From NCBI GenBank assembly GCA_965237475.1, contig OZ250140.1, positions 2,597,877 through 2,661,876 on the forward strand: a stretch of DNA of 64,000 bases. The letters run 5' to 3'. The position numbers and the translations under genes are program-made. Below are positions 1 to 64,000 of this stretch, in pieces (positions within the stretch are counted from its first letter, which is position 1; each line of letters begins with the position of its first letter). Below the pieces are notes generated by a model. It did not search any database. It worked only from the letters and a program-made list of their open reading frames with translations, and was not told the origin of the DNA. Source of the stretch: Dehalococcoidia bacterium (GTDB lineage: Bacteria > Chloroflexota > Dehalococcoidia > Bin125).

Positions 1-344
1 AGCTCGAGGGCGGCGAGCCGAAGACCTCCTGGGAGATCATGGAGGCGATCTATGGCGACACGATCGACAAGCGCCTGCGTCGGGCTGCGGACGGGAACGT
101 GCAGGCGCACCTGAAGTCGATGGTGAAGTCGGGCGTGGTGCGCCAGTCGCGCGGTGTGCGCAGGACGCGGCGTGCGTCAACCGTCGAGCGCGAGCGCGGC
201 AAGCAGCGCGAGCGCGACGCGGTGATCCGCAAAGCGAAGCGGTTCGAGCGTGACAAGCAACGCCGCCAAATCGCCCGCCAGGAGTCCGCGCCGACAGAGG
301 TTTGGAGCCGGGCGCCGAGCTATCGGCTCAGATCAAAGAGCTAA
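1..344 (+). CDS. C-terminal fragment of a hypothetical protein; the ORF runs in from upstream of the window and has a Lys/Arg-rich tail
   Basis: Open frame from base 3 with no in-window start; translation ...LEGGEPKTSWEIMEAIYGD...; no recognisable family. Confidence 0.3.
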   Translation, partial: LEGGEPKTSWEIMEAIYGDTIDKRLRRAADGNVQAHLKSMVKSGVVRQSRGVRRTRRASTVERERGKQRERDAVIRKAKRFERDKQRRQIARQESAPTEVWSRAPSYRLRSKS

Positions 345-450
345 GCGCGCGCGCTCGGCGCTCGCGTCGTGGCGAGGGCGCGCTCGGGCGCGGAGCGGAC
401 CATCGCTTACCCTCCACTGCGACACCAGTGATTAGCGCAGGAGGTTCAGC

Positions 451-1542
451 GTGGACTATGGCATTGGCATTCCGTCATGGATCGATGCGTGGAAGGAAGT
501 GGTGGCGGCGGAGGAGGCGGGGTTCACGCATGCGTGGTTCTATGACTCGCAGCTGATCTACTCCGATGTCTGGGCGACGATGGCGCTGGCGGCGCATCAC
601 ACCTCGACGATCAAGCTGGGCACGCTGGTCGCGATTCCGAGCAACCGGATCGCGCCGGTCACCGCGGCGGCGGCGGCCTCGATCAACAAGCTGGCTCCGG
701 GCCGCGTGATTCTGGGCATCGGCACCGGCTACACCGGGCGCAACACGATGGGGCTGCCCGCGTACCCGATCCGCCGCTACCGCGAGTACGCCCAGCAGCT
801 GCGCGGACTGCTCGACGGTGAGGACATCCTCTACACCGACGACGTGACCGGGCGCGAGCGCTGGATCCGACTGATTCACGGGCATCGCTCCGAGTTCCTC
901 AATCTCGACGATCACATCCCTGTCTACATCGCCGCCAACGGCCCGCGCGCGCTCGGGGTGGTCGGCGAGGCGGGTGACGGCTGGGTCACGACCGGGATGG
1001 GCGGCAACGCGCAGGCTGGGTTCCCGGTGATCGCCGCGGCCGCGCAGGCGGCCGGGCGCAGCACCGAGAAGCCGTACACCGTGGGCCTCTCGTCGGGTCT
1101 CGTGCTGCGCGAGGGCGAGACGGTCAGCTCCGAACGCGTGCTCCAGCGCGTCGGCCCCGCGATGGTCCCGGGCGTGCACGCGATGTGGGAGGCGGCGCAC
1201 GGTCCGGGGGCCAGCCTGGGGATGAGCAATCCCGACCTCGCGGGCGAATACAACAACTACATCCGCGAATACTCGCGCGAGAAGGGGACGCCTGACGATC
1301 GCCTCTATCTCGACGTCCATGAGGGCCACATGGTCTACCTCAAGCCCGGCGAAGAGCGCTTCATCGACACCAACGTGATGTCGCGCACGCTGGTCGGGAG
1401 CGGCCCCGAGATCATCGGCAAACTCGAAGCGCTTGAGGCTGAGGGCGTCGACAACATCGCGCTCTGCGCCAACGACCCCGAAGGCGCGCGCGAGCTGATC
1501 GAAGATTTCGCGCGCGAAGTGATCAAGCCGATGAGCGGCTGA
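451..1542 (+). CDS. LLM-class (luciferase-like monooxygenase fold) F420/flavin-dependent oxidoreductase
   Basis: 363-aa ORF; N-terminal region (AAEEAGFTHAWFYDSQ ... SNRIAPVTAAAAASINKLAPGRVILGIGTGYTGRN) is typical of the LLM family; GTG start. Confidence 0.75.
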   Translation: MDYGIGIPSWIDAWKEVVAAEEAGFTHAWFYDSQLIYSDVWATMALAAHHTSTIKLGTLVAIPSNRIAPVTAAAAASINKLAPGRVILGIGTGYTGRNTMGLPAYPIRRYREYAQQLRGLLDGEDILYTDDVTGRERWIRLIHGHRSEFLNLDDHIPVYIAANGPRALGVVGEAGDGWVTTGMGGNAQAGFPVIAAAAQAAGRSTEKPYTVGLSSGLVLREGETVSSERVLQRVGPAMVPGVHAMWEAAHGPGASLGMSNPDLAGEYNNYIREYSREKGTPDDRLYLDVHEGHMVYLKPGEERFIDTNVMSRTLVGSGPEIIGKLEALEAEGVDNIALCANDPEGARELIEDFAREVIKPMSG

Positions 1543-1559
1543 AGCGAGCGGAGGACGAG

Positions 1560-2654
1560 ATGGATTACGGGCTCTGCGTCCCGACCTATATCGACATGTG
1601 GCGCGAGGTGGTCGCGGCTGAGGAGGCCGGCTTCACGCACGCCTGGTTCCCCGATTCGCAGCTGATCTGGTCGGACACCTACGCCGCGATGGCGCTGGCG
1701 GCCGAACGCACGTCGACGATCAAGCTGGGCACGCTGGTCTCGATCCCGAGCAACCGGATCGCGCCGGTGACGGCTTCGGCGATCGCGACGATCAACAAGC
1801 TGGCGCCGGGGCGCGTGATCCTGGCGCTGGGCACGGGCTACACGGGCCGTAACACGATGGGGCTGCCGTCCTACCCGGTGGCCAAGTTCCGCGAGTACTC
1901 GCAGCAGGTCAAGGGGCTGCTGGCGGGTGAGGACGTGCTGTTCAGCGACGATGTCACCGGCGCCGAGCGCTGGATCCGTCTGATCCATCCCAACCACGAG
2001 GACTTCATTAACATCACGGACCCGATCCCGCTCTATCTCGCCGCCAACGGGCCCAGGGCGATGGGGGTGGTGGGCGAGCTTGGCGACGGCTGGGTGACGG
2101 CGGGCGGCGGTCCGGCTGTCGCCGCGGGCTTCCCGATCATCGAGCAGGGCGCGGCCAGTGTCGGACGAGCCTACGAGAAGCCCTACACCGTCTCGCTTGA
2201 CGGCGCCTGCGTGCTGCGCGACGGCGAGACGATCAGCTCGCCGCGCGTGGTCCAGCGCGTCGGGCCCTGGGCGGTGGTCGCGGCGCATACGCTCTGGGAG
2301 ATGTCGCACGGGCGCTGGGGCTCGCACCTGCCGGCGAGCGACGCGGACACCGCGGGCCGCTACCACCAGTACATCAGCGAGTACGCCAAGGCGCGCGGGC
2401 GACCGACCGACCGCCTCTATCTCGATGTCCACGAGGGGCACTATTCGTACCTCAAGGAGGGCGAGGAGCAGTTCGTTGATCCCGACCGGGTCCGGCACGG
2501 GTATATCGGCAGCGGCCCGGAGATCATCGAGAAGGTCGAGGCGGCCGAGGCCCACGGCATCAACCACATCGCGCTGGCGGCGCACAGTCCCGCCGGCGCG
2601 CGCGAGCTGATCGCCGACTTCTCGCGCGAGGTGATTGCGAAGACCACGGCCTGA
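1560..2654 (+). CDS. LLM-class F420/flavin-dependent oxidoreductase, tandem paralog of the preceding gene
   Basis: 364-aa ORF, roughly 65% identical at protein level to 451..1542 with the same motifs; 18-bp spacing suggests an operon. Confidence 0.75.
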   Translation: MDYGLCVPTYIDMWREVVAAEEAGFTHAWFPDSQLIWSDTYAAMALAAERTSTIKLGTLVSIPSNRIAPVTASAIATINKLAPGRVILALGTGYTGRNTMGLPSYPVAKFREYSQQVKGLLAGEDVLFSDDVTGAERWIRLIHPNHEDFINITDPIPLYLAANGPRAMGVVGELGDGWVTAGGGPAVAAGFPIIEQGAASVGRAYEKPYTVSLDGACVLRDGETISSPRVVQRVGPWAVVAAHTLWEMSHGRWGSHLPASDADTAGRYHQYISEYAKARGRPTDRLYLDVHEGHYSYLKEGEEQFVDPDRVRHGYIGSGPEIIEKVEAAEAHGINHIALAAHSPAGARELIADFSREVIAKTTA

Positions 2655-2720
2655 CCCTCGCAGGGGAAGAACGTCTCCCAATCGACGACGAGTCCGGCGT
2701 CCGGGGAGCCGGAGGTCGAT

Positions 2721-3356
2721 TTGATGGAACCGCCGCTGACGTTTGACGGGCCGGAGTTCGGGGTGCGCGACCGGGTGCTCGTGCTCACGCACGGGGCGGG
2801 GTCTTCCTCCAGCCATCCGTCGCTGGCGGAGCTTGCGCGGCTGATTGGGGAGCGCGGGGTATCGGTGGCGCGGTTCGACTTTCCCTACATGCGCCGGGCC
2901 GCGCGGGCGGGCCGCCGGGCCTGGCCGCCCGACGACGAGGATGTTCTGACCAGCACCTGGATCGGGGCGATTCGGCAACTGCTGCCGCCGAAGCGGTTGG
3001 TGATCGGTGGCCGCTCGCTGGGCGGGCGGGTTGCTTCGATCGTGGCCGACGCCGCGGAGGTCGCGGGGCTGGTCTGCGTGAGCTATCCGTTTCATCCGCC
3101 GCGCCGCGCTGGGCCGGTACGCACGGCGCACCTGCGCAACATCGCGACGCCGACGCTGATCGTGCAGGGCGAGCGGGACCCGTACGGCTCGCGCGAGGAG
3201 GTGTCGGGCTACAATCTCTCGCCGAACATTCGGGTGCACTGGATCGCCGATGGCGACCACGGGCTGACGCCGCGCAAACGCTCGGGCGTGACCGAGCAGG
3301 GCAACCTGGTGAGCGCGGCGGACGCGATCGCGGAGTTTGTCGGGGGGCTGAGCTAG
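2721..3356 (+). CDS. Alpha/beta-hydrolase fold protein (KANL3/Tex30-like predicted hydrolase)
   Basis: 211 aa; nucleophile elbow GGRSLGG; C-terminal Asp/His (IADGDHG). Confidence 0.55.
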   Translation: MMEPPLTFDGPEFGVRDRVLVLTHGAGSSSSHPSLAELARLIGERGVSVARFDFPYMRRAARAGRRAWPPDDEDVLTSTWIGAIRQLLPPKRLVIGGRSLGGRVASIVADAAEVAGLVCVSYPFHPPRRAGPVRTAHLRNIATPTLIVQGERDPYGSREEVSGYNLSPNIRVHWIADGDHGLTPRKRSGVTEQGNLVSAADAIAEFVGGLS

Positions 3357-3357
3357 G

Positions 3358-3785
3358 CATCCTCTGAACAGGTCGGATGCCATCTCCCCCCGCGGAGCGG
3401 GGGGAGATGTCACGGAGTGACAGGGGGGGGGGCGAGCCCGCTCGCCCACATACAGCTGCGCAGGTGGGTCGGGACCGAAGCCCCCCTCTGCCCCCTGCCT
3501 GCGCAGGGGCAGGCTTCGGCATCTCCTCCCGCCGAGCGGGGGGAGAAGGGATTCGAGTTGTTCCGTGGATTCCGAGGAACGCTCCAAAGGACACCATCTC
3601 CCCCCGCTCTGCGGGGGGAGATGTCACGGAGTGACAGAGGGGGGCTGCCGCGCGTAATGCCGGCTGACCGCGACGCACTCCCCCTCTGCCTTCGGCATCT
3701 CCCCCTCGGGGGGCGATATTGGAAGGGGATTGGATCCCGCTGACCACTCGATGTGGTGAGGGGGTCCGACGTGTTCGGAGGATTC
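3358..3785. repeat. Cluster of palindromic REP/MITE-like elements (TCTCCCCCCGC-GAGC-GGGGGGAGA hairpins, GTCACGGAGTGACAG, a degenerate TCAATG-loop hairpin)
   Basis: The same modules recur at 5725-6655, 30275-30480, 42690-42866 and 58765-58990; each hairpin is an inverted repeat visible directly in the sequence. Confidence 0.8.
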
Positions 3786-4331
3786 CTACGTGCGCCAGAC
3801 GACGTGGTTGGGGGAGCGTTGGGCGGGGGGGATGCGGACGCCTTTGGGGGCGTAGCCGAGGTAGATATAGCCGACGATCCGGTCCTGCTGGCCGATGCCG
3901 AACCAGCGCTTGGCGGCGCTTGAGAGCGCGAGCGCGCCGGTGCTCCACTTGGCGGCGAGGCCGTGGGCGTGGGCGGCGAGCAGCAGATTTTGGGTCGCGC
4001 AGCAGCAGGCGGCGTAGTCCTCGAGGTCGCGCACCGGGTCGTCGGGCGAGGCGGTCTGAGTGACGGCGACGAACAGCGGGGCGCGCTTCAGCTTGCTGCG
4101 CGGGTCCTTCGCGGGGCTCGCGCCGGCTGCTTCGAGCTCGGCCCAGACGGCGTCGGCGAGGGCGTCGCGGGCGTCGCCCTGCACGACGTGGAAGCGCCAC
4201 GGCTCGGTGTGCTTGTGATTGGGCGCCCAGACCGCGCTGTCGATCAGCTCCTCGACCAGTCCGCGCGGGACCGGATCATCGCGAAACGCGCCGATCGTGC
4301 GACGCTCGCGGATTGCCTCAACGACATCCAT
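3786..4331 (-). CDS. Nitroreductase-family flavoprotein
   Basis: Starts MDVVEAIRERRTIGAFRDDPVP; ...AVWAPNHKHTEPWRFHVV...; the ORF-track start at 4499 was trimmed to the internal ATG at 4331. Confidence 0.65.
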   Translation of the reverse strand: MDVVEAIRERRTIGAFRDDPVPRGLVEELIDSAVWAPNHKHTEPWRFHVVQGDARDALADAVWAELEAAGASPAKDPRSKLKRAPLFVAVTQTASPDDPVRDLEDYAACCCATQNLLLAAHAHGLAAKWSTGALALSSAAKRWFGIGQQDRIVGYIYLGYAPKGVRIPPAQRSPNHVVWRT

Positions 4332-4389
4332 CACGCACCTCCGGGCGGCAGAACGGGTCTGCAGCCGGCCAAGCCATAGGATCACCGCC

Positions 4390-5679
4390 ATGTTACGCGC
4401 TGGCGCACGACAGACGTTCGCCGCTTTCGGCGTGCCGGCGTTCCGGTTGCACTGGGCGTGCACGGTCGCGGCGTTCATCTCGTTCATGATGTCGTTCACG
4501 GTTCAGAGCGTGATCACGTATGAGCTGACTGGTTCGAACGCGAGCGTGGCGTTCGTGGCGGCGGGCAGCGGCGTGGCATGGTTCTTCGTGGGGCCGATCG
4601 CCGGGGCGCTGGCGGATCGGCTGCCGAAGCGGCGGCTGCTGGTCATCGCTCAGACGCTGATCGCGATCAACTTCGGCGTGCTCGCGTTCCTGGTGTTGAG
4701 CGATGACATCAGTGTGGCGTGGCTGACCGCGAGTAGCTTTCTGCTGGGCAGCTGCTTTGCGTTCACGGGGCCGACCCGGCGGGCGTACGTGGCCGACCTG
4801 GTGCCGAGCCGCCTGGTCGGCAATGCGGTGGTGTTGCTGCAGTCGGCGCTGAACTTCCCGCAGATCGTTGGGCCGGCGATCGCCGCGGGGCTGATCAGCA
4901 TCGCCTTTGTCGGCGCGGGCGGCGCCTACGTCTTCATGTTCGCCGTGCTCGCGCTGACCATCCTCTCGCTCGGGCTGATGCCGCAGGGGCCGCCGCGCAA
5001 CGTCATGCGGCGCGGCGTCTACCGCGAGATCGTGCTCGGGCTGCGCTATGCGGCGTCGCATTCGCGGATTCGGCTGTTGCTGGGCTCGCTGCTGCTGATC
5101 TCGGTGGCGGGCGGGTCGTATCAGATTCTGCTGCCAGGGTTGCTGGTGAACGCGCTGGGGGTGGAATCGGTGCAGCTTGGGCTGCTGCAGGCGTTCGCGG
5201 GAATTGGCTCGTTCACGGTGGGCGTGGCGGTTGCGGGGGTGGTGGGGACGCGCTGGTCGGGGCGGGTGATGTACGTCATGGCGGTGGGGTTCGGGCTCGG
5301 GGTGCTGCTGCTGGGGATTACGCCGAGCGTCGTGGTCGCGTTTCCGATCATGTTTCTGCTGGGGGCGGGCTTTAGCGCGTTTCAGGCGATCAATACGGCG
5401 GAGGTGTTGATTCAGGCGGATCCCGAGTACCACGGACGGCTGACTTCACTCACGTTTGTGCCGTTCGGGGTGCAGAGCATGGCGGGGCTGGCGTTCGGCA
5501 ATCTGGCGGACGGGATCGGGGAGCGCTCGATGCTGGTGATCATGGGCATCTCCGCGATGGTGATCAGCGTGGTGTCGGTTGCGCTCTACGAGCGTATCCG
5601 GGCCCCCGCCCGCACCACCCTGGCGCTCGCTCCCGACGAGCCGGGGGTCGCTCCGCCACCGTCGTCGCGCGCAGAGTGA
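4390..5679 (+). CDS. MFS transporter
   Basis: About 12 predicted hydrophobic helices; GPIAGALADRLPKRR loop motif between TM2 and TM3; transcribed divergently from the nitroreductase. Confidence 0.65.
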   Translation: MLRAGARQTFAAFGVPAFRLHWACTVAAFISFMMSFTVQSVITYELTGSNASVAFVAAGSGVAWFFVGPIAGALADRLPKRRLLVIAQTLIAINFGVLAFLVLSDDISVAWLTASSFLLGSCFAFTGPTRRAYVADLVPSRLVGNAVVLLQSALNFPQIVGPAIAAGLISIAFVGAGGAYVFMFAVLALTILSLGLMPQGPPRNVMRRGVYREIVLGLRYAASHSRIRLLLGSLLLISVAGGSYQILLPGLLVNALGVESVQLGLLQAFAGIGSFTVGVAVAGVVGTRWSGRVMYVMAVGFGLGVLLLGITPSVVVAFPIMFLLGAGFSAFQAINTAEVLIQADPEYHGRLTSLTFVPFGVQSMAGLAFGNLADGIGERSMLVIMGISAMVISVVSVALYERIRAPARTTLALAPDEPGVAPPPSSRAE

Positions 5680-5724
5680 TGGGGGCGGCCGCGAGCATTT
5701 TGGTGCGAATTCACATCTGTTAGC

Positions 5725-6655
5725 ACGGATCAGGCCCCCCTCTGTCCCTACGGGACATCTCCCCCCGCGGAGCGGGGGGAGAGGGGATCCGACGTGCTCT
5801 GCCCTGCCCCGCGGGAGGAGAAGGGGAACCGGATTCCGCTGACCACTCAATGTGGTCAGCGGGGGGAGAGGGGATCCGACTTGTTCAGAGGATTCCTGGC
5901 AGAGGCTGTTGCAGAAACCCCATGTGCGTCATTCCCGCGCAGGCGGGAATCCATGCGACCACCCAAGATGTGCGAGCGGCTGCGTGGTGTTGACGGCCTT
6001 CCGGAAGGGCCGAGCCGCGATGGCGAGGATCCAGCGCCGTCGGCCGTTCGGGGCGCCAACGGGCATTGGTCGGCTCGCCTGGATTCCTGCCTGCGCAGGA
6101 ATGACGGAGGAGGGCGCAGGAATGACGGAGGAGGGCGCAGGAATGACGGAGGAGGGCGCAGGAATGACGGAGGAGGGCGCAGGAATGGCGGAGAAGGACG
6201 CACGGAATGACGCGAGAGGACGCACCGCACCACGGAGGAGGACTCACGGCGCCACTGAGGAGGACGCGCGGGGATGATGGGAGAGGGCGCGGGAGTGACG
6301 GAACACGGGGTTCTGAGACAGTCTCTGCACGGCGGGGGAGATGGCGAAGGTAGAGGGGGTCGGCCGCGACTCAGCGGCGTGGCTGTATCTGGTCGGACAG
6401 GATCAGGCCCCCCTCTGTCCCTACGGGACATCTCCCCCCGCGGAGCGGGGGGAGAGGGGATCCGACGTGCTCTGCCCTGTCCTGCGGGAGGAGAAGGGGA
6501 TCCGGATTCCGCTGACCACTCAATGTGGTCAGCGGGGGGAGAGGGGATCCGACCTGCTCTGCCCTGCCCCGCGGGAGGAGAAGGGGATCCGGATTCCGCT
6601 GACCACTCAATGTGGTCAGCGGGGGGAGAGGGGATCCGACTTCTTTGGCAGCCGG
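5725..6655. repeat. Large composite intergenic repeat region: an 88-bp minisatellite (1.7 copies at 5731-5880, 2.6 copies at 6404-6640) flanking REP family B (GTCATTCCCGCGCAGGCGGGAATCC) and a 21-bp tandem repeat
   Basis: CGGGGGGAGAGGGGATCCGAC recurs at 5771, 5859, 6442, 6532 and 6620 with 88-90 bp spacing, and the intervening sequence is nearly identical in every unit; the ORFs predicted here are spurious (they translate to ...SVIPAQAGIQ...). Confidence 0.8.
6104..6215. repeat. 21-bp tandem repeat GCAGGAATGACGGAGGAGGGC, about 5 copies (REP family B derived)
   Basis: Directly visible: gcaggaatgacggaggagggc x4, then diverged copies. Confidence 0.85.
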
Positions 6656-8608
6656 CTAGATGTAGCGGGCGAACCAGGTGGTGAGGCGGTCGTAGTACTC
6701 CTGGCGGAGGCTGGGGTGTGCGACGCGGAGCATCAGGTGGGAACCGCCGGGGAAGCGGACGAACTCGACGGGCTTGCCGCGGTCGCGGAGGGCGACGAAA
6801 TACTCCTCGCTCTGGGTGATGGGAACGCGATGGTCGGCGTCGCCGTGCAGCAGCAGGACCCGCGCCGTCACGTTCGCCGCGTAGCTGATCGGCGAACGTT
6901 CGCGGTACCACTCGCGGGCCTCGTCGGGGCGGCCGCTCCACTGATAGCGGCCCCACGACGCCCCGATGTCGGACGTGCCGTACATCGACTCCAGATTGAC
7001 CACGGGCGCGCCCACGACCGCGGCCTTGAAGCGGTCGGTGTGCCCGATCAGCCACGACGACATGTAACCGCCGTAGGAGTAGCCGTGTACGCCCAGGCGC
7101 TCGGCGTCGACGTAGGGGCGCGCGCAGACGTGGTCGAGCGCGGCGAGCAGGTCGAGCGAGTCCTCGCCGCCCCAATCGCCGATCACGGCGTGGGTGAAGT
7201 CGGAGCCAAACGTCGACGAGCCGCGCGGGTTGACGAACAGCACCAGGAAGCCGGCGCCGGCGATGATCTGGTGCAGCGCCGTGAAGCCCTCGCCAAACCA
7301 GCCGTGCGGGCCGCCGTGAATCTCGAGCACCAGCGGGTACCGCTGCGAGGCATCGAAGCCGGGCGGGAAGATCAGGCCGCAGGGAATCGGCACGCCCTCG
7401 CGCACGATCGTGAACCACTCGACCGCGCCGGGCTCGTGCGCTTCGAGGTAATCGGCGTTGACCGAGGTCAGGCATGTCGCCGCGGCGCCGGCGGTCTGCG
7501 TGACCAGCTCGCCCGGCTGGCCGGGGTTGGTCACGATCGCCGCGATGCGGGATCCGTCCGCCGAGATATCGACGCCGTTGATTAGCTCAGCCTCCGCGCG
7601 AATGACCTCCGCCTCGCCGTGGCCGTCGGGTGAGACGCGCCACACGCCGGAGCGCCCGCAGGCGTCGGCGGCGAAGCTGATGCCGGCCTCGCTCCAGCTA
7701 ATCGGCGGCGGCGAGGCGAGCGGGAAGAAGCCGCTCTGCGGGGTCAGGCCGCCGTCGGTGAGCCGCGTGCGGCGTCCCGAGTAGCGGTGGATGCGGGTGA
7801 GATAGGCCTGCTGGGGCTCGGCGACCTCGGTGATCGCGACCGCGAGCTCACGTCCGTCGGGCGACCACGCCGCCCGTCCGGCGGATTGGGCCCCGGGGGT
7901 GAGCCGCTCGATGACGCCGCCGCGGGCGGGCATCACGCAAAGTTCGCTGCCGAACGGGCGGCGGCGGTCGCGCTCCACCGAGCGGTCGGTGGCGAACGCG
8001 ATCCAGCGGCCGTCGGGCGAGATGACGGGGTGCGCGTTGTTGTAGGGACCGCTGGTGAGCTGAGTGGCGGCGCCGCTGCCCGCGTCGATGCTGAAGAGGT
8101 GATGCCAGGCGCCGACGCGATAGCCGAGCGTGTCGCCGCGGTAGTAGACCTCGCGCAGCACGGTGGTGCGCGGCGCGCCGTCGTCCTCGATGAGACGCTG
8201 GGGGTCGACGTCGACGACCGCGATCAGGCCGCGGCCGTCGGGCAGCCAGACGCAGGATTCCAGCTGATATGGCAGGTCGGTCAGTCGCTGGGCCTCGCCG
8301 CCGGTCGTCGGCAGGAGCCAGAGCTGGCGCGACGCGTCGGCGTCGGCTGCGCGCAGAAACGCGAGCTGCGAGCCATCGGGCGACCAGGCCGGCGAGCCGT
8401 CGCGCGGGCCGGCGGTCAGACGGCGGTCGTCGCCGCCGGCGAACGCGACGGCGCGGATGTGGGACTCGCTGCTCATCGTCTCGCGCGAAACCTGGGCGTG
8501 GACGTAGGCGACCGTTTCGCCGTCGGGCGAGAGGGCGGGGCTGCTCACGGATGGCAGGTCGAAGACGATCTCCGAGCCAATCGGCTCGCGCGCTGTCGGG
8601 CTGGTCAT
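6656..8608 (-). CDS. S9-family serine peptidase (acylaminoacyl-peptidase / prolyl-oligopeptidase type): N-terminal TolB-like beta-propeller plus C-terminal alpha/beta hydrolase
   Basis: Repeated SPDG... propeller motifs; catalytic GYSYGGYM; HGDADHRVP; start trimmed to the ATG at 8608, preceded by GGAG. Confidence 0.75.
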   Translation of the reverse strand: MTSPTAREPIGSEIVFDLPSVSSPALSPDGETVAYVHAQVSRETMSSESHIRAVAFAGGDDRRLTAGPRDGSPAWSPDGSQLAFLRAADADASRQLWLLPTTGGEAQRLTDLPYQLESCVWLPDGRGLIAVVDVDPQRLIEDDGAPRTTVLREVYYRGDTLGYRVGAWHHLFSIDAGSGAATQLTSGPYNNAHPVISPDGRWIAFATDRSVERDRRRPFGSELCVMPARGGVIERLTPGAQSAGRAAWSPDGRELAVAITEVAEPQQAYLTRIHRYSGRRTRLTDGGLTPQSGFFPLASPPPISWSEAGISFAADACGRSGVWRVSPDGHGEAEVIRAEAELINGVDISADGSRIAAIVTNPGQPGELVTQTAGAAATCLTSVNADYLEAHEPGAVEWFTIVREGVPIPCGLIFPPGFDASQRYPLVLEIHGGPHGWFGEGFTALHQIIAGAGFLVLFVNPRGSSTFGSDFTHAVIGDWGGEDSLDLLAALDHVCARPYVDAERLGVHGYSYGGYMSSWLIGHTDRFKAAVVGAPVVNLESMYGTSDIGASWGRYQWSGRPDEAREWYRERSPISYAANVTARVLLLHGDADHRVPITQSEEYFVALRDRGKPVEFVRFPGGSHLMLRVAHPSLRQEYYDRLTTWFARYI

Positions 8609-8711
8609 CGGGGGCTCCGATCGGGCTGGTTCTGGTGCGCGCAGGCTAGGCGTCGGCGGCGCTCGCGTATCTTGCGGCCAGTGAACCGACCAGCAAGGCG
8701 GAGGCGACGGG

Positions 8712-9473
8712 ATGTCCACAATCGAACGAGACGGCGTCGAAATCTTCTACGAGGCGCAGGGCGAGGGCCCGGCGATTCTGCTCAGCCACGGCTACGGCGC
8801 GACCGCCCAGATGTGGGCGGGGCAGCTGGCGCCGCTGTCCGAGCAGCACCGCGTGATCGCCTGGGACATGCGCGGGCACGGGCGGACTGCGAGCCCGGAG
8901 GACCCCGCCTGCTACAGCGAGGCGGAGACTGTCGCCGACATGGCGGCGATCCTCGACGCCGAGGGCGCGGACGACGCGATCATCGCCGGCCTATCGCTCG
9001 GCGGCTATATGTCGCTCGCCTTCAACCTCGTGCATCCCGAGCGGACGCGTGCGCTGATGCTGTTCGACACGGGCCCGGGCTACAACAACCCGCGCGGGCG
9101 TGAGGGCTGGAACGCGAACTTCGCCGTTCCCCGAGCCGAAGCGCTGGAGCAGCGCGGGCTCGACGCGCTGGGCGGGTCGGAGGAGGTGCAGGTGTCCACG
9201 CATCGTTCCGCCCTCGGCCTGGCCCACGCCGCGCGCGGGATGCTCGCGCAGTTCGACAACCGCGTGATCCAGTCGCTCGCGGGCATCGAGAAGCCGACGC
9301 TCGTCTTGGTCGGCGAGCACGATGAGCCGTTCCTCGGCTCGACCGATTACATCCACAACAAGGTCGTGGGCTCGAGCAAGGCGGTGATCGCCAACGCCGG
9401 TCATGCGGCCAACATCGACAACCCCGCGGACTTCAACCGGACGGTGCTCGATTTCCTCGCTACTCTCCCGTAG
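8712..9473 (+). CDS. Alpha/beta-fold hydrolase
   Basis: 253 aa; GLSLGGYMS nucleophile elbow; HGYGAT N-terminal motif; C-terminal His (NAGHAANIDNP). Confidence 0.65.
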   Translation: MSTIERDGVEIFYEAQGEGPAILLSHGYGATAQMWAGQLAPLSEQHRVIAWDMRGHGRTASPEDPACYSEAETVADMAAILDAEGADDAIIAGLSLGGYMSLAFNLVHPERTRALMLFDTGPGYNNPRGREGWNANFAVPRAEALEQRGLDALGGSEEVQVSTHRSALGLAHAARGMLAQFDNRVIQSLAGIEKPTLVLVGEHDEPFLGSTDYIHNKVVGSSKAVIANAGHAANIDNPADFNRTVLDFLATLP

Positions 9474-9496
9474 CACACAGACACAGGAGCGGTCAG

Positions 9497-19704: not shown

Positions 19705-20246
19705 GCGGGGGACTCGCCTTCCTGGGCTTCGACCTGTTCCGGCGTGCGGTGGGTGCAGAGCGTGTTGCGCCCAATCGCCACCAGCTCGCGGTGCTGATTC
19801 GTGATTCGTTGCTCCGTCTCGATCCAGACCGACCGCGGGTCGAGCCGGATCGACTTCTCATAGACGTCGATGATCGACATCTGCACCGACAGGTGGTCGC
19901 CGACCCGAGCAGGCTGGAGGTACTCCCATTCGGTGTTCAGATTGATCATCCGGTCGCCGCGGGTCGGGATATCGACCATCAGCCGCATCGGATCGGCGGT
20001 GCTCGGCCAGACTCCGGCGCCCGCGAAATAGCGCGTCATCACCGGCGGAGCGATCACGGCGCCCCACCTGGTCGTCTTGGCGTATTCGGGGTCGAGGAAC
20101 AGCGGGTTGGCGTCCTCGACCATGTGGCAGTGCCGCCGGATGGCGTCGTACTCGACCGGGTAGCGCCCGCGCACGACAGCGGTCTTGCGCCCGATCCACT
20201 CGGAGCGGACTGCGTCGATGTCGTAGGGCACGGTCACACGCACCAT
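19701..20246 (-). CDS. MaoC N-terminal-like / FAS1-like dehydratase hot-dog protein; partner of the downstream MaoC gene (HadA/HadB- or ChsH1/ChsH2-like pair)
   Basis: 4-bp overlap with 19243..19704; hot-dog fold sequence features; start trimmed to MVRVTV. Confidence 0.5.
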   Translation of the reverse strand: MVRVTVPYDIDAVRSEWIGRKTAVVRGRYPVEYDAIRRHCHMVEDANPLFLDPEYAKTTRWGAVIAPPVMTRYFAGAGVWPSTADPMRLMVDIPTRGDRMINLNTEWEYLQPARVGDHLSVQMSIIDVYEKSIRLDPRSVWIETEQRITNQHRELVAIGRNTLCTHRTPEQVEAQEGESPA

Positions 20247-20462
20247 GGGTGGTCCCCAAGCCTTCGCTGAGCGAGGCGAGGGTAGCACTGGCCAAGCGTT
20301 GTGGGCGCGGCCGTTGGGGTTCTGCCCCTGAGGAGCGCTTTGGGAGGGGGATTCCGCAGCACACTCAATGTGTGCTGCGGGGGCCGAAGGGCTCGGGGCG
20401 GGACGCTGCCTCGCGCGGCAACCAGCTCGCGTGGGCGGCTGTCAGAAGTTTTCTCATGGCCT

Positions 20463-21839
20463 TTAGTTCTCCCGATGATCCTGGAACGAGCGGCGCCAGC
20501 TGACAGATGCAGCGATTTGCTCAAGTAGCGAAGCCGGCGAGGCTTTACCCTGACAGTCGTACACACAGCCGGTGTAGTGGCTGCGCTCGGACTCATAGTC
20601 GCGATGCGTGTCGAGGAATATCCAGACATCGTGATCCGTCGCGTCGTGCAAGCTGTACCCAACCCTGTCCCGGTCCCAGACGTGGATATGGCTCATGACG
20701 TAGTTGTGGTCCCCGTCGAATGTCGTGAGGACCGTGATCGAGTGCCCTGGAGGTACGTCAAATGCAGTGAAGGTGTCGTGCATAGTAAGATCATGACGCA
20801 TCCAGTAGGCGCCGGGCGCGAGGTTCGCGTATGATGGTGGTCCCCACATGCTCAGGACCGTTGGCGGCGGACAGTTGGGCAGATCGAGCGTTTCGAGGTC
20901 ATGATCCTCAACGTCGAGCAGCGCCGGCGGGACGCAGCCGGTGAGCGTATTGCCGCCGAGCCTGATCAGGTTCAGGTTGGTGAGGGATTCCAACTTCGTC
21001 GGAATCATGCCGGACAATGAGTTGCGGTCCAGCCGCAACTCGGTGAGTTCGCTGAGGTCACCCAGCCAACCCCAGATTTCACCGGTCAGACCGCGTTGTG
21101 CGAGATCGAGACCGGTCACTCGCATGGGTGTGCCGCCCAGCGTGACCCCTTGCCAATCGGCCGTGGGTCGGTCGACTGTCCAATCCAGGTCAGGCCCATC
21201 GCCCTCCAGCACGTCGCGCAGGGCGAGCAAGTACTCGCGATCGGCTAACAGGCCCGGATTGGATGGCGGTACGGCGATCTCGACATCTCCGTAGCGATAG
21301 GACCCTGTCGATGAGAGCCCGTCGTCGAGCAGCACCTGGACCATGCCCAGCGGCCGCCAAGTCATGCGCAAGGTCGGGCTGAAGTTGGGCGGATCGGGGT
21401 CAACATCGTGAACCTGAAGGAAGATAAGGCTGGGGTCGAGCGCCCGCTGCAGCACCCGCAGACCGATCCCGGCAATAAACACACCGCTCATCCTGTGTTG
21501 CGCGGGATGGAAGCCTGGCCAGCCATACGTTACCGTTACACCGCTTCTGCGAAAGACACCGGGATACGGATCCGGAACGTCGTAATACGGGTGGCTAATG
21601 CCGTAGTCGGGCAAACGGAACGTGCCCAGTTCGTCCCAGCGTGCGCCTGCCTGACGCGCGCTCAGCCACAGCTCCTGCGGGTCCGTCACTCGTTGCCAGA
21701 TGCGAAGTTGAAGGACGACCGTGTCAGTCTCGCCAGCTTCGGCGCCCGCCGCCGGCTGGGCCGAGGCGTGCCCCGCCAGGAGCGCGACGAGCAGAGTGGT
21801 CGCGATGGCCAGCGCTACCAGTGTGGCCGAGCGCCTCAC
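20463..21839 (-). CDS. Secreted leucine-rich-repeat protein (signal peptide, then LRRs with an N-cap WQGVTLGG...RVTGLDL and C-cap LDLPNC)
   Basis: N-terminal MRRSATLVALAIATTLLVALLAGHASA; LxxLxLxxNxLSG repeats; paralog of 22365..23696. Confidence 0.7.
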   Translation of the reverse strand: MRRSATLVALAIATTLLVALLAGHASAQPAAGAEAGETDTVVLQLRIWQRVTDPQELWLSARQAGARWDELGTFRLPDYGISHPYYDVPDPYPGVFRRSGVTVTYGWPGFHPAQHRMSGVFIAGIGLRVLQRALDPSLIFLQVHDVDPDPPNFSPTLRMTWRPLGMVQVLLDDGLSSTGSYRYGDVEIAVPPSNPGLLADREYLLALRDVLEGDGPDLDWTVDRPTADWQGVTLGGTPMRVTGLDLAQRGLTGEIWGWLGDLSELTELRLDRNSLSGMIPTKLESLTNLNLIRLGGNTLTGCVPPALLDVEDHDLETLDLPNCPPPTVLSMWGPPSYANLAPGAYWMRHDLTMHDTFTAFDVPPGHSITVLTTFDGDHNYVMSHIHVWDRDRVGYSLHDATDHDVWIFLDTHRDYESERSHYTGCVYDCQGKASPASLLEQIAASVSWRRSFQDHREN

Positions 21840-22142
21840 GGGCTTGTGTCCATCCAGATCGACTCGGCGAGGCGATCAAACAGGGACGCGACGTTGGTTG
21901 TTGCCGTCTGGCTGGCTGACACGATCTTAGGGTAGCATTCCTTGGCCGCCTCGAGGTCGAGGCGAATCCAGGCGTTGTGGGCGGCGTGGTTGGGGTTCTC
22001 CCGCTCAGGCGCTTCGCGTCAGCTCCCCCGCGCGGGGAGCGCTTTGGGAGGGGATTCCGCAGCACACTCAATGTGTGCTGCGGGGGGGAGCCATCAGAGG
22101 TCGCGGCTGTCAGAAGTTTCCTCACGGCAGTTATTCCTCCCA

Positions 22143-22270
22143 ATGGTGGCCGCGTGAGCGGTTCCAGCTGACAGATGCAGCGAGTTGATCAAGCAGCGAA
22201 GCGGGCGATGCCTCGGCTTGACAGTCGTACACATAGCCGGTGTAGTGGCGACGCTCGGCCTCAGCGGTCG
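22143..22270 (-). pseudogene. C-terminal remnant of a third LRR-family paralog
   Basis: Reverse-strand translation ERRHYTGYVYDCQAEASPASLLDQLAASVSWNR... matches the C-terminus HYTGCVYDCQGKASPASLLEQIAASVSWRR of 20463..21839; homology is lost upstream. Confidence 0.6.
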
Positions 22271-22364
22271 AAGGGTGCCGAGGAATCCTTGAGGACGAAC
22301 AGAAGCGCGCCGACTGATGCGAAGCACGCCGCTAAGACCAAGAGATGGAGGAGCTTTGATTTGT

Positions 22365-23696
22365 TCATGGCCATTCGAAATAACTCTGGTAGGTCTGTTT
22401 GTCTACCGTGGCGACGGTCGTCCACGCGGAGGCCGCGAGCTTTTCGATCCAGGCGGCCGGTGAGTATCCGCCGCGGCAGTCATAGATGCAGCCGGTGTAG
22501 TGACCGCGTTCGCGCTCGAGGGCGGTGTCCCAATCCCAAAACACGTATGCACTATGGTCGAACGGGTTGCGAACGGCGAGGCCCATGGCCATTCCACAAT
22601 CCGCAGATTCGAATATGTCCACGAGGTCTCCATCCAGTTCGCAAGTCGGGCCGCTCGGTTCGGGTCCGTACTGCGCGACGCTCAGGCGGGCCCATGGCCG
22701 GTCGATGACGATGACCATGTAGTCCTCAAGGTCGCTGTCGGACCATGCGATGCTATTTACATAGTGAGGGGCGGTCCCTGGCGGTTCGCCTAGATCCATC
22801 AGCACGGCGCATTCCTCCAGACCTGTGTCCGCCAGATCGTGCTGTGCCACTGACCACAGACCCGGTGGAGCACAGCCGCTCAACTCGTTGCCGCCCAGCC
22901 GCAGCATCGTCAGTTGTTTCAGCAACTGCATCTTCGTAGGGACGGTGCCGCTCAGTTGATTGCCATTCAGCTGCAATCCCTTCAGCTCCGACAGGTCCCC
23001 CAGATATCCCCAGATCTCACCCGCAAGATTGCGCTCCGTGAGGTCCAGGCCGGTGACGCGCGGCGGTGTTCCGGACAACGTGATGCCCTCCCACATTGCC
23101 GTCGGTGTGCCGACGCTCCAGTTCAGCGGCGGACGAGCGTCGAACACGTCCCGCAGCGCCAACAGATGCTCGCGGTCGCGCAGCAGCTCTGGGTTGCCGC
23201 GCGGTACGGTGATGCGCAGATCGCCGTAGCGCATGCGAGTCGCCTCGTCAGCTCCGTGGTCTAGTGGCAACCGTGTCTTTCCGAGCGGACGAAACGGATC
23301 TATATCGGTGATCCCGCGCCCGCTGAGGCAGGCTGAGGCACATGCCGCGACGTAGACGCGCTCCGGCGCAACGTCCTGTTGAACGATCCGCAGTCCTACG
23401 CCAGCCACGGAGACGTTGCCGTACCAGTGCCGCGACTGATCGTTCACCGCGTCCGACAACTGGTCGTTGATCAGCGGGACCCGCTCGAGCGCTTCCTCCG
23501 GATACCCGGGTACTTGCGCGCTCACCCACAACGACTCTGGCTCGTCAACGTCTTGCCACACCCGCAGATCGACGGTGACCGAGTCGAGCTGGAGGTCGCC
23601 CGGAGAGGTACATGCCGAGACCCCAGAGACGATCGCGACTAGAAGCGCGGCTGACGTGATCGGCCACCGTGCGAACGTGCGACGCTGGTTGCTCAC
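22365..23696 (-). CDS. Secreted leucine-rich-repeat protein, paralog of 20463..21839
   Basis: Same architecture (WEGITLSGTPPRVTGLDL...LSGTVP...LEEC); probable GTG start. Confidence 0.7.
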   Translation of the reverse strand: MSNQRRTFARWPITSAALLVAIVSGVSACTSPGDLQLDSVTVDLRVWQDVDEPESLWVSAQVPGYPEEALERVPLINDQLSDAVNDQSRHWYGNVSVAGVGLRIVQQDVAPERVYVAACASACLSGRGITDIDPFRPLGKTRLPLDHGADEATRMRYGDLRITVPRGNPELLRDREHLLALRDVFDARPPLNWSVGTPTAMWEGITLSGTPPRVTGLDLTERNLAGEIWGYLGDLSELKGLQLNGNQLSGTVPTKMQLLKQLTMLRLGGNELSGCAPPGLWSVAQHDLADTGLEECAVLMDLGEPPGTAPHYVNSIAWSDSDLEDYMVIVIDRPWARLSVAQYGPEPSGPTCELDGDLVDIFESADCGMAMGLAVRNPFDHSAYVFWDWDTALERERGHYTGCIYDCRGGYSPAAWIEKLAASAWTTVATVDKQTYQSYFEWP

Positions 23697-23963
23697 GGTG
23701 AGGCGTCCATCCAGATCGATTCGGCGAGTCGGTCGAAGAGGGCTGCGATGTCAGCTGTTCCCGTCTGGCTGGTTGACACGATCTTAGGGCAGCAATCCTC
23801 GGTCGCCTCGAGGTCGAGGCGAATCCAGGCGTTGTGGGCGGCGTGGTTGGGGTTCTCCCCCTCAGGCGCTTCGCGCCAGCGGAGCCTTTCGGGAGGGGAT
23901 TCCGCAGCACACTTAATGTGTGCTGCGGGAGGGAGCCTTTTGGGAGGGGATTCCGCAGCACAC

Positions 23964-24827
23964 TTAGTGTGTGCTGCGGGGGCCGAAGGGCTCGGGGCGG
24001 AAGGGGTCGTCGCGGGCGCGGAGGAAGGCGCCGAAGCCGCCGTCGCGGCGGGCTTGGTCGAGATGCTCGACCTCGGGGCCGTCGGCGGAGGCTTCGACGA
24101 TGGTCGAGAGCAGGGAGCCGACGTTGAGCGCGTTGCGCAGGCCCATCGCCTCGAGGCCGCGCGCGGTGATCAGCTTGTTGTAGCGAATCGAGTCGGAGGG
24201 GACACGCGCAAGCCGCTCGGCCAGCGCGTGGGACCGGTCCATGAGGTCCTCGGCGGGCGCGATCTCGTTGATCACGCCGATTCGCAGCGCCTCCTCGGCG
24301 TCGAAATGGTCGCCCGTCAGCGCGTAGCGATGCGCGACCTTCCAGCCGGCGAGAATCGCGAACAGCACCGACGAGTTCGAGACCATCCGCACCTCGGGCT
24401 GGGCGAACACGGCGCGATCGGACGCGATCGTGATGTCGGAGGCGAGCGCGTACCAGAACCCGCCGCCGATGCACCAGCCGTTGACCGCGGCGATAATCGG
24501 GGTCTCCAGGGTCATCAGGTGCATCATCATGTCGGGGTTGCGGGAGGAGAAGTGGTGCCAGCGGCGCAGGTGGGCGGAGACGGGCGTGCGCGGGCCGCCG
24601 ACGGCGCTGTCGATGCCGCCATCGATGTTGTAGCCGGAGGAGAAGGCGCGGCCGGCGCCGGTCACGATGATCGCGCGCGCCGAGGGGTCGGCGTTGGCCT
24701 CGTCGAGCGCGAGGTGGAACTCATCCTCGAGGGCCGGGGTGATCGCGTTTAGCGTCTCGGGGCGGTTCCAGGTGATGGTCACCACCGGCCCGTCCTGCTG
24801 GTAGAGCACGTTTTCGTAGTCGGGCAT
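23964..24827 (-). CDS. Enoyl-CoA hydratase/isomerase (crotonase) family
   Basis: ITWNRPETLNAI...IIVTGAGRAFSSGYNI oxyanion-hole motifs. Confidence 0.75.
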   Translation of the reverse strand: MPDYENVLYQQDGPVVTITWNRPETLNAITPALEDEFHLALDEANADPSARAIIVTGAGRAFSSGYNIDGGIDSAVGGPRTPVSAHLRRWHHFSSRNPDMMMHLMTLETPIIAAVNGWCIGGGFWYALASDITIASDRAVFAQPEVRMVSNSSVLFAILAGWKVAHRYALTGDHFDAEEALRIGVINEIAPAEDLMDRSHALAERLARVPSDSIRYNKLITARGLEAMGLRNALNVGSLLSTIVEASADGPEVEHLDQARRDGGFGAFLRARDDPFRPEPFGPRSTH

Positions 24828-24906
24828 GGTTTCGCTCCTTCTGCGCTGCACCAAGGTAGGCCAGATGGGGTAGGGCAGATGGGGTCTTGCGGGCGGTGGG
24901 GCCGGC

Positions 24907-25020
24907 GGGCGCTTAGGAGCCGTCGTCGGCGGGTGCGGCGGGGATCATTGCGTCGAAGAGCGCGGACAGCTCGGGGTGTCCCTCGGGGATGTGTCGGGCG
25001 AGTTCGGAGCCGTCGCGGCG
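24907..25020 (-). pseudogene. Short 3'-terminal remnant of a giant-protein paralog
   Basis: Roughly 85% nucleotide identity to 10690-10800; encodes ...SELARHIPEGHPELSALFDAMIPAAPADDGS*, matching the giant protein's C-terminus ...SELARHIPEGNTDLPALFDAMTPAAPADDGS. Confidence 0.6.
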
Positions 25021-25338
25021 GCGAGGATCAAATGCGACCTTCTTTGCTGGTCAGCGATCGAGATGCTGGCCGCCTCGATGGAACGGCACTCCGGCGCCGC
25101 GAAGACCAACCAGACATGGTCTGCCAGCAGACTGAGCGCGAGCTGATGTGGCCGCAAACTCAGCGTCCCTCCAGGGCGCGGATTCGCACGATCTGGTTGG
25201 TGGAAGTACGTTTCACCACCAACCGACCAGTTGGCGACGCGCCCACCCCCAGTCGGCACGTTGCGCGTCACGCCACCGAACAAGCCGCGAAGCGCCGCCA
25301 CTACCGCGCACACCGCGCGTTTGCCTCAGGCATACAGG

Positions 25339-26835
25339 TCACTCAACCTTGTATTCGACGCGATATGTCCCGTCCCCAGCGCACCCAATCTGGTTTTCAA
25401 CAAGCCACTGCGCATTTTCCTCCGCCACCGTTCTTGCCGGAGCAGGTCCCAGCACGAACGGACTCAACCCCGTCACGCAAGTGACGGTCGCGACCCATCC
25501 CGGCTGTTCGCTTGTTGCCCTGACCCCTGACTGACCACCTGTATGGCCCGATCTCGCCGCTGGAATGTTCACTCTCCAATCAAAGGCCACGGTCGCCCAA
25601 ATGCCGTAGGCATGTCCGTTCCGGAGTATAAACCGAGTGTTCAGAAACTCGGGCGCGTCTTTGGCATATATGCGCCAAACCATGTTTGCGACATCATACC
25701 ACACTGCATGACTGATCCTGTCCTCGTTATCGATCGCAATGTCGACCCGCGTCGCGAAACCGGGCCATATTATGTCGGTCAGTTCTCCTGCCTCCAAGCT
25801 GATTGTGGTAGTCTGGATGGAGATGACGACGGGGGTAACGGGCGCTCTCGGCGTTCCATACGCAGGATTACTTGGCCCGCCATGAACCGGGCCGCGAACG
25901 ACACGCAGTTCGATCACGTATTCCTGATCATTGGTCAGAGTCTCGATATCGAAGGTCTCTGCTTGTAGGTTAGGCAAGTCCATCTCCCGCCAATCCCCGC
26001 CATCGAGCCGATGTTGGTACCTGTCGCCCCTCCGCACTATTAGTGGCTTTTCCCAAGTGATACGCAGGCTCTCGTTCGTGGCCGTCGCCTGTAGCGCGGT
26101 TGGTTTTTTGGGAACGCCGTAATAGGCTACGAGAAAATCGGTCAAGTCGGTGTCCGTCAGGCGCGGCAGATTGCCCCCGGCAGTTACCGTGCAAGCATCG
26201 GTGATGGTATCGGTGTTCATCAGGGCGACGTGGTCCAGCTCCAAGTTTCCGCCGGGATCGTGGACAACCGGTGTGTACCCGCAATGATAATGCGACAAGC
26301 CCAGGACGTGCCCCAACTCATGGCCAAGGTCACGAACTAACTGACGATTGGTAGCGCTATCAGTGCTGGGTGTGTAATAGCTGGCAACGACATGAATGAA
26401 GGCCTTGCGCGTATACGTCTGCAGAGTCGGGTTGTAATGTGTGTGTTGTGCGCACAGCAGACCTGCCGCGGAACACGGGTTGATCGCAGGTCTTGACACC
26501 TCGACACTTGCAAGCTTGTCAGTGGATTCGGCGGTGCATTCGTCTCTATCGCTTTGGAAGACGAACAGGGGGGCATCGGTGTACGCTGCAGTCGCATCGT
26601 TCCAGATCCTGATGGCCTCCTCGGTCGCCAGGGGAAAGCCTGCGGAACAAGTGGGGATGCTCTCTGCGAGTTCGACGTTTCTGACTGTAATACTCGGGTG
26701 CAAGAGATAGGGACTTCGGTGTTCGTCTGTGTGACCCGACTTCGTGGTGGTGGCGTCGAGCAGGATTCCCAGCGCGAGCATCAGTAGGATTAGGGCCACT
26801 GCTTTCGCACTTGCGATGTGGTGGCGGGGTGTCAT
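25339..26835 (-). CDS. Secreted zinc metalloprotease of the metzincin clan (HELGHVLGLSH) with a C-terminal FN3/Ig-like region
   Basis: HExxHxxGxxH motif; N-terminal signal/TM; start overlaps the stop of 26832..28895 by 4 bp, so the two are probably co-transcribed. Confidence 0.7.
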   Translation of the reverse strand: MTPRHHIASAKAVALILLMLALGILLDATTTKSGHTDEHRSPYLLHPSITVRNVELAESIPTCSAGFPLATEEAIRIWNDATAAYTDAPLFVFQSDRDECTAESTDKLASVEVSRPAINPCSAAGLLCAQHTHYNPTLQTYTRKAFIHVVASYYTPSTDSATNRQLVRDLGHELGHVLGLSHYHCGYTPVVHDPGGNLELDHVALMNTDTITDACTVTAGGNLPRLTDTDLTDFLVAYYGVPKKPTALQATATNESLRITWEKPLIVRRGDRYQHRLDGGDWREMDLPNLQAETFDIETLTNDQEYVIELRVVRGPVHGGPSNPAYGTPRAPVTPVVISIQTTTISLEAGELTDIIWPGFATRVDIAIDNEDRISHAVWYDVANMVWRIYAKDAPEFLNTRFILRNGHAYGIWATVAFDWRVNIPAARSGHTGGQSGVRATSEQPGWVATVTCVTGLSPFVLGPAPARTVAEENAQWLVENQIGCAGDGTYRVEYKVE

Positions 26836-28895
26836 GGCGTTTGGCCTTCGACGCTCGCGGATGCGGCAATGTAGTCGAACACATCCTCGATAGTCACGCC
26901 GTCAGCAGTCCGGGCGTTGGACCCTATATGCCTGGAAGATACTGTTCCGTCCCCGATTTCGAGGCAGAGAAAAGCTTCATCGGCGGTAGCGGCCAAGCAG
27001 AGGGACATTCCGTTGTAGTTGACGATCGTTCCGCCCCACTCAAGGTGATGAGCGGTAGTAGGAATAGAGAAGGCCAGGTGCGGATTTCCACCTGGTCTGG
27101 TCGAGAATTGATAGCGTCCCGGTGCGAATGGTAGGCCGCTGAGGGCATCGTCCACGGGCGCCGGTGCGGTAGGCGAAGGGGGATTGGTGACCGTGAAGCG
27201 AAGGGTAACGACAATGTCGCCGAGTTGCGGTTTTAGTCCGGGCCGGAGCGGCGGCTTCGCCGCTCGGAGGTCGAAGGTGAGTTCCGATGCCGCGCCTTCA
27301 AATTCAGTCGGCGTGAAGGTGTAGGTCGTGCCGACTGGAGGGATCAGTCGCTCGTAGGTGGTGGGCGAGGGACGCGCGAGGGGCGTCCGTTGCAGGTAGA
27401 AGCGGGTGTAGCCCGCCGGCAGCCGGGCGGCCGTCACGACGGTGACCTGCTGACCGCGCTCGACCTGGTAGCGGCCGTTTGAGTCGGGCTGGATGAGGAG
27501 CGAGTCGGGGATGTCCTGGACCTGGGCGTAGTCGTCCGGGGCGCCTTTGTAGACGGCGCGGATGCAGTCTGCATCGGTCGCCGTGGCGCAGCGGTCCGTT
27601 GGCAGCGGCGTGAATGCCGCTGTGACGGTCTTGTCGGGGTACATCTCCAGGACGCAGGTGGTGGCCGTGCCGGCGCAGTCGCCGCCCCAGCCCCCGAAGC
27701 TGTGCGTCGCATCGTTCCAGCTCGCCGTCAACGTCACTTCGGAGTCTTCTTCGTGGGTGGTCGCGCCGGCCGGGTCGACGCTGCCGCCGGCCCCTGCGGT
27801 GGCGGTCAGGGTGTAGGTCGGCAGCGGGGTCTCGGGCGTCGCCGGTGCGTCCGCGGCGCAGTCGGGCAGGTTCAAGTGCCCCAGGTCATTGGTCCGCACC
27901 CGCCGCAAGCGCGGCGGCACGCAGCCGCTGATCCCGCTGTTGCCCTTCACATACAGCCGGCTCAACTCACGCAAGTTCGTCAACTGCTGCGGCAGCGAAC
28001 CCGTCAAGCGGTTGTGCTCCAGGCGCAGATTGTCGAGTTGCGTCAGGTTGCCCAACTGGGTCGGAAGCGGACCCGAGAGCTGGTTGCGCGCCAGATGCAG
28101 CCAGCTCAGGTTCACGAGCCGGCCCAGGCGCGTCGGGATCGAGCCGGTCAGCCGATTGCCGTCCAGGTAGAGGTCCGCGAGGCCGGTGAGGTTGCCCAGC
28201 TGCGGCGGGATCGAACCGGTCAGCCCGACCCCCTCCGGCAGCGGCCGCGGTCCGCTCAGGATCAGGTCGGTCAGCTGCGGGCCGATCGCGCCCAGCTCGG
28301 GCGGGATCGGGCCGGTCAGCCGGTTGCCGGCGAGGTTGAGATCGGTCAGCCGGGTGAGCTGTCCCAGTTCCGCCGGGATCGAACCGGTGAGCCGGTTGCG
28401 CCAGGCCAACTGCAACTCAGTCAGCCCGGTCAGCCCGCCCAAGGCGGGCGGGATCGTGCCGTCAATGCCCGCCCGATCCAGGTTCAGCACCGTCACTCGC
28501 TGGACGCCGTCCACCGTGCCGACCGTGATGCCGGTCCACTGATTGAGCTGGCGCTCGGCGCTCCAGTTGAGCGTGGCCGTGCCGCGCAATGTGTCCTTGG
28601 CCGCCAGCAGCACGGCGCAGTCTGCGACCAGGTCGGGGTTGTCGGTTGGGCTCGGTACGACGGTGCCGTTCGCGCAGGGCTCCGTCGCCGACGCGGGCTG
28701 GGGGCCAAGGCCCGAGGTCAGGAGGATCGTCGCCACGAGCGCAGCGATCATCAGGAGGAGCGCCGTGGAGGCCGCGTAGCGCTTCCAGCTGGGGGTCGCT
28801 GCCTGTCCGCCTGCGTCCTCGGCGCGCCGCGCCCTCGTCAGCCGGGCGCGCAGCGCCGCCAAGCCAGCCAGAATCGCGCGCGTGACTTCAGACAT
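26832..28895 (-). CDS. Secreted LRR + InlB-B-repeat-like + DRC-domain protein; its N-terminal ~420 aa are a near-copy of the giant protein's N-terminus
   Basis: Nucleotide segment 27820-28900 is roughly 90% identical to 17000-18080; C-terminal ...DVFDYIAASASVEGQTP. Confidence 0.75.
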   Translation of the reverse strand: MSEVTRAILAGLAALRARLTRARRAEDAGGQAATPSWKRYAASTALLLMIAALVATILLTSGLGPQPASATEPCANGTVVPSPTDNPDLVADCAVLLAAKDTLRGTATLNWSAERQLNQWTGITVGTVDGVQRVTVLNLDRAGIDGTIPPALGGLTGLTELQLAWRNRLTGSIPAELGQLTRLTDLNLAGNRLTGPIPPELGAIGPQLTDLILSGPRPLPEGVGLTGSIPPQLGNLTGLADLYLDGNRLTGSIPTRLGRLVNLSWLHLARNQLSGPLPTQLGNLTQLDNLRLEHNRLTGSLPQQLTNLRELSRLYVKGNSGISGCVPPRLRRVRTNDLGHLNLPDCAADAPATPETPLPTYTLTATAGAGGSVDPAGATTHEEDSEVTLTASWNDATHSFGGWGGDCAGTATTCVLEMYPDKTVTAAFTPLPTDRCATATDADCIRAVYKGAPDDYAQVQDIPDSLLIQPDSNGRYQVERGQQVTVVTAARLPAGYTRFYLQRTPLARPSPTTYERLIPPVGTTYTFTPTEFEGAASELTFDLRAAKPPLRPGLKPQLGDIVVTLRFTVTNPPSPTAPAPVDDALSGLPFAPGRYQFSTRPGGNPHLAFSIPTTAHHLEWGGTIVNYNGMSLCLAATADEAFLCLEIGDGTVSSRHIGSNARTADGVTIEDVFDYIAASASVEGQTP

Positions 28896-28948
28896 CGCTC
28901 CACCTCTCACCGCACTACGCTGCCCCGACCTCGGGAGGGGAGCCTAGC

Positions 28949-30268
28949 ATGGCGGGACCGCTTGATGGCGTTCGGGTGCTTGAACTTGGGCAGATCATTG
29001 CGGGGCCGTATGCGGCCACTGCGCTGGCCGACCTTGGCGCCGAGGTGGTCAAGCTGGAGCCGCCGGGGGGCGAGGGCGGGCGCCGGCTGGGGCAGTTCGC
29101 GCCCGGCGAGAGCAAGGCCTTCCACAGCCTGAGCCGCGGCAAGCGCGGGATCGTCGTGGACCTGCGCAAGCCGCGCGGACGCGAGGTCGTCCAGCGCCTG
29201 ATTGCCGATTTCGATGTCTTCGTGACGAACGCGCGGCCCGGCGTGCCGGAACGGATCGGCGTCGACTACGAGACGTTGCGGGGCTACCGCTCCGACCTGA
29301 TCTACCTGCACATCACCGGCTTCGGGGACCCCAACCAGGTCCCGGCGGGGGCGCTCGACGCGCGGCGGCTGCAGGAGATCACGCAGCGCGCGGGCTCGGA
29401 CGTGATCGTGCAGGCGTACTCCGGCCTGCTGGCGGCCGACGAGAAGGTCGACCGGCACGGCGCGCCAGAGCCAATCACTGCGACGGCCCCAGCCGACTGG
29501 GTGGCGGCGTTCGGGGGCGCGATGGGGGTGTGCGCGGCGCTCTTTCACCGCCAACGCAGCGGCGAGGGGCAATACCTGACCACCTCGCTGTTGGCCGCGG
29601 CGCTGACGCTGCAGGCGCCCTGGCTCGCCTCGGTGCCGCCGTCGGACGCGTTTCTGGTGCAGCCGCTGCTCGACCGCTTCGCCGAGCTGCGCGACGCGGG
29701 CGCCAGCTACGCCGAGCTGATCGAGGCTCGCCGCGAGGCGCCGCGCCAGACCCGCGCCTTCCGGCTCTACTACGGCGGCTATTCCGTGAGCGATGGCGCG
29801 ATCATCCTCGGCGCGTTGACGCCGGCCAACCGCAACCAGATCAGGCGGGCGCTGGGGATCACCGACGACCCGACCGAGAGCGACGATTTCAACGCGATCG
29901 CGCCCGAGTCGGGCCCGATCGTCGATGGCGTGCGGCGGCAGATCGCCGAGCGGATGCTGAGCGCCACGATGGAAGAATGGATGCAGCGCTTCGACGCCGA
30001 GGGTGCGCCGGCGTCGATCGTGCGCCTGCCCGAGGAGATCAACCTCGACCCCGAGCTCGACGCGATGGGTCTGCTGCGCCCGATCGAGCACGCGCTCAGC
30101 GGCCCCGAGCGCCACGTCGGTCCGCTGGTGAATATGTCGGCCACGCCGACGGGCACGGATCGCCCGTCGCCGCCACTCGACGCGCACACCGACGAAGTGC
30201 TGCGGGAGCACCACTTCAGCGAGGAAGAGATCGCGGCCCTTCGAGGCGAGGGCGCCATCGGTGTCTGA
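28949..30268 (+). CDS. Family III CoA-transferase (CaiB/BaiF family)
   Basis: VLELGQIIAGPYAATALADLGAEVVKLEPPGG N-terminal signature. Confidence 0.75.
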   Translation: MAGPLDGVRVLELGQIIAGPYAATALADLGAEVVKLEPPGGEGGRRLGQFAPGESKAFHSLSRGKRGIVVDLRKPRGREVVQRLIADFDVFVTNARPGVPERIGVDYETLRGYRSDLIYLHITGFGDPNQVPAGALDARRLQEITQRAGSDVIVQAYSGLLAADEKVDRHGAPEPITATAPADWVAAFGGAMGVCAALFHRQRSGEGQYLTTSLLAAALTLQAPWLASVPPSDAFLVQPLLDRFAELRDAGASYAELIEARREAPRQTRAFRLYYGGYSVSDGAIILGALTPANRNQIRRALGITDDPTESDDFNAIAPESGPIVDGVRRQIAERMLSATMEEWMQRFDAEGAPASIVRLPEEINLDPELDAMGLLRPIEHALSGPERHVGPLVNMSATPTGTDRPSPPLDAHTDEVLREHHFSEEEIAALRGEGAIGV

Positions 30269-30274
30269 GGGGGA

Positions 30275-30480
30275 GGCGTGAGCTTGTTCGCGCTGGGGAG
30301 GGTGGGTGCCCTCTGCCCCCTGCCTGCGCAGGGGCAGGCTGCGGCATCTCCCCCCGCAAAGCGGGGGGAGAGGGGATCCGAAGCGGCATCTCCGCTCGCG
30401 GGGCGGGGGGGGATCCGGTGCAGCCTGTGTCGCCCTACGCTGCGTAGACGCGGGGTGCGCAGGCGCGGTGGGCGCTGCTG
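30275..30480. repeat. REP/MITE-like palindromic repeat cluster (family A)
   Basis: ctctgccccctgcctgcgcaggggcaggc ... catctccccccgcaaagcggggggagaggggatccga. Confidence 0.75.
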
Positions 30481-30508
30481 AGGCTCGCGGGGATGAAGGA
30501 GCACGGTC

Positions 30509-31447
30509 ATGCGAGGTGTTGGCGTCATCGAATTCGGCGGTCCGGAGGCTCTGCAGGTCGTTGAGCTACCGGAGGTCCACGCGGGGCCGGGCGAGCTGCG
30601 GCTGCGCGTCCACGCGGCGACCGTCAACCCGACTGACACGTTCGTGCGCGGCGGCGGGCGCGCGGAGGCGCTGCGGAAGGACCCGCCGCCCTACATCCCG
30701 GGCATGGACGCGGCCGGCGTGATCGACGAGATCGGGCCCGACACCGAGACCGGCCTCGCGATCGGCGACGCGGTGATGGCGATGGTGATACCGAGCGGCA
30801 GCCACGGCGCGTACCGCGAGAGCATCGTGCTGTCGGCCGACGCCGTCGCCCGCGCGCCGGCCGGCGCCTCGCACGCCGAGGCCTCGACGTTGCCGATGAA
30901 CGGTCTCACGGCGCGGCTGTCGCTGGATCAGCTGGCGTTGCAGCCGGGCCAGACGATCGCCGTGACGGGTGCGGCGGGCTGCTACGGCGGCTACATGGTC
31001 CAGCTCGCCAAGGCCGATGGTCTGCGCGTGATCGCAGACGCGTCAGCCAGCGACGAACAGTTGGTGCGTGACCTGGGCGCCGACATCGTGGTGCCGCGCG
31101 GCGACGACATCTCCGAGCAGATCAGGAAGGTCGCGCCGGACGGGGTTGACGCGCTGGCCGACGGCGCGGTGCAGAACGAACTCGCGGTTGGCGCGATTCG
31201 CGACGGCGGGCAGTTCGCCAGCGTTCGCGGCTGGCGCGGGAACGGCGAGCGCGAGATCACGTTCCACGTGACGTTGGTCTTCAGCTACGACCATCGCGCC
31301 GACCTGATCGACGAGCTGCGCCGGCAGACCGAGGCCGGGCTGGTGACGATGCGGGTCGCAGCGACGTATCCGCCGGAGGAGGCGGCCGAGACGCATCGCA
31401 GGATGAAGGCGGGCGGCACGCGGGGCCGGTGCGTGATCACGTTCTAG
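30509..31447 (+). CDS. Zn-independent MDR-superfamily oxidoreductase (NADPH:quinone reductase-like)
   Basis: GGPEALQVVELPEVHAGPGELRLRVHAATVNPTD ... TGAAGCYGGYMVQLAK. Confidence 0.65.
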   Translation: MRGVGVIEFGGPEALQVVELPEVHAGPGELRLRVHAATVNPTDTFVRGGGRAEALRKDPPPYIPGMDAAGVIDEIGPDTETGLAIGDAVMAMVIPSGSHGAYRESIVLSADAVARAPAGASHAEASTLPMNGLTARLSLDQLALQPGQTIAVTGAAGCYGGYMVQLAKADGLRVIADASASDEQLVRDLGADIVVPRGDDISEQIRKVAPDGVDALADGAVQNELAVGAIRDGGQFASVRGWRGNGEREITFHVTLVFSYDHRADLIDELRRQTEAGLVTMRVAATYPPEEAAETHRRMKAGGTRGRCVITF

Positions 31448-33900
31448 CGTTCGGCCGTCGGCGGAGGCTCCGTGCGCGCTGAAGCGGCGATGTAATCGAA
31501 GACGTCGGAGATAGTCACTGAGGCATCCGTCAGGGATCTACCAGGGATGGCACGGTATACCTCCCCGCCGTCTGCCTGGGCGAGACAGAGTGTGGAGGTC
31601 TCTGCCAGATCGGCGAGGCAGAATGAAATGCCACCCGGATCCGAGAGGATGATCTCTTGCCATTTGATCTGGTGGTCGGTCGTCGGGATCTGAATGATCA
31701 ACGGTCGCTGTTCCGACCGCAACGCTGGGAATTGATATGTGCCGGGTGGTAGAGCCTCGGCATTGTAGGCAGAAAGAGGAACTTCCACCGGAATGGCCGC
31801 GGGTGGCGGTGTCAGAACGTCGAACGTGGTCGTCACGACGACGTCGCCGAGTTCGGGCTTGATGCCGGGCCGCTGCACGGGCAGCGGGCGGGCGGCGGTG
31901 AGATCGAATGTGAGGACGCTGGCGCCGCCCTCGAAGGCGATCGAAGTAAACGTGTAGGTCGTCCCTACCGGTTGGATCAGCTGTTCATGGGAGGTCGGCG
32001 AGGGCCGCACCTGGGGGCGGCGCTGGAGGTAGAAGCGGGTGTAGCCGGCGGGCAGGGGGGCGGCTGTGACGACGGTGATCTGCTGGCCGCGCTCGACCTG
32101 GTAGCGGCCGTTTGAGTCGGGCTGGATGAGGAGCGAGTCGGGGATGTCCTGGACCTGGGGGTGATCGTCAGGAGCGCCTTTGTAGACTGCGCGGATGCAG
32201 TCGGCAGCCGTCGGCGTCGTGCAGCGGTCCGCCGGCAGCGGCGTGTACGACGCCGTCACCGTTTTGTTGGCGTACATCTCCAGCACGCAGGTTGTGGCCG
32301 TGCCGCTGCAGTCGCCGTCCCAGCGGGCGAAGGTGTGGGTGGCATCGTCCCAGCTCGCCGTCAGCGTGACCGGCTCTCCCTGAACGTGCGTGGTGATACC
32401 GGTGGGTTCGACGCTGCCGCCTTCACCCGCAGTTATGGTCAACTGAGCTCGCGGCTCGAATAGGCTTCGGGCGATCGCGATGAGGCGATCGACATTGCTC
32501 CCGGTAAGGCTCGTGTTCTCTCCCCGGATCTCATACGTGGCGTCGCTCGCGGAGTCGTAGACCCAGACCGTGACCGGGAACAGGTCGTCGTAGCTTGGAC
32601 CGGGCGGGCTATAGATCACCGTCGCTGGCCGCCCGGCGACGACACGTGTCTCGCGGACTCCGCGACCGTTCCGCCAGGATGCCAGTCTGGGCTCACGCCG
32701 GTGTGCGGTGTCGTAGCCGGAGATGGCGACATCGCTTTCGCCGCCCTGATACTTGGCGTTGTAGCCATAGACCGGATCCGAGACGTCGCCGCTGCGCGCC
32801 CAGTCAAGCGTCGCACCCTCAGCTAGCGTCGGGTCCCGCCAGTATGGCAGCCGGCGCGCCTCATCGATGTCGCTCGTGCCGGTCGGCTGCGAGTAGGAAT
32901 ACCCTGCAGGCTCGCGTGTGAGGGGTTCCTCGACTGCACCGGTCCAGTCTTCGGGAACGATCTGGAAGGGACCATGGATCACTGGCGCCGTAAGGCTCGC
33001 CCCGCCGACGTCGGGCAGGTCGCCCCAGGCGAAGCTGGCATCGGCGCTACCCGCGATCGGGCCGCTGCAACCGCTGAACGCATAGGTCATCCACTCAACT
33101 GTCAGCAGCTTGCGCGGCTCTGCACCTTCCGGGTCGGGCTTGACCTCGGTCACGGTATAGCGCACCCAGCAGTCGTCGGCCGTGCGCCATTCGAAAAGGT
33201 CGTCTGCTTCGATCGAATCGAACAGAGTTGCCTGCGATGCTCCGTGCGTGTCGGACTTGTGGATCAGCAGTCCGGTCGTGGCGCCGTCGCGCAGGCCTTC
33301 GTAGGTGCTGACGGCGCTGGTCGTGTCGGCCGGGTCGGAGAGGAAGGCGTAGCTGCCCGCCGTCGCCACTGCGCCCGTCATGTCGTAGCTGGTGTAATGC
33401 AGAGTCGTCGTGTCGACCTGGAACTTAGTCGTCACGACTACATCCCCGAGCTCCGGCTTCTGTCCCGGTCGCGGGAACGGCCGCGGCCGGGCGGCGGTTA
33501 GGTCGAAGCTGAGCAGGGTGGAGCCGCGCTCATCGGTGGTGACGGTGAAGGTGTAGGTCGTGCCGACCGGTGGGATCAGCTGTGCAGCCGAGGTGGGACT
33601 GACGGTGACCTGCAGCGGGCGGCGCTGGAGGAAGAAGCGGGTGTAGTCGGCGGGTAGCTGAGCGGCGGTCACGACGGTGATCTGCTGGCCGCGCTCGACC
33701 TGGTAGCGGCCGTCCGGGTCGGGGGCCAGGAGCATCTCGGCGGGAATGTCCGTAATCTTTGTGTAGTCGTGCGGGGCGCCTTTGTAGACGGCGCGGATGC
33801 AGTCGGCGTCGGTGGGCGTCGCGCAGCGGTCCGCGGGCTGCGCCGTAAGCAACATGATCACGGCGAACCACAGGATGGCAATGAGTCGCGAGTAGGTCAT
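31444..33900 (-). CDS. Secreted protein with two DRC domains and one InlB-B-repeat-like domain (818 aa)
   Basis: Signal peptide MTYSRLIAILWFAVIMLLTAQPADRC; DRC domain at the N-terminus and again after the B-repeat; C-terminal ...DVFDYIAASARTE. Confidence 0.7.
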   Translation of the reverse strand: MTYSRLIAILWFAVIMLLTAQPADRCATPTDADCIRAVYKGAPHDYTKITDIPAEMLLAPDPDGRYQVERGQQITVVTAAQLPADYTRFFLQRRPLQVTVSPTSAAQLIPPVGTTYTFTVTTDERGSTLLSFDLTAARPRPFPRPGQKPELGDVVVTTKFQVDTTTLHYTSYDMTGAVATAGSYAFLSDPADTTSAVSTYEGLRDGATTGLLIHKSDTHGASQATLFDSIEADDLFEWRTADDCWVRYTVTEVKPDPEGAEPRKLLTVEWMTYAFSGCSGPIAGSADASFAWGDLPDVGGASLTAPVIHGPFQIVPEDWTGAVEEPLTREPAGYSYSQPTGTSDIDEARRLPYWRDPTLAEGATLDWARSGDVSDPVYGYNAKYQGGESDVAISGYDTAHRREPRLASWRNGRGVRETRVVAGRPATVIYSPPGPSYDDLFPVTVWVYDSASDATYEIRGENTSLTGSNVDRLIAIARSLFEPRAQLTITAGEGGSVEPTGITTHVQGEPVTLTASWDDATHTFARWDGDCSGTATTCVLEMYANKTVTASYTPLPADRCTTPTAADCIRAVYKGAPDDHPQVQDIPDSLLIQPDSNGRYQVERGQQITVVTAAPLPAGYTRFYLQRRPQVRPSPTSHEQLIQPVGTTYTFTSIAFEGGASVLTFDLTAARPLPVQRPGIKPELGDVVVTTTFDVLTPPPAAIPVEVPLSAYNAEALPPGTYQFPALRSEQRPLIIQIPTTDHQIKWQEIILSDPGGISFCLADLAETSTLCLAQADGGEVYRAIPGRSLTDASVTISDVFDYIAASARTEPPPTAER

Positions 33901-33912
33901 GTGCGCGAGTCC

Positions 33913-35115
33913 TTATTTGACATTCCGGATCGATGCCATGATCTGATCGAACAGGAGATCGGCCTCGGGCGACTTGGCGAAGCGGCCGAACTCCTCGCCG
34001 GTCCCCGGATTGATGTGGAGCGCCGAGCCGGTTCGCGGCTCGTTCAGCGCAATCCCACGGGATGGGAGGTGGGGGCGGGCTGGGTCACGTTCCATCTCGT
34101 ACAAACCGACGAGAACGATCAAGCTGCCGGCAGGTACGTCGATCACGTATCGCACGCCCGGGTAGAGGCGATAGGTTCCTTTCCCGGCCGGCTCGCCAGG
34201 CAGCAGCAGCTGTACGCCATCTGGAGCAGGAACCCCGTGTGGGACCCGCCAGACGAAGTAGACATCCTTGGCCGCGCCGGGATCTGTGACCAGGCCACCG
34301 CAGCTCCCGCCGTAGCGGTTGACGTTCTCGAGGCCGAAGGTGCGCGTGCTCGCCGCCGCCGCGATGCTCGCGACCTTGAAGCGGAACCCGCAATCGAGGC
34401 CGTTCGTGCGATAGTCGAAGCTGTGACCGATCTGCACCGTGTCGTAGAAGTCGGCGCGGGATGCCCCATTCGCGTCCGTCGGGTGAATGCGTAACTCCAC
34501 GCTCACTTGTGCGGAAGAGCCATAGTTGCCGATCGCGCTTGCTGCATCCCCGGCAGTTTTGAGGAAGGCGTAGCTGCCGGGGGTGGCCGGTGCGCCGGTG
34601 ATGTCGAGCGTGTCGTAGCGCAGGGTCGGGACCAGGAAATTGGTCGTGACCACGACATCGCCGAGTTCGGGCTTCTGTCCCGGTCGCGGTAGCGGTCGCG
34701 GTCGAGCCTCCGTGAGGTTGAAGGTGATCAGGTTTGAACCAGCCTCATTTGCGGCCACAGTGAAGGTGTAGGTCGTGCCGACCGGTTGAATGAGCTGCTC
34801 GAATGAGGTCGGACTGACGGTGACCTGCAGCGGTTGGCGCTGGAGGTAGAAGCGGGTGTAGTCGGCGGGCAGCGGGGCGGCGGTGACGACGGTGATCTGC
34901 TGGCCGCGCTCGACCTGGTAGCGGCCGTCGTCGTCGGGCTGGATGAGGAGCGAGTCGGGGATGTCCTGGACCTGGGCGTAGTCGTCCGGGGCGCCTTTGT
35001 AGACGGCGCGGATGCAGTCGGCGTCGGTCGGCGTCGTGCAGCGGTCGGCCGGCAGCGACGTGAAGAACATGATCACAGCGAAGCACACGGTGGCGACGAG
35101 TCGCGAGTAGGTCAT
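33913..35115 (-). CDS. Secreted DRC-domain protein with a conserved ~250-aa C-terminal domain (400 aa)
   Basis: MTYSRLVATVCFAVIMFF...ADRCTTPTDADCIRAVYKGAPDDY; C-terminal ...LFDQIMASIRNVK; 12-bp gap to the downstream paralog. Confidence 0.7.
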   Translation of the reverse strand: MTYSRLVATVCFAVIMFFTSLPADRCTTPTDADCIRAVYKGAPDDYAQVQDIPDSLLIQPDDDGRYQVERGQQITVVTAAPLPADYTRFYLQRQPLQVTVSPTSFEQLIQPVGTTYTFTVAANEAGSNLITFNLTEARPRPLPRPGQKPELGDVVVTTNFLVPTLRYDTLDITGAPATPGSYAFLKTAGDAASAIGNYGSSAQVSVELRIHPTDANGASRADFYDTVQIGHSFDYRTNGLDCGFRFKVASIAAAASTRTFGLENVNRYGGSCGGLVTDPGAAKDVYFVWRVPHGVPAPDGVQLLLPGEPAGKGTYRLYPGVRYVIDVPAGSLIVLVGLYEMERDPARPHLPSRGIALNEPRTGSALHINPGTGEEFGRFAKSPEADLLFDQIMASIRNVK

Positions 35116-35128
35116 CGTTGTTGAGTGT

Positions 35129-36430
35129 CTAGTTCACCGTGCGGATCGACGCCATGATCTGATCGAACAAGGCTCCCGCTGCGGACGACGTGATGTAGCG
35201 GTAAACCTCTGTGCAGGCGTCCGGATCGATGTGCAGCGACGAGTCGTTCGCCTCGTTGAGGAGAACGGCGGTTGCATGCGGAAGGTCGGGGTTGTCAGGG
35301 TCTGGTTCTGACTCGGCGATCGAGCCATAAACGATCACACTGCCGGCGGGTACGGCGATGGTGCACGGCACTCCATCGTCGATGCGGTATGTTCCCTCGC
35401 CGACCGGCTCGCCGTAGAGCAGGACCCGGACGCCCCCCGGAGCCTCGAGTCCAGGGCGGACCCGCCACGCGAAGTCCACTGGCTTTGCCGCGCCAGGATC
35501 ATCAACGAATTCACCGCACGACCCGCCGTAGTCGGCTACGTCTGCAATGCCGAACGTTCTGGGACTCGCCGCCTCGCCGACGCTGGTCACCTTGAAGCGG
35601 AACCCGCAACGGAGACCATTCGTCCGGTAGTCAAAGACGTCACCGACCTGCACCGTGTCGAAGAAGGCCGCGCGCGATGTCCCGCTCGCGTCCGTTAGGT
35701 GGACGCGCAGTTCGACGCTTCCGTAGGCGGATGCACTGAAGTTGCCAATGGCGCTTGCTGCATCCCCGGCCGTCTTGAGGAATGCGTAGCTGCCGGGGGT
35801 GGCCGCGGCGCCGGTGATGTCGAGCGTGTCGTAGCGGAACTTCGTGGTCTCGATATAGAAGACCGCGCTGACGACCGTATCCCCGAGTTGCGGCTTCAGA
35901 CCGGGCTGTGGCGGCGGCTTGGCTGCCGTCAGGTCGAACGCGATCAGAATGGAGCCCTCGAAGTCGGTGGTGAGCGTGAACGTGTAGGTCGTACCCAGCG
36001 GCGGGATCAGCCGCATGTCCGTTGTCGGTGGGCGGCCCGTCACCGGACGGACTTGCAGGTCGAAGCGGGTGTAGCCGGCGGGCAGCGGGGCGGCCGTCAC
36101 GACGGTGATCTGCTGGCCGCGCTCGACCTGGTAGCGGCCGTCGTCGCCGGGCTGGATGAGGAGCGAGTCGGGGATGTCCGGGACCTGGGTGTAGTCGTCC
36201 GGGGCGCCGCGGTAGACGGCGCGGATGCAAGTGGGGTCGGTCGGTGTCGTGCAACGGTCCGGCGGCATCGGGGTGACCGGGGTGTCCGCCGCATCGCGGG
36301 CCGAGTCCTGCGAAGTCTGCTGCGCTACGGAGGTGGGCTGCGGGGCGGCGTTGGAGGTCAGGAGGATCGTGGCCGCCACGGCGGCGGCCAGCACGAACGT
36401 GGCGGCGAGGGCTGCGTAGCGCATCGGCAT
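35129..36430 (-). CDS. Secreted DRC-domain protein, paralog (433 aa)
   Basis: Signal anchor MRYAALAATFVLAAAVAATILL; DRC domain; C-terminal ...LFDQIMASIRTVN. Confidence 0.7.
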   Translation of the reverse strand: MPMRYAALAATFVLAAAVAATILLTSNAAPQPTSVAQQTSQDSARDAADTPVTPMPPDRCTTPTDPTCIRAVYRGAPDDYTQVPDIPDSLLIQPGDDGRYQVERGQQITVVTAAPLPAGYTRFDLQVRPVTGRPPTTDMRLIPPLGTTYTFTLTTDFEGSILIAFDLTAAKPPPQPGLKPQLGDTVVSAVFYIETTKFRYDTLDITGAAATPGSYAFLKTAGDAASAIGNFSASAYGSVELRVHLTDASGTSRAAFFDTVQVGDVFDYRTNGLRCGFRFKVTSVGEAASPRTFGIADVADYGGSCGEFVDDPGAAKPVDFAWRVRPGLEAPGGVRVLLYGEPVGEGTYRIDDGVPCTIAVPAGSVIVYGSIAESEPDPDNPDLPHATAVLLNEANDSSLHIDPDACTEVYRYITSSAAGALFDQIMASIRTVN

Positions 36431-36448
36431 CAGGGTCTCCTCACCGCG

Positions 36449-36613
36449 ACGGTTCAGCCTGCGGCGGGACGCGACGGGCGGCGACTGTTGCGGTCACCTG
36501 GTCGGCCTCGACGGTTGTGGGGCCTGGCATGCCGAGCGGGGTCAGCGCCGTAATCAGCATGACTACCACGAAGCACAAGACGGCGACGGATCGGGAGTAG
36601 GTCATGGTGAGTG
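36449..36613 (-). pseudogene. 54-aa N-terminal (signal-peptide) fragment of a further DRC-family paralog
   Basis: Translation MTYSRSVAVLCFVVVMLITALTPLGMPGPTT... matches the MTYSRLVATVCFAVIMFF N-termini and then terminates. Confidence 0.5.
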
Positions 36614-36614
36614 C

Positions 36615-37919
36615 TTACTGCCGACGGATCGATGCGATGAGCTGTTCGAACAGTGTGCTCGGATGCGTCCCGATGATGTAGATTTGGCCCGTATGCCCGT
36701 TCGAGGGATCGATGTGGATCACGGAGCCCGTATCGACGTCTTCCAGCACCAGGGTGCTCGTTGGTTGGTCAGGCCGGTTTACGTCCGGTTCGTTGATAGC
36801 GACCCCGTGGTATATGATTCTCATGCCAGCAGGAACGTCGATCACCCACCGCCAGTATGTGTCAATTCGATAGGTTCCCTGACCGACAGGCTCGCCGTTG
36901 AGCAACACGCGCACTCCGTCTGCACCAAGGACGCCAGGCCGCACGCGCCAGATGAACTCGACCGGCTTAGCGGCGCCGGGGTCGTCGATGAAGCTGCCAC
37001 ACCCCCCGCCGTAAGAGCCTGCGTCTTCAATGCCGAACGTCCTCGGACCCGTCGTTGTCCCGATGCTCGTTACGTTGAAGCGGAACCCGCAATCGAAGCC
37101 GTTCGTCCGGTAGTCGAACGCGTCACCGACTTGGACGATGTCGTAGAAGTCCGCGCGCGAGGCCCCGCCCGCATCGGTTGGGTGGACGCGCAACTCGACG
37201 CTTCGGAGGGCGGAAACGCTGAAGTTGCCGATCGCGGTCGATGCGTCGCCGGCGGTCTTGAGGAAGGCGTAGCTGCCGGGGGTGGCCGCGGCGCCGGTGA
37301 TGTCGAGCGTGTCGTAGCGCAGGGTCGGGACCAGGAACTCGGTCGTGACCACAACATCGCCGAGTTCGGGCTTCTGTCCCGGTCGCGGTAGCGGGCGCGG
37401 TCGAGCCTCCGTCAGGTTGAAGGTGATCAGGTTTGAACCAGCCTCATTTGCGGCCACAGTGAAGGTGTAGGTCGTGCCGACCGGTTGAATGAGCTGCTCG
37501 AATGAGGTCGGACTAACGGTGACCTGCAGCGGTTGGCGCTGGAGGTAGAAGCGGGTGTAGTCGGCGGGCAGCGGGGCGGCGGTGACGACGGTGATCTGCT
37601 GGCCGCGCTCGACCTGGTAGCGGCCGTCGTCGTCGGGCTGGATGAGGAGCGAGTCGGGGATGTCCTGGACCTGGGCGTAGTCGCCTGGGGCGCCTTTGTA
37701 GACGGCGAGGACGCAAGTGGGGTCGGTCGGTGTCGTGCAGCGGTCCGGCGGCTGCGGCTTGGCCGGAGTGGCGGGCGCGTCGCGGGACGAGTCCTGCGAA
37801 GTCTGCTGCGCTACGGAGGCGGGCTGCGGGGCGGCATCGGAGGTCAGGAGGATCGTGGCCGCCACGGCGGCGGCGAGCACGAACGTGGCGGCGAGGGCTG
37901 CGTAGCGCATCCGCATCAA
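36615..37919 (-). CDS. Secreted DRC-domain protein, paralog (434 aa)
   Basis: MRYAALAATFVLAAAVAATILL; DRC domain; C-terminal ...LFEQLIASIRRQ. Confidence 0.7.
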   Translation of the reverse strand: MMRMRYAALAATFVLAAAVAATILLTSDAAPQPASVAQQTSQDSSRDAPATPAKPQPPDRCTTPTDPTCVLAVYKGAPGDYAQVQDIPDSLLIQPDDDGRYQVERGQQITVVTAAPLPADYTRFYLQRQPLQVTVSPTSFEQLIQPVGTTYTFTVAANEAGSNLITFNLTEARPRPLPRPGQKPELGDVVVTTEFLVPTLRYDTLDITGAAATPGSYAFLKTAGDASTAIGNFSVSALRSVELRVHPTDAGGASRADFYDIVQVGDAFDYRTNGFDCGFRFNVTSIGTTTGPRTFGIEDAGSYGGGCGSFIDDPGAAKPVEFIWRVRPGVLGADGVRVLLNGEPVGQGTYRIDTYWRWVIDVPAGMRIIYHGVAINEPDVNRPDQPTSTLVLEDVDTGSVIHIDPSNGHTGQIYIIGTHPSTLFEQLIASIRRQ

Positions 37920-38152
37920 GGTCTCCTCGCCGCGGCGGTTCCACGCTGTGGGCAGACGCGAGGGGCGGCGGCTGTTTCGGTCATGCGCCCGCCCCGGACG
38001 CCGGGGGCGGGTGGTTCCAGCCGCTCGGCGCTGGCCGCTGTCGCGTCGTTACGACGCTATCGAAGGGGCCGTGGTTCCGCGGGCGCCGCGAACTCGGCGT
38101 TTGGCTGGCGGCATCGCTCAGTTTCGGCGCCGCGCTAGCCTGCTGCTGAGCG

Positions 38153-39463
38153 ATGATCGGGGGCGATATGCCGGGTCCACTGCACGGGATTTCGGTGCTG
38201 GAGGTTTCGCAGATCATCGCGGGGCCGATGTGCGGGGTGCTTCTGTCGGATATGGGCGCCGATGTGGTGAAGGTGGAAGCGCCCGGCGGCGAGGCGCTGC
38301 GGGTGGTTGGGCAGTTCGCCCCGAACGAGAGCAAGGTCTTCCACGTCTTCAATCGGGGCAAGCGCGGGATCGTGCTGAACCTCGCCGACGAGCAGGGCCG
38401 CGCCGTGGCGCATCGGCTGGTGCGCGACTTCGATGTGTTCCTGATCAATGCGCGGCCGGGCGTGCCGGCGCGGCTGGGCCTGGACTACGAGACGATCCGT
38501 GAGCAGCAGCCGAACATCATCTACCTCGACAACACTGCGTATGGACCGGAGGGCCCGAGCGCCCATCGCGCCGGCGCCGACATCATTGCGCAGGCCTACT
38601 CGGGCCTGATGGCGGCCGACGAGAAGGTCGACGCAAACGGCGACCCGGTGCTGATCACGGCGACGACCCCGGCCGACTTCGGCGCGGCCTTCACCAGCGC
38701 AATCGGCGTCTGCGCGGCGCTGTTTCACCGCGAGCGCACGGGCGAGGGACAACGCATCCAGACGTCGCTGCTGGGCGCGGCGCTGACGCTGCAGAACACA
38801 GGCAACGCGCGGCTGCCGGCGTCGGACGCGATCCTGCTCGACCCGTCCCTGGACGCGGTCGCCGAAGTGCGTGCACGGGGTGGCACGTGGCCCGAGTTGC
38901 TCGCTGCCCGTTCTGGTACGCGCGCGCTGGTCGGAGGAGCGTTTCTGCTGTACTACGGCGGTTACCAGACGCGCGACGGCGCGATCATGCTGGGCGCACT
39001 GACGCCCAACAATCAGCGGCAGATTCGCGACGCGATCGGCCTGGACCACGATCCGAGCAGCGAGCCCGACTTCAATCCGCTGGCGGAGGATTCGGAAGCG
39101 ATCGTTGACGGCGTGCGTGAGCGGATCAGCGCGATTTTTCGCAGCGACACCACGGCGCACTGGATCGAGCGGCTCGACGCCACCGGCGCGCCCGCCTCGC
39201 AGGTCAATCTGCCCGAGGACATGGTCCACGATCCGCAGGTTCAGGCGCTGGGCATCATGGTCGAGCTGGAGCATCCGCTGACCGGGCCGGAGACGATGGC
39301 CGGCCCGTCGTGGTCGATGTCGGCCACGCCACTGGAGGCACAGGGAGCGTCGCCGATGCTGGACCAAGACACAGACAACGTTTTGGCCGAACATGGTTTC
39401 AGCGCCGAAGAGATCGCTGCGCTGCGGGCCAGCGGGGCGATCGGCGCAGCAGCGCCGGAGTAG
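38153..39463 (+). CDS. Family III CoA-transferase (CaiB/BaiF), paralog of 28949..30268
   Basis: ISVLEVSQIIAGPMCGVLLSDMGADVVKVEAPGG. Confidence 0.75.
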   Translation: MIGGDMPGPLHGISVLEVSQIIAGPMCGVLLSDMGADVVKVEAPGGEALRVVGQFAPNESKVFHVFNRGKRGIVLNLADEQGRAVAHRLVRDFDVFLINARPGVPARLGLDYETIREQQPNIIYLDNTAYGPEGPSAHRAGADIIAQAYSGLMAADEKVDANGDPVLITATTPADFGAAFTSAIGVCAALFHRERTGEGQRIQTSLLGAALTLQNTGNARLPASDAILLDPSLDAVAEVRARGGTWPELLAARSGTRALVGGAFLLYYGGYQTRDGAIMLGALTPNNQRQIRDAIGLDHDPSSEPDFNPLAEDSEAIVDGVRERISAIFRSDTTAHWIERLDATGAPASQVNLPEDMVHDPQVQALGIMVELEHPLTGPETMAGPSWSMSATPLEAQGASPMLDQDTDNVLAEHGFSAEEIAALRASGAIGAAAPE

Positions 39464-39468
39464 TGACC

Positions 39469-40638
39469 ATGCCTCAACCGAACAGCGCCGTCGCATCGCT
39501 GGGCACGGAGACCGCATTCGAGGTCCTCGCGCGGGCTAACGCGCTGGCGGCGTCGGGGCGCAGCATCGTCAACCTCGGCATCGGGCAGCCCGACTTCGCG
39601 ACGCCCGAGCACATCGTGGAGGCGGGCCGGCAGGCGCTGGCCGATGGTCGCCACGGCTACACCCCGGCGGCGGGCATCCCCGAGCTGCGCGACGCCGTCG
39701 CGCGCGACCTCGAACGCCGCCACGGCGAGTCGGTTGAGCCGGGCGCCGTGCTGATCACCCCGGGCGCCAAGCCGGTCATGTTCTGCACCATCCTGATGAT
39801 GGGCGCGCCGGGCGCCGAGATCCTCTATCCCAACCCGGGCTTCCCGATCTACGAGTCGCTGATCCGCTTCTCCGGCGCCACGCCGGTGCCGATCGAGCTG
39901 AAGGAGCGCGACGGCTTCACGTTCGACCCCGAGCAGGTGCTCAGCCAGATCAACGAGCAGACCCGCCTGATCATCCTCAACAGCCCGGCCAACCCGACCG
40001 GCGGCGTCTCGACGCCCGACCAACTCGATCGGCTGGCTGCGGGCCTCGCCGACTGGCCTGAGGTGGTGGTGATGAGCGACGAGATCTATTCGAACATCCT
40101 CTACGGCGGGCGTGAGCACGTCACGATGCTGCGCTACCCGCACCTGCGCGACCGCTTGATCCTGCTCGATGGCTGGAGCAAGACCTACGCGATGACCGGC
40201 TGGCGGATGGGCTACGGCGTCTTCCCGCCCGCGCTGTTCGAGCACGCCGAGCGGATCGCGATCAATGTGTGGTCGTGCCCGAACGCCGCGACGCAGTACG
40301 CCGCCGTGGCCGCGCTCGACGGCGACCAATCGCCAGTGGATCGCATGGTCGAGGCGTTTGATGAGCGCCGACAGGTGATCGTCGCCGAGCTCAACGAAGT
40401 GCCCGGGGTCAGCTGTGTGGATCCCGGCGGCGCGTTCTACGCGTTCCCCAACATTTCGGAGACCGGGATCGACGCGCGCACGATGCAGCACCGCCTGCTC
40501 GACGAAGCGGGCCTCGCGGTGATCGCCGGCACGTCGTTCGGGCACCTTGGGGAGGGCTACCTGCGCTTCTCCTACGCGGCGAGCCTGGAAGACATCCGCG
40601 AAGGTGTCAGCCGCATGCGGCGGCTGCTCGCCGGCTAG
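39469..40638 (+). CDS. Class I/II pyridoxal-phosphate aminotransferase (aspartate/aromatic aminotransferase-like)
   Basis: SIVNLGIGQPDFATP...; WSKTYAMTGWRMGY with the PLP-lysine context; start trimmed to the ATG at 39469. Confidence 0.7.
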   Translation: MPQPNSAVASLGTETAFEVLARANALAASGRSIVNLGIGQPDFATPEHIVEAGRQALADGRHGYTPAAGIPELRDAVARDLERRHGESVEPGAVLITPGAKPVMFCTILMMGAPGAEILYPNPGFPIYESLIRFSGATPVPIELKERDGFTFDPEQVLSQINEQTRLIILNSPANPTGGVSTPDQLDRLAAGLADWPEVVVMSDEIYSNILYGGREHVTMLRYPHLRDRLILLDGWSKTYAMTGWRMGYGVFPPALFEHAERIAINVWSCPNAATQYAAVAALDGDQSPVDRMVEAFDERRQVIVAELNEVPGVSCVDPGGAFYAFPNISETGIDARTMQHRLLDEAGLAVIAGTSFGHLGEGYLRFSYAASLEDIREGVSRMRRLLAG

Positions 40639-40753
40639 GCGCGCTCTGGGCGCGCGGCGGCGGGCGACCGCCTGTCTAGACTGCGGCCAACAGACCGGTC
40701 GGCGCGTCTCACGGGAACCATGCCCGATGCGGCGGCCGTTGAGGAGCAACGTG

Positions 40754-41236
40754 ATGAGCGACAACTTCGAGTACATCTCGCGCAACCGCCTCCAGTTTGA
40801 GGGCGGGATGCGACACGCGACGCTGGGCGACGTGCCCGAGCACGTTGTCTACGGCGTGCAGGGCGCGCTCAAGGAGTACTACGGGGTTCCGGCGGACGCG
40901 CCGCCGGTGGCCGCCACGCTTGACCACATCGTGGCCGCGGTCGGCGGTTGAATGTACGGCACTCTCGCGCGGGCGTTGTCCGTGCGCAAGGTCGAGTTCG
41001 ACCGCTCCGGCTTCACTGCTGACGTTCTGGGCACGATTCGCGGCGAGCGTAAAGAGACCATCCGGATCACCGACATCCACGTGGTCTTCCACATTCCCGG
41101 CGTCGTCGAGGAGCAGCGCGCGGCTGCCGAGCGCGCCGTCGAGTTCCACGCCGCCGGCTGTCCGGCGCACGAGAGCGTGAAGGCAGCGATCGAGATCACC
41201 TGGGAGGCCGACTGGGCCGACGCCCTGGCGCCGTGA
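40754..41236 (+). CDS. OsmC/Ohr-family peroxidase-like protein with an in-frame TGA (40949-40951) at the peroxidatic-cysteine position; candidate selenoprotein or pseudogene
   Basis: ...DHIVAAVGG[TGA]MYGTLARAL aligns with E. coli OsmC ...IGAAHAAC FSMALSL; the resolving Cys is retained in FHAAGCPAHESVKAAIEI (OsmC KAKAGCPVSQVLKAEITL). Confidence 0.45.
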
Positions 41237-41616
41237 CCCTGGCCGCGCCCGAGGGGTTGCTCTATTCCGACGACGACCTCTGGGTCGAAGCAGCGGGCGA
41301 TATCCGTCGCGTCGGCGTGACCGACTTCGCTCAGGACCAGCTGGGGGACATCGTCTATCTCGAACTGCCCGAGCCGGGCGTCGCGGTCGTCGCGGGTCGA
41401 GCCTTTGGCGTGATCGAGTCCGCCAAAGCGGTGATCGACCTGATTAGCCCCGTCACGGGAACGGTGCAGAGCCGGAACGACGCCGCCATCGCCGAGCCAA
41501 CCCTGGTCAACACCCACCCGTACACGGACGCCTGGCTGCTGACCGTGCGGCCGACCGATGCACTTGCAGCGGCACTCATGTCCGCCGCGACGTATCAGTC
41601 ACTCCGCGGCGACTGA
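41233..41616 (+). CDS. gcvH: Glycine-cleavage H-protein-like lipoyl carrier (GcvH family)
   Basis: VGVTDFAQDQLGDIVYLELPEPG...IESAKAVIDLISPVTGTV with the lipoyl-lysine motif. Confidence 0.7.
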   Translation: MTLAAPEGLLYSDDDLWVEAAGDIRRVGVTDFAQDQLGDIVYLELPEPGVAVVAGRAFGVIESAKAVIDLISPVTGTVQSRNDAAIAEPTLVNTHPYTDAWLLTVRPTDALAAALMSAATYQSLRGD

Positions 41617-41926
41617 GCCGGTCGCTTCCCGCTGAGTCGCCGGTCAGCGGCCTGCGCGACGCCCACACGACCGACTTGGGCAGAGGCGGGGGCTGCGATT
41701 GCGGCTCCGGGCGTTCCCGGTCCGCCAGCTCCCCCGTCGTCGCCGAGATGAACTCTTCCAGCTCCAGCGGTTTGCCGCCGATCGTGAAGCGCGCCGTCGG
41801 ACCGATCGGGTGTGACCGATCCTCCTCCTCCTCGTCCTCCTCCTCCTCCTCGGCCTCGATCTCTTCGTCGTCCTGTTGTTCGTCGGGCAGGTCGTCGGGC
41901 AGGTCGTCGGGCAGGTCGTCGGGCAT
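41576..41926 (-). CDS. Hypothetical acidic protein with an N-terminal (DDLP)3 repeat and a Glu-rich tract
   Basis: 116-aa ORF; overlaps the 3' end of gcvH on the opposite strand; no recognisable family. Confidence 0.3.
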   Translation of the reverse strand: MPDDLPDDLPDDLPDEQQDDEEIEAEEEEEDEEEEDRSHPIGPTARFTIGGKPLELEEFISATTGELADRERPEPQSQPPPLPKSVVWASRRPLTGDSAGSDRLSRRGVTDTSRRT

Positions 41927-41940
41927 GGCCGCAACTTAGC

Positions 41941-42672
41941 ATGAGCCCCGTGCTCGACTACACGACGCTCGACTTCCCCGCGCCGCCGGACGATCGCCCG
42001 TATGTCGCGATCAACATGGTCATGTCGGCTGACGGACACACCGTCGTTGAGGGCTCCGAGCGCGGGCTCGGCTCGCCCACCGACCAGCGTCTGATGCGGG
42101 AGCTGCGCGTTCACTTCGATGTCGTGCTCAACGGCGCCGGGACGTTTCGCGCCTCCGGCACCTCCGCCCGGCTGAACGATCCCAAGCTCGAGCAGTGGCG
42201 CCTCGACCGCGGCATGAGCGGGTCGCCGATCGCCGCGGTGCTGACGCGGTCGGGCGATCTGCCGGCGGGCCGACGCTTCTTCACCGACGAGAGCTTCGAG
42301 GCGGTGATCTACCTCTCAGGGGCCGCCCCGACGGGCGCACGCGAGCGTCTCGCGAAGCTGGGCCGCCGGGTCGTGGAGGTCGCCGCAGGCGATGAGGTTC
42401 GGGCCGCGCTCAATCACATGCAGGAGGAGCTGGGCGCCCGGCGAGTCCTGGTGGAAGGGGGCGCGGAGCTGAACGGCGAACTCATCGAGGCGGGGCACGC
42501 CGACGAGTTCTTCCTCACGTTGAGCCCCAAGATCGTCGGTGGCCCCGAGCAGAGCCCTGCCGTTCAGTGGCCGGCTCCGTCATTACGGGACGGGATGCGG
42601 GGTCTGGAGTTGGTTCACTACCGGGCGGAGCCTGAGACCGGCGAACTCTTCCTTCGTTACCGCCTCGACTGA
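41941..42672 (+). CDS. RibD C-terminal-domain / dihydrofolate-reductase-like reductase
   Basis: YVAINMVMSADGHTVVEG...LMRELRVHFDVVLNGAGTFRASG; start trimmed to the ATG at 41941. Confidence 0.6.
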   Translation: MSPVLDYTTLDFPAPPDDRPYVAINMVMSADGHTVVEGSERGLGSPTDQRLMRELRVHFDVVLNGAGTFRASGTSARLNDPKLEQWRLDRGMSGSPIAAVLTRSGDLPAGRRFFTDESFEAVIYLSGAAPTGARERLAKLGRRVVEVAAGDEVRAALNHMQEELGARRVLVEGGAELNGELIEAGHADEFFLTLSPKIVGGPEQSPAVQWPAPSLRDGMRGLELVHYRAEPETGELFLRYRLD

Positions 42673-42689
42673 AGCGGCGCCAGGAATCC

Positions 42690-42866
42690 TCTGAACAACT
42701 CTCCCCCCGCTTTGCGGGGGGAGATGCCGAAGGCAGAGGGGGGCTGCGGTGCCGACTCACGGGCGTGGCTGTATCGGGCGAAGCGGGGACGCCCCCCTCT
42801 GTCCCTACGGGACATCTCCCCCCGCAGAGCGGGGGGAGAGGGGATCCGACTTGTTCAGAGGATTCC
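42690..42866. repeat. REP/MITE-like repeat (family A); the adjacent IS is inserted into it
   Basis: ...ccccctctgtccctacgggacatctccccccgcagagcggggggagaggggatccgacttgttcagaggattcctggcag matches the 5731-5905 unit. Confidence 0.75.
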
Positions 42867-44058
42867 TGGCAGGCTGCTGAAGAAGGGCCCCATGCACCGC
42901 GCTTCCCCGATCTTGGTGCGAGGAGTCACAACTCGACCAGCTCGGCGAGTGGATTCCCTAGTCTCACAGACGAACCGCGACAGATGATTGAGGTGAGGCC
43001 ATGGGAGCGCGCTACTCGCAGCTGGATCTGGAGGAGCGATGTGCGGTTGCCCGGTTACAGGCCGAGGGGCGCTCGGTCCGGCAGATCGCTGCAGCTCTGG
43101 ATCGCGCGCCATCGACGGTTGCTCGGGAGCTGAAACGCAACGCGGGGCGCGATGGCTACCGTCCGGGCTACGCCCAGGAGCAGGCCCGGGCGCGGCGCTG
43201 GCGCGGCTCGCGGCTGGAGCGCGACGCGGGCCTGCGCGAGCGGGTGCTGAGCGAGCTGGCGCGCGGGCTCTCGCCGCAGCAGGTCTCGGGCCGGCTGGCG
43301 CGCGAGGCCGGCCGGGCGGTGATCTCGCACGAGAGCATCTACCGCTTCATCTACGCCCAGATCTCACGCGCCAAGCCGAGCCGTCAGGGCGGTTGGCGCC
43401 ACTATCTGCCGCGGGCCAAGGCGAAGCGCGGCTGGCGCGGTCGCAAGGGCGGCAGCTCGGTTGACCACATTCAGCTGCGGCGGCCCTTGAGCGAGCGTCC
43501 GGCCGCCGCCGCCGACCGGCTCCAGGCCGGCCACTGGGAGGCCGACCTGATGCTCTTCGGACGCTCCGGTCCGGCCCTCTTGATGCTGCACGAGCGCCAC
43601 TCGCGGCTGCTGCTGGCGCTGCCGGTCGCGAGCAAGGCGGCGGCCCCGGTCGCGCGCCTGCTGGTCGCGCTGCTGCGCGGCTGGCCGCCGGCCCTGCGCC
43701 GCACGGTCAGCTTCGACAACGGCAACGAGTTCGCCCAGCACCGCGCGCTGCACCGGCTCGGGGTCGAGACGTTCTTCTGCGACGCCTACGCGCCCTGGCA
43801 GAAGGGCGGGATCGAGAACGCGATCGGCCGCCTGCGCCGGGTCCTGCCGCGCCGCCTCGAGCTCGCCCAACTCAGCATCGAACGGCTCGTGCAGGTGCTG
43901 CAGCTGTACAACAACACCCCGCGCAAGTGCCTCGACTACCTCACCCCGGCCGAAGTCTTCGGCCAGCAACTGGCGCACTTGCAATGTGAACCCACCTTCC
44001 CGCCTGCGCGGGAATGACGGAATTGGCGGGTTGCCCGACTTCTCCAGCAGCCTCCTAG
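42866..44058 (+). mobile_element. IS30-family insertion sequence (~1.19 kb) with imperfect terminal inverted repeats
   Basis: Left end GGCAGGCTGCTGAAGAAGGGCC (42869-42890) versus the reverse complement of the right end GCTAGGAGGCTGCTGGAGAAGTCG (44036-44059); single transposase ORF. Confidence 0.7.
43001..44017 (+). CDS. IS30-family DDE transposase
   Basis: N-terminal HTH (LDLEERCAVARLQAEGRSVRQIAAALDRAPSTVARELKRN); catalytic region with HWEADLM. Confidence 0.8.
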   Translation: MGARYSQLDLEERCAVARLQAEGRSVRQIAAALDRAPSTVARELKRNAGRDGYRPGYAQEQARARRWRGSRLERDAGLRERVLSELARGLSPQQVSGRLAREAGRAVISHESIYRFIYAQISRAKPSRQGGWRHYLPRAKAKRGWRGRKGGSSVDHIQLRRPLSERPAAAADRLQAGHWEADLMLFGRSGPALLMLHERHSRLLLALPVASKAAAPVARLLVALLRGWPPALRRTVSFDNGNEFAQHRALHRLGVETFFCDAYAPWQKGGIENAIGRLRRVLPRRLELAQLSIERLVQVLQLYNNTPRKCLDYLTPAEVFGQQLAHLQCEPTFPPARE

Positions 44059-44999
44059 CCCTCGCGGACCAGCTTCTTGAGGGAGTGGAGCTCGATTCCC
44101 AGGGCGTTGCCGCGGATGGTGTTGCAGACTTCGCCGACGTAGACGTCACCCTTGCTGTCTACGGCGATGCCGTGGGGGGCGATGAACTTGCCGGCTTCGT
44201 CGCCCTCGTCCTGGTGGCCGAGGACGGCCAGACGCTCGCCGTCGCGCGAGTAGATGGTGACGCGGTGGCCGAGGCCGGGGGCGTCCGCCATGCCGCCGAA
44301 TTCGGTGAGTTCGCCGATGTAGATGTTGCCGTCGGGCGCGAGCGTGAGGCCGTCGGGGCGGTGGATGTTGTTCCACATCGTGACGAACTGACCGGACTCA
44401 CTGAAGATCTGCACGCGGTGACACTCGCGGTCGGCGATGTAGAGCAGGCCGTCGTCGTCGATCGCGATGTTGTGCGGGCGGATGAACTGACCTGCGTCGA
44501 TGCCGGGGGTGCCCCAGGTCTGCTTGTGATTCCCGTCGGCGTCGAAACGGTGCACGCACGAGTTTCCATAACCATCGGTCACGAAGACATCGCCCGTGCG
44601 CGGCGAGACCGCCGCGTGGGTTGGACGATTGAACGGCTTGCCGCCCCACGCCGGGGCCGGGTTGAAGGGGTCGCCGAGCGTTTGCAACAGCTCTCCGTCG
44701 GGCGACCAGCGGGTGATCGTGTGGGTCCCGTCGTCGGCGCCCCAGACGTCGCCCTCGGGGCCGATCCAGATACCGTGCGAGCGCTCGGTGAAGGAGCCCT
44801 GGCCCCAGGATCCGCGCCAGGTTCCGTCCGCGTCGAAGACCATCACCGGATGCTCAACGTTGCGCGTCAGCAGGTAGACACGGTCGTCCGCGCCGACGGC
44901 GACGCCCGGCGTCTCCACCAGCGTCACCCCGTCGGGCAGCTGCTCCCATATGTCGAGTGCTGTGTATGTGAACCCACCGTCGCTTAGCTGAGCTGTCAT
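44055..44999 (-). CDS. NHL-repeat six-bladed beta-propeller protein
   Basis: Repeated xYVxDxxNxRVxxF-like blades (LLYIADRECHRVQIF; DVYVGEVCNTIRG); its stop codon lies inside the IS right inverted repeat. Confidence 0.55.
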   Translation of the reverse strand: MTAQLSDGGFTYTALDIWEQLPDGVTLVETPGVAVGADDRVYLLTRNVEHPVMVFDADGTWRGSWGQGSFTERSHGIWIGPEGDVWGADDGTHTITRWSPDGELLQTLGDPFNPAPAWGGKPFNRPTHAAVSPRTGDVFVTDGYGNSCVHRFDADGNHKQTWGTPGIDAGQFIRPHNIAIDDDGLLYIADRECHRVQIFSESGQFVTMWNNIHRPDGLTLAPDGNIYIGELTEFGGMADAPGLGHRVTIYSRDGERLAVLGHQDEGDEAGKFIAPHGIAVDSKGDVYVGEVCNTIRGNALGIELHSLKKLVREG

Positions 45000-45105
45000 C
45001 GAACACCTCTCATTTTGCACGGCGACTGAGATTCAGCGCGCCCTCGGCACATACCCTAACCAATCAGCGGGACATTTCGCGCAGGGATCGCTGTGAGGCA
45101 CCGGC

Positions 45106-46764
45106 ATGACGACGAACGAGCTGCATGAGCGACTGGCGGACCAGTTCGAGGGGGTGGCCCCGCTGGGTTCGGCGGTGCAGCCGAGCTCGCCGGAGTTCCG
45201 CGCCAACGCGGAGTGGATGCACGGCCTCGTCTCCGAGCTGCGCGAGCGCGAAGCGGTGGTCCGCGGCGGCGGCGGCGAGCGTTCGGTGGACCGGCATCAC
45301 GGCCGCGGCAAGCTGCTCGCGCGCGAGCGGATCGAACGACTCGTCGACCCCGCCTCGCCGTTCCTCGAGCTCAGCGCGCTCGCCGCGACGGGCATGTACG
45401 GCGACGAGGCGCCAGGCGCGGGGATTGTGACGGGGATTGGGCGGGTGGCCAACCGCGAGGTCGTGATCGTGGCCAACGACGCCACCGTCAAGGGCGGCTC
45501 CTACTACCCGATCTCGGTCAAGAAGCACCTGCGCGCGCAGGAGATCGCCGAGCAGAACCGGCTGCCGTGCGTGTACCTCGTCGATTCCGGCGGCGCGTTC
45601 CTGCCGATGCAGGCGGATGTCTTCCCCGACCGCGACCACTTCGGCCGCATCTTCTACAACCAGGCCCGCATGTCGGCCCAGGGCATCCCCCAGATCGCCG
45701 CGGTGATGGGTTCCTGCACGGCCGGCGGCGCCTATGTCCCGGCGATGAGCGACGAGGCGATCATCGTCGACGGCACCGGCACGATCTTCCTCGGCGGGCC
45801 ACCGCTGGTCCGCGCGGCGACGGGTGAGGAGATCTCCGCCGAAGACCTCGGCGGCGGGATCGTTCACAGCCAGATCTCCGGGGTGGCCGACCATCTCGCG
45901 ACCGACGACGATCATGCGCTGGAGCTGGTCCGCGCGGCGGTCGACTCGCTGGGCGCGACGCCGCCGGCGCCGCCCTGGTCCCGCGCCCCGATTGAGCCGC
46001 CGCTGCACGACCCCGAGGAGCTCTACGGGATCATCCCGCAGTCGACGCGCAGCAGCTACGACGTGCGTGAGGTGATCGCCCGGCTGATCGATGGCTCGCG
46101 GCTGCACGAGTTCAAACCCACGTGGGGCGCGACGCTGGTCTGCGGCTTCGCCCGCGTGCTTGGCTACCCGGTCGGGATCGTGGCGAACAACGGGATCCTC
46201 TTCTCCGAGAGCGCGCTCAAGGGAGCGCACTTCATCCAGCTCTGCGCGCGACGCAAGATTCCGCTGCTCTTTCTGCAGAACATCACCGGCTTCATGGTCG
46301 GGCGTCGCTACGAGCACGAGGGCATCGCGAAGCACGGGGCGAAGATGGTGACCGCCGTCGCCTGCGCGGCCGTGCCCAAGTTCAGCCTCGTGCTGGGCGG
46401 CTCGTTCGGCGCGGGCAACTATGCGATGTGCGGGCGCGCCTACAGCCCGCGCCTACTGTGGGGCTGGCCGAACGCGCGCGTTTCGGTGATGGGCGGCGAG
46501 CAGGCGGCCAACGTGCTGCTCACGATCCGGCTCGACAACCTCCGCGCCCGCGGCGGAGACATGTCGGCCGATGAGCAGCAGGAGTTCATGGCGCCGACGC
46601 TCGAGAAGTACGAGGAAGAGGGCGCTGCCTGGTATTCCACTGCGCGTATCTGGGACGACGGTATCCTCGACCCGCTCGATACTCGCACGGCGCTCGGCGT
46701 CGGCATCGCCGCGTCGCTGAACGCGCCAATCCCCGACTCGCAATTCGGCGTATTCCGGATGTAG
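45106..46764 (+). CDS. Acyl-CoA carboxylase carboxyltransferase (beta) subunit, methylcrotonyl/propionyl-CoA carboxylase type
   Basis: 552 aa with two carboxyltransferase halves; GGAFLPMQ...; [18 protein letters not shown]. Confidence 0.75.
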
Positions 46765-46768
46765 CCGC

Positions 46769-49345
46769 ATGTCCGACGCGCGCCCTTCCGGACGCATGCC
46801 CTACCTGCCCGCGCTCGACGGCATCCGCGCGCTCGCGGTGGCCGCCGTGGTGCTCTACCACGCCGGGGTGTTCTGGCTGCCGGCCGGGTTCCTCGGCGTC
46901 GATGTGTTCTTCGTCGTCAGCGGGTTCCTGATCACGGCGCTGCTGGTGGCGGAGTTCGAGCGCGAGCAGCGCGTCGACCTGCGCGCGTTCTGGATCCGCC
47001 GCGCGCGCCGCCTGCTGCCGGCGCTCGCGCTGGTCCTCGGCGTGACCACCATCTACGCGGTCGTGGTACTCGGCGATCAGCTCGCCACGCATCTCCGCGA
47101 GGTGCTCGCCGCGACCGTCTACGTGACCAACTGGGACCTGATCGTCCGCGATGTCTCCTATTTCGAGTCGTTCGACCGTCCGTCGCAGCTGCGTCATCTC
47201 TGGTCGCTGGCGGTCGAGGAGCAGTTCTACCTGCTCTGGCCGATCCTCTTTGCGGCGCTGACGAGATTCGTCTCGAAGCGGGCCGTGTTGGTCATCGTGG
47301 TGCTGCTCGGCGCGGCGTCGCTCGGATGGATGGTTGCGTTGTACCAGCCGGGCGAGGACCCGTCGCGCGTCTACTTCGGGAGCGATCCTCGCGCGTTCAC
47401 GATCCTGCTGGGCGTCGCACTGGGCCTCGTGTGGCGCCCGTGGCGCTGGTCGTGGCCGCAGCAGAGGGCGCGGTTGGGCGAGGCGCTGGATGTCATCGGT
47501 CTCGCCGGCCTCGGCGCGATGGCGGCGATCATGCTGCACGCGCACTGGTGGGACGCGTGGCTCTATCCGTGGGGATTGCTCGGCGTCTCGCTCGGGGCGG
47601 CGGCGCTGATCGCTGCGGTTGTGCGCCATGCCTCCGCGATCGCGCCATTACTCGAGCTCTCGCCGCTGCGCTGGCTGGGACTGCGTTCCTACGGCGTCTA
47701 CCTCTGGCACTGGCCGGTGCTGATCGCGCTGACCTGGGAGTTCGACTTCGGCGGTTGGCAGCTCCTCGTGTTCGGCGTGGCGATCACGGCCGGGCTGGCC
47801 GAAGCCAGCTATCGCTGGCTCGAGACGCCGGTGCGCCGGGGCGTCTTCTGGGCGCAGTTGCGCCGGCGACCACCGCAGCTGCCGCGCCGCGCCTGGGCGT
47901 CGGTCACGGCCGCGGCTCTGGTTGCCGCCGTTGTGGGTCTCGTGCTGATCGACACGGGGCAGACGCGCTCGGCGCTCGAGGGCACTGCGACGACGGCGGT
48001 CGATTCCGAGCGCGAAGCGCGCGCGCGCGACAGATCAACGGATGCCGTGTTGCAGCAGGCCAGCGCGGGCGAGGTCCGATTCACGACGGAGCCCGTGGAG
48101 GAGGCGGAGGCGCCGGCGAGCTTCGGCGCTTCCTCCGGCTCCGCCCGCTCCCCTGCCTCGTTCTCCAACCCCGCCGCTCCCTCCGCGTCGGCAAGCGCTC
48201 CCGCCTCGGTCTCCGCTTCCGCCTCTGACGGTGACTCCGACTCTGCCTCGGTCTCCGCCACTGTCTCCGCCCCAGCGGATGTTGCTCCTTCCCCTGCCGC
48301 AGCCTCCGTCGCGGCGGACGAGTCGCCGACGGCAGCCGATGTCGGCGCGACCGACGATGCCGGAGAGCCTTCCGAAGGCGCGGGCGAGACCGTTCCGAGC
48401 GGCGACGGGTTCGACGCCGTCGATCCGACGGAGGCCGGCCCGCCGAACACGATTCCATACGTGGTGCGCCGCGGCGACACGCCGATCGGCCTCGCCAGGA
48501 GGTTTGGCACGACCCTCGATGCGCTGGTTGAGAGCAATGGTGACGGGATCCTCTCCATGCTCCACGTCAAAGATGTGCTGGCGATCCCCTGCCCGAACGC
48601 GGGGCCGTGCGCGATTGTCGAGATCGCCACGGTCGAACAGGGCTGCGTGCGCTGGGAGAACGCGCACGGCTTGGGGCGCAGCTGTAGCTACGAGCGCGTG
48701 CTGATGAGCCTGCCGGCCAGCTTCGCGGTTGAGCGCGGCCCGCTCGACGCGGCCGCCAGCTGGGAATGGGGCGGCGCGGTCGCCGAAGGTGACACGGTCG
48801 AGCTGACGGTGGCCAACGCTGCGGGCCGATTCGAGCAGCTCGTGGTGCGCTTCGGCGCGCGGCCGCTGGCGATCGGTGACTCGGTGATGTATCACGCCAC
48901 GTGGGCGCTGCGAACAGCCGGTGTCGAAGTCGACGCAGTGGGGGCGCGCAGCGCGAACGGGAGCATCCAGGTGCTCGCCGGTGGGCTCAGAACCAAGCAG
49001 CGCGAGGTCGTGATCTTTCAGGGCATCGGCTACCAATTCCTGACCACAGCCGACTTCACGCGGCTGGTCGAAGCCGCGGCGGATGTCGAGCACCTGATCG
49101 TGCTGACGCGCCAGTTCCCGCCGCGTAATCCGTGGATTCGGCTTGAGCACGAGGGCAACGAGATGCTGCGTCGCGAGGCGCCGAAGCACCCCAACGTCAC
49201 GCTGATCGACTGGAACGCGATCACCGACGGCCGCGAAGACGAGCTCACCGTCGACGGCACGCACCTGAGCGAGCTTGGCATCGAGCTCTATGTCGAGGCG
49301 ATCGTCGAGGCGATCAGAGCCGGCCCCGGCGGCGCGCGGAGGTAG
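46769..49345 (+). CDS. Acyltransferase-3 (OatA-like) membrane O-acyltransferase with an Ala/Ser-rich linker, a LysM-like segment and a C-terminal SGNH-hydrolase-like domain
   Basis: Acyl_transf_3 N-terminus with 10+ TM helices; YVVRRGDTPIGLARRFGTTLDALVESN (LysM-like). Confidence 0.65.
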   Translation: MSDARPSGRMPYLPALDGIRALAVAAVVLYHAGVFWLPAGFLGVDVFFVVSGFLITALLVAEFEREQRVDLRAFWIRRARRLLPALALVLGVTTIYAVVVLGDQLATHLREVLAATVYVTNWDLIVRDVSYFESFDRPSQLRHLWSLAVEEQFYLLWPILFAALTRFVSKRAVLVIVVLLGAASLGWMVALYQPGEDPSRVYFGSDPRAFTILLGVALGLVWRPWRWSWPQQRARLGEALDVIGLAGLGAMAAIMLHAHWWDAWLYPWGLLGVSLGAAALIAAVVRHASAIAPLLELSPLRWLGLRSYGVYLWHWPVLIALTWEFDFGGWQLLVFGVAITAGLAEASYRWLETPVRRGVFWAQLRRRPPQLPRRAWASVTAAALVAAVVGLVLIDTGQTRSALEGTATTAVDSEREARARDRSTDAVLQQASAGEVRFTTEPVEEAEAPASFGASSGSARSPASFSNPAAPSASASAPASVSASASDGDSDSASVSATVSAPADVAPSPAAASVAADESPTAADVGATDDAGEPSEGAGETVPSGDGFDAVDPTEAGPPNTIPYVVRRGDTPIGLARRFGTTLDALVESNGDGILSMLHVKDVLAIPCPNAGPCAIVEIATVEQGCVRWENAHGLGRSCSYERVLMSLPASFAVERGPLDAAASWEWGGAVAEGDTVELTVANAAGRFEQLVVRFGARPLAIGDSVMYHATWALRTAGVEVDAVGARSANGSIQVLAGGLRTKQREVVIFQGIGYQFLTTADFTRLVEAAADVEHLIVLTRQFPPRNPWIRLEHEGNEMLRREAPKHPNVTLIDWNAITDGREDELTVDGTHLSELGIELYVEAIVEAIRAGPGGARR

Positions 49346-49391
49346 GCCGAGGAACGCGGGGACCTGTGGGGCTACTTGGGGCTGCGGGCGG

Positions 49392-49796
49392 CTAGGCGCC
49401 GAAGCCGGTCACGCTGACCACGTCGCGACGCTTGAAGCGCCACTCGCCTTCGTGCTGCACGATCACGTCCTCGTAGCCGAGCAGCATTGTGGCGACGCCG
49501 CCGTCGGTTGAGGGGATCTTGAAGTCGAGGAAGCACTTGTGATGCACTTCCTCGCCGACCACGTCGAAGAGGTGGTTGTCGGTGAAGTGCATCCCGCCGG
49601 GGAACTGTTCGGCGAGCCCGACCGCGAACGCGATCAGCGCGTCGCGACCCTCGGCGTGACCGGCGGGACCGGCGAAGATGCCATCGGGCGCGAACGTGTC
49701 GGCCCAGGCCGGCCCGTCGCCCTGGTCAACGGTGTAGTTGTAGACCGAGCACAAGTCGATGATCGCGAATCGGTCTTCGAGCGAGATAGCTGACAT
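49392..49796 (-). CDS. SnoaL-like / NTF2-fold protein
   Basis: 134 aa; the pattern matches NTF2-like polyketide-cyclase-fold proteins. Confidence 0.5.
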   Translation of the reverse strand: MSAISLEDRFAIIDLCSVYNYTVDQGDGPAWADTFAPDGIFAGPAGHAEGRDALIAFAVGLAEQFPGGMHFTDNHLFDVVGEEVHHKCFLDFKIPSTDGGVATMLLGYEDVIVQHEGEWRFKRRDVVSVTGFGA

Positions 49797-49812
49797 ACGC
49801 GTTGCTCCTCAA

Positions 49813-50211
49813 TCAGTCGATCACGGCGATCGCTTCGACCTCGATCATCAAGGCCGAGATCGCGAGCGCCTGCACACCGATCAGGGTGCTCGCCGGCGGA
49901 CCGACGGCGGCGAAGACCGCGTTGCGGGCGGCGTCCAGACCGGCGCGCATGCTGCTGTTGTAGTTGACGATGTAGACGTTGGTCTTGGCCACGTCGGCCG
50001 GGGTCGCCCCTGCCGCCTCCAGCGCGATCGCGAGGTTCTCGTAGGCCTTCCTGGCCTGGGCATCGAAGTCACCCACGCCGACGACTCCGCCCTCGACATC
50101 CCAGGCCACCTGGCCGGAGATGTAGACGGTGCGGGTTCCTTCTGCGACGACCACTTGGGAGAAGCTCGGCGCGTTGATCAGTCCGTCAACCTTCAGATGT
50201 TCGAGGGCCAC
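49813..50211 (-). CDS. ridA: RidA/YjgF (reactive intermediate deaminase) family protein
   Basis: 132 aa; ...YISGQVAW...ARKAYENLAIALEAAGATPADVAKTNVYI... Confidence 0.75.
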   Translation of the reverse strand: MALEHLKVDGLINAPSFSQVVVAEGTRTVYISGQVAWDVEGGVVGVGDFDAQARKAYENLAIALEAAGATPADVAKTNVYIVNYNSSMRAGLDAARNAVFAAVGPPASTLIGVQALAISALMIEVEAIAVID

Positions 50212-50302
50212 ATCGGCCTCCTCTCAGCGCGACCACGATAGCGCCCGAGCCGGAGCACCCAGCGCGGCGGATATCGTGCCTCAAACGAATCAGGAGCAGA
50301 TC

Positions 50303-50929
50303 ATGGCAGACCCCCAACGACTCGAGATGACCCTGGCGGAAGCGATGTACTCGATGCGCGCGATCCGACGGGTGCGGCCCGACCCGATTGCACCGGAGGA
50401 CGTGGAGCTGATGCTCGACGCCGCCCGCCAGGCGCCGAACGGCGGCAATGCGCAGCCCTGGCATTTCCTGGTCGTGCAGGACCCCGACCAGATTCGCCGC
50501 TTTGCTCCGCTCTACCGCGAGGCCTGGTGGGCCAAGCGCGCCGACGTCGGGATCGTCGACGGCGACGAGCGTCTGCAGACGCCGGTGATGCGATCGGCGC
50601 GTCGGCTCGCTGATGAGATCGGCCAGGCGCCGCTGCTGGTCTTCCTCTGCGCCACCGCGCAGGGCGCCGGAGCTGCGGCCTCAGTGATTCCGTCGGTGCA
50701 GAATCTGCTGCTGGCGGGGCGGTCACTGGGCATCGGCGGCAACATCACGACGCTGCACCCGACGGTGGATGGTCGGGTCAAGACGCTGTTCAACATCCCC
50801 GACCAGGCGCAGGTCGTGTACTGCGTGCCGATGGGCTACCCGCGAGGCCGGTTCGGCCCGCTGAACCGCAAGCCGCTGACGGAGATTGTGTCGCAGGATC
50901 GGTGGGGCGAGCGTCCGTCGTGGGCATGA
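50303..50929 (+). CDS. Nitroreductase-family protein
   Basis: AARQAPNGGNAQPWHFLVVQD; AGGAG RBS 7 bp upstream of the ATG at 50303. Confidence 0.7.
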   Translation: MADPQRLEMTLAEAMYSMRAIRRVRPDPIAPEDVELMLDAARQAPNGGNAQPWHFLVVQDPDQIRRFAPLYREAWWAKRADVGIVDGDERLQTPVMRSARRLADEIGQAPLLVFLCATAQGAGAAASVIPSVQNLLLAGRSLGIGGNITTLHPTVDGRVKTLFNIPDQAQVVYCVPMGYPRGRFGPLNRKPLTEIVSQDRWGERPSWA

Positions 50930-51049
50930 ATTTCGTCGACCGCCGATCGGACACCACTGTTGCTCGCGTGGCCGCGAACAGCTCGAGGAATGGCTATCGT
51001 CGCATGTGTGCTTGCCCATTCCTGCGGGGCTAGAAGGGATCCGGCGTCG

Positions 51050-51721
51050 ATGGACGCGCTCGAGCAGCACGATCAGTCGCTGGTTGACGCGGCATTGATG
51101 TTGGTGCTGTGGCACCGTGCGGCTCCCCAGGGTGGCGGGGATTTTCACGACGAGAATGACGTGGGGGACCGCCTCCGTCTGATGAAGCTCGCGTTTCTCG
51201 CCGCACACCGGTTCAACGAGCAACAGATCGCCGGACTGGGGCTCACGTTCTATCGCTGGACGTGGGGTCCGCTGTCGAATCAGGTCTACGCGGTCTGGGA
51301 GCTGCTTGAACGAGCTGGCGCTCTTCACGAAGAGGAGCAATGGCTGATTACTGAGTCTGGTGCATCGTTGTCCGATGCATTTTACGGAGAGGTGCTCCAG
51401 GCTGAAAGCAATCGAGGAGCGCGACAGGCATTCGATGACATTGCCGCGCGGTGGCGTGATGAGCCGCTCACGTCAGCGATTATGAAGCACGTCTACGGTC
51501 TTGACGTGCGGCCGGCCGGAAGCAGCCTCCCGGTCACCGTGGCGCGCGTTCCACTGGGGGACACCATCATTACGCCCCTGGAGGCGTCGATCGACTCCCG
51601 CGGCTTCGAAGTTGATCCTGCGTGGCTCGAGACCTTGGCGCTCAGTTTCTCACCAAGTGATGTCGCGTCTATTGCAGCGGCCGAGGAAGACTTTCGTGCA
51701 ACACGGTTCCACGTGGCCTGA
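51050..51721 (+). CDS. Hypothetical protein, possibly a Panacea/SocA-like antitoxin partner of the downstream RelE/ParE-like gene
   Basis: MKLAFLAAHRFNEQQ...YRWTWGPLSNQVY resembles DUF4065-type antitoxins; its 3' end overlaps the next ORF. Confidence 0.35.
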   Translation: MDALEQHDQSLVDAALMLVLWHRAAPQGGGDFHDENDVGDRLRLMKLAFLAAHRFNEQQIAGLGLTFYRWTWGPLSNQVYAVWELLERAGALHEEEQWLITESGASLSDAFYGEVLQAESNRGARQAFDDIAARWRDEPLTSAIMKHVYGLDVRPAGSSLPVTVARVPLGDTIITPLEASIDSRGFEVDPAWLETLALSFSPSDVASIAAAEEDFRATRFHVA

Positions 51722-52082
51722 CGCTTCGAACTGGACCGTGCGATATTCGGACCAGTTCCTGAAGCAGGCACGAAGCCGTCGCTATCGCTCGCTAGCGACG
51801 GTTCTCCGTTCGCGGCTCGAGGCGTTGTTCGAGGATCCGTTCAACGCCGCAAGCGCTGAGCGCCTGCGGCACGAGTTCAGAGGCCTGCGGAGCGCGCGGA
51901 TTGATGCCCGACTCCGCCTGATCTACCGCCTATGCGGCGAATGCCGCGATAGCGGCCACGCGCAGTTCCGGCCGATCGAGTGTTGCTGGAGCGGCGACAC
52001 CGAGGACTGCACCATCAACCTCCTCTGCATCAGCGATCACTACCGCAACATGCCGACACGCTTCGATTTCTCGGCCACATGA
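51692..52082 (+). CDS. RelE/ParE-superfamily toxin-like protein
   Basis: LRHEFRGLRSARIDARLRLIYRL ... CISDHYRNM fits the RelE/ParE core; overlaps the upstream gene; start codon uncertain (GTG). Confidence 0.45.
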
Positions 52083-52289
52083 ATGCGTCCCATCCGTCGT
52101 TCCTCAATGAGTTGATCTCGTCCGTACTCAACCCGGGTTGATCGTCGCTGGATTGCGGTGTCGTCACGAGTCGCCGCTGCAACGCTCCGAACTTGGCCCG
52201 CGTCTATCTGCCGACGCAACACACCCAACGGTTGAGGCGAGCTCCCGCCGGAGGGTGTCTCGGAAGTCCGTATTTCCGATCAGATCGTC

Positions 52290-52415
52290 GATGCCGCGAA
52301 GCGTGGAACGCGGGCCCACCAGATGGGGCGGATCGATTCCCGCTTGCGCGGGAATGACGGGCGAGGGCGCGGCAATGACGGGAGAGCGGCTTCTGAGACA
52401 GGCTCCTACGGAATC
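52290..52415. repeat. REP family B-related repeat (GCGCGGGAATGACGG ... TTCTGAGACAGG)
   Basis: Similar to 6280-6330 and to the 3' end of the IS30 element (44003-44020). Confidence 0.6.
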
Positions 52416-53515
52416 AGCATTGAGCGCGAGACGTTGGTGTCGCGCTCGTGCCACTCGCTGTCCTCGAAGGCCTGGTTGACGTCGGCCAGCGGGTAGGTGT
52501 GCGAGACGATCCGGTCGTAGGGGATGTCGCGCTGGTGCTTCTGCAGCATGTTCATCATCAGCGGCAGCAGGTGCGGGCGGTACATGACCGAGCCCATGAT
52601 CTTCTTGCCGCTGAGCAGCGTGCTGGGGTCAATCGCGACCGTGCGGCCGCGCACGATGTCGCCGATCTCGACGAAGGTGCCGCCGTTGGCGAGGAAATCG
52701 ATGCCTTCGGCGAGCAGCTCGGCGCGGCCGACCAGCTCCATCACGATGTTCGCGCCGCGGCCCTCGGTCAGGTCCCAGACGGCTTCGCGGCGCGTCGCCG
52801 GGGTGTTGAACTCCTCGATGTTGATCGTGTGGTCGGCGCCGAACTGCTCGGCGAGGGCCAGCCGCTGCGGCAGCCGATCGAGCACGATCACCTTGTGCGC
52901 GCCCATATCCTTGGCCATCGCGGTGGCGTTGAGCCCGAGGCCGCCCGCGCCCTGAATCACGACGAAGTCGTTCTCCTTGCAGCCGGCGCGCATCAGGCCC
53001 TCGGTGACGGTGCCCATCGCGCAGTTGACGAAGCCCAGAATCTCGTCGGGCAGGTCGTCGGGCACCTTGAACACCGGATGGTTGGGCTGCAGGTAGTAGT
53101 AGTCGGCGTAGGTGCCGGTGAAATATGGCGGCACGCCCGCCTCGCGCGACCAGGCGCTGCGGTCGGAGCACCAGTTCCACTCGCCGCGCGAGCACTGGTA
53201 GCAGCGCCCGCAGGGGGTGATCGCCGAGTACATCACGCGGTCGCCGAGCTCAAGCGGGCGGCCCAACGAGTCTGAGCTGACGCCATCGCCCAACGAGTGG
53301 ATCACGCCGGTGCCCTCGTGGCCCATGACGCGCCCGCCCTCGGGCAGCGGGTTGGCGATCATGTCGCCGCGCCAGGTGTGCAGGTCAGAGCCGCAGACCC
53401 CCGCCTGGGTGATCCGCAGCACGATCCCGCCCGGCTCAGGGTCGGGGACGGGGTACTCCTCGATCACAAACGGCTGCTGGTATTCCTTGACGACAACGAC
53501 ACGTCCCGTGGCCAT
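52406..53515 (-). CDS. Zinc-dependent alcohol dehydrogenase-family oxidoreductase (MDR)
   Basis: GVCGSDLHTWRGD...GHEGTGVI...; GxGxxG (VIQGAGGLG). Confidence 0.75.
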   Translation of the reverse strand: MATGRVVVVKEYQQPFVIEEYPVPDPEPGGIVLRITQAGVCGSDLHTWRGDMIANPLPEGGRVMGHEGTGVIHSLGDGVSSDSLGRPLELGDRVMYSAITPCGRCYQCSRGEWNWCSDRSAWSREAGVPPYFTGTYADYYYLQPNHPVFKVPDDLPDEILGFVNCAMGTVTEGLMRAGCKENDFVVIQGAGGLGLNATAMAKDMGAHKVIVLDRLPQRLALAEQFGADHTINIEEFNTPATRREAVWDLTEGRGANIVMELVGRAELLAEGIDFLANGGTFVEIGDIVRGRTVAIDPSTLLSGKKIMGSVMYRPHLLPLMMNMLQKHQRDIPYDRIVSHTYPLADVNQAFEDSEWHERDTNVSRSMLIP

Positions 53516-53600
53516 GGCGATCTCCCTCGCTAGTGAGTTTGGACAGTGCGAGTCTAGGGAATTGCGTCAGCCAAGGGCGTGACTTCGGAGCTGAGAGGGA

Positions 53601-54464
53601 ATGCCTTACCTTGGCGGCGAGCGGAGGTCGACGATGGAACAGCGGCTCACTGTTCGGATCGCTGGCCCAGGCGTGCCGGTGGGGAAGATCGGGCTCAAAG
53701 ATCTACAGCGAATCGTGCATCCGCTTGAGCAGGCGGTGCGGGCGCTGCTCCCCGCAAACGAGCCGCCGCCGCCAACAGGCGGCCGTCCGCGTAAGCCGAC
53801 TGTACGGTTGTTGCTCTCGGGAATCGAGCCGGGTTCGGCGGTAGCGAACTTGGAGCTTGACGCGGATCTGGCCCCTACGTTGGACAGTTTTGCTCCCGAT
53901 CCCCTGGGACGACTTGTGGCCGGGGCGGCGGCTGGTGGCGGGAAGCTACCCGCCGACTCACGTCGTCATTTGGAGCGGATGGCTCGCAGCCTTCCTCGTG
54001 GCTTCGAATATGTGGAGTTGACGCTGCCAGACCGAGCGATGTCGGCGCGAATCTATCGTCATGATCCTGAAGAAGCACTGAGCGAAACGGAAGCAGTTCT
54101 CACGATCTCAGGCCGCTTGGTCTCCATCGACTTTCGAACTGGAACAGCGCGTCTACAGATTCAGTCAGGCGGCAAGCGAAAAGTGGGAACGCAGCTGGTA
54201 CCGCTGCGATTCCCAGATGAGTTGGCGAACGACATGCAGCGCTGCGCCCGCCAGCAAGTGTCCGTCCATGGTGTCGCAACGATGACCGCGGCCCGCGTCG
54301 TCGAGTCACTCGCGGTGCAGCGCATTCATGTGGACCTTGACGATCGCCGTGGACTCTGGGCTCCCAAGCGATTCAGATGGCCTAGCGCTGACGAACGCCT
54401 CGATAACGTGGATATGGACGAGTTCTTACGAACGTCACGCGATGATGGCGAGGACGACGTGTGA
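53601..54464 (+). CDS. Hypothetical protein (287 aa), translationally coupled to the downstream PIN-domain gene
   Basis: No recognisable family; GTGA start/stop overlap with 54461..54904. Confidence 0.4.
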   Translation: MPYLGGERRSTMEQRLTVRIAGPGVPVGKIGLKDLQRIVHPLEQAVRALLPANEPPPPTGGRPRKPTVRLLLSGIEPGSAVANLELDADLAPTLDSFAPDPLGRLVAGAAAGGGKLPADSRRHLERMARSLPRGFEYVELTLPDRAMSARIYRHDPEEALSETEAVLTISGRLVSIDFRTGTARLQIQSGGKRKVGTQLVPLRFPDELANDMQRCARQQVSVHGVATMTAARVVESLAVQRIHVDLDDRRGLWAPKRFRWPSADERLDNVDMDEFLRTSRDDGEDDV

Positions 54465-54904
54465 TCTTCGGAGCGCATGTTGACATCGTGGTCGACACGA
54501 ACATCGTCGTTTCGCTGCTGTCGAGTCATCCGGATGAGATCGCTCGCGCGGAGCTGTACCGATCACACATCGAGGGCAGGGCGATCGCGATCTCGTTCCA
54601 GACCGAAGCGGAACTGATGGTGCAGCGTGAGGCGCAGGGCTGGGACGGCACAAAACTCATGACACAAATGAGCAACTATGAGATAGTACCACTGTCAGAT
54701 GACTTGCGTGGCTGTTACATCACGTTGCGGTCCGAGGCGATCCGCAGAAACAGGCGCAATGAGGGACCGTTGTTGGGCCCCGCGGACGGCTGGATCGCAG
54801 CCGCCGCGCTGATGCTGGATTGCCCCCTCGTTACACACGATCGCAAACTCTCCAAGAGCCCACTGATCGTTGCCATCACCGAACTGGACGCTCAGGGACC
54901 GTAG
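54461..54904 (+). CDS. PIN-domain nuclease (VapC-like toxin)
   Basis: VVDTNIVVS...TE.EL...DGWIAAAALMLDCPLVTHD carries the PIN acidic residues. Confidence 0.65.
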   Translation: MIFGAHVDIVVDTNIVVSLLSSHPDEIARAELYRSHIEGRAIAISFQTEAELMVQREAQGWDGTKLMTQMSNYEIVPLSDDLRGCYITLRSEAIRRNRRNEGPLLGPADGWIAAAALMLDCPLVTHDRKLSKSPLIVAITELDAQGP

Positions 54905-54922
54905 CCTTCTGAAGTACAATCG

Positions 54923-55825
54923 CTACGCGCCGCGGAGGCGGGGGTCGAAGGCGTCGCGGAGGGCGTCGCCGATGATGTTGAAGCTGAAGACGGTGAGGAA
55001 GATCGCGAGGCCGGGCCAGACCGAGAGCCAGGGCTGTTCGATCATGTGGATTCTGGCCTCCGCGCCGAGCATGAAGCCCCACGAGGCCGCCGGCGGCTGA
55101 ATCCCGTAGCCGAGGAACGAGACGGACGCCTCGATCAGGATCGCGATGCCCAGGTAGGCCGTCGCGATCACCAGGATCGGCGGCAACGCATTGGGCAGGA
55201 TGTGGCGCACGATCACTCTGGGCGTGGTCGCCCCGATCGAGCGCGCCGCTTCGATGTAGGGCTGTGAGCCGACCTGGATCGCGGCGGCGCGGGAGATGCG
55301 GATGCCCCCGCCAAGCAGCGCGATCGCGATCACCACGATCAGCAGCGAGATGCTGGTGCCGAGAAACGCGGTGAGCGAAATCACGATGATCAGGCCCGGG
55401 AAGGCCATCAGCATGTCGACCACGCGCTGCACCAACACGTCGAACCAGCCGCCGACCGCGCCGCTGATCAGCCCGATCGCCGAGGCGACGACCACTGCCA
55501 GGCCGACAGAAGCGACGCTGATCCCCAGCGAGGCGCGCCCGCCGTAGAGGATGCGGGTGAAGACATCGCGGCCCAGCGCGTCGGTGCCCATCCAATAGGT
55601 CGCATTGGGTCCCTGCAGACGGTCGTACGGCGCGATGGCTCGGGGCTCGTATGGCGCGATCAGTTCGGCCAGCCCGGAGCCCAGGCCGATCGCGATCAGC
55701 ACGAGCGTGACCAGGCAGGGGAAGGGATAGCGTCGCAGCATCCGTCCGAAGCCGCGCAGGAGGCGCGTGGCTTCGAACGCGGGCGGTTCAGCCGCCGACG
55801 CGGATGCGTGGGTCGAGGAAGCCAT
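54923..55825 (-). CDS. ABC peptide-transporter permease (DppC/OppC-like)
   Basis: EAA-type loop motif ...YIEAARSIGATTPRVIVRHILPNA...; start ambiguous (the alternative ATG at 55741 would remove the overlap with the upstream permease). Confidence 0.75.
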   Translation of the reverse strand: MASSTHASASAAEPPAFEATRLLRGFGRMLRRYPFPCLVTLVLIAIGLGSGLAELIAPYEPRAIAPYDRLQGPNATYWMGTDALGRDVFTRILYGGRASLGISVASVGLAVVVASAIGLISGAVGGWFDVLVQRVVDMLMAFPGLIIVISLTAFLGTSISLLIVVIAIALLGGGIRISRAAAIQVGSQPYIEAARSIGATTPRVIVRHILPNALPPILVIATAYLGIAILIEASVSFLGYGIQPPAASWGFMLGAEARIHMIEQPWLSVWPGLAIFLTVFSFNIIGDALRDAFDPRLRGA

Positions 55826-56738
55826 AGGACACGTCCACAAGGAGGTTGGTCAGGATCACGGCGCCGGCGATCCAGACGTTGACGGCCTGCACGACGATGT
55901 AGTCGCGATTCGCGATTCCGTCGAGCAGGTAGATTCCGACACCCGGTAGCGCGAAGATCAGCTCGAAGACCACCGAGCCGCCAACGATCACCGGGAATTG
56001 CACCCCAATCACGGTGATGAACGGGATCAATGAGTTGCGCAACGCGTGCCTGCGCAGCAGCAGCAGCTGCGACAGTCCTTTCGCACGCGCGGTCATCATG
56101 TAGTCCTGGCGCAGCACATCGAGCAACGCGGTGCGCAGGATGCGGGTCTGCACGCCGGCCAGAATCAGACCGAAGAGCAGCGCCGGCAGCCACATTTGCT
56201 GCAGGTTCGTGAGCGGCGCCTCCCAGATTGGCTGGTAGCCGAGCGGCGGCGACCAGGCAAACCATTTGGCGCCGAAGACGACCGCGATGGTCGCCAGCCA
56301 GAAGCCGGGAATCGCCAGCGCGAACACCGCGATGCTGCGGGCCACGTAATCGGGCCAGCGGCTGCGGCGCAGCGCGGCCACGACCCCCAGCGGCACCGAG
56401 ATCGCCATCGCGATCAGGAGGCCGAGCACCGCCAGCTCGATCGTCACATCCATTCGATTGACGAGGTCGCTGCTGACGCTGCGCTGGGTGCGCAGCGCGC
56501 GACCGAAGTCGCCCCGCACTGCGCCGACCAGCCAGTCGCCGAAGTACTCGAGGAACGGCGCGTCGAGGCCGAGTTCTTCGCGCAGCCGCTCCTTCTCGAT
56601 GTCGTCGTAGAACGCTTCGGCCGCGAGTACGTCAACGACATCGCCGGGCAGCGTGCGCATCACGCCGGCGACGACCACGCTGATCCCGAATAACGTGATC
56701 GCCGCGAGCAGCAGGCGACGGAGCACGTAGCCGCGCAT
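55788..56738 (-). CDS. ABC peptide-transporter permease (DppB/OppB-like)
   Basis: MRGYVLRRLLLAAITLFGISVVV...; binding-protein-dependent transport permease motifs. Confidence 0.75.
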   Translation of the reverse strand: MRGYVLRRLLLAAITLFGISVVVAGVMRTLPGDVVDVLAAEAFYDDIEKERLREELGLDAPFLEYFGDWLVGAVRGDFGRALRTQRSVSSDLVNRMDVTIELAVLGLLIAMAISVPLGVVAALRRSRWPDYVARSIAVFALAIPGFWLATIAVVFGAKWFAWSPPLGYQPIWEAPLTNLQQMWLPALLFGLILAGVQTRILRTALLDVLRQDYMMTARAKGLSQLLLLRRHALRNSLIPFITVIGVQFPVIVGGSVVFELIFALPGVGIYLLDGIANRDYIVVQAVNVWIAGAVILTNLLVDVSYGFLDPRIRVGG

Positions 56739-56796
56739 GTGGCCGCCCCCTCACCCGCTTGCAGGCGCCTGCCGACGATCGGCTACGCCGCGCCGA

Positions 56797-58605
56797 TCAG
56801 GCTTTGAACCACATGTCCTCCAGCGACGGCGCGGGCGCAAAGGTCTGGATGAACTGCACGCCGGAGAGTTCGGGACGCGCGATCTGGGAGACGGGGCCGT
56901 TGACCCACGGCACCGAATACATCTTCTCGGCGATGTGCAGCTGTAGGTCGTAGAGCAGCGCCTTGCGCGTCTCGACGTCACCCTCGGTGCGCTGTTGATT
57001 GAGCAGCTCCAACAGACGCGGGTCCTCGCCCATCAGCTCGCCGTTCGGGATCGGGCTGCGCGGGCTGTCGGGGATGAACACGTTGCGCAGCGCCTCGTCG
57101 GGTTCAATCGACGCAACCGAGAGGGTGTGGCCGATCACTCCGGTGGTGCTGCCGTTGAAGATCGTCGAATAGTGGACGGTGGGCTCGTTGACGACCAAGT
57201 CGAGCTCAATGCCGACATCGAGCAGATTGGCCTGGACGACCTGCGACTGCTCGGCGAAGATCGGCCCGTACGCGGTCGTGGTGTGGAACGGTACCCCGCT
57301 GAGTTCGTCAACGCCGGCGGCGTCGAGTAGCTGCCGCGCTTTGGCTGGGTCGTAGCGGTAGAACGCTCCGAGCGCGTCGTCCTTCTTGGGGTCGACCCAC
57401 CAGCCGGCCAGCGGTGGCAATGCGGTGCTCCACTGGCCGGTCTCGAGCGCACCGCCGACGGCGAGGATCGAGTCGCGGTCGATGGCGACAGAGACCGCCT
57501 GGCGCACGCGTGGGTCGGTGAAGGGCTCGAGGGCGAGGTCGGGGAAGATGCCGCCGATCACGAGGCTGGGCTGGATCTCCCAGGTCGCGGCGGGGATGCT
57601 CTCTTCAAGCTGCTCCACGATTGGCGCCGCCACTCCGAACCAGGTCGTGTTGAGCTCGCCGGAGATGAATGCAGCGGCGATCGCCGAGTTATCGCTGAGG
57701 AAGTTGATCACCAGCGAATCCGAATAGGGCTTTGGAGCGTCGAAATAGTTCGGGTTGCGCTTGTACACGACGCGCGAGCCCGGCTCGTATTCGTCGATCA
57801 GATACGGTCCGGCGCTGATCATCGTCGTGCGCGACATCTCGTCAATGAGCAGTTCGGGCGGCATCACGTAGGGCCCGGCGTGGTGCCCCAGATAGAGCAG
57901 GAACGGGGCCAGCGGGCCGCTCAGGTCGAAGCGCACGGTGCGATCGTCGGTGGCCTCAACGCCGGCCAGGCTGGGTAGAATCGCGCCGCGGTTGGGGTAG
58001 CCCTCGTAACGGTCGCCGGCGTAGGAGAAGGCGACATCCTCCCCCGTCACGTTGCGCCCGTCGACCGGCGAGCGGTCCTCCCAGACCGCGTTGCCCTTGA
58101 TCGTGAACAGATAGGTCGTGTCGTCGGGCTGCTCATAGGACTCGGCCAGCCAGAGCTCGGGCTGGAAATCGATCGACGACTGACCCGGCTCATTGGAGAA
58201 CTGGGTCAGCATCGGATAGCAGTTGTGGTTGTGCAGGAAGGCCTTGTAGCCGAAGGTCAGGAAGCCGTCGAAGGAGGCCAGGTCGGCGCCGTCGGAGATG
58301 CGCAGCTCGCCCCCGATCGGCGGCGTGTCGTCGCCGGCCTGGGCGACGGCCGCCTGCTGCTGCGGTTGTTGCTGGGCCTGTTGTTGCGCGGCCGCGGGCT
58401 GGGCCTGCTGCTCAGCCTGTTGGGCCTGCTGCTCGGCCTGCTGCGCGACCTGGGCCGCCGCGGGTTCGCCGTCGTCGTCATCGTCGCCGCAGCCGACCAG
58501 CGCGAGCGCGCTCGCGCCCAGCCCGGCCGACGCCGCTCCGCGCAGCACCGACCGTCGAGACAGTCGTCGCGTCCGCATTCGGGACCAGTAGTTTGTGCTC
58601 GCCAT
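56797..58605 (-). CDS. ABC transporter substrate-binding lipoprotein, SBP family 5 (peptide/nickel), with a Tat signal and a Gln/Ala-rich linker
   Basis: RRLSRRSVLRGAASAGLGASALALVGC (twin-arginine plus lipobox); low-complexity (AEQQAQQ)n tract after the signal. Confidence 0.75.
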   Translation of the reverse strand: MASTNYWSRMRTRRLSRRSVLRGAASAGLGASALALVGCGDDDDDGEPAAAQVAQQAEQQAQQAEQQAQPAAAQQQAQQQPQQQAAVAQAGDDTPPIGGELRISDGADLASFDGFLTFGYKAFLHNHNCYPMLTQFSNEPGQSSIDFQPELWLAESYEQPDDTTYLFTIKGNAVWEDRSPVDGRNVTGEDVAFSYAGDRYEGYPNRGAILPSLAGVEATDDRTVRFDLSGPLAPFLLYLGHHAGPYVMPPELLIDEMSRTTMISAGPYLIDEYEPGSRVVYKRNPNYFDAPKPYSDSLVINFLSDNSAIAAAFISGELNTTWFGVAAPIVEQLEESIPAATWEIQPSLVIGGIFPDLALEPFTDPRVRQAVSVAIDRDSILAVGGALETGQWSTALPPLAGWWVDPKKDDALGAFYRYDPAKARQLLDAAGVDELSGVPFHTTTAYGPIFAEQSQVVQANLLDVGIELDLVVNEPTVHYSTIFNGSTTGVIGHTLSVASIEPDEALRNVFIPDSPRSPIPNGELMGEDPRLLELLNQQRTEGDVETRKALLYDLQLHIAEKMYSVPWVNGPVSQIARPELSGVQFIQTFAPAPSLEDMWFKA

Positions 58606-58764
58606 GTGTTGCCTCCGTCATCTGGTCGCGCGATTCTAGAGCGACTGGCGCGACTGCGTTGCGTGCGGCGCGGACTGGTGTTCCAGAATCGCGTGCCACC
58701 GAGGATAACGGGCGATGCCGCAACGAGACCCTACGACCGGGCGATCATCGACAGGCTGATGCTG

Positions 58765-58990
58765 CCAAGCATCCTCTGAACGATTCGGATCCCCTCTCCC
58801 CCCGCAGGGCGGGGGGAGAAGGTCACGGAGTGACAGGGGTGGGGCGCTTGGCCAGAGAAAGCCACGCCGGTGAGTCGGCACCGCGGCCCCCCTCTGCCTG
58901 CGGCATCTCCCCCCGCAGGGCGGGGGGAGAGGGGATCCGAATCGGCTCTCCCCCGGGACAGCGGGGGGAGAATCGTTCAGAGCTTTGCTA
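58765..58990. repeat. REP/MITE-like repeat cluster (family A; three TCTCCCCCCGCAGGGCGGGGGGAGA-type hairpins)
   Basis: Directly visible palindromes; GTCACGGAGTGACAGG also seen at 3358-3785. Confidence 0.8.
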
Positions 58991-59038
58991 GGGCCGTGGC
59001 AGGATCCCCCGGATTCGGATTCGAGGACGACTGCGGCG

Positions 59039-59950
59039 CTACTCCCGCTCGAACGTTTCGAAGTAGCGCGTTTTGAGGGTCTTCTGATTCTCGTAGATCG
59101 AGCCCTGCTTGGGGGCCGCCGGCAGCGGCAGGTAGGCCGGCACAGCGGTCTGGCGCGGCTGCTCGACGTGCTCGCCGGCGCACATCAGGCCCTTGTAGGA
59201 GTCCAGCGTCGCGTTGCCCAGGCCCTGGATCGGCCAAGCGTCGGCCGCGGCGTAGCTGAACAGCAGCAGACGGCGCGGATTCTCGGAGCGATTGAGCGCC
59301 GAACCGTGCATCGTGCGCACGTGGTGGAATGAGACCGAGCCGGCCGGGCCCTCGAGCGAGACGAGGTCGCGCTGCATGTCCCAGTCGAACTCGCTGGGCT
59401 CGACCGCGCCGGTGAAGTAGCGGCCCTCGGGGTGATGGTGATCGTAGATGTGGCGCTTGTGCGAGCCGGGCACGACCAGCAGCGGGCCGTTCTGCTCGTA
59501 GCAGTCGTCGAGCAGGACGCCCGCTGCGAGCAGGTCGTCGTTGGTGTGCGGGTAGAACGGCCAGTCCTGATGCCACTCGACGGGCGCCCCGTACTGGGCC
59601 TCTTTCATGTTCAGCTTGTCGCTCTGCAGCCGCACGTTTGGGCCGATCAGGGCGGTCACGACCTCCATCAGCGCCGGATGCTGTGCCAGTTCGCGGAAGA
59701 ACGGCCAGTGCACGTGGGGCGTCTTCAGCCGGCGGACGCGCGGGTCATCGGGCGTGTGCGAATCCTCGAGGTCGTAGCGGGCGTCGTGGTCGGTCAGGCC
59801 GGCCGCCTCCGAGACGATCCGGTCGGTTTCGTCGCGCAGCGCCTGCAGCGTCTCGTCGGGCAGCAGGTTCGGGATCAGCAGGTAGCCGTTCTCGTGGTAG
59901 AACTCGACCTGCTCGGGGGTGACGCTCGGCTTGATCGCAGCGGTGGTCAT
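59039..59950 (-). CDS. Phytanoyl-CoA dioxygenase (PhyH) family Fe(II)/2-oxoglutarate oxygenase
   Basis: ...WHQDWPFYPHTNDD...; HxD...H spacing. Confidence 0.7.
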   Translation of the reverse strand: MTTAAIKPSVTPEQVEFYHENGYLLIPNLLPDETLQALRDETDRIVSEAAGLTDHDARYDLEDSHTPDDPRVRRLKTPHVHWPFFRELAQHPALMEVVTALIGPNVRLQSDKLNMKEAQYGAPVEWHQDWPFYPHTNDDLLAAGVLLDDCYEQNGPLLVVPGSHKRHIYDHHHPEGRYFTGAVEPSEFDWDMQRDLVSLEGPAGSVSFHHVRTMHGSALNRSENPRRLLLFSYAAADAWPIQGLGNATLDSYKGLMCAGEHVEQPRQTAVPAYLPLPAAPKQGSIYENQKTLKTRYFETFERE

Positions 59951-60027
59951 GGCATCTCCTCAGCTCAGGCGCATTGTAAGCGATGATCAGGCCGCGCATC
60001 GGGCGCCGCAGGGCTTAGACTGCGCGC

Positions 60028-61653
60028 GTGTACGAGCATCCGATCCGCTGGGAATCCCGACGTTCGCCGATCCTGTCGACGCGCGGCGCCGTGGCTTCGA
60101 GCGAGCCGCATGCCACGCTGGCCGGCATCACGGCGCTGCAGGCCGGCGGCAACGCGGCGGACGCCGCTGTGGCGACGGCGGCCGCGCTGGCCGTGACTGA
60201 GCCGATGTCGACGGGAATCGGGGGCGATTGTTTCTGCCTCTTCTACCGCGCTTCGGACGGCGTGGTGGATGCGGTGAACGGCAGCGGGCGCAGCCCGCGC
60301 GCGCTGACGCTGGAGTTGGCATGCAGTGGGGAGGGCTTCGAGCGCTACGGACCGCACTCGGTGACCGTGCCCGGGACGATCGCGGGCTGGGCCGACACGT
60401 TGGTGCAGTTCGGACGGATGCCGTTGGCCGACGTGCTCGCGCCGGCGATCGCGCTGGCCGAGGACGGCTTCCCCGTTTCGCCGCTGATCAGCAACGGCTG
60501 GCGGCGCCTGGAGGAGCTGCTGACGAGCAAGGGCCCGGCCGGCGGCGACCTGCTGATGAGCGATGGCAAAGCGCCGCGCGCCGGCGAAGTCTGGCGTAAC
60601 CCGCGGATCGCGCGCGTCATGCGCGCCGTCGCCGAGGGTGGTCCCGACGCCTTCTATTGCGGCGAACCGGCGAAGCGGATCGTCGAGGCGCTCGAGCTGC
60701 ACGGCGGCTACATGGCGCTTGAGGACCTCAGCGCCCACTGCTCGACCTTCGAGGCCCCGCTCTCGACCACGTACCGCGACCACAGCGTCTACGAATGCCC
60801 GCCCAACGGGCAGGGGATCACGGCGCTGATGGCGCTGAACATCCTGGAAGGCTGCGACATCGCCTCGACCGCGCCTCGCTCCGTGGAGGCGCTGCACCCG
60901 ACCATTGAGGCGATCCGGCTGGCCTTCGCCGACGCGCGCGCCTACATCGCCGACCCCGCGCGGGCCGATGTGCCGATGCAGGCGATGCTGAGCAAGGAGT
61001 ACGCAGCGGAGCGACGCAAGCTGATCAAATCGGATGCGGCGATGGAGCTGGCGACCGCGGGCGAGCTGCCCGGGGCTTCTGACACCGTCTACCTCTGTGC
61101 CGTCGACGGCGAGGGCAACGCCTGCTCGTTCATCAACAGTAACTACGAGGGCTTCGGCAGCTGCATCGTGCCGCGCGACTGCGGCTTCAGCCTGCAGAAC
61201 CGCGGCGCGGGCTTCGCGCTCGAGCCTGGCCACCCAAACGTGCTGGAGGGCGGCAAGCGCCCCTATCACACGATCATGCCCGCGATGCTGACGCGGCCCG
61301 ACGGGTCGCTGTTCGCGGCGTTCGGCGTGATGGGCGGCTGGAACCAGCCGCAGGGCCACACGCAGGTTGCGATCAACCTGATCGACCGCGGGATGGACCC
61401 GCAGGCGGCGATCGACGAGCCGCGCTTCTCGATCTACGCCGACCCGCCCAACGGCGACATCTGGGTGGAGGACGGCATCCCGGTCGCGACGATCAGCGCG
61501 CTGGCGCAGCTCGGCCACCCCGTCCGCCCAGCCTCAGGCGCGCTGCGCGCCGGCTCCGTCGGCAAGGGCCAGATCATCGTCCGCGATCCCGAGACGGGCG
61601 TCCTTTGGGCCGGCTCCGACCCCCGCTCCGACGGCTGTGCGATCGGCCTCTGA
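60028..61653 (+). CDS. ggt: Gamma-glutamyltransferase-family protein
   Basis: PMSTGIGGDCFCLFY; DTVYLCAVD with the Thr nucleophile; GGxxQ. Confidence 0.75.
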   Translation: MYEHPIRWESRRSPILSTRGAVASSEPHATLAGITALQAGGNAADAAVATAAALAVTEPMSTGIGGDCFCLFYRASDGVVDAVNGSGRSPRALTLELACSGEGFERYGPHSVTVPGTIAGWADTLVQFGRMPLADVLAPAIALAEDGFPVSPLISNGWRRLEELLTSKGPAGGDLLMSDGKAPRAGEVWRNPRIARVMRAVAEGGPDAFYCGEPAKRIVEALELHGGYMALEDLSAHCSTFEAPLSTTYRDHSVYECPPNGQGITALMALNILEGCDIASTAPRSVEALHPTIEAIRLAFADARAYIADPARADVPMQAMLSKEYAAERRKLIKSDAAMELATAGELPGASDTVYLCAVDGEGNACSFINSNYEGFGSCIVPRDCGFSLQNRGAGFALEPGHPNVLEGGKRPYHTIMPAMLTRPDGSLFAAFGVMGGWNQPQGHTQVAINLIDRGMDPQAAIDEPRFSIYADPPNGDIWVEDGIPVATISALAQLGHPVRPASGALRAGSVGKGQIIVRDPETGVLWAGSDPRSDGCAIGL

Positions 61654-61948
61654 GGCTTCCGCTCTGCACGCCGGCGGTGAAGGGCGAGGGCAACCACAAG
61701 GGTTTGCCCCTACAGGAGGCGTCGTGGCCCGCACGAGGAACGATGCGATCGCACAACATCTGCGTGTCGGGGCAGCCCTTGTGGCTGCCCCGTCCTGGTC
61801 TGGCGGCGTTGGTCACGAAGCGACGCCGAGAAGTGCCAAGCGGGCCTTGGGCGACGCCGTCGTGATCGGATGCAAACCGCTTCGTCGCCGAGACGGTCGC
61901 TGCCTTTGACTCGCTATCTTGAGGCCGAGTCTGGATGAGGAGGAGCAC

Positions 61949-62284
61949 ATGCCGAAGATTGCGATCGCCGTGCTCGGTGGCTCGGTGGTCGAGGGCTACT
62001 CTGCTCCGGTGGGCAGCCACTGGCGGTTCTCCATCGCCGGTGGGGATAGTCTCGATCTGCGCCGCGCGGACCTCCCCCAAGACCATACCGTCCAGTTTGG
62101 GTTCGCCACGCTGTTCGGCTCATGCAAGGTCCGAGTTCCCAAGGGCACGAAGGTGGACCTCGGCGGCTTCGTGCTGATGGGCGGCAACAGCTCGAAGGTG
62201 CAGCCTGGCGACGGCGAGACGAATAACAGCATCTCTATCCGGTTCTACGCACTGGCCGGTGGAGTCAGCGTCGAAAGCGACTAG
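61949..62284 (+). CDS. Hypothetical small protein (~111 aa), Gly-rich beta-type
   Basis: ORF with AGGAGG-like RBS (gaggaggagcacATG); no confident family. Confidence 0.35.
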   Translation: MPKIAIAVLGGSVVEGYSAPVGSHWRFSIAGGDSLDLRRADLPQDHTVQFGFATLFGSCKVRVPKGTKVDLGGFVLMGGNSSKVQPGDGETNNSISIRFYALAGGVSVESD

Positions 62285-62359
62285 CCAAGGCGACTGAGTC
62301 GGAGCCGTGTTCTGGGACGACATGGGGCGACAGGCCCGCCCGCGCAGACCGTCGGCCGG

Positions 62360-63124
62360 CTAGCCCCGGCCGAACAGCGGCATCTTGGTGGCCATCACCG
62401 TGAGGAACGGCACGTTGGCGTCGAGCGGCAGCCCGGCCATGTAGACGATCGCCTGGGCCACGTGCTCGACATCGAACGTGGGCTCGGGCACGATCTGACC
62501 GTACGGCTGCGGCATCCCCTGACTCATCCTCGCCGTCATTTCGGTTGCCGCGTTGCCGATGTCGATCTGCCCACAGGCGATGTCGTACTTACGACCGTCG
62601 AGCGATGTCGACTTGGTCAGCCCCGTCAGCGCATGCTTGGTCGCGGTATAGGGCGCGGAGTTGGGCCGCGGCCGGTCGGCCGAGATCGAGCCGTTGTTGA
62701 TGATCCGTCCGCCGCGTGGGTCCTGGTCCTTCATGATCCGGATCGCCTCCTGCGTGCAGAGAAACGACCCGGTGAGATTGAGATCGACGACCTGTTGCCA
62801 TTGGTCCAGGGTCAGGTCTTCCAGAGGCAGTGGCGGCGCGCCGCCGCCCGCATTGTTGAACAGCAGGTCGAGCCGCCCGTACTCCTCGCGCACCCGCGCG
62901 AATAGCGCCGCCACCGAGTCCGCAACCGTCACGTCGGTGGCGACGGCCAGCGTCCGCGCCGCATCCGCGCCGGCCAACTGTTGGGTCTCTTGGAGACGCT
63001 CCACGCGCCGGCCCGCCAGCACCACCGCCCATCCGTGGCGGAGCAGGGCCAGGGCCGACGCCCGGCCGACGCCGGTCCCCGCACCCGTCACGACCGCCAC
63101 CGGGTTCGTTGTCGCGTCTGTCAT
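62360..63124 (-). CDS. Short-chain dehydrogenase/reductase (SDR)
   Basis: [14 protein letters not shown] (TGxxxGxG); YTATKHAL (YxxxK); start trimmed to the ATG at 63124. Confidence 0.75.
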
Positions 63125-63906
63125 ACCGCTGTCCCTTCGCTTGCTTGCGCTGCAGCGTTTGTCACACCGTAGGACCGCGCCCAATCGAGTCCCGCCAGCG
63201 TTCCGTCGCGCGGCCGGTACTCGCAACCGACCCAACCGTCGAATCCCAACTCGTCGATCAGCGACAGGATGAACGGGTAGTTGATCTCCTGGCCCGCATC
63301 GGGCTCATGGCGGCCGGGCACGCCGCTGATCTGGAAGTGGCCGATCACGTCGAACTGAGCGGCGATCGTGTCCGCCAGACGGCCCTCCATGATCTGCATG
63401 TGGTAGCAGTCGTACTGCAAGCGCACATTCGCACGCGCGACCTGGTCAATGATGCGCCGGGCCTGGGCGCTGCCGGTCAGGAAATAGCCGGGGTTGTCGA
63501 CCGTGTTCAGCGGCTCCAGCATGATGCGGACGTCATGCGCCGCCGCCGCGTCGGCCGCCCAGCGCACGTTGTCGACGAACGTCGATTCGGCTACGGGGTC
63601 ATCGGTGCGTCCCGCCAGGCAGTGCAGCTGCTCGCAGCCCAGCGCGGCCGCGTACTCCAGCGCCGTGGCCATCCCGGCCCGGAAGGCGTGCTGCTCGCCC
63701 GGCACGGCCGCCAGCGCGACGGGGGTGTTGATCAGCACTGCCTGCAGCCCCGTGTCGCGTAGCCGCTCCGCCAGCCGCTGCGCCGGCTCCGTGTAGGGCG
63801 CCTGAATCTCGACCGCCCGGAAGCCCGCAGCGGCCGCGAGCGCAAATCGATCCAGCAACGGGGCTTCCTGGAACATCCAAGACACGCTCGCGGCGAGGGC
63901 TGGCAT
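63121..63906 (-). CDS. hyi: Hydroxypyruvate isomerase-like sugar-phosphate isomerase/epimerase (xylose-isomerase-like TIM barrel)
   Basis: [25 protein letters not shown]...; 4-bp overlap with the SDR gene suggests an operon. Confidence 0.65.
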
Positions 63907-64000
63907 GGCGGCATGCTAGGCGCTGTTCGCAGCCAACGCAGGGTGCAACAGTGAGCGCGAGCTGGATGAAGCCGAGGAAGACGACATGCAGGTCGCCGAG

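Follow-up and report, generated by a model that had tools for sequence, protein, structure and literature searches.

A probable intergenic mosaic of Neisseria-like hairpin repeats between two convergent genes of a Dehalococcoidia bacterium

Repeat content of the gap between two convergent genes

The window analyzed here, a 64,000-nucleotide (64-kb) stretch from the genome of a sponge-type Dehalococcoidia bacterium, contains a repeat-filled, non-coding gap of 976 bp (5680-6655) that separates the 3' ends of convergent genes for an MFS transporter and an S9 peptidase. None of the five ORFs overlapping the gap matched a Pfam family (0 of 5) and no Rfam family was found anywhere in the window, in agreement with the preliminary description, which had seen no credible gene at this place. 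Neither terminator-like sites with U tracts nor promoter-like sites were found in the gap, and no plasmid similarity was found. The gap region as a whole folds with z = -5.5, and individual hairpins with z values of -2.2 to -5.9. The features of the gap, and of related sites in the window, are as follows.

4219-5679, plus strand: MFS transporter gene (Pfam MFS_3/MFS_1); stop codon TGA at 5677-5679
5680-5730, plus strand: degenerate remnant of a REP-A doublet, comprising left arm and spacer, that adjoins the MFS stop; 5669-5694 resembles 6344-6369 (77%, spacing 675)
5731-5793, plus strand: REP-A right arm, with hairpin GTCCC-TAC-GGGAC, main hairpin TCTCCCCCCGC-GGA-GCGGGGGGAGA and tail GGGGATCCGAC
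5794-5880, plus strand: one copy of the 87-bp unit (U87), with hairpin C at 5836-5862; its end consists of the REP-A hairpin's 3' half and the tail
5880-5898, minus strand: M190-type terminal inverted repeat (TIR; CAGGAATCCTCTGAACAAG), one mismatch to 42681-42699
5899-5919, plus strand: left arm of a candidate inverted-repeat pair bracketing the core; partner 6308-6328, 17/21 complementary, the best such match in the window
5927-5954, plus strand: NTS/SRM-type hairpin (a CGTC-tagged REP), 27/28 positions as in the Neisseria NTS consensus CGTCATTCCCGCGMAVGCGGGAATCYRG; fits the SRM pattern
5959-6074, no strand: 116-bp spacer between the NTS hairpins; equivalent of an RS element, in the position of ssn in full cassettes
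6079-6106, minus strand: second NTS/SRM-type hairpin, opposite in orientation to the first; 26/28 NTS positions
6093-6312, plus strand: tandem array of 21-bp half-NTS units (GCGCAGGAATGACGG plus AGGAGG), four exact copies, then increasingly degenerate
6308-6328, minus strand: candidate right arm of the 5899-5919 pair; on inspection of the sequence, alternatively the degenerate left TIR of the following REP-A element
6334-6466, plus strand: REP-A doublet: left arm truncated, spacer of 46 nt, right arm complete (6404-6466); fold z = -2.6
6467-6640, plus strand: U87 twice in tandem; hairpin C at 6509-6535 and 6596-6622
6640-6659, minus strand: terminal IR-like sequence (CTAGCCGGCTGCCAAAGAAG), four mismatches to 42866-42885; its CTAG contains the S9 stop codon
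6656-8719, minus strand: Peptidase_S9 gene (Pfam)
42679-42870, plus strand: full-length reference element M190 (TIR, REP-A doublet, TIR); 192 bp, 23-nt TIRs, 96% complementary
42950-44022, plus strand: IS30-family insertion sequence, transposase 43001-44017 (Pfam HTH_38, rve); inside the NTS hairpin 43992-44019
52332-52409, minus strand: solo NTS hairpin and two half-site units; ends at the stop codon of an ADH gene

The sequence CGGGGGGAGAGGGGATCCGAC matched 11 times in the window versus 0.03 expected by chance, the 21-mer repeat six times versus 0.01, and the REP-B 25-mer four times versus 0. At 6444-6640, TRF reported 2.3 copies of an 87-bp unit with 97% matches, and at 6093-6224 it counted 6.2 copies of a 21-bp unit; a direct repeat of 160 nt relates 5727-5886 to 6400-6559 at 97% identity, with a third copy offset by 87 nt. 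The repeat first described as an 88-bp unit is real, with a TRF period of 87 bp, and so are its direct arms, which had been counted as 1.7 and 2.6 copies; each consists of a 63-nt REP-A right arm and, behind it, one or two tandem copies of the 87-bp unit, which is organized around hairpin C. The REP-A arm and U87 have only their final ~21 nt in common. A template/variable repeat of DGR type was rejected as an explanation of the 160-nt copies, whose differences, on reading the sequence, lack adenine specificity.

REP-A, with the hairpin TCTCCCCCCGC-N4-GCGGGGGGAGA, is a dispersed, REPIN-like doublet family. A genome scan returned at least 120 stretches, mostly in MAGs of sponge Chloroflexota/Dehalococcoidia, and a doublet of ~125 bp is conserved across 24 aligned copies in other Chloroflexota, with 5731-5793 corresponding to one of its arms (ssDNA fold -22.4 kcal/mol, z = -3.6). 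Paired arms are inverted and ~22 nt apart (range 10-40 nt over 19 pairs); where arms are widely spaced, the genes separating them are ordinary metabolic genes. All REP-A hairpins in the window (10/10) are intergenic, and the fourth pair of the small hairpin, which may be C:G, A:T, G:C or T:A, is complementary in 12 of the 12 listed variants of 52 copies. The doublet at 6334-6466 is 84.5% identical to 42717-42856 (142 nt) and 89% identical to its counterpart in a close relative, L001, whose spacer also matches the spacer TTCACATCTG...GGATCAGG of the 5680-5730 remnant. REP-A arms without U87 occur at 3383, 30347, 42815 and 58906, and the sharing of modules with clusters near 3358, 30275, 42690 and 58765, already pointed out in the preliminary description, was confirmed. 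Hairpin C (CCGCTGACCAC-TCAAT-GTGGTCAGCGG; ssDNA fold -14.6 kcal/mol, z = -4.9) is amplified in tandem with other periods, of 46-70 bp, at the related locus L123, and had no match in the JGI metagenomes.

Short terminal inverted repeats of type GGAATCCTCTGAACAA stand on either side of the modules. The segment 5858-5924 aligns with 42828-42894 at 89.9%, and weaker TIRs lie at 3354/3575, 3788 and 58766. We regard 5899-5919 and 6308-6328, which pair with each other in the centroid structure computed for the entire region, with moderate confidence as an inverted-repeat pair bracketing the core; complementarity within the short bracketing repeats reaches only 80-85%, and 6308-6332 can be parsed either as a right bracketing arm or as a degenerate REP-A left TIR.

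NTS-type hairpins, ssn-like genes and an IS30-family element

The REP-B palindrome that had been placed in the core is present there not once but twice, in inverted orientation, as a 32-nt inverted repeat (5927-5958 and 6075-6106, with 116 nt separating the arms), and it closely resembles the NTS and dRS3 sequences of Neisseria. Four sites in the window match the NTS consensus with at most two mismatches: 5927-5954 with one, and 6079-6106, 43992-44019 and 52332-52359 with two each. The dRS3 pattern ATTCCC-N8-GGGAAT is exact at 5931-5950 and has a near copy, ATTCCT-N8-AGGAAT, at 6083-6102. The hairpin at 5927-5954 also fits exactly the degenerate SRM pattern HGTCWYN(0-2)YYVSBRHN(0-5)WNVSBRGN(0-2)RNCYNB, which on its own is weak evidence, because shuffled sequences yield 0.76 matches per window. 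Each of the two core hairpins has an 8-bp stem and a 4-nt loop (z = -2.15 and -2.21, respectively), and their CGTC tags point outward. The 21-bp repeat is half of an NTS hairpin, tandemly repeated; the array, for which five units had been counted, was confirmed and continues in degenerate form to ~6312.

In Neisseria, the 28-nt NTS consensus, the SRM pattern and an NTS-ssnA-NTS architecture have been described (Chenal et al. 2025, PMC11893778). The Ssn protein, a GIY-YIG nuclease of ~95 aa (cd10448), binds the NTS hairpin only as ssDNA, cuts a few nt 5' of the CGTC tag and does not act on RNA, and SRM-rich genomes are enriched among animal symbionts (PMC11893778). The likeness of the window to this system comprises the 27/28 NTS match, the SRM fit, a symbiont host, and relatives in which single-domain GIY-YIG genes of ~97 aa lie in an NTS-ssn-NTS arrangement. 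Intact genes of 97-102 aa flanked by the same NTS hairpins and by outward half-site arrays occur in related sponge Dehalococcoidia at the loci L125-L130, L131 and L198, a pseudogene copy at L120, and gene-less two-hairpin units at L077 (96-nt spacer) and L123. Such outward arrays flank the ssn-like genes of L125, L131, L120 and L014, and half-site arrays were found beside every ssn-like gene examined, with three hairpin types (L125/L131/L120, L014 and L068). These putative Ssn proteins of Chloroflexota match Pfam GIY-YIG, NCBIfam and PDB sequence searches returned no informative name, and their nuclease activity and specificity are putative. The window unit differs from the Neisseria system in lacking ssn between its hairpins. 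Because there is no ssn gene within the 64-kb window, a resident cognate nuclease is suggested solely by the relatives. Judged by its layout, the core (~5927-6312) appears to correspond to the hairpin cassette found around ssn genes, minus the gene itself, with the half-site array running outward from the right hairpin. What had been called a variable core is a separate recognizable unit, an NTS/SRM hairpin pair with a half-site array; the locus itself is polymorphic. The main text of PMC11893778 does not contain 'Chloroflex' or the word 'tandem', and because of the latter the outward half-site arrays seem not to have been described there.

The unit also resembles the NIME arrays of Neisseria, in which 20-bp ATTCCC-N8-GGGAAT repeats flank repeat sequences of 50-150 bp (19-214 bp) in intergenic arrays; their length differs between relatives, and in 2007 they had not been observed outside Neisseria (PMC1797815). 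In the window, an exact and a near dRS3 flank a spacer of 116-132 bp, and the array is a minimal one of NIME type, because it holds only one dRS3-RS-dRS3 unit. As in NIMEs, this unit is embedded among other repeat families, and another copy carries an IS. Unlike NIMEs, it resides in a Chloroflexota host with 67% G+C, forms one unit rather than a long array, is accompanied by a 21-bp half-hairpin tandem array absent from the NIME description, and is flanked by REP-A and hairpin C repeats, which are unrelated, instead of Correia elements. The dRS3 sequence corresponds in turn to Neisseria CGTC-1, one of the CGTC-tagged REPs, which are stem-loops tagged at one end and forming dimers and clusters (Di Nocera et al. 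2013, PMC3733652). The window hairpins are likewise CGTC-tagged, dimeric and clustered, the difference being the host: CGTC repeats were reported from five phyla but not from Chloroflexi, for which only GTAG repeats were described, and no dedicated transposase was known for them in 2013 (PMC3733652).

The sole IS in the window, the IS30-family element, is 99.8% identical to a copy at L123 over exactly 42950-44022, with unrelated flanks; in three genomic contexts (the window, L123 and L124) it lies at one and the same point within an NTS hairpin. REP-targeting insertion sequences are known from Pseudomonas, Neisseria and Sinorhizobium (PMC3733652), and the window element resembles them in sitting inside an NTS hairpin. 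An unlikely alternative is that the hairpin at 43992-44019 is the right end of the IS30 element itself. Excision of the IS from L123 restores a complete two-hairpin element with a ~119-nt spacer, which marks the IS as a probable guest of the NTS hairpin rather than its parent; its target duplication is possibly TCC or TTCC. A derivation of the core from an internally deleted IS30 element was rejected: an alignment of three IS copies delimits the IS to exactly 42950-44022, with ends that differ from the TIRs and the bracketing repeats.

The orthologous site in relatives and the origin of the array

A comparison of the locus in relatives and a search for empty sites had both been proposed at the outset, and three empty sites were found: the MFS and S9 genes overlap without any spacer in L002, share one CTAG as both stop codons in L132, and lie 28 bp apart in L133/134. 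In L001, where the flanks are 92.5-94.8% identical, the gap measures 286 bp versus 976 bp in the window and has a different module order. The array is derived and dynamic, since three distant relatives are empty and the ~93% identical L001 holds a different 286-bp mix. As in NIME arrays, the position is conserved while length and content vary, and the earlier label of a recombination hotspot is a fair one. A second gap, 3357-3785, holds 429 bp of the same repeats in the window versus 10-12 bp in L132 and L134.

We consider it probable, at roughly two chances in three, that the gap is an intergenic mosaic of three hairpin-repeat families, like the NIME arrays of Neisseria or the BIME arrays of E. 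coli and other enterobacteria, with a gene-less ssn cassette as its core. Whole modules would have inserted, by transposition, by recombination between dispersed copies or by both, into a formerly zero-length spacer in the lineage of the window, followed by local tandem duplication through slippage or unequal exchange on hairpin-bearing repeats, and a resident Ssn nuclease would act on the NTS hairpins in their single-stranded state. The array probably has no dedicated function for the MFS and S9 genes, although it may incidentally terminate or stabilize transcripts and promote recombination.

A possible, if rather unlikely, alternative is that a single-copy RAYT (an HUH tyrosine transposase), encoded elsewhere in the genome, copies the REP-A doublets and perhaps also hairpin C as REPINs, which would make the locus a BIME in the strict sense. 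REP-A is indeed REPIN-like: its hairpins form inverted pairs with a short spacer (arms ~22 nt apart), reach high copy number, are strictly intergenic and show compensatory stem changes; the ~125-bp doublets cluster with other repeats, and the orthologous REP-A site is still filled in L081, a relative 78% identical, as expected for vertically inherited REPINs (PMC3337134). It departs from the REPIN/BIME scheme in the lack of a GTAG tag at the hairpin foot and in the outer 19-nt TIRs and longer spacer that the lineage of the window adds. No RAYT/IS200-like ORF was detected in ~960 kb of sampled loci round REP-A copies by motif regex and tblastn, a weak test given the small sample and the approximate queries (E. 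coli RAYT and IS608 TnpA), and no partner enzyme for REP-A or hairpin C was found in these loci. This alternative also leaves the NTS core unexplained.

It is unlikely that a TA- or CTAG-inserting DDE transposase, in the manner of IS630/Tc1-mariner or IS5, mobilizes the TIR-bounded units (those of M190 type and the pairs around the NTS core) as MITEs, although such insertion would explain why many ends touch TAG stop codons. The TIRs measure 19-23 nt, TA flanks 8 of 14 element ends (by reading) versus ~1.4% of window dinucleotides (904 in 64,000), and element ends fall on stop codons at 3354, 3786, 6656, 44055 and 52406; at gap 3357-3785, both neighboring genes have TAG stop codons in the window but TGA in the empty relatives. 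Against this, TAG is the commonest stop in the window anyway (19/44), no autonomous partner was found, and the outer TIR was seen only in the window's own lineage. The best M190 copy has no direct target-site duplication but is flanked by CA...TG, bases that probably belong to the TIR because they form an inverted rather than a direct pair. The notion that an element donates the stop codon was rejected for S9, since the CTAG stop context is ancestral, being present in the repeat-free L132 and L133; at gap 3357-3785 an element may have done so. A metagenome scan for the M190 TIR returned 63 single matches, none with an inverted partner nearby, a number close to what we would expect by chance as a judged rather than computed estimate. 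One of these matches, L167, adjoins an NTS-like hairpin.

Selection of the hairpins as terminators or mRNA 3'-end stabilizers of the convergent genes, or as a small structured RNA, is improbable. The location between convergent 3' ends and the strong hairpins on both strands would suit such roles, which have been reported for REPs in other bacteria (PMC3733652). The searches of the gap for U-tract terminators, promoters and Rfam families were nevertheless empty, content varies between close relatives, other relatives dispense with any spacer to the point of gene overlap, and Ssn is inactive on RNA (PMC11893778).

The ends of MITEs are inverted, not direct. That the ~930 bp form a single non-autonomous transposon of this kind, with direct 88-bp repeats as its ends and moving as a unit, as the preliminary description had suggested, is highly improbable. 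The 160-nt direct repeat, at 97% identity, does bracket the core, and the site is empty in three relatives. But arm modules and core occur separately, REP-A without U87 at the four sites given above and the core type at 43992 and 52332; the block has no second copy among the ~960 kb of related loci tested or elsewhere in the window; L001 has a subset of the modules in another order; and no target-site duplication is visible. The arms are composites of two dispersed families with local tandem duplication, and are not target-site duplications. The suggestion survives at the level of single modules, which do have MITE/REP-like anatomy (for MITEs, TIRs of 15-30 bp, a size of 70-300 bp and no coding capacity), as at 42679-42870, in contrast to the 930-bp complex, which is not one direct-repeat-flanked element. 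The least probable reading, that the tandem copy numbers are assembly artefacts, acknowledges that the source is probably a MAG and that tandem repeats are error-prone in assembly, but is contradicted by the same module families in independent assemblies (L001, L123, L125-L131 and NCBI MAGs), by point changes between copies and by arrays that are short relative to long reads.

Half-site arrays and Neisseria-type repeats in symbiont genomes

The outward half-hairpin tandem arrays could be footprints of Ssn-type GIY-YIG cassettes copying themselves and their gene-less derivatives, a conjecture that we put forward as doubtful. Ssn would nick ssDNA 5' of the tag, and hairpin-mediated template switching or slippage would follow during repair. 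The 87-bp units, in which the 3' half of the REP-A hairpin recurs, are arguably arrays of this sort as well. If the conjecture were true, NTS-ssn-NTS units would constitute a distinct class of nuclease-driven mobile elements with MITE-like offspring, an analogue of the RAYT/REPIN partnership with a different enzyme, and the near-identity of the 28-nt site between Neisseria and Chloroflexota would stem from the spread, or the extreme constraint, of an enzyme-site pair. The half-site arrays bear on how CGTC-type REP hairpins multiply.

For annotation, long 'empty' gaps of this type in MAGs of sponge Chloroflexota are to be read as repeat mosaics and not as overlooked genes. On the mosaic reading preferred here, repeats of Neisseria type (dRS3/NTS hairpins, mosaic arrays and an IS inside a hairpin) extend to sponge-symbiotic Chloroflexota, a known kind of array in a new phylum, which favors the view that pairs of Ssn nuclease and hairpin occur generally in symbiont genomes and influence how these genomes change.

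Repeat content of the gap between the MFS and S9 genes

The MFS transporter and S9 peptidase genes converge on a 976-bp gap between their stop codons (5680-6655). This gap is a mosaic built from three hairpin families: REP-A, a dispersed REPIN-like doublet; hairpin C, the core of 87-bp units; and NTS/SRM hairpins, which resemble the Neisseria NTS/dRS3 sites of Ssn GIY-YIG nucleases. None of the five ORFs (120-539 aa) overlapping the gap matched a Pfam family. The preliminary description had recognized here 88-bp direct-repeat arms around a 'REP-B' palindrome and a 21-bp repeat, and these repeats were confirmed with small corrections. TRF defined an 87-bp unit at 6444-6640 (2.3 copies, 97% matches) and a 21-bp unit at 6093-6224 (6.2 copies, with degenerate copies further on), and the repeat search identified a 160-nt direct repeat (5727-5886 versus 6400-6559, 97% identity) and a 32-nt inverted repeat (5927-5958 versus 6075-6106) with arms 116 nt apart; the REP-B palindrome, which is the NTS/SRM hairpin, therefore has two copies here, inverted relative to each other, a doubling that the preliminary description does not mention. 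The other clusters named at that stage do share modules with the gap, and the window contains 11, 4 and 6 occurrences of the three signature oligomers versus 0.03, 0.00 and 0.01 expected. The accompanying interpretation, a MITE or a recombination hotspot, was right only in part: the gap holds a repeat mosaic of the NIME/BIME type, with NTS/SRM hairpins at its core.

Features of the gap, its neighbors and related elements (window positions; TIR, terminal inverted repeat)
4219-5679, + strand: MFS transporter gene (Pfam MFS_3, 5.9e-31)
5731-5793: left arm of the mosaic, REP-A right arm
5794-5880: left arm of the mosaic, single 87-bp unit
5880-5898: short inverted repeat, 1 mismatch to the M190 TIR
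5899-5919 with 6308-6328: short inverted repeat pair, 17/21 complementary
6334-6466: right arm of the mosaic, REP-A doublet with truncated left arm
6467-6640: right arm of the mosaic, two 87-bp units
6640-6659: weaker relative of the bracketing repeats
6656-8719, - strand: S9 peptidase gene (Pfam Peptidase_S9, 5.8e-52)
42679-42870: reference copy of M190, a REP-A doublet with outer TIRs (23-nt terminal repeats, 96% complementary)
42866-42885 with 44039-44058: short inverted repeat pair, 17/20 complementary
42950-44022: IS30-family IS (transposase 43001-44017), 99.8% identical to locus L123 of another genome over the exact stretch, flanks unrelated

The short inverted repeats bracket the modules, with an ambiguous parse around 6308-6332. 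Fold z-scores of -2.2 to -5.9 for the modules and -5.5 for the whole region support a predicted strong single-stranded DNA structure throughout. The mosaic is unlikely to have a dedicated role as terminator or RNA, given that no Rfam family was detected across the whole 64-kb window, that terminator and promoter searches returned none, and that relatives exist without any spacer.

REP-A doublets and 87-bp units in the arms

Alignment of 24 REP-A copies drawn from many genomes defined a conserved doublet of ~125 bp, with a left arm CCTCTCCCCCCGC-loop-GCGGGGGGAGATGCCGAAGGCAGAGGGGGGC, a ~22-nt spacer and a right arm GCCCCCCTCTGTCCCTACGGGACATCTCCCCCCGC-loop-GCGGGGGGAGAGGGGA, an architecture shared with REPINs. 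The small hairpin was compared in 52 right arms: its fourth pair is C:G, A:T, G:C or T:A, and is complementary in 12/12 variants listed. None of the ten REP-A hairpins in the window lies within a gene, and a 46-nt doublet spacer with outer TIRs was found in the window lineage only. The main hairpin of the arms occurs in at least 120 stretches, counting one genome per species, and the matches listed are mostly sponge-associated Chloroflexota/Dehalococcoidia MAGs (e.g. SB0664_bin_15, RHO2_bin_60, IRC2_bin_8, OZ242948.1). Four REP-A hairpins also lie on one short contig binned as Gemmatimonadetes in the same sponge study (L064, VXML01000041.1, 3.4 kb), reflecting either mis-binning or repeat spread between co-resident symbionts.

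Hairpin C, CCGCTGACCAC-TCAAT-GTGGTCAGCGG (fold z = -4.9), is present in every 87-bp unit, and each unit closes with the 3' half and the tail of the REP-A hairpin. Hairpin C forms tandem arrays with a period of 46-70 bp in L123, and had no matches in JGI metagenomes. A variant, CCGCAGCACAC-TCAAT-GTGTGCTGCGG, with the fully compensated stem AGCACAC/GTGTGCT (three compensated differences from the hairpin C of the MFS/S9 gap), is found in every gap of a minus-strand tandem series of paralogous LRR-protein genes (20349-20394, 22052-22087 and 23881-23980, the last doubled as a 51-bp tandem).

Two other observations concern coding regions. A 39-bp unit at 11695-12168 (12.2 copies, 96% identity) within a 2482-aa LRR/fibronectin-III ORF (10690-18138, - strand) is probably a 13-residue coding repeat. 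A PIN-domain ORF (54461-54904) follows an ORF without Pfam match (53601-54464) in a region that a GC3 filter did not select as typical coding, and the two may encode a toxin and its antitoxin within a foreign segment.

The NTS/SRM core and half-site arrays

The core palindrome at 5927-5954, CGTCATTCCCGCGCAGGCGGGAATCCAT, matches the Neisseria Transformation Sequence consensus (CGTCATTCCCGCGMAVGCGGGAATCYRG; PMC11893778) at 27 of 28 positions. Three further copies match it at 26/28 each: the inverted one at 6079-6106 and those at 43992 and 52332. The 5927 copy contains the exact dRS3 pattern ATTCCC-N8-GGGAAT and belongs to the CGTC-tagged REP class of Di Nocera et al., whose survey did not detect this class in Chloroflexi (PMC3733652). 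SsnA, a 94-aa single-domain GIY-YIG protein, binds the NTS hairpin as ssDNA only and cuts a few nt upstream, without acting on RNA or dsDNA, and ssn genes typically lie between such hairpins in an IS-like NTS-ssnA-NTS layout (Chenal et al., PMC11893778).

This layout was recovered in relatives of the window organism. Intact GIY-YIG genes of 97-102 aa lie between the same hairpins in L125-L130 (SB0664_bin_15 and ENA sponge assemblies), L131 and L198, and a GIY-YIG pseudogene lies between two hairpins in L120. L125, L198 and L120 share the chromosomal location of the gene, which is flanked by rhodanese and acetyl-CoA synthetase genes (spans 1501-1794, 4001-4294 and 6642-6914, respectively; pseudogene in OZ242948.1), a constancy similar to that of a 'domesticated' single-copy gene passed on vertically. 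Gene-less two-hairpin units also occur in relatives, with spacers of 96 nt in L077 and ~119 nt in L123. By its sequence, the unit at 5927-6106 is such a cassette with 116 bp in the gene's place, and the core of the mosaic a gene-less Ssn-type cassette; the unit also conforms to the dRS3-RS-dRS3 definition of a NIME (PMC1797815). One relative has a true NIME-like array at L110 5030-5500 (OZ242948.1): a 136-bp unit repeated ~4 times, in which two different CGTC-type hairpins, ATTCCCGCCTTCGCGGGAAT and ATTGCCGCGCCCCGTCGCGGCAAT, alternate.

IS30-family copies are also found at L123 2950-4022 and L124 2952-4021. The element is most likely a hairpin-targeting IS, as suggested by its insertion at the same point of the NTS hairpin in all three, mutually unrelated, genomic contexts and by L123, where a complete two-hairpin unit has the IS inserted in its right hairpin and deletion of the IS restores the full unit. 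A TCC/TTCC duplication upon insertion is possible.

The 21-bp unit, GCGCAGGAATGACGG-AGGAGG, consists of the NTS hairpin's 3' half, the tag and six further bases; on the strand that would be read by Ssn, this corresponds to the 5' half with the CGTC tag and upstream bases. Half-site arrays with a period of 21-24 nt, extending outward from a full hairpin, flank the ssn-like genes of L125, L131 and L120 on either side, and likewise occur in the window at 52346-52386 and beside the IS in L123 and L124. Two more GIY-YIG paralogues (L014 7100-8000 and L068 1250-2040) have their own hairpin types and tandem half-site arrays with a period of 16-24 nt, downstream of the gene in L014 (hairpin type ATACCCGCG) and around it in L068, where the arrays were identified by inspection only, the half-site motif scan being inapplicable to that type. 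The word 'tandem' is absent from the main text of the Ssn paper (PMC11893778), and the arrays appear to be one unreported feature. Since Ssn can cut with hairpin halves on separate strands (PMC11893778), we infer that a first-half array beside one second half can offer alternative substrates.

History of the locus and possible insertion site

The closest source-named S9 homologues are from Chloroflexota, and LRR and fibronectin-III proteins are also encoded in the window. The MFS/S9 synteny was compared across the loci of five relatives. The two genes overlap in L002 (S9 77% identical), share one CTAG, at 4456-4459, as TAG stop on both strands in L132 (71%), and lie 28 bp apart in L133/L134 (74%). 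L001, whose flanks are 92.5-94.8% identical, has a 286-bp gap with one full REP-A element and one extra arm, and contains no 87-bp units, NTS hairpins or 21-bp repeat there. The next gap leftward (3357-3785) comprises 429 bp of the same repeat families in the window and measures 10-12 bp in L132 and L134. Because these gaps are short, absent or different in relatives, the mosaic is a derived, still-changing state in the window lineage, with turnover of whole modules between close relatives and local tandem amplification.

The positions of element ends suggest TA or CTAG as target, since many lie at stop codons (3354, 3786, 6656, 44055 and 52406) and TA flanks 8 of 14 by our own inspection of the sequences. 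Against this, the best copy is flanked by CA...TG, the CTAG of the S9 gene is ancestral, no stop codon is more frequent here than TAG, and a search for a partner IS found none. Window-wide, TAG stops 19 of 44 genes, often as CTAG, and elements end at stops without a spacer; around 3357-3785 both flanking genes use TAG as stop codon in the window and TGA in relatives with an empty gap. An exact match of 18 nt to the M190 TIR was observed in L167 2706-2760 (JGI contig Ga0182738_1028885, 69% G+C, presumably gamma-proteobacterial by its appearance), 2 nt from an NTS-like hairpin, CCGTCATCCTTGCGAAGGCGGGGATCC, and adjoining a GTAG-type REP; it may be due to chance, or hint that the M190 'TIR' travels with SRM hairpins.

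A resident Ssn would act on NTS hairpins when these are single-stranded, the arrays would grow via slippage, template switching and unequal exchange, and the arms would be members of a REPIN-like population with a putative enzyme of its own. The mosaic belongs to known kinds of repeat arrangement, now in the phylum Chloroflexota, where such a mosaic had not previously been described.

Follow-up and report, generated by a model that had tools for sequence, protein, structure and literature searches.

A lineage-specific hairpin repeat family resembling REP elements at an LRR gene array in high-GC Dehalococcoidia

The window analysed here is a 64-kb stretch of DNA from a Dehalococcoidia bacterium, and the locus of interest within it is an array of LRR genes lying inside a crotonase-dehydratase operon (Table 1). 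The two LRR genes are intact paralogues, as the preliminary description had proposed, and the C-terminal remnant of a third was also correctly recognized; a shared 3' tail (22103-22142) goes with this remnant. LRR1 has a hydrophobic N-terminus which, read by eye, looks like a signal peptide. Its orthologue in OZ244584.1 is 88% identical at the nucleotide level and LRR2 is absent from that sequence. Close relatives carry between one and three LRR genes in the array.

The preliminary description also reported a conserved block after each LRR gene and took the block, with its hairpin, to be a conserved unit. The block is indeed repeated (21835-22023 versus 23692-23880, 87-89% identical, with a partial copy further downstream in the array), but, with the LRR genes encoded on the minus strand, it precedes each gene. 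Nor is it one functional unit; it is a mosaic of other repeats and a probable gene remnant. The open frame in block 1 is probably the 3' remnant of another LRR paralogue: alignment to the LRR family C-terminus by hhalign gave an E-value of 7e-4 with a probability of 26%, and related ORFs of 59-62 aa lie upstream of LRR genes in relatives.

Table 1. Features of the LRR locus and hairpin units in the window
Feature	Coordinates	Strand	Evidence or remark
Diverged type A unit, GGATCCCGCTGACCAC-TCGAT-GTGGTGAGGGG	3725..3767	+	cmsearch 40.6 bits
Type A unit, stem CCGCTGACCAC/GTGGTCAGCGG, loop TCAAT	5824..5866, hairpin from 5831	+	cmsearch 73.6 bits
Type A unit	6497..6539, hairpin from 6504	+	cmsearch 72.8 bits
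Type A unit	6584..6626, hairpin from 6591	+	cmsearch 72.8 bits
FAS1-like / MaoC-type dehydratase subunit, downstream of LRR array	19701..20246	-	
Partial block copy, reads ...NPNGRAHNAW...	20292..20336	-	blastn 80% over 45 nt
Type B unit, stem CCGCAGCACAC/GTGTGCTGCGG, loop TCAAT	20342..20384, hairpin from 20349	+	cmsearch 58.2 bits
Duplicated crotonase 3'-end fragment adjoining hairpin	20381..20401		family D12, 86%
LRR1, 458-aa LRR protein	20463..21839	-	weak LRR_8 and LRR_1 matches
Block 1 unique part, open frame ENPNHAAHNAWIRLD...LFDRLAESIWMDTSP*, without start codon	21836..21997	-	TGA overlaps LRR1 GTG start
Block 1 mosaic part, other palindromic repeat units (GCTCCCCCGCGCGGGGAGC and neighbours)	21998..22044		blastn, >25 loci, often tandem
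Type B unit, loop TCAAT, upstream of LRR1	22045..22087, hairpin from 22052	+	cmsearch 60.0 bits
C-terminal remnant of third LRR paralogue	22143..22270	-	tblastn 70% identity to LRR1 residues 416-458; repeat D19 at 81%
LRR2, 443-aa paralogue, 35% identical to LRR1	22365..23696	-	
Block 2, like (probable) remnant (23696-23857) plus linker, upstream of LRR2	23693..23889	-	89% nt, 80% aa identity to block 1
Type B unit, loop TTAAT	23890..23932, hairpin from 23897	+	cmsearch 54.8 bits
Type B unit, loop TTAGT	23941..23983, hairpin from 23948	+	cmsearch 50.5 bits
Enoyl-CoA hydratase (crotonase)	23964..24854	-	ECH_1, 9.6e-42

The hairpin is part of a 43-nt unit (GGATTCC, an 11-bp stem, the loop TCAAT and then a G-run) of which cmsearch finds eight copies in the window. 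Seven of these, four at the LRR locus and three at intergenic sites, had been listed before and were all confirmed; the diverged copy is an addition. The family-wide unit, also of about 43 nt, is (G)GGAWYC-GGATT followed by the 11-bp stem, the loop TCAAT and GGGG, and the hairpin proper is 27 nt. The loop had earlier been read as six nucleotides, TCAATG, identical in every copy. It has five, and at the LRR locus TCAATG is kept in two of the four hairpins, with TTAATG at 23897 and TTAGTG at 23948. The motif CACTYARTGTG occurs seven times in the window against an expectation of 0.12. Type A and type B stems differ at three base pairs (T-A>A-T, A-T>C-G and C-G>A-T) and, as had been claimed, every difference is compensated; both types have in common the 5' flank GGATTCCGC, a closing CAC/GTG and the G-run. 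The unit folds into a very stable hairpin as single-stranded DNA (-14.6 to -15.8 kcal/mol, z of about -6 to -7) or RNA (-24 kcal/mol). The type A unit at 5824..5866 lies in a convergent intergenic region, with MFS and peptidase S9 genes on either side.

At the crotonase gene the last codons and the stop are supplied by the first hairpin, and the TAA (minus strand, 23966-23964) is inside the loop of the unit at 23941..23983. The same arrangement is found in three relatives (L062, L080 and L081). The crotonase 3' fragment and the hairpin have been duplicated as one segment (20338-20415 versus 23937-24014, 86% identical). This duplication had been noticed previously, but the 22-mer concerned starts at 20380 and 23979 rather than at 20383 and 23983. 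The type B unit in the downstream copy sits between the LRR1 3' end and the dehydratase gene, and the orthologous site in OZ244584.1 has no hairpin. The forward strand of the hairpins at the crotonase/LRR locus is antisense to the operon.

A search with a covariance model recovered about 150 copies in 480 kb: 80 and 62 in two complete Dehalococcoidia chromosomes and 8 in the window. The chromosomal numbers are lower bounds (at least 80 and at least 62, that is, at least 60-80 per genome). Among 37 distinct variants, 94.3% of stem cells are paired and double-sided changes are seen at 6 of the 11 stem pairs; counted from pair types, these imply at least nine separate compensated substitutions. 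The covariation score was 0.307 compared with 0.110 in shuffles, and none of 500 shuffles scored as high. Slid controls gave pairing of 27-57% only. The loop TCAAT is present in 130 of the 150 copies. Subtypes A to F can be distinguished whose stems differ by compensated changes; the mid-stem varies, while the apical CAC-TCAAT-GTG and the 5' flank GGATT are fixed, and the position matrix shows GGATT on the 5' side and GGGG on the 3' side. Across the sampled genomes the hairpin is a real constrained structure and not a neutral repeat. The earlier proposal of a structured RNA or protein-recognition hairpin holds for the constraint; what carries it is a dispersed family of REP/BIME type and not a discrete structured RNA.

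Covariation by itself cannot tell an RNA from a single-stranded DNA hairpin, and template switching in quasipalindromes during replication can yield compensated changes without selection (PMC8794818). One possibility is that the hairpin is a functional RNA element (a transcript stabilizer, a processing site or a protein-binding stem-loop) with the strand GGAUUCC...UCAAU...GGGG under selection for its RNA fold. Degenerate type B units in four genomes agree with this: their substitutions are confined to A>G (5' arm) or C>U (3' arm), which leave G.U pairs on the forward strand alone. The folding energy of one such unit is -21.4 kcal/mol for forward RNA, compared with -5.9 for the reverse strand and -6.3 for DNA. 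Both a wobble intermediate and the corresponding compensated form are found (CCGCTGACCGC with GTGG... and with GCGG...). Copies are also enriched between convergent genes (32% versus a 20% baseline), i.e. at 3' ends. However, when the subtypes are taken together the wobbles are only weakly asymmetric (20 forward G.T versus 12 A.C), and transversion pairs, for which no wobble intermediate is possible, make up 5 of the roughly 10 compensated changes. The orientation of copies relative to flanking genes, which the preliminary description had proposed to check for bias, is mixed (45 opposite, 25 same), and the antisense placement at the crotonase/LRR locus also counts against an RNA element. Rfam 15 gave no matches at gathering thresholds in the whole window and none at E up to 1 in 20200-24100, promoter or terminator consensus was not found, and a search for intrinsic terminators returned no terminator-like sites in 19500-25000; on either strand the hairpin is followed by the G-run or GGAATCC and not by a U-run. 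We consider an RNA element quite unlikely.

A pattern scan of 185,579 species-representative genomes found multiple palindromic matches in the two complete chromosomes only, which are 88-93% identical to the window where syntenic. The other 23 matches were each single and non-palindromic. The unit is also multi-copy in the window and in relatives from ENA, and viral and JGI metagenome contigs contained nothing real matching it. The repeat family is limited to a narrow group of high-GC Dehalococcoidia.

Outside heuristic gene calls lie 133 of 142 copies, at about 50 separate intergenic sites per genome. Adjacent copies are mostly direct (54 of 64 pairs, with periods of 43-51 nt), and there are six inverted tail-to-tail A/C doublets with a 43-nt offset and the fixed linker GGGATCCGGATC. 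Hairpin units are interspersed with other palindromic units in mosaics. Copy number at orthologous sites changes rapidly between genomes that are 90-93% identical (1 versus 6, 2 versus 0, 1 versus 0, 3 versus 4, 5 versus 3, and similar), and at the crotonase stop the size of the type B array varies among four genomes (2, 6, 4 and 3 units). Identical units persist at orthologous sites even where the surrounding intergenic DNA has been replaced. A clean insertion with an empty site was not seen, which weighs against the REP-like reading given below. The sole candidate, a unit of about 50 nt flanked by GCTCCCC, comes from comparing paralogous sites and could equally well reflect a microhomology deletion.

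These features bear on whether the repeats need a partner at all. The hairpins could be functionless, made and kept perfect by template switching alone and spread only through slippage and segmental duplication. By template switching, compensated changes such as the transversion pairs in these stems can arise in a single step (PMC8794818); direct tandem arrays hold most copies, the two extra local copies are due to segmental duplication, and no mobilizing enzyme was found in the sampled DNA by motif regex or tblastn. Template switching is, however, a mutational process and not an element family. It leaves unexplained the fixed asymmetric loop TCAAT, the closing CAC/GTG and the non-palindromic GGATT flank in subtypes A to F, as well as the dispersal to about 50 sites per genome and the identical units amid replaced DNA. 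This explanation therefore seems unlikely.

Recombination sites were also considered, either attC-like sites of cassettes or MITE/IS terminal repeats mobilizing the LRR genes. Each LRR unit in the window is bounded by hairpin units and LRR content varies from one to three genes among close relatives, as such mobility would predict. Sites of the attC kind are 57-141 bp long and carry R''/R' core sites after every cassette, with an integrase nearby. The hairpin is 27 nt, inspection revealed no RYYYAAC/GTTRRRY core sites, and a scan of 20 window ORFs turned up no recombinase, nor was an integrase or transposase found in the window ORFs examined. Moreover, the three tandem LRR genes of L081 have no hairpin between them, hairpins being present only at the crotonase end, and outside the LRR locus most copies stand next to unrelated genes or next to no gene. 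A MITE or IS would have two inverted ends around a defined element, together with target-site duplications. The inverted pairs seen here are 43-nt doublets or else irregular mosaics with 125-206 nt between the copies and no internal sequence in common, and inverted copies were not seen to enclose any consistent element. We regard mobilization of this kind as very improbable. The preliminary description had named a known IS or MITE terminal repeat as grounds for abandoning its reading; the repeats do not bound such an element, and REP/BIME-type organization is what comes close.

The hairpin is an ordinary kind of genome feature, and not a new RNA gene or a discrete structured RNA. We think it probable (roughly 0.7) that it is one unit of a lineage-specific REP-like family without the GTAG tag, akin to the proteobacterial REP/BIME; both classes have been defined previously (PMC3733652, PMC6006769). 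The general features of REPs are present: a short stable palindrome, many dispersed extragenic copies and a lineage-restricted sequence. Like REP/BIME of E. coli and REP/REPIN-RAYT of Pseudomonas and Stenotrophomonas, the unit is a short GC-rich palindrome of the 20-40 nt class in tens to hundreds of extragenic copies. The resemblance to REP/BIME extends to subfamilies with related but distinct stems (cf. Y, Z1 and Z2), some inverted doublets in which two subtypes are joined by a fixed linker, mosaic mixing with further motifs, lineage restriction and rapid turnover of copy number. There are also differences. The host lineage is Chloroflexota and not Proteobacteria. Against the REP-like reading, clusters are mostly direct tandem arrays whereas BIMEs and REPINs are typically pairs in alternating orientation. 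The 5' GT[AG]G guide tetranucleotide of GTAG-REPs is lacking, neither GTAG, GTGG nor CGTC being present at either hairpin foot in the position matrix, and conservation lies in the apical loop and the GGATT 5' flank, not in the foot as expected for recognition by a RAYT. Canonical GTAG-REP/RAYT systems (REPtrons) have a single-copy Y1 HUH transposase gene with cognate REPs on its flanks. An HUH+Y motif regex, tblastn with E. coli TnpA_REP and inspection of hairpin-flanked genes found no RAYT/Y1 transposase in the window or in some 0.5 Mb of related DNA, which amounts to about 7% of each relative genome.

Mycobacterial MIRUs are units of 40-100 bp in variable-number tandem arrays, located between operon genes and overlapping the upstream stop codon; they are not defined by a hairpin. 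The present repeats share the tandem arrays within an operon and the overlap with the stop codon of the upstream gene, but their periods (43, 46-48, 50, 51 and 65 nt) are mostly not multiples of three. A further parallel is with the untagged REP-like families and the CGTC REPs described by Di Nocera et al. (2013; PMC3733652), palindromic repeats without the GTAG tag for which no dedicated transposase has been identified. Their sequences are unrelated to that of the present unit, and the conserved tetranucleotide of the CGTC repeats is absent here.

Should this REP-like family prove to lack a RAYT, it would belong with the untagged repeats, whose means of spreading are poorly understood. On the REP-like reading, a trans-acting factor would recognize the hairpin together with its apical and flank sequence; candidates are nucleases or transposases that act on single-stranded DNA and DNA- or RNA-binding proteins of the host. 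Copies would then be propagated or retained only if they keep the fold, and template switching inside the palindrome may help to produce compensated changes in one step. A more specific version, which is fairly unlikely, is a REP-like system without RAYT in which the determinant is the apical CAC-UCAAU-GUG loop with the GGAUUCC flank and one array or more, that of type B at the crotonase/LRR junction included, acts as an RNA hairpin specific to one strand, given that decayed units there keep their pairing only via G.U on that strand. This version would imply a hairpin-binding or hairpin-mobilizing protein new to knowledge in Chloroflexota.

A full-text literature search found no description of REPs for the high-GC Dehalococcoidia lineage, and a REP/BIME-like repeat system is documented in it here. 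The family shows cleanly how the stem of a DNA repeat can covary around a fixed loop, and is a caution for RNA-motif hunters, since covariation here marks a repeat family and not an RNA gene. The repeats also mark a hotspot at which the operon has received the variable array of LRR proteins with hydrophobic N-termini as an insertion, and are likely to provide the homology substrate for expansion and contraction of this array. Copies would multiply locally via slippage or unequal recombination, giving tandem arrays that are quickly gained and lost. In the window, the crotonase gene ends in an old array of type B units that supplies its stop codon, and the other two type B copies arose from segmental duplication, not independent insertion. 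The duplicated segment comprised the crotonase 3' fragment, the hairpin, the repeat mosaic, the gene remnant, the LRR gene and the tail. The duplicated crotonase fragment is also present in L062, at about 5096-5112.

Hairpins of two stem types had been placed at seven sites in the window, and these were confirmed on the + strand, four of type B and three of type A. The motif CACTYARTGTG occurs 7 times in the window (G+C ~67%) against 0.12 expected; what was observed is real and far exceeds chance. The hairpin has a stem of 11 bp and a loop of 5 nt (TCAAT). Between the two stem types three base pairs differ; as the preliminary description claimed, each of these differences is compensated. The loop and flanks had also been described as identical. 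This holds for GGATTCCGC, the closing CAC/GTG and the 3' G-run, which are common to both types, but two of the four local type B loops read TTAAT and TTAGT.

A relaxed search together with a covariance model, R1 (43 positions, 11 pairs), found approximately 150 copies in 480 kb: 80 and 62 in two chromosomes and 8 in the window, all three counts being lower bounds. Type A is the commonest subtype. Among 37 distinct variants, 94.3% of the stem cells pair and double-sided changes are seen at 6 of the 11 stem pairs (33 cells). The covariation score is 0.307 in comparison with 0.110 after shuffling and none of 500 shuffles reached the observed value; pairing in slid controls was just 27-57%. Of 150 copies, 130 have the loop TCAAT. 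The conserved stretch runs from roughly -7 (GGGAWYC) to roughly +35 (GGG), which sets the unit at ~43 nt. The computed fold is very stable, as DNA and as RNA alike.

Location of the hairpin copies, neighbouring genes and associated repeats, with subtype stems. Locations are in the window unless a locus fetched from a related genome (L-number) is named; L062 is the OZ244584.1 locus, and L080 and L081 are LRR/crotonase loci of relatives.
Feature	Location	Strand	Detail
Type B hairpins	20349, 22052, 23897, 23948	+	n = 4; stem CCGCAGCACAC/GTGTGCTGCGG
Type A hairpins	5831, 6504, 6591	+	n = 3; stem CCGCTGACCAC/GTGGTCAGCGG
Subtype A'			stem CCGCTGACCGC/GCGGTCAGCGG
Subtype B			stem CCGCAGCACAC
Subtype C			stem CCGTTGAGCAC
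Subtype D			stem CCGTCGGCCAC
Subtype E			stem CCGTCGCCCAC
Subtype F			stem CGGTCGGCCAC
Degenerate type B units	L062 6753-6942; L080 5679-5874; L081 2417-2562		
A/C doublets	L036 1313-1395; L048 1081-1163; L049 6491-6573; L061 1102-1184, 6347-6429; L042 2683-2765		
CTCCCCCCGC-N3-4-GCGGGGGGAG family	3378-3412, 3590-3625, 5760-5785, 6433-6458, ~30345, ~42700, 58795-58972		
LRR1	21839..20463	-	458 aa
LRR2	23696..22365	-	443 aa
C-terminal LRR remnant	22143-22270		70% identity to LRR1 residues 416-458
Enoyl-CoA hydratase (crotonase) gene	24854..23964		on one side of the LRR genes
Crotonase stop codon	23964-23966; L062 7017-7019; L081 2434-2436; L080 5696-5698		

One pass over 185,579 species-representative genomes with the pattern GGATTCCGC-N7-TCAATG-N7-CGG gave 78 matching stretches. 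About 55 of these, in multiple copies, come from OZ244584.1 and OZ253504.1, two complete Dehalococcoidia MAG chromosomes. The remaining matches, in unrelated taxa, are single and non-palindromic and were attributed to chance, as were two viral-contig matches, which are non-palindromic and identical to each other. There was no match to the pattern in JGI metagenome contigs; exact-protein look-ups placed the crotonase/LRR locus on ENA metagenome contigs as well. OZ244584.1 is syntenic with the window at 88-93% identity, and the two chromosomes are 84-94% identical (mostly 90-94%) over syntenic blocks.

Heuristic gene calls put 133 of the 142 copies outside genes. Their orientation relative to genes is mixed overall; convergent gene pairs have more copies between them than expected (39 of 123, compared with 68 of the 332 intergenic spaces) and divergent pairs fewer. 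Most neighbouring copies repeat in the same direction, usually every 43-51 nt and sometimes every 65 or 90 nt. There are also six tail-to-tail doublets of type A and type C, with a fixed offset of 43 nt and the linker GGGATCCGGATC, which resemble the Y/Z pairs of E. coli BIMEs. The units are interleaved with other palindromic families, e.g. CTCCCCCCGC-N-GCGGGGGGAG and GTCGCGCAGCGAC. Between genomes that are ~90-93% identical, copy number at orthologous intergenic sites varies (1 vs 6, 2 vs 0, 3 vs 4, 2 vs 3 and 5 vs 3; other sites have 1 vs 1, at three sites, or 1 vs 0, at several), and the repeat content can be replaced wholesale though the flanking genes still align. The second palindromic family, CTCCCCCCGC-N3-4-GCGGGGGGAG, has its foot CTCCCCCCGC in common with the hairpin and stands in the hairpin's place at one orthologous site (L063 vs L073). 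A 21-nt tandem repeat, GCGCAGGAATGACGGAGGAGG, adjoins a GGATTCCTGCCTGCGCAGGAATG palindrome at two distinct intergenic sites of the window (6072-6312, 52325-52392).

This genomic behaviour matches published descriptions of REP/BIME elements (PMC2817692, PMC3733652, PMC6006769), and the family has the general REP features: a short, extragenic, lineage-restricted palindrome in high copy. The canonical foot tag, GT[AG]G or CGTC, is absent from the unit. The Y1 HUH transposase (RAYT) was not detected by motif regex, or by tblastn with E. coli TnpA_REP (a query checked beforehand against PDB entry 4ER8), in the window and the fetched loci, the latter making up ~7% of each relative genome. There are no transposase-like genes between the hairpins, which flank ordinary genes (a ClC channel, a sigma-factor fragment and surface proteins), and a Pfam scan of 20 window ORFs gave no transposase. 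Rfam gave no match at gathering or E-value thresholds and a promoter/terminator scan found nothing. An integron or cassette reading was rejected because relatives have LRR genes without hairpins between them. Untagged REP-like families are a recognised yet unexplained class in the literature (PMC3733652), and the hairpin family is filed there. The preliminary description had favoured a structured RNA or a protein-recognition hairpin over a neutral repeat. The hairpin is indeed constrained, but it is a lineage-specific REP/BIME-like repeat family and neither a discrete structured RNA nor an LRR-specific unit.

The decay of type B units in relatives hints at a constraint that is RNA-level or strand-specific. 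The degenerate units depart from the consensus solely through A>G at 5'-arm positions 5, 8 and 10 and C>T in the 3' arm, substitutions that create G.T(U) pairs on the forward strand but not on the reverse. The folding energy of a unit of this kind is -21.4 kcal/mol for the forward RNA, compared with -5.9 for the reverse RNA and -6.3 for DNA. The 3' arm segment GTGTGCTG is unchanged in 18 of 18 type B units. However, these changes are few and non-independent events, the forward strand is antisense to the operon at the crotonase/LRR locus, and the mixed orientation of copies genome-wide also argues against such a constraint. Moreover, half of the compensated changes are transversion pairs, without a wobble intermediate. 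One-step template switching within a DNA palindrome is a route to compensated changes (PMC8794818), and the transversion pairs fit either this route or selection among propagating copies. A wobble bias specific to one strand was rejected as a general rule, since the asymmetry is weak over all subtypes (20 vs 12). What keeps the REP/BIME-like family of interest is that it has no GTAG tag and no RAYT in the DNA covered, that its conservation centres on the loop, and that the type B array has decayed through wobble changes alone.

At the LRR locus, two paralogs and a C-terminal remnant were present as previously described. LRR1 and LRR2 are just 35% identical and have weak Pfam LRR matches; GC3 is 0.74-0.75 in the LRR genes and 0.86-0.93 in the flanking metabolic genes. 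On the side away from the crotonase gene there is a FAS1-like/MaoC dehydratase pair and then ketopantoate reductase, so that the LRR genes interrupt a metabolic operon. LRR gene number is one in OZ244584.1, two plus the remnant in the window and two or three in L080 and L081.

The repeated block had been said to follow each LRR gene, but these genes are on the minus strand and the block therefore lies upstream of each. The first 50-70 nt of the block consist of further palindromic units that are dispersed over >25 loci, often in tandem. The rest (~160 nt) is confined to the LRR locus and is an open frame without a start codon (ENPNHAAHNAWIRLD...LFDRLAESIWMDTSP-stop), whose TGA overlaps the LRR GTG start. 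Relatives have 59-62-aa ORFs with the same C-terminus upstream of their LRR genes. In a profile-profile comparison the block peptide aligns with the last ~50 residues of the LRR family (E = 7e-4, probability 26%); BLASTP against LRR1 was not significant (E = 6). From these sequence comparisons we infer that the frame is probably what remains of the 3' end of another LRR paralog, once part of an array whose genes ran head to tail with coupled translation. Identity is 89% between the blocks and just 35% between the adjacent genes, a difference that favours a recent duplication or conversion event in the flank over one in the genes. The block ORF is frameshifted at a C-run in OZ244584.1 (L062 ~6592-6600) and the L080 crotonase gene is broken into two ORFs (4833-5698); these could be real decay or long-read homopolymer errors.

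The type B array begins exactly at the crotonase stop codon in four genomes (OZ244584.1, 6 units; the window, 2; L080, 4; and L081, 3), and in each of them the first unit's loop contains this stop. The gene-strand loop variants ATTGA, ATTAA and ACTAA each keep an in-frame stop, and the hairpin arm encodes the last 4-5 codons of the crotonase (PRSTH). The crotonase 3' fragment reported beside the partial block copy was borne out, as the hairpin downstream of LRR1 bears 21 nt of crotonase 3' sequence. A segment of crotonase end, hairpin, mosaic and remnant start is thus found at each end of the LRR array, and the extra local hairpins therefore arose by segmental duplication. In OZ244584.1 the crotonase fragment is kept at the LRR1-downstream site and the hairpin is absent. 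The repeats are plausible substrates for expansion and deletion of the LRR array.

Other repeats lie within genes. A 2482-aa ORF (10690..18138, minus) with LRR, InlB B-repeat and fn3 domains contains 13 tandem 39-nt (13-codon) units at 11578-12279. The 5' parts of this giant surface-protein gene and of a 692-aa LRR gene (26832..28910) share long repeats (16366-17570 vs 27241-28393), including 111 nt that are 100% identical (17292-17402 and 28115-28225), a likeness suggestive of a recent duplication or of gene conversion. The run at 31444-37919 consists of an 818-aa gene and, after it, four paralogs in tandem, each 400-434 aa long (33913..37919, minus) and 67-86% identical in places; counted with the LRR genes, they make up a large island of paralogs. 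The 818-aa gene has an InlB B-repeat domain, suggesting that the island proteins are surface proteins. Finally, the regions 451-2654 and 9497-10693 hold three luciferase-like monooxygenase paralogs, several alpha/beta hydrolases and a family III CoA-transferase, a gene content typical of SAR202-type Chloroflexota.

Follow-up and report, generated by a model that had tools for sequence, protein, structure and literature searches.

Probable ectopic gene conversion of an LRR/signal-anchor cassette between two long-standing paralogs in a Dehalococcoidia genome

Gene conversion as a process is textbook knowledge, and the pair of genes described here is a new instance of it. In Helicobacter pylori, intragenomic homologous recombination among babA, babB and babC overwrites the 5′ segment of one gene by that of another and yields chimeras in which the body of one gene follows the 5′ end of another (PMC4552749). 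The tufA and tufB genes of Salmonella, together with prokaryote-wide surveys, document the RecA-dependent concerted evolution of duplicated genes (PMC5485169; PMC6053082). In the PE_PGRS, PPE and other antigen families of Mycobacterium tuberculosis, gene conversion gives rise to local hotspots of diversity and mosaic paralogs (PMC1762029, PMC13061034).

We analysed genes A and B, which lie within a stretch of 64,000 nucleotides (hereafter the window) from a Dehalococcoidia bacterium. As in the bab system, these are dispersed surface-protein paralogs at fixed loci, where contents are exchanged while the loci stay put. However, the bab 5′ tracts are ~60–240 bp long with CT repeats (phase variation), whereas the A–B tract covers ~0.9–1.1 kb and takes in the whole LRR ectodomain; no slippage repeat was seen in the A–B tract. 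Moreover, the bab products are outer-membrane β-barrels, whereas A and B encode TM-anchored LRR proteins of an uncultured Dehalococcoidia lineage. The features in common with tufA/tufB are paralogs within a genome that are more similar than orthologs between genomes, tracts that end with the homology and, probably, a non-reciprocal transfer between dispersed paralogs. The tuf genes, in contrast, are homogenised over their whole length under strong purifying selection, while in A and B only the 5′ cassette is affected and the family is diverging fast, with dN 10-fold above that of the flanks. Compared with PE_PGRS/PPE, a GC-rich genome and large repetitive surface-associated families are shared, but the protein families are unrelated and belong to another phylum, and the A–B comparison involves near-species-level MAGs rather than clinical isolates. 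Programmed cassette systems of antigenic variation (pilE/pilS, vlsE, tprK) pair a single expression locus with silent, truncated and promoterless donors, whereas A and B are both complete ORFs with a normal GC3, and each starts at an ATG of its own behind its own RBS (GAGAGGTGGAGCG). Neither a G4-like motif nor another dedicated recombination element adjoins A or B, the sole nearby G4-like motif being located inside ApbA.

Genes A and B belong to a large protein family that combines a membrane anchor with a plant-type LRR ectodomain. The two genes are separated by 10.8 kb in direct orientation and flank a conserved housekeeping block on either side (Table 1). Protein A begins with a basic segment and a TM helix, followed by a plant-type LRR array, a Flg_new_2 domain that is InlB B-repeat-like and an unnamed domain, referred to here as DRC. 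Beyond DRC, ~1900 more residues comprise fn3 domains, a motif that resembles M23 but scores below threshold, 12 copies of CPPPPCGGEGQPA and, finally, a domain at the C-terminus. The assignment of an M23 peptidase was rejected because the Pfam score was 17.2 bits against a cut-off of 28.7, although HxxxD and HxH motifs are visible. The GC3 of gene A is 0.80, and an exact record of protein A was absent from the assembly index when looked up with two start codons. Gene B is organised in the same way at the N-terminus (anchor, LRR, Flg_new_2 and DRC), and a C-terminal β domain of ~110 residues follows. For structured RNA in the conserved leader, there was no Rfam match anywhere in the window at gathering thresholds.

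Table 1 Coordinates of genes A and B, their divergent neighbours and the segments distinguished in their similarity.
Feature	Position in window	Strand	Description
Gene A (giant)	10690..18072	minus	2460 codons from ATG at 18072; ORF list, translation, Pfam
Gene B	26832..28895	minus	687 codons from ATG at 28895; exact protein on record is P0001
CoA-transferase, intact	28949..30268	plus	Divergent from B across a 53-nt intergenic region; corresponds to the relic that precedes A
Family III CoA-transferase, 5′-end relic	18121..18204	plus	Divergent from A; abuts the ApbA stop codon
Recent tract in A, probable recipient	17167..18088	minus	Starts near −16 (the junction lies between −20 and −13) and extends to codon ~302
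Recent tract in B, probable donor	27990..28911	minus	Partner of A 17167..18088
Longest identical A–B run, 213 nt	A 17275..17487 / B 28098-28310	minus	0/20,000 permutations reached 213; largest permuted run 105
Older homogenised zone, codons ~303–380	A 16933..17166 / B 27756-27989	minus	~83% identity, dS ~0.5
Family-level homology only (Flg_new_2 + DRC)	A 16442..16932 / B 27265-27755	minus	A and B group with different proteins
Second conversion-like tract, gene D	34597..35016	minus	93–100% identical to gene F 37296-37715 (420 nt); flanks 63–73%

The LRR units consist of 24 residues with the consensus LxxLxLxxNxLTGxIPxxLGxL, a Cys-containing N-cap and a C-cap are present, and the Pfam models LRR_8, LRR_1, LRR_4 and LRR_14 all match. 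In the AlphaFold2 model of the gene B product (mean pLDDT 84.7), the LRR solenoid at residues 75–350 is predicted with a pLDDT of 94–98, and the best Foldseek matches of the model are the ectodomains of plant LRR receptor kinases (E ~1e-14), including those of MIK2, FLS2, PSKR and HAESA, with 24–36% identity over 190–410 aligned columns. The unit length, consensus, caps and predicted solenoid all fit plant-specific-type LRR proteins and place the A/B ectodomain in this class. The 24-residue repeat and the Cys caps are shared with plant LRR receptor kinases (FLS2, MIK2 and PSKR) and PGIP. Unlike the receptor kinases, however, A and B have no kinase domain, their TM anchor is N-terminal rather than C-terminal to the LRR, and the LRR is followed by bacterial β-sandwich domains (Flg_new_2 and the unnamed domain). 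The predicted likeness is one of fold and repeat class, and no shared function is claimed.

The first-pass annotation of this DNA had reported ~90% identity between 27820–28900 and 17000–18080 and had proposed a dot-plot and a Ks profile as checks. Comparison of the window with itself by blastn confirmed the match, aligning 16566–18106 with 27389–28928 at 90.7% identity over 1545 bp (E = 0). The similarity is therefore real, but the figure given for it was too low: A 17000–18080 is 94.1% identical to its partner range over 1081 nt, at an offset of +10823 rather than 10820. The homology also reaches further than the ~1.1 kb originally described, since the ungapped homologous block spans 1665 nt (A 18106–16442) with 203 differences, and contains ~0.92 kb of recent and ~0.23 kb of older homogenisation. 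From just upstream of the ATG to A 17167 the identity is 95–100%; it is ~83% from A 17166 to about codon 380 and 55–65% by codon 560, in agreement with the earlier observation of far greater divergence between the downstream DRC domains, and past about A 16380 / B 27210 the similarity is noise. A uniform divergence profile, which would have spoken against recent recombination, was not found. Instead, dS rises stepwise from 0.069 (codons 1–290) to 0.50 (codons 291–380) and 0.78 (codons 381–543), with local values of 0.6–1.4 beyond codon 380. The boundary of the recent tract lies at A 17166 / B 27989, where the maximum chi-square reaches 120, the highest null value among 2000 permutations being 24; differences amount to 4.5% on one side and 22% on the other. 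Divergence between A and B is thus non-uniform and has definable tract boundaries.

Within the recent tract lie the RBS, the signal anchor and, from the LRR array, the N-cap and repeats 1 to ~10; the tract shows 35 differences in 919 nt between A and B (dS 0.03–0.12). What had been described as the shuffling of an N-terminal targeting module is accordingly a tract that spans the whole LRR array, which is putatively ligand-binding. The 5′ leader had also been counted as part of the copy; the strings in question are present, but the similarity from −35 to −14 is family-wide and is seen in orthologs of other genomes too, and the recent tract begins only at about −20 to −13. A DGR target/template pair was considered as a source of the differences and rejected, the 35 sites comprising 16 transitions and 19 transversions, with adenine at 8 sites in A and 8 in B and thus no bias.

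In a set of 48 proteins of the family, A is closest to B and B to A for residues 1–380 only, and this still holds in the older zone. Downstream of it, in the segment with family-level homology, A and B pair with positional orthologs or with paralog C, and B 27313–27734 is 84% identical to gene C 31946–32367. An account without recombination, in which the 5′ part evolved slowly under stronger constraint after an old duplication, is consistent with the family-wide conservation of the leader motif and of several LRR scaffold positions. Yet the tract shows ~10-fold less synonymous divergence, positional orthologs from the related genomes have a dS of 0.4–0.7 and 22–28% nucleotide differences over these codons, and A and B cluster by genome, not by locus. 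On the basis of these dS and ortholog comparisons, we consider this account refuted and assign it virtually no probability.

The comparison set consisted of three related Dehalococcoidia chromosomes, titled ‘MAG: Dehalococcoidia bacterium’, and a scan of the genome collection with B returned two related chromosomes. Family genes are located at both the A and the B position in all three relatives, and the flanking ADH, CoA-transferase, ECH, ApbA and luciferase-like genes occur in the same order with 92–95% nucleotide identity and a dS of 0.15–0.3. Because both loci hold family genes between syntenic flanks in three relatives, the A–B similarity does not represent a new duplication, and because the dS of the tract is ~0.07 against 0.15–0.3 for the flanks, the tract is younger than the split of these genomes. 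Over codons 61–290, nucleotide identity is 0.96 between A and B, while it is 0.73–0.77 between B and B-position orthologs and 0.72–0.75 between A and A-position orthologs, so that, as in concerted evolution, the paralogs within the genome are closer to each other than to their orthologs. In a quartet that adds the A-position ortholog P0027 and the B-position ortholog P0003 to A and B, informative sites group A with B against the rest by 95:8:7 over codons 1–380. Over codons 501–560 the counts are 2:11:5, favouring A with the A-position ortholog and B with the B-position ortholog; the topology switches near codon 380. The proposal in the first-pass annotation that the uneven identity reflects recent recombination or conversion of the LRR/signal-anchor cassette is borne out by this switch together with the breakpoint, the 213-nt identical run (both far outside the null) and the ~10-fold range of dS.

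That annotation had left the choice between segmental duplication and gene conversion undecided, and the flanking DNA bears on it. If the 5′ end of B had recently been inserted next to ApbA, either creating A or becoming fused onto a pre-existing giant gene, one might expect the arrangement seen upstream of A, where a CoA-transferase relic mirrors the divergent intact CoA-transferase upstream of B; in two relatives, ApbA and the relic are separated by an AAA_15/DUF3696 gene and a gene for 163 aa, both of which are absent from the window. Weak similarity ahead of the tract likewise raised the suspicion of a longer duplication, which was rejected when its source proved to be this ancient relic common to the relatives. 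However, the relic is old. It reads PGPRNGVFVFEVSQITAGPICGVV, matches the N-terminus of another CoA-transferase paralog (38153–39463) at 67% identity but that of the CoA-transferase adjoining B at only 48%, and is also present upstream of the A-position genes in 3/3 relatives (in L003, L004 and L008). It marks an ancient duplication of a divergent unit made up of a CoA-transferase and a family gene. Furthermore, the A leader is identical to that of the A-position ortholog P0014 from −36 to −16, with an A-specific change at −15 and B-type sequence from −12; the A position holds family genes in all relatives; and towards its 3′ end the shared region places A with A-position orthologs. The loci are thus ancestral and syntenic, with locus-specific flanks and 3′ segments that group by locus. 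A recent segmental duplication is largely refuted by these observations and is very improbable, and conversion is the part of the original proposal that stands.

What the data show directly is that divergence is mosaic and has breakpoints, that the phylogenetic grouping switches, that both loci are ancestral and that such tracts recur (described below). The explanation in which we have high confidence is that the A–B similarity arose by ectopic (interlocus) gene conversion between long-standing paralogs. The most likely direction is from B to A, judging from three relatives only, which are themselves mosaic. Over codons 1–180, at positions that separate both B-position orthologs from both A-position ones, the base shared by A and B is of the B type in 28 cases and of the A type in 6. 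In addition, a distinct N-terminus with a PQ-rich insert is present at the A position in 3/3 relatives, and A in the window lacks this insert. The counts of A-type and B-type characters over codons 181–380 carry no direction signal; the LRR regions of the relatives are mosaic, so these characters are informative mainly in codons 1–180.

A third donor, either a paralog elsewhere in the genome or an allele acquired from another strain by homologous recombination, might instead have overwritten both A and B. Replacement from other sources is common in this island, as the family genes have diverged between genomes much further than the genes around them, and over codons 181–290 A and B have the same next-nearest relative, P0017, a third paralog encoded in their genome, with 86–88% amino-acid identity. 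Over codons 61–290, however, P0017 reaches just 76–77% nucleotide identity, and A and B carry B-position states in codons 1–180 (the 28:6 ratio above), as expected with a native B. A search of 5.8 billion clustered proteins with B, including those of the source genome itself, returned nothing above 71% identity except B; gene A was not returned either. As this search was made at the protein level, it excludes a third near-identical donor copy elsewhere in the 3.0-Mb genome only indirectly. Overall, we regard a third donor as unlikely.

Conversion-like tracts recur. The corresponding pair of a sister genome, P0014 and P0002, is 94–100% identical over codons ~91–330 and 62–76% identical over codons 1–90, which indicates an independent tract between the A and B loci with different edges. 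A second tract of this kind is found in gene D of the window (Table 1). The tract in the sister genome also bears on the possibility of an assembly or polishing artefact, in which the consensus of one paralog took up reads from the other or a chimera was built in place of one copy. The 213-nt identical run and the repeat-rich island invite this suspicion, the second contig ends inside gene A, and the two assembly records may come from overlapping read sets. Nevertheless, the second record, a single ENA contig of 48 kb, contains gene B together with 1.2 kb from the 5′ end of gene A and is 100% identical to the window over 22,064 bp. Moreover, 35 differing sites remain in the tract, both frames are intact with normal GC3, and the tract in the sister genome is analogous but differently bounded. 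The warning in the first-pass annotation that the repeat is an assembly hazard needs toning down, the risk being low for long reads, and we consider an artefact hardly credible.

Under ectopic gene conversion, non-reciprocal homologous recombination in the lineage of the source genome would have overwritten the corresponding part of A with a stretch copied from B. The copied stretch would run from ~15 nt upstream of the ATG to codon ~302, transferring the RBS, the cytoplasmic basic segment, the TM anchor, the LRR N-cap and ~10 LRR repeats. We infer two events, of which an earlier and slightly longer one, reaching to about codon 380, would have left the second tier of intermediate similarity. 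A RecA-type mechanism is suggested by established knowledge of bacterial gene conversion (PMC5485169), and the conserved 5′ leader and conserved 3′ stretches (LRR, Flg_new_2 and the DRC core) probably provided the homology for strand invasion and resolution. Against conversion, the positional LRR types share ~70–78% nucleotide identity, which is a high divergence for efficient RecA-mediated exchange. For conversion to work between such divergent types, either short stretches of conserved sequence must have served as anchors or homogenisation must have begun in earlier rounds. As a result of the proposed transfer, the giant and the short protein would display a near-identical anchor and LRR surface, putatively ligand-binding, joined to different downstream modules.

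These findings mean that A and B are neither simple orthologs nor simple paralogs, because their first 380 codons have a separate history; whole-gene trees, ortholog calls and dN/dS estimates will consequently be wrong. Given the near-identical anchor and LRR surface, the giant and the short protein probably recognise the same partner with different downstream modules. Between related genomes, the family genes show a dS of 0.4–0.9 and a dN of 0.17–0.38, compared with 0.15–0.3 and 0.01–0.03 for the flanks, so that the LRR/DRC family genes diverge ~10-fold faster than the flanking housekeeping genes at non-synonymous sites. The conserved framework, the fast family genes and the independent tracts in a sister genome characterise the region as a variable island of surface-protein genes in Dehalococcoidia that is driven by recombination, which makes it a reasonable place to seek determinants of cell–cell or host interaction.

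The family genes differ by 20–40% in amino-acid sequence between genomes whose flanking genes are 93–98% identical. This contrast is the ground for a further reading, which we offer as speculative and rather doubtful: that the island at ~10–38 kb is a selected diversification locus, in which recurrent interlocus conversion among full-length paralogs (A/B, D/F and the A/B loci of the sister genome) reassorts the plant-type LRR recognition module with different downstream effector or stalk modules. To our knowledge, combinatorial variation of the adhesin or antigen type has been described neither in the phylum of Dehalococcoidia nor in the LRR protein family. A host-associated habitat (for example, a sponge) may be suspected from similar MAG sets, although our conclusions do not rely on it. 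If the reading were true, the island would constitute a combinatorial surface-receptor repertoire for an uncultured, possibly host-associated Dehalococcoidia lineage and a functional analogue of pathogen adhesin or antigen variation.

Gene A, a giant gene encoding a leucine-rich-repeat (LRR) surface protein, and its shorter paralog, gene B, lie in direct orientation on the minus strand at a spacing of 10,823 bp. In the window, whose GC content is 67%, real genes were recognised by frame-specific GC3. Self-blastn of the window aligned 16566–18106 with 27389–28928 at 90.7% identity over 1545 bp, and a gapless alignment running from A 18106 down to 16442 contained 203 differences in 1665 nt, so the similarity is real and far beyond chance. 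The first-pass annotation had described ~90% identity over about 1.1 kb; the match is in fact somewhat longer and stronger, that range being 94.1% identical. The leader similarity that it included is present, yet reflects in part family-wide conservation and not wholly the recent tract. Another assembly record contains the pair as well: the exact B protein is encoded by a 3,018,280-bp contig and by a 48-kb ENA contig, and the latter, which is 100% identical to window 38895–16832 over 22,064 bp, holds B together with the first 1.2 kb of A.

Coordinates of genes, relics and repeats (window positions unless a segment of a relative is named)
Feature	Position	Strand	Remark
Gene A	10690–18138 as listed; likely start ATG at 18072	-	ATG preceded by GAGAGGTGGAGCG ribosome-binding site
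Gene B	26832–28910 as listed; ATG at 28895	-	From the ORF listing
Family III CoA-transferase 5′-end relic, 24–33 codons	~18121–18204	+	Upstream of A
CoA-transferase relic in relatives	L008 ~9667–9723; L004 ~9818–9886; L003 ~21503–21571		Upstream of the A-position LRR gene; four of four genomes with that of the window
Divergent CoA-transferase/family gene units	38153–39463; 28949–30268; relic		With family gene F; with B; with A
AAA_15/AAA_21/DUF3696 ATPase gene and 163-aa gene	L008 7602–9460; L004 ~7700–9500		Between ApbA and relic
Tandem array of a 39-bp unit	11695–12168		Inside A; near-perfect, 12.2 copies, 96% matches
REP/MITE-like palindromic repeats	3355–3492, 5715–5880, 6387–6640, 42699–42872, 58762–58931		Intergenic
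Further hairpin-type repeats	20332–20401, 21848–22092, 23705–24000

Divergence between A and B is mosaic. In 60-nt windows, identity is 95–100% from just 5′ of the ATG to about A 17220, falls to 82–93% and then 53–80%, and is lost in noise after ~A 16380. Synonymous divergence (dS, Nei–Gojobori) rises accordingly from 0.069 in codons 1–290 to 0.50 in codons 291–380 and 0.78 in codons 381–543. A single-breakpoint maximum chi-square analysis placed the break at A 17166/B 27989 (chi-square of 120 against a permutation maximum of 24 in 2000 permutations), with 4.5% versus 22% differences on either side, and the longest identical run of 213 nt exceeds the largest run in 20,000 permutations (105). 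The break sits within the LRR array, at codon ~302 of ~345 and away from any domain boundary, as is expected of a recombination junction and not of domain-wise constraint.

That the two loci are ancestral is shown by three related chromosomes, OZ253504.1 (segment L003), OZ244584.1 (L004, L005) and ERZ25067264 ctg836596 (L006, L008). All three keep the flanking genes in the same order (CoA-transferase, Zn-ADH, enoyl-CoA hydratase, FAS1-DH-like, ApbA and a luciferase-like gene), and these housekeeping genes are 93–98% identical in amino acids and 92–95% in nucleotides (dS 0.15–0.3, dN 0.01–0.03). The B position is occupied in the relatives by P0002 and P0003, with the architecture of B, and the A position, between ApbA and the luciferase-like gene, by the LRR genes P0014 and P0027 and, in L003, a third one. 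The CoA-transferase relic upstream of the A-position genes of all three relatives largely excludes that the A copy arose by recent duplication. The divergent unit of CoA-transferase and family gene occurs three times in the window, and the presence of the relic upstream of the A-position gene in all four genomes indicates that this unit was duplicated long ago, which also explains the weak resemblance 5′ of the tract. The ATPase and 163-aa genes next to the relic in L008 and L004 look like a defence-type pair; this pair is absent from window 18073–18204, where ApbA directly adjoins the relic.

The two genes resemble each other more than their positional orthologs over the tract: in codons 1–290, A and B share 0.96–0.97 nucleotide identity, whereas each shares 0.72–0.80 with its positional orthologs. 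At quartet-informative sites among A, B, P0027 and P0003, codons 1–380 gave 95 sites joining A with B, 8 joining A with P0027 and 7 joining A with P0003, while the corresponding counts in codons 501–560 were 2, 11 and 5, a signal that favours grouping by locus. In a set of 48 family members, each of the two is the other's nearest neighbour over residues 1–380 only; past residue 380 their nearest relatives differ, those of B including paralog C. The breakpoint, the topology switch and the ancestral loci bear out the recombination or gene conversion proposed in the first-pass annotation. Since the dS of the tract (~0.07) is lower than that of the flanks between genomes (~0.2), the latest event followed the split from the relatives.

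Upstream of about -13 to -20, the leader of A is identical to the one of P0014, its ortholog at the A position (GTTCGCGGGCAGGGTGGTGCG), and from -12 on, through the coding tract, A has the sequence of B. In codons 1–180, at sites that separate the two B-position orthologs from the two A-position ones, the state shared by A and B is B-type by 28:6. The A-position N-terminus of all three relatives (VPLLLAGALA...DARTQPT, then a ~34-residue PQ-rich insert ahead of the LRR N-cap) is missing from A of the window. These sequence comparisons point, with moderate confidence, to B as donor and A as recipient. In all genomes, the genes at both the A and the B position are preceded by a conserved leader motif, GGCAGGGTGGTGCGGTGAGAGG. 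No more than 53 nt (28896–28948) lie between the start codon of B and that of its divergent CoA-transferase gene, so their promoters are predicted to overlap coding sequence.

The exchange would have proceeded by RecA-type non-reciprocal homologous recombination, such as the repair of a gap or double-strand break in A from the B template, with the conserved leader and conserved stretches of the LRR and of the unnamed DRC domain downstream of Flg_new_2 as homology anchors. At least two events are probable: the older would have extended to about codon 380, the recent one to about codon 302. The alternative crossover outcome was presumably selected against, as crossover between the direct repeats would delete the 10.8-kb housekeeping block. 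A cassette-type antigenic variation system was rejected because both genes are complete, and a DGR because the differences show no adenine bias. The closest analogues are bab paralog conversion in H. pylori (PMC4552749), concerted evolution of tuf (PMC5485169) and the PE/PPE conversion hotspots of M. tuberculosis (PMC1762029, PMC13061034).

Both proteins carry LRR_8, LRR_1, LRR_4, LRR_14 and Flg_new_2 (divergent InlB B-repeat) Pfam matches, and A additionally fn3. The AlphaFold2 model of B (mean pLDDT 84.7) consists of an N-terminal basic helix, a hydrophobic helix (38–60), an LRR solenoid (75–350, pLDDT 94–98) and three beta-rich domains. Its Foldseek matches in the PDB are plant LRR receptor-kinase ectodomains (MIK2, FLS2, PSKR, HAESA; E ~1e-14), in agreement with the 24-residue LxxLxLxxNxLTGxIPxxLGxL repeat and Cys caps in the sequence. 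The family, with >7,300 database proteins at E ≤ 1e-3, is predicted to consist of binding proteins that face outward from an N-terminal anchor and are modular in their C-terminal portion. Residues ~1029–1231 of A (window ~14250–15090) contain HAALDIGG and HLHFEIRR, separated by an unusually long insert and resembling the HxxxD and HxH metal-binding motifs of M23 (LytM-type) peptidases; the Pfam Peptidase_M23 match in A is sub-threshold (17.2 bits, cut-off 28.7). The tandem array in A is translated into a Cys/Pro-rich linker of the giant protein, with CPPPPCGGEGQPA repeated 12 times; its copy number is likely variable, and for assembly it is a greater risk than the A/B repeat. The otherwise different C-terminal domains of B, of family genes C, D, E and F and of P0014, P0017 and P0027 close with a similar amphipathic helix motif (DVFDYIAASA..., LFDQIMASIR..., LLEQIAASVSW, WIEKLAASAW), which occurs also within 20463–21839 and 22365–23696; it may be a common sorting or assembly signal.

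The process has recurred. At the same two loci of a sister genome, P0014 and P0002 are 94–100% identical over codons ~91–330, compared with 62–76% in codons 1–90 and 73–81% after codon 331; this tract has different edges and is independent of that in A and B. Genes D and F share a second, conversion-like tract within the DRC domain (34597–35016 versus 37296–37715, 93–100% over ~420 nt, flanks 63–73%). Divergence of the family genes between genomes (dS of 0.4–0.9, dN of 0.17–0.38) is far above that of their flanks. Modules of the giant gene are scattered in the relatives: residues 359–1047 of A match the B-position gene of OZ244584.1, and in ERZ25067264 the counterparts of A are three separate genes, of 838, 92 and 721 aa. 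Across the island (~10.7–38 kb), compared with L003–L008, family genes vary in number, length and domain order between genomes whose flanking housekeeping genes have ~92–95% nucleotide identity. The independent tracts, high family dS and dN and moved modules together indicate a variable, recombination-driven island. The window also holds a GC-rich, REP/MITE-like family of palindromic intergenic repeats (...CTCCCCCCGC-NNN-GCGGGGGGAGAGGGGATCCGAC...) in both orientations. The A/B similarity is well supported as a fresh instance of a known process, made more notable by the recurrence of that process and by the hypervariable LRR island in an uncultured Dehalococcoidia.

Follow-up and report, generated by a model that had tools for sequence, protein, structure and literature searches.

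We analysed a 64,000-nt stretch of contig OZ250140.1 (hereafter, the window), whose source organism is a soil Chloroflexota, a Tepidiformales-like monoderm of the Dehalococcoidia. A minus-strand array at positions 31444-37916 of the window comprises four genes and a 54-aa open reading frame (ORF), the latter lying between the last two genes in coordinate order (genes 1 and 2 in our numbering, which runs down the minus strand). The same genes were called independently in ENA for this sequence, where the last one starts at the ATG at 37916 and encodes 433 aa (36615-37919 in the ORF list). ORF coordinates and gene call thus agree with the minus-strand tandem array of four paralogues described in a first-pass annotation, although the spacers measure 9-13 bp rather than the 12-14 bp given there. 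The features of the array, with the conserved module, the mid domain and the C-terminal domain (CTD) discussed below, are as follows.

37917-38152, no strand: intergenic region separating gene 1 from the divergent CoA-transferase gene
36615-37916, minus strand: array gene 1, 433 aa, MRMRY type, with a short basic N-terminus, a 22-residue hydrophobic anchor, a Pro/Thr/Gln-rich linker, module, mid and CTD
37320-37751, minus strand: module copy in gene 1, located by TBLASTN
36441-36605, minus strand: 54-aa ORF (MTYSRSVAVLCFVVVMLITALTP...), between genes 1 and 2
35129-36430, minus strand: array gene 2, 433 aa, MRMRY type, with anchor, linker, module, mid and CTD
35846-36265, minus strand: module copy in gene 2, located by TBLASTN and the family HMM
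33913-35115, minus strand: array gene 3, 400 aa, MTYSR type, with a 21-aa signal peptide joined straight to the module
34621-35052, ~34267-34626 and ~33916-34266, minus strand: module, mid and CTD of gene 3, respectively
31444-33900, minus strand: array gene 4, 818 aa, MTYSR type, with a fusion-like architecture
N-terminal part of gene 4, minus strand: signal peptide, module 1 (33409-33837), mid (~33052-33402) and class-B domain (~32449-33051)
C-terminal part of gene 4, minus strand: InlB B-repeat (~32239-32445), module 2 (31810-32235) and CTD of the ...DVFDYIAAS type (~31471-31815)

The Shine-Dalgarno sequence of gene 1, GAGGAGAC, lies 4-5 nt upstream of its ATG. Since the array contains no notable terminator or promoter consensus, we placed the putative promoter region for the whole array at 37917-38152; no Rfam family reached threshold anywhere in the window. 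The array genes have GC3 values of 0.80-0.83, in the order GC3 > GC1 > GC2, which is the codon position bias typical of real genes. Their GC3 is lower than that of the neighbouring genes (0.85-0.94), which speaks against expression at the very high level expected of a major S-layer protein.

Two types of N-terminus were distinguished by their hydrophobicity and charge, as assessed by visual inspection and a simple script. The MTYSR type is composed of MTYSR, 15-16 hydrophobic residues and SLPA/DRC, whereas the MRMRY type is composed of MRMR and 22 hydrophobic residues, followed by a linker of ~30 aa rich in Pro, Thr and Gln before the module. A direct junction of signal peptide and module, which had been ascribed to each gene, is found in the MTYSR-type genes only; in the MRMRY type the anchor and the linker stand between. 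A regular-expression and hydrophobicity scan of the window proteins found no lipobox, LPXTG motif or C-terminal transmembrane (TM) segment. Cysteines of the ectodomains are always paired within a domain and are probably disulfide-bonded. The basic start, the 15-22 hydrophobic residues and these paired cysteines are in agreement with the earlier description of the products as secreted proteins, which would be exported by way of a Sec signal peptide or a signal anchor.

The module is ~142 aa long and has two invariant cysteines, close to the ~150-aa two-cysteine domain originally delineated. Identity between the window copies is 69-95% with a mean column identity of 82%, and within the array the gene 2 copy diverges most (67-69% identity to the others). 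We identified seven modules in six genes by TBLASTN, all with E <= 4.5e-50 (next best match, E = 0.21), and the family HMM, applied to all six-frame ORF segments of at least 25 aa, returned the same seven copies and nothing else below E = 1. Therefore, the six genes of the first-pass annotation stand, as do its two copies in 31444-33900 and its single copies in two genes outside the array; the eighth copy that it counted is absent from the window by both methods. The two outside genes are the following.

26832-28895 (also given as 26832-28910), minus strand: related gene with anchor, LRR, InlB B-repeat, module (27189-27602) and CTD (tail ...DVFDYIAASASVEGQTP)
10690-18138, minus strand: giant gene, 2482 aa, with anchor, LRR, InlB B-repeat and module (16351-16779)

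In 77 diverse sequences, C5 and C13 of the module never vary, and its signature consists of an N-terminal Cys-x7-Cys clasp with the motifs AVYxGAP, GRYxVERGQQ and TTYTFT. No family in Pfam-A 2025 or NCBIfam r20 covers the module in the six window proteins at E <= 0.1, and the best match of the module profile to PDB sequences had E = 0.32, in line with the initial impression that it belongs to no known family. When 76 family representatives were compared with Pfam at E <= 1e-3, only LRR, Flg_new_2, fn3, GerE and a few other families matched, and in the window proteins, where the match positions were read, these lie outside the module. The AF2 model built from the 77-sequence alignment (pLDDT 90.5, pTM 0.84, eight strands) replaced an unusable one from the 7-copy alignment (pLDDT 46), and it agrees with the beta-sandwich that had been expected, with a conserved N-terminal Cys pair. 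A Foldseek search with this model reached a TM score of ~0.4 to Ig V-set domains, with no match at E <= 1e-3; the structural matches are generically Ig-like, with Z never reaching 8, and show no preference for S-layer proteins. The module is thus predicted to be an immunoglobulin-like beta-sandwich, at fold level only and with no superfamily assigned; it is undescribed at the sequence level, yet structurally ordinary.

The real unit, however, is a three-domain cassette made up of the module, a mid domain (~118 aa) and a CTD (~115 aa), and module-mid-CTD is repeated within single proteins according to jackhmmer and HMM searches. The ~250-aa region ending in LFDQIMASIR in three array genes, the InlB B-repeat (Flg_new_2) and the LRR domains are all as first described. 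The C-terminal domains had also been called variable, but the same searches placed all the tails, of the LFDQIMASIR as well as the DVFDYIAAS type, among the divergent members of one CTD family. As hhalign comparisons of module with mid, module with CTD, and CTD with class B gave probabilities below 1%, we treated the module, mid, CTD and class B as separate domains; the mid and C-terminal domains have no detectable relatives. The class-B domain of gene 4, ~200 aa long and ending in AIARSLFEP, was considered as a possible DUF4367/LolA-like anti-sigma domain, but 19 members compared with Pfam at E <= 5 gave no such match. A D-x-T-G sequence in the mid domain was considered as an aspartic-protease motif and is not conserved across the family. 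The array genes themselves contain no LRR or other established binding domain.

At 50% identity, the module family forms 184 clusters. Our genome scan found the family only in Dehalococcoidia/Tepidiformaceae MAGs, usually with the module after LRR and InlB-B-repeat domains; as the scan was seeded with a pattern, this taxonomic limit rests on the pattern, and divergent members may be missed. The proteins obtained by a word-index search were all under 250 aa long and in many cases frameshifted. Among the 76 representatives, Pfam detected Flg_new_2 in 45, LRR in 32, fn3 in 8 and a GerE/LuxR helix-turn-helix (HTH) in 4, and HTH-fused members are more numerous by N-terminal sequence than this last count. 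Proteins with the order HTH-TM-linker-module-mid-CTD were read directly, for instance P0083 and P0120, in which the cassette is the whole ectodomain, and HTH-fused members form tandem pairs in loci L012 and L027. TBLASTN with the HTH found no LuxR-fused member in the 64-kb window. Searches for a defence, phage or plasmid origin were all empty: PADLOC and PHROGs gave no match, nor did TBLASTN searches of 50,697 records from phages and 72,556 from plasmids, while a scan of IMG/VR yielded no homologue and BFVD no match at E <= 1e-3. As to the array genes being targets of a diversity-generating retroelement, no reverse transcriptase domain was found in the ~46 window ORFs scanned with Pfam, and the repeats within the array are whole-gene paralogy only.

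The 54-aa ORF had been taken for the decayed remnant of a fifth array paralogue. Its likeness to MTYSR signal peptides holds, but one sister genome has a HELGH+fn3 protein of 881 aa that genuinely begins with this sequence, and the element is conserved immediately upstream of all four MRMRY/MRTRY-type gene starts examined in the two sister genomes, so it is no such remnant. Its frame and stop vary in the sister genomes, and its 3' end contains the Shine-Dalgarno sequence of the next gene. The ORF, at most a putative coding sequence, is a conserved 5' relic of an MTYSR-headed neighbouring gene type, and it travels with each duplication unit.

Orthologous arrays are present at the same locus, between the CoA-transferase and ADH flanks, in two other complete MAG chromosomes. 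There, OZ253504.1 has two intact copies and a broken one, and OZ244584.1 has at least six modules, against four genes and five modules in the window; these differing counts bear out the tandem amplification proposed earlier, for which a copy-number comparison of sister genomes had been suggested. The modules of genes 1 and 3 share 95% amino acid and 96% nucleotide identity with a dS of 0.076, whereas the rest of the same gene pair has a dS of 0.69-0.89, and since the module is so low relative to the rest of the pair, this identity is a recent gene-conversion tract. The pattern is reversed in the sister-genome comparison, with a dS of 0 in the CTD, 0.04 in the mid domain and 0.36 in the module. 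A conserved N-terminus with a variable C-terminus, as first depicted, is thus too simple a description: patchy gene conversion makes any segment (anchor, module, mid or CTD) the most or the least conserved one depending on the pair. Among the window paralogues, the CTD is the most divergent segment (dN 0.42-0.54). In every pair, the structured domains (module, mid and CTD) each have a dN/dS of 0.2-0.6, and the short N-terminal segments have one of 0.5-1.3; the former values show that the array genes are functional and under purifying selection.

One might suspect that the genes are pseudogenes in decay, or that a repeat was mis-assembled or collapsed in a long-read assembly of low coverage, given the one contig copy at 6.33x coverage, the many frameshifted or truncated relatives in the databases and the broken copy in a sister genome. 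We consider this explanation extremely improbable, because none of the four ORFs is interrupted, dN/dS comes near 1 in the short N-terminal segments only, the codon position bias is that of real genes, the identical 400-aa protein occurs on more than one contig, some of them over 1 Mb, and two other complete chromosomes carry the array at the same place. These sequence comparisons show four ways in which the family diversifies. Tandem duplication copies a unit together with the 5' relic of the neighbour; deletions fuse the signal peptide of the relic to the module, giving rise to the secreted MTYSR-type genes; gene fusion yields genes such as the 818-aa one; and patchy gene conversion homogenises one segment in one sister species and another segment in another.

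Polymorphic toxin systems (Rhs/CDI/LXG) likewise have paralogues in tandem, incomplete ORFs standing between complete genes, and segments shuffled by recombination, and the first-pass annotation had offered a polymorphic effector family as an alternative. Such a family would join an N-terminal delivery part to variable C-terminal toxins and be accompanied by orphan cassettes. The array does resemble this arrangement superficially in its conserved N-terminal module, divergent C-termini, tandem copies and truncated ORF, and the divergence of the CTD among the window paralogues, as well as a weak match to NCBIfam T7SS_Rv3446c (21 bits versus a cutoff of 47.6), could be cited for it. However, the C-termini of the array are mutually homologous and under purifying selection, searches of Pfam, NCBIfam, PADLOC and PHROGs found no known trafficking or delivery, pre-toxin, toxin or immunity domain, the 9-13 bp spacers are too short for immunity genes, the single small ORF is what remains of a signal peptide, with a frame and stop that vary between genomes, and in transcription factors this cassette forms the ectodomain. 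An effector role is therefore very unlikely. We likewise rejected an association with type VII secretion, as the sub-threshold match (TIGR03931) is confined to the anchor and the low-complexity linker.

The adhesin/surface-protein reading, also put forward in the first-pass annotation, fits best, given the export signals, the Ig-like module, and the LRR and B-repeat company in relatives. The best explanation, to which we give a probability of roughly 0.6, is that the array encodes lineage-specific exported envelope proteins of a Tepidiformales-like bacterium, acting in binding or adhesion in the wall/S-layer zone rather than in catalysis or toxicity. Under this explanation, the MRMRY type would be tethered to the cytoplasmic membrane by its uncleaved anchor and a flexible Pro/Thr-rich stalk, whereas the MTYSR type would be released by a short cleavable signal peptide, and both would display a disulfide-bonded cassette of Ig-like module, mid and CTD. 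Most likely, the Ig-like module would act as a rigid spacer or adaptor placed directly after the LRR and InlB-B-repeat units or the anchor, and the mid and C-terminal domains would form the ligand-binding end, to judge from their context only. Since the cassette is elsewhere the ectodomain of membrane-tethered LuxR-type regulators, recognition of something outside the cell is plausible. The array is thus a rapidly reshuffled, lineage-specific cell-surface protein family and not a new kind of system; the label of an undescribed system was overstated for a multi-domain exported family with a generic Ig-like fold.

Cultured Tepidiforma is a monoderm with a wall zone of ~40 nm and an S-layer that bears unexplained, regularly spaced protein complexes (PMC10284905). 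With these in mind, and with an N-terminal anchor and Pro/Thr stalk that suit a wall-spanning tether, the proteins could instead be S-layer-associated or wall-spanning components that have no specific ligand-binding role. We consider such a structural role unlikely: neither SLH, nor S-layer Pfam families, nor other known wall-binding domains were detected by Pfam in the window proteins or the 76 relatives, the structural matches of the module do not favour S-layer proteins, sister species differ strongly in both copy number and sequence, the codon usage is unlike that of highly expressed genes, and cultured Tepidiforma is absent among the genome hits of our pattern-limited scan.

The HTH-fused relatives resemble ToxR/CadC-like regulators in starting with a cytoplasmic DNA-binding domain that is followed by one TM region and, outside the cytoplasm, by the cassette (P0083 and P0120), but their DNA-binding domain is of the LuxR/GerE type in place of the OmpR-like winged helix of ToxR and CadC, and the window genes have none. 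From the existence of these proteins, with their tandem pairs, it could be argued that the cassette is an extracytoplasmic ligand sensor and that the anchor-only array paralogues are decoys, co-receptors or ligand buffers for membrane-tethered LuxR-type regulators with this cassette. As the window holds no LuxR-fused member, and most family members bear LRR, B-repeat or fn3 domains of the surface-protein type and not signalling outputs, this interpretation is unlikely, slightly more so than a structural role. A further speculation, to which we attach less weight again, is that the cassette represents an unrecognised extracytoplasmic sensing unit of Chloroflexota, through which HTH-fused relatives would signal in a ToxR-like manner to their LuxR-type DNA-binding domain, while the reshuffled anchor-only and secreted paralogues would tune or diversify ligand recognition and might be the complexes of the Tepidiforma S-layer.

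For the preferred envelope-protein reading, the closest comparison is with the internalins (Listeria InlA/InlB, of the LRR, Ig-like and B-repeat class), which are likewise exported multi-domain proteins with LRR, InlB-type B-repeats and an Ig-like sandwich, and likewise occur as multigene families in which paralogues stand in tandem; the order in the 26832 gene and in the giant gene is LRR, B-repeat, module. However, internalins have their Ig-like inter-repeat domain joined to the LRR, whereas the module follows the B-repeat here, and the array genes have neither repeat, except for one internal B-repeat in the 818-aa gene. The window proteins also lack LPXTG, GW or other known anchors, an N-terminal TM segment probably serving instead, they score 25.3 bits against NCBIfam internalin_A (cutoff 1600), and their host is a soil Chloroflexota rather than a Firmicute pathogen. 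As for Big-domain adhesins (invasin/intimin, FdeC, Lig) and the Ig-like domains of S-layer proteins (Sap, EA1, SbsB, SbsC), the module differs from them in matching no Big, Cadherin, fn3, PKD or similar Pfam model, in its low Z and Foldseek scores, and in having its own Cys-x7-Cys signature.

These results add three or four unannotated families (the Ig-like module, the mid domain and two types of C-terminal domain), with their extracytoplasmic context, to what is described for the mostly uncultured soil Tepidiformales/Dehalococcoidia, and the alignments could seed Pfam entries. The locus also offers a clear case of surface-gene evolution in monoderm Chloroflexota, in which a relic is carried along with the duplication unit, its signal peptide is re-used in a change from tethered to secreted proteins, and segments are patchily converted. 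It opens no new mechanism and settles no open question, and its wider value hinges on the cassette being a sensor or ligand-binding unit.

Outside the array, the first ~1.7 kb of the giant gene has 88% nucleotide identity to the 26832 gene, and the rest of the giant protein contains fn3 domains, a 13-aa Cys/Pro repeat in 12 copies and two weak CTD-like units at the C-terminus. Its sequence HAALDIGG...HLHFEIR resembles the HxxxD/HxH pattern of M23 peptidases, an assignment that was supported by neither Pfam nor phmmer against PDB. The gene at 25339-26835, whose start is overlapped by the stop of the 26832 gene, encodes a metzincin-like HELGHVLGLSH, with only fn3 matched in Pfam and only archaemetzincin (E = 0.8) in PDB.

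The array consists of five intact ORFs, named here by their lower coordinates, and the same five genes are called independently on an ENA metagenome contig of identical sequence:

31444-33900, minus strand, 818-aa ORF, intact
33913-35115, minus strand, 400-aa ORF, intact
35129-36430, minus strand, 433-aa ORF, intact
36441-36605, minus strand, 54-aa ORF, intact
36615-37919, minus strand, array ORF, intact; in the ENA gene call the start codon is the ATG at 37916 and the product is 433 aa long

Neighbouring ORFs are separated by spacers of 9-13 bp, and their codon positions follow the order GC3 (0.80-0.83) > GC1 > GC2, as in real genes. GC3 is 0.74-0.83 in the surface-protein genes at 10.7-38 kb of the window versus 0.85-0.94 in the interleaved metabolic genes, and the local GC of this region is 0.62-0.67 versus ~0.69. 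One public copy of the locus is a contig with only 6.33x coverage.

Using one copy of the ~142-aa two-cysteine module as the tblastn query, we located seven copies in the window, each with E <= 4.5e-50, the next match having E = 0.21:

37320-37751, module copy
35846-36265, module copy
34621-35052, module copy
33409-33837, module copy
31810-32235, module copy
27189-27602, module copy
16351-16779, module copy

The family HMM, run with filters off on six-frame segments of at least 25 aa, returned no eighth module and nothing further below E = 1; since both searches give seven, the eight copies in six genes counted in the first-pass annotation become seven in six. These copies are 69-95% identical to one another, and both cysteines are among the 68 invariant columns. 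As had been claimed, the module fits no described family: Pfam-A and NCBIfam gave no match to it in any of the six window proteins, the Pfam families recognised in window proteins all lie outside it, and Pfam hits on 76 full-length relatives were limited to LRR, Flg_new_2, fn3, GerE and a few rarer families. PADLOC and PHROGs gave no match, and a 77-sequence module profile found nothing among PDB sequences (best E 0.32). When 1.84 billion cluster representatives were searched exhaustively with HMMER, 184 proteins reached E <= 1e-3, 166 of them E <= 1e-10; the family is compact, with almost no twilight tail. Scanning one genome per GTDB species yielded 30 loci at 52-92% identity, all in MAGs labelled Dehalococcoidia or Tepidiformaceae, a taxonomic restriction that is provisional because the scan was seeded by two peptide patterns. 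No relative was found in phage records, plasmid records, IMG/VR or BFVD. Many database relatives (among the family proteins P0001-P0187, and at genome locus L031) are truncated or end in frameshifted Arg/Pro-rich tails, the cause being either consensus errors in long-read MAGs or genuine pseudogene formation.

A structure model from the seven window copies alone was useless (pLDDT 46); the model from 77 diverse members (module alignment A2) reached pLDDT 90.5 and pTM 0.84, with eight strands and the invariant Cys5 and Cys13 on a short N-terminal segment. Foldseek with this model gave no match at E <= 1e-3, and a TM of about 0.4 to Ig V domains. The module is thus a new sequence family with a predicted generic Ig-like fold, and the confident model bears out the fold guessed at first reading.

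On alignment the array proteins fall into four parts. The N-terminus is followed by the 142-aa module, then by a mid domain (~118 aa; alignment A6) in which two cysteines are invariant, and finally by a C-terminal domain (CTD) of ~115 aa ending in LFDQIMASIR. Iterative within-family searches joined the CTD to the '...DVFDYIAAS' tails of gene 31444 and of the 26832 gene (26832-28895, a module gene outside the array) with E 1e-20 to 1e-28, and therefore what had been described as variable C-termini is one divergent family. Weak CTD matches lie in two C-terminal units of the giant protein (gene 10690-18138, also outside the array) and at the C-terminus of the LRR gene 20463-21839. The 818-aa gene has the order signal peptide, module, mid, ~200-aa class-B domain, InlB B-repeat, module and CTD; about 20 relatives have the class-B domain, which ends in AIARSLFEP, as their C-terminus. 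Module-mid-CTD occurs two or three times per chain in some relatives, e.g. P0066. The mid, CTD and class-B domains gave no match to Pfam, to PDB sequences or to one another. The three-domain cassette of module, mid and CTD is the real unit of the array proteins. The LRR proteins 20463-21839 and 22365-23696 (minus strand, predicted to be exported) end in ...LEQIAASVSW and ...IEKLAASAW, helices like the CTD terminus; the CTD HMM matches the former weakly (1.5e-4) and also matches short ORFs just upstream of the two LRR genes (21839-22018 and 23696-24169, minus strand), possibly CTD relics.

The array genes have two types of N-terminus: the MTYSR type has MTYSR, 15-16 hydrophobic residues and then SLPA|DRC, and the MRMRY type has MRMR, 22 hydrophobic residues and a ~30-aa Pro/Thr/Gln-rich linker. 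A lipobox, an LPXTG motif and a C-terminal TM segment are all absent from the array-family proteins, and the ectodomain cysteines are strictly paired within domains. These N-termini and paired cysteines are consistent with Sec export, one type probably being secreted and the other tethered by its N-terminal anchor and stalk.

Two complete MAG chromosomes share synteny with the window, OZ253504.1 (nucleotide identity about 94-95% in housekeeping genes) and OZ244584.1 (88-93%). Between the same CoA-transferase and ADH genes, the window has four genes with five modules, OZ253504.1 two intact genes and a frameshifted third, and OZ244584.1 at least six modules; array copy number, for which a check of sister genomes had been proposed, does differ. 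We estimated dS and dN/dS by the Nei-Gojobori method with a custom script. In the window, dS between 33913 and 36615 is 0.076 in the module, 0.69 in mid and 0.89 in the CTD, and that between 35129 and 36615 is 0.13 in the anchor and 0.52 in the module; the two genes of OZ253504.1 have identical CTDs (dS 0), with dS 0.04 in mid and 0.36 in the module. Across the array genes, gene conversion has been patchy. In every pair dN/dS is 0.2-0.6 for module, mid and CTD, reaching 0.5-1.3 in short N-terminal segments only; the genes are functional and not pseudogenes. That the array might be an artefact is contradicted by this selection, by the synteny with the sister genomes and by the independent contigs.

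The 54-aa ORF had been taken for a decayed array gene. Its likeness to the MTYSR signal peptides is real (65% identity over 20 aa), but its copies elsewhere point to a relic stub. Similar ORFs lie directly upstream of MRMRY/MRTRY-type starts in both sister genomes (locus L004, 1222 and 2713; locus L002, 11145 and 12641), and related copies occur at L001 11157 and L003 11147. The copies are 60-83% identical to it in amino acids, differ in frame and stop past about codon 25, and are 37-61 aa long; at L003 an 881-aa protein with a HELGH motif and fn3, encoded after an LRR-module gene, has this sequence as its genuine N-terminus. The 3' end of the 54-aa ORF provides the Shine-Dalgarno sequence GAGGAGAC for the MRMRY gene that follows; a remnant of this end also lies ahead of the first array gene. 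The layout is most simply read in three steps: an MRMRY gene would have been duplicated together with the 5' stub of its downstream neighbour; the 54-aa stub would be a relic rather than a decayed array gene; and, we infer, deletions fused the stub's signal peptide to ...PADRC, producing the MTYSR-type genes 33913 and 31444 and turning a tethered protein into a secreted one.

Among 76 relatives, 45 contain an InlB B-repeat, 32 LRRs, eight fn3 and four a GerE/LuxR HTH. The HTH relatives are laid out as a cytoplasmic HTH, a TM region, a PT linker and the cassette, and proteins with a LuxR-type HTH, TM and module form tandem pairs in two other Dehalococcoidia MAGs (L027, 9368-10453 and 12940-13788; L012, 7375-8226 and 9461-10417). 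From these fusions it can be argued that what the cassette recognises lies outside the cell. A sensor or decoy role for the cassette proteins is a rival reading; no HTH-fused member occurs in the window. A purely structural S-layer role for the array proteins is another, cultured Tepidiforma having a monoderm envelope with an S-layer and a wall zone of ~40 nm (PMC10284905). The findings are consistent with a family of envelope proteins that is specific to this lineage and functions in binding or adhesion, its members being exported, disulfide-bonded and multi-domain; the Ig-like module would act as spacer or adaptor, with recognition likely falling to mid and CTD. Of the two possibilities first raised, this agrees with an adhesin or surface-protein family, whereas a polymorphic effector or toxin family fails on every defining point: known trafficking, toxin and immunity domains are all absent, the C-termini are homologous to one another, and immunity genes would not fit between the array genes. 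The closest known proteins are internalin-like LRR/B-repeat/Ig surface proteins and Big-domain adhesins, which the family resembles in outline without being a member: its domain order is different, it lacks an LPXTG or GW anchor and has no sequence match, and the array genes lack LRRs. Rather than the undescribed system suggested initially, the array belongs among those bacterial surface-protein families that are built from Ig-like domains and have been amplified in tandem, and is not categorically new. The family is worth annotating in this under-studied lineage, and the locus neatly illustrates how surface genes evolve.

The window is otherwise an ordinary chromosomal stretch of metabolic genes (including CoA-transferases, enoyl-CoA hydratase, ADH, luciferase-like monooxygenases and an ABC peptide transporter) with minus-strand surface genes interspersed. 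No secretion system, sortase or reverse transcriptase was found near the array, and no Rfam family in the window. Two family-III CoA-transferase paralogues (28949-30268 and 38153-39463, plus strand, 55% aa identity) flank the array region, both adjoining module-bearing genes of the opposite strand. The first ~1.7 kb of the giant and 26832 genes, from the upstream sequence through anchor, LRR and InlB B-repeat to the module, are 88% identical in nucleotides (16230-18190 versus 27310-29015), a segmental duplication after which wholly different 3' parts were gained. At 11695-12168 the giant gene contains a 39-nt tandem unit (12.2 copies, 96% match) encoding PPPPCGGEGQPAC 12 times, a Cys/Pro-rich, stalk-like repeat. 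Residues ~1000-1290 of its protein (about 14270-15140) contain HAALDIGG ... HLHFEIR, like the HxxxD / HxH zinc motifs of M23 (LytM) peptidases, a resemblance that Pfam and PDB sequence searches did not support; FHAGLDIG-type motifs also occur in relatives P0072, P0094 and P0097. The 25339-26835 gene (minus strand), whose start overlaps the stop of the 26832 gene, encodes a 498-aa predicted exported protein with HELGHVLGLSH (HExxHxxGxxH, metzincin-like) and one fn3 domain; Pfam gave fn3 only and PDB only archaemetzincin at E 0.8, leaving the protease assignment unconfirmed. Its homologue at L003 (11147-13792, 881 aa) bears an MTYSR N-terminus. An IS30-like transposase gene (HTH_38 and rve; 43001-44017, plus strand) lies in a ~1.1-kb segment absent at the syntenic site of OZ253504.1 (L002, about 3084-3283), as if inserted recently. 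A 51-nt unit occurs twice (23881-23980, 95% match) in the stretch that separates the 22365-23696 gene from that for enoyl-CoA hydratase; each copy contains the palindrome GCAGCACACTTAATGTGTGCTGC, and the element looks REP- or terminator-like.

Follow-up and report, generated by a model that had tools for sequence, protein, structure and literature searches.

A predicted OsmC/Ohr-like selenoprotein of Chloroflexota with a conserved in-frame UGA at the peroxidatic position and recurrent linkage to gcvH

RESULTS

An OsmC-like frame with a single in-frame TGA precedes gcvH

The DNA analyzed here is a 64-kb stretch of a Dehalococcoidia genome, referred to below as the window. Positions 40754 to 41236 of its forward strand form a frame of 160 codons with a lone in-frame TGA at positions 40949 to 40951, to which we refer as the Sec-OsmC gene. 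The upstream half runs from the ATG at 40754 over 65 sense codons to this TGA, and the downstream half is composed of the ATG at 40952, 93 sense codons, and the TGA stop at 41234 to 41236. Gene callers thus report two ORFs (40754 to 40951, 65 amino acids; 40952 to 41236, 94 amino acids), and NCBI/ENA hold the two halves as separate unnamed proteins. The start codon at 40754 was selected by homology, as the motif M-x-x-F-x-Y-x-S opens all homologues, and a Shine-Dalgarno-like GAGGAG (forward strand, 40741 to 40746) was read from the sequence 7 nt 5' of it. The stop codon overlaps by 4 nt (GTGA, 41233 to 41236) with the GTG start of gcvH (forward strand, 41233 to 41616), which encodes a lipoyl-carrier H protein of 127 amino acids. 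This GcvH matched PF01597 (107.8 bits) and NF002270 (125.2 bits, cutoff 117), scored slightly below the cutoff of TIGR00527 (114.9 versus 115.85 bits), and carries the lipoyl-lysine Lys65 (forward strand, codon 41425 to 41427) in an E-S-A-K-A-V motif.

The window has a GC content of 67% and harbors 11 in-frame TGAs that are flanked on both sides by GC3-rich open frames. Because there are 11 such places, an in-frame TGA seen by eye is not the evidence; the TGA at 40949 to 40951 was judged to be real because of the homology on both sides and its conservation. A global reassignment of UGA was also considered and rejected, since 18 of the window's 43 predicted genes, the Sec-OsmC gene itself among them, are terminated in the ordinary way by TGA.

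The read-through product is related to OsmC/Ohr peroxidases

The initial annotation had read the two ORFs as one OsmC-family protein interrupted by a TGA that lies exactly at the peroxidatic cysteine, with the resolving cysteine retained downstream. The first of these claims was borne out by a Pfam match, by hhalign and by Foldseek. The read-through product matched the Pfam OsmC family PF02566 over residues 57 to 151 with 37.6 bits (cutoff 27.5; E = 3.1e-9). For hhalign, 22 reconstructed family members were combined into a profile and compared with E. coli OsmC, the 143-residue sequence of which has the same length as PDB entry 1qwi. In this alignment, DHIVAAVGG-U66 paired with ELIGAAHAA-C59, placing the predicted selenocysteine (Sec) codon (forward strand, 40949 to 40951; a TGA in 88 loci) precisely at the peroxidatic Cys59, as had been proposed. 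Likewise, G-C136-PAHE paired with G-C125-PVSQ, which contains the resolving cysteine. The corresponding codon, TGT (forward strand, 41159 to 41161), specifies a Cys136 that is invariant in the family as part of the motif G-C-P-A-H-E-S-V-K, in agreement with the retention of the resolving cysteine. An hmmsearch of the PDB with the family profile was topped by spurious TBP matches and returned OsmC as a weak match at E = 0.11, with coordinates concordant with hhalign (profile positions 58 to 148 corresponding to 1qwi 52 to 139).

The invariant residues of the family include R20, D57, U66, C136, and the CPAHESVK motif. Asp57 (codon GAC, forward strand, 40922 to 40924) is located nine residues before Sec, pairs with OsmC Glu50, and is also an aspartate in the Cys-containing homologues; judged from the alignment, it is a candidate catalytic acid, though an Asp where OsmC has a Glu. 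Arg20 (codon CGA, forward strand, 40811 to 40813) lies outside the hhalign match and is a candidate catalytic arginine, since Arg19 of Xylella Ohr, to which it corresponds in placement, is catalytic (PMC5962072).

A structural model was generated with AF2 for P0002, a Cys-containing homologue, using an alignment of fragments (pLDDT, 65; pTM, 0.57). Although this model is mediocre, OsmC/Ohr structures accounted for nearly all of its top 50 PDB matches in Foldseek, the best being 1qwi (E = 1.1e-4; TM about 0.5), with 1nye, 2onf, and 6ebd also at the top (E about 1e-4). Taken together, these data indicate that the Sec-OsmC protein shares homology and predicted fold with OsmC/Ohr, the fold result being limited by the quality of the model.

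The TGA is conserved across related loci

Among 5.8 billion proteins searched, 103 relatives of Sec-OsmC were identified, nearly all of which are halves, namely pieces of about 90 amino acids starting with MYGTL or N-terminal pieces ending with DHIVAAV(G/A)G. When each GTDB species was represented by one genome, a scan revealed 160 relatives, and the best 80 of these 160 were fetched. The codon preceding MYGT was TGA in all 80, and eight further contigs carried TGA at the same codon, resulting in 88 TGAs in the 88 related loci fetched. The further contigs include at least three assemblies that were obtained independently from the strain group to which the window belongs. Among the best 80 of the 160 genomes, protein identity downstream of the TGA ranged from 53 to 100%, and the upstream frame was conserved as well, with the same N-terminal domain down to 53% identity. 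The pattern indicates that purifying selection acts on both halves, with no other stops or frameshifts. Within the same 80 genomes, the carriers were in their majority Dehalococcoidia MAGs, complemented by Ktedonobacteria, other Chloroflexota, and a few Bacillota. One member is encoded by a Ktedonobacteria isolate, brp13 (AP024096.1, locus L069), with the site context IVAAVAG-U-MYGTLAGALSGR.

Alignment of orthologs, suggested earlier as a check, thus gave TGA at the site in the related loci and cysteine in more distant full-length homologues. An exhaustive search of 1.84 billion representatives retrieved many full-length homologues (150 to 170 amino acids; 31 to 52% identity), and all of these contain Cys within the motif TLDH-VAA-G-C-[ML]-x-G-T. 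Examples with Cys at the site include P0002, P0105, P0109, P0110, P0113, P0124, P0144, and P0158, among others. P0002, encoded on a metagenomic contig (L089) and 59% identical, has TGT at the TGA site. A few database entries have W or R at this position (P0043, P0137, and P0104), and the W entries are most simply accounted for by a translation table that reads TGA as Trp. The Cys in distant homologues is the usual pairing of Sec and Cys forms and no argument against Sec.

A GC-rich hairpin follows the UGA

A putative SECIS stem-loop is located at positions 40966 to 40986 of the forward strand, with a 9-bp stem (CGCGCGGGC/GUCCGUGCG) and the apical loop GUU (40975 to 40977, 23 nt after the UGA). 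The GC-rich stem-loop noted in the initial annotation is thus present, and it begins 15 nt after the TGA instead of the approximately 25 nt stated there. The energy of the window hairpin is -18 to -24 kcal/mol, depending on the context. A GC-rich hairpin directly 3' of the UGA was present in every clade. In the average of 81 sequences, folding within the gene was most stable in the 36-nt windows at +3 to +18 (-15 to -16.6 kcal/mol, versus -13.4 kcal/mol at best elsewhere in the gene). Among 26 representatives with less than 85% identity, the post-UGA windows corresponded to the global energy minimum in 8, as compared to about 1.3 expected, and ranked among the top three in 14. The geometry was similar in the 65 distinct sequences: the apical loop started 24 to 30 nt from the U of the UGA in 63, the stem measured 7 to 9 bp in 49, and a G, as expected in the apical loop of a bacterial SECIS, occupied one of the first two loop positions in 47, the remaining 18 having no G there. 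Synonymous-codon resampling resulted in a mean z of -1.5, with z below 0 in 89% of the distinct sequences and z of -2.19 for this window.

Other analyses of the hairpin gave weaker or null results. Dinucleotide shuffles of the window hairpin alone were not significant (z of -1.25; 22/200), and an Rfam scan returned no match at the gathering score or at E ≤ 10. RNAalifold on the 65 codon-aligned sequences detected no structure common to them (3 pairs; -0.55 kcal/mol), because the stem register and the codons differ between clades, and clean compensatory covariation in the stem was confined to few pairs. Over the main hairpin, per-codon synonymous conservation showed no clear increase (0.41 to 0.68); an increase was seen at codons 2 and 3 and at codons 13 to 17 (0.80 to 0.90 at the latter). 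The TGT form P0002 retains the same hairpin, which is thus not exclusive to Sec forms. A second small hairpin, GGUCG-AGUU-CGACC (forward strand, 40990 to 41003), is supported by the synonymous conservation at codons 13 to 17, is conserved only in Dehalococcoidia clades, and is absent in L057 to L080; it may be a SECIS extension or incidental. Overall, the hairpin at 40966 to 40986 is a plausible SECIS, judged by its position and stability; its presence is conserved and its statistical support is moderate.

A tRNA-Sec adjoins one family member

No selA, selB, selD, or tRNA-Sec was found in the 64-kb window or in the Dehalococcoidia loci. ARAGORN detected tRNA-Sec neither in the window nor in loci L001 to L078, the Pfam analysis of about 40 window genes revealed no sel genes, and tblastn with E. 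coli SelD as the query gave no match in the window or the 89 loci. A tRNA-Sec is located 1.7 kb downstream of the family member in a Chloroflexia MAG (locus L079). This tRNA-Sec is canonical, has a UCA anticodon, and matched RF01852 with 67.2 bits (versus 47); there were no sel genes among its neighbors. In the literature, Chloroflexi are known Sec users (PMC1794560) with an unusual form of tRNA-Sec, and BSepDB lists 46 to 49 selenoproteins for MAGs of Dehalococcoidia that belong to the same naming series (PMC13326102).

gcvH is a recurrent neighbor

Among the loci from the best 80 of the 160 genomes, gcvH was found within 10 kb of the Sec-OsmC gene in 19 and directly 3' of it in 12. The latter 12 include L046, L048, and L052, which have no other synteny with the window. 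The arrangement of the genes varied among loci. In L047, L049, and L056, Sec-OsmC is immediately upstream of gcvT and gcvH, followed by gcvPA in L047 and L056, whereas L057 has the order gcvT-H-PA-PB, a SnoaL-domain gene, and the OsmC gene. gcvH is located 0.8 kb upstream of Sec-OsmC in L051 and 5 to 8 kb upstream in L058 and L059. In 61 of the best 80 loci, including most of the Dehalococcoidia close to the window, gcvH is missing from the locus; the largest Dehalococcoidia clade (L005 to L035) has no gcvH there. Clustering of the neighbors in divergent loci revealed no partner more consistent than gcvH/gcv, and no gene for dihydrolipoamide dehydrogenase (L-protein) was found in the window.

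DISCUSSION

We have analyzed a gene of which the two halves are recorded as different proteins, and the data indicate that positions 40754 to 41236 are, as judged from sequence, a genuine selenoprotein gene. A UGA at a redox Cys position, the existence of Cys homologues, and a downstream hairpin form the standard Sec signature (PMC9312934), and the site analyzed here fits this signature.

Three other explanations need to be weighed. The initial annotation had itself raised a pseudogene or a TGC misread as TGA, a defect that would be private to this assembly. TGA is indeed one base from TGT or TGC, and TGT occurs at the site in one metagenomic contig, that of P0002; the same TGA in 88 of 88 related loci from differing species and assemblies, its recurrence in at least three independent samples of the window's strain group, and the selection on both halves, which are free of further stops and frameshifts, refute this explanation, the probability of which we consider to be negligible. 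It is very unlikely that translation truly ends at the UGA and restarts at the adjacent AUG, so that chains of 65 and 94 amino acids assemble into an OsmC-like fold without a peroxidatic residue. In its favor, an ATG lies directly 3' of the TGA in 81 of 81 sequences, two ORFs are annotated everywhere by gene callers, and an upstream GGCGG could serve as a weak Shine-Dalgarno sequence. However, the stop coincides exactly with the codon for the catalytic Cys in the Cys homologues, and these also have Met or Leu as the next residue (CMYGT, CMHGT, and CLTGT), so that the Met following the UGA is a feature of the protein and not a start signal. In addition, the invariance of the resolving Cys, the Arg, and the Asp would be hard to understand in a protein that lacks a peroxidatic residue. 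A stable hairpin covering the site of the presumed restart would impede initiation rather than aid it, and a tRNA-Sec adjoins one family member.

The remaining explanation concerns the residue inserted. The UGA might be recoded to an amino acid other than Sec, either to Cys by a SelB-like factor together with a UGA-reading Cys-tRNA or to Trp or Cys by near-cognate read-through. Such recoding would yield an ordinary thiol-based, or an inactive, OsmC. The inserted residue cannot be told from sequence alone, W or R occupies the site in a few entries, and naturally occurring variants of Sec recoding systems are on record, according to the reference list of PMC5424206. These points are countered by the canonical UCA-anticodon tRNA-Sec beside one member, by the reported abundance of selenoproteins in Dehalococcoidia MAGs, by the fit to the standard Sec signature, and by the translation-table origin that most simply accounts for the W entries. 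We consider recoding to another residue to be improbable, if slightly less so than reinitiation.

The existence of an OsmC-like selenoprotein family in metagenomes, which the initial annotation had mentioned, is documented: Zhang and Gladyshev described such a family from the Sargasso Sea metagenome in 2005 (PMC1088965), and reviews from 2022 and 2026 list OsmC-like selenoproteins under PF02566/COG1765 with the motif UxxT. The proteins analyzed here share with them the superfamily fold, a UGA-encoded Sec at the redox Cys close to where the central helix begins, the existence of Cys homologues, and a stem-loop downstream of the UGA. In contrast to the UxxT motif of the published proteins, the window family has U-M-Y-G-T (UxxxT, with Thr at +4), and it further differs in its conserved 55 N-terminal residues (FEYISRNRL...VVYGVQG.L.EYYG), its home in Chloroflexota, and its linkage to gcvH. 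The window protein scored 17.7 bits against NF041052, "OsmC-related (seleno)protein" (cutoff, 95), and ten Cys relatives of Sec-OsmC scored 12.6 to 27.2 bits or did not match. With the models for OsmC (TIGR03562; cutoff, 85.8 bits) and Ohr (TIGR03561; cutoff, 88.85 bits), the window protein gave no match at E ≤ 1, and the maxima among its relatives were 29.2 and 23.6 bits, respectively; the family also failed the SACOL1771 subfamily model. Because all four models were failed, Sec-OsmC is a distinct and uncurated branch of the superfamily. None of the homologues found in the search of 5.8 billion proteins is a full-length NCBI selenoprotein entry. The Sec-OsmC branch presumably works like the known OsmC-like selenoproteins and is of the same kind.

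The comparison with E. coli OsmC (1qwi and 1nye) and with the Ohr proteins of Xylella and Chromobacterium revealed both similarities and differences. The redox pair U66/C136 corresponds to C59/C125, an acidic residue lies nine positions before the peroxidatic residue, an N-terminal Arg is conserved, and the predicted fold is the same. The window protein differs in having Sec for Cys and Asp for Glu and in its very low sequence similarity, and its activity is a predicted one. With respect to the reductant, lipoylated proteins reduce Ohr (PMC5962072), and in the hydrogenosomes of Trichomonas vaginalis, OsmC acts together with the H and L proteins, which there belong to a glycine decarboxylase complex that is incomplete (Nyvltova 2016, as cited in PMC12440151 and PMC11316075). 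In Trichomonas, an OsmC-type peroxidase is functionally coupled to the lipoyl H protein, and the gene overlap and the recurrent gcvH/gcv linkage point to such a coupling here. The system of Trichomonas is a eukaryotic one that uses Cys and has been shown biochemically, whereas that of the window is bacterial, Sec-based, and inferred from gene order only.

Considering these precedents and the linkage of Sec-OsmC to gcvH and other gcv genes, a cycle that is reduced by GcvH is the most likely one. The overlap with gcvH and the recurrence of this linkage suggest, by analogy, a selenoperoxidase reduced by lipoyl-GcvH. Sec would be inserted at the UGA at 40949 to 40951 by SelB and Sec-tRNA(Sec), directed by the hairpin at 40966 to 40986, which SelB is presumed to recognize. 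The U66 selenolate, activated by Arg20 and Asp57, would attack an organic hydroperoxide or H2O2 and be converted to a selenenic acid, which Cys136 would resolve to form an intramolecular selenenylsulfide. This bond would be reduced by the dihydrolipoyl arm of the putatively cotranscribed GcvH (41233 to 41616), and GcvH may in turn be re-reduced by dihydrolipoamide dehydrogenase and NADH or by glycine cleavage itself. Overall, we consider it very probable that positions 40754 to 41236 encode an OsmC/Ohr selenoperoxidase with U66 at the UGA, its insertion being directed by the hairpin and its cycle, as we infer, proceeding via GcvH.

More tentatively, the Sec-OsmC of Chloroflexota could be the last enzyme in a specialized module for peroxide detoxification that is built on GcvH and depends on selenium and lipoyl, a proposal that we regard as possible and rather more likely to fail than to hold. 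If it holds, hydroperoxides would be an electron sink that reoxidizes the H protein, the Trichomonas OsmC/H/L system would have its first counterpart that is bacterial and based on selenium, and Sec-OsmC would represent a selenoprotein subfamily of its own, the genes of which are at present broken into two ORFs by annotation pipelines.

No concept is changed by these data, since OsmC-like selenoproteins and lipoyl-dependent Ohr/OsmC systems were already known. Their relevance lies in part in annotation, as a widespread gene is recorded as two fragments that are unnamed or termed "OsmC family" or "hypothetical." The physiological reductant of bacterial OsmC-type peroxidases is poorly defined, and the linkage to gcvH and gcvT-H-P offers lipoyl-GcvH as a candidate. 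The Sec and Cys forms constitute a natural pair for measuring what selenium buys in the OsmC fold, and a family model that permits Sec would mend the records and enlarge the selenoproteomes of Dehalococcoidia and Ktedonobacteria.

Residues and RNA elements at the selenocysteine position

The only close Cys form of the Sec-OsmC family is P0002, a database homologue that has TGT at the position of U66 and is encoded on a 598-bp metagenomic contig (L089:27-515). The hairpin following this TGT codon is the same as that of the Ktedonobacteria Sec forms, and its retention in the sequence suggests either that the switch from Sec to Cys is of recent date or that the hairpin lacks Sec specificity. In a few database protein translations (P0043, P0137, and P0104), the residue at this site is instead W (GVAGWMYG, GGWLTGT) or R (AGRMYGT), which probably reflects either point variants or a source pipeline that read TGA as Trp.

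A second small hairpin, GGUCG-AGUU-CGACC, is located at window positions 40990-41003, where it spans the codons K-V-E-F-D. Over this stretch, synonymous codon identity in the Dehalococcoidia clades was unusually high (0.80-0.90), and the hairpin was not present in family members from Ktedonobacteria and Bacillota. It might belong to a longer SECIS, or it might be a separate element.

Genomic neighborhood of the Sec-OsmC gene

In L079, a Chloroflexia MAG, the Sec-OsmC family member is followed 1.7 kb downstream by a tRNA-Sec gene with the anticodon UCA (L079:11916-12010, minus strand; RF01852, 67.2 bits). The surrounding genes encode DAHP synthase, an HAD hydrolase, XdhC, PGK, and TIM, and there were no sel genes among these neighbors. 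In the OsmC gene of this MAG, the first 30 N-terminal codons are replaced and include a stop.

The largest Dehalococcoidia clade (L005-L035) has no gcvH between the OsmC gene and ribD_C, which is its site in the window, but otherwise retains the aminotransferase-OsmC-ribD_C order, indicating that gcvH was gained or lost at exactly the OsmC/ribD_C junction. On the JGI metagenome contig L087 (10604-12838, minus strand), a gene for the E1 component of pyruvate dehydrogenase, which is also a lipoyl-dependent complex, converges on the Sec-OsmC gene; this arrangement may be a coincidence. Convergent with gcvH in the window is an ORF (41576-41926, minus strand) whose product has a low-complexity tail of extreme acidity (PDDLPDDLPDDLPDEQQDDEEIEAEEEEEDEEEED). 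Gene callers also annotate this ORF in related contigs; its product varies by strain from 86 to 116 aa and is without any family match.

Strain variation and wider gene content of the window

In the window and in contig L081, an IS30-like transposase gene (HTH_38; 43001-44017, plus strand) has inserted between ribD_C and the NHL-repeat gene; L082 (OZ244584.1) lacks it at this site, an insertion polymorphism at the strain level. Strains, L081 and L082 among them, also differ in the copy number of an array that in the window spans 31444-37919 (minus strand). It comprises an 818-aa Flg_new_2 (InlB B-repeat) protein and, after it, three ORFs in tandem that are alike in size (400, 433, and 434 aa), had no Pfam match, and are possibly paralogues. 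A giant 2,482-aa protein with LRR, fibronectin-III, and InlB B-repeat domains (10690-18138) is accompanied by three smaller LRR paralogues (26832-28910, 20463-21839, and 22365-23696), all on the minus strand; surface proteins of this kind are unusual in a Dehalococcoidia genome.

Further genes of the window (451-2654, 9497-10693, 28949-30268, and 38153-39463) encode enoyl-CoA hydratase, SDRs, nitroreductases, and PhyH, as well as several luciferase-like monooxygenases and family III CoA-transferases. Such a gene content presumably resembles the one reported for marine SAR202-type Dehalococcoidia.
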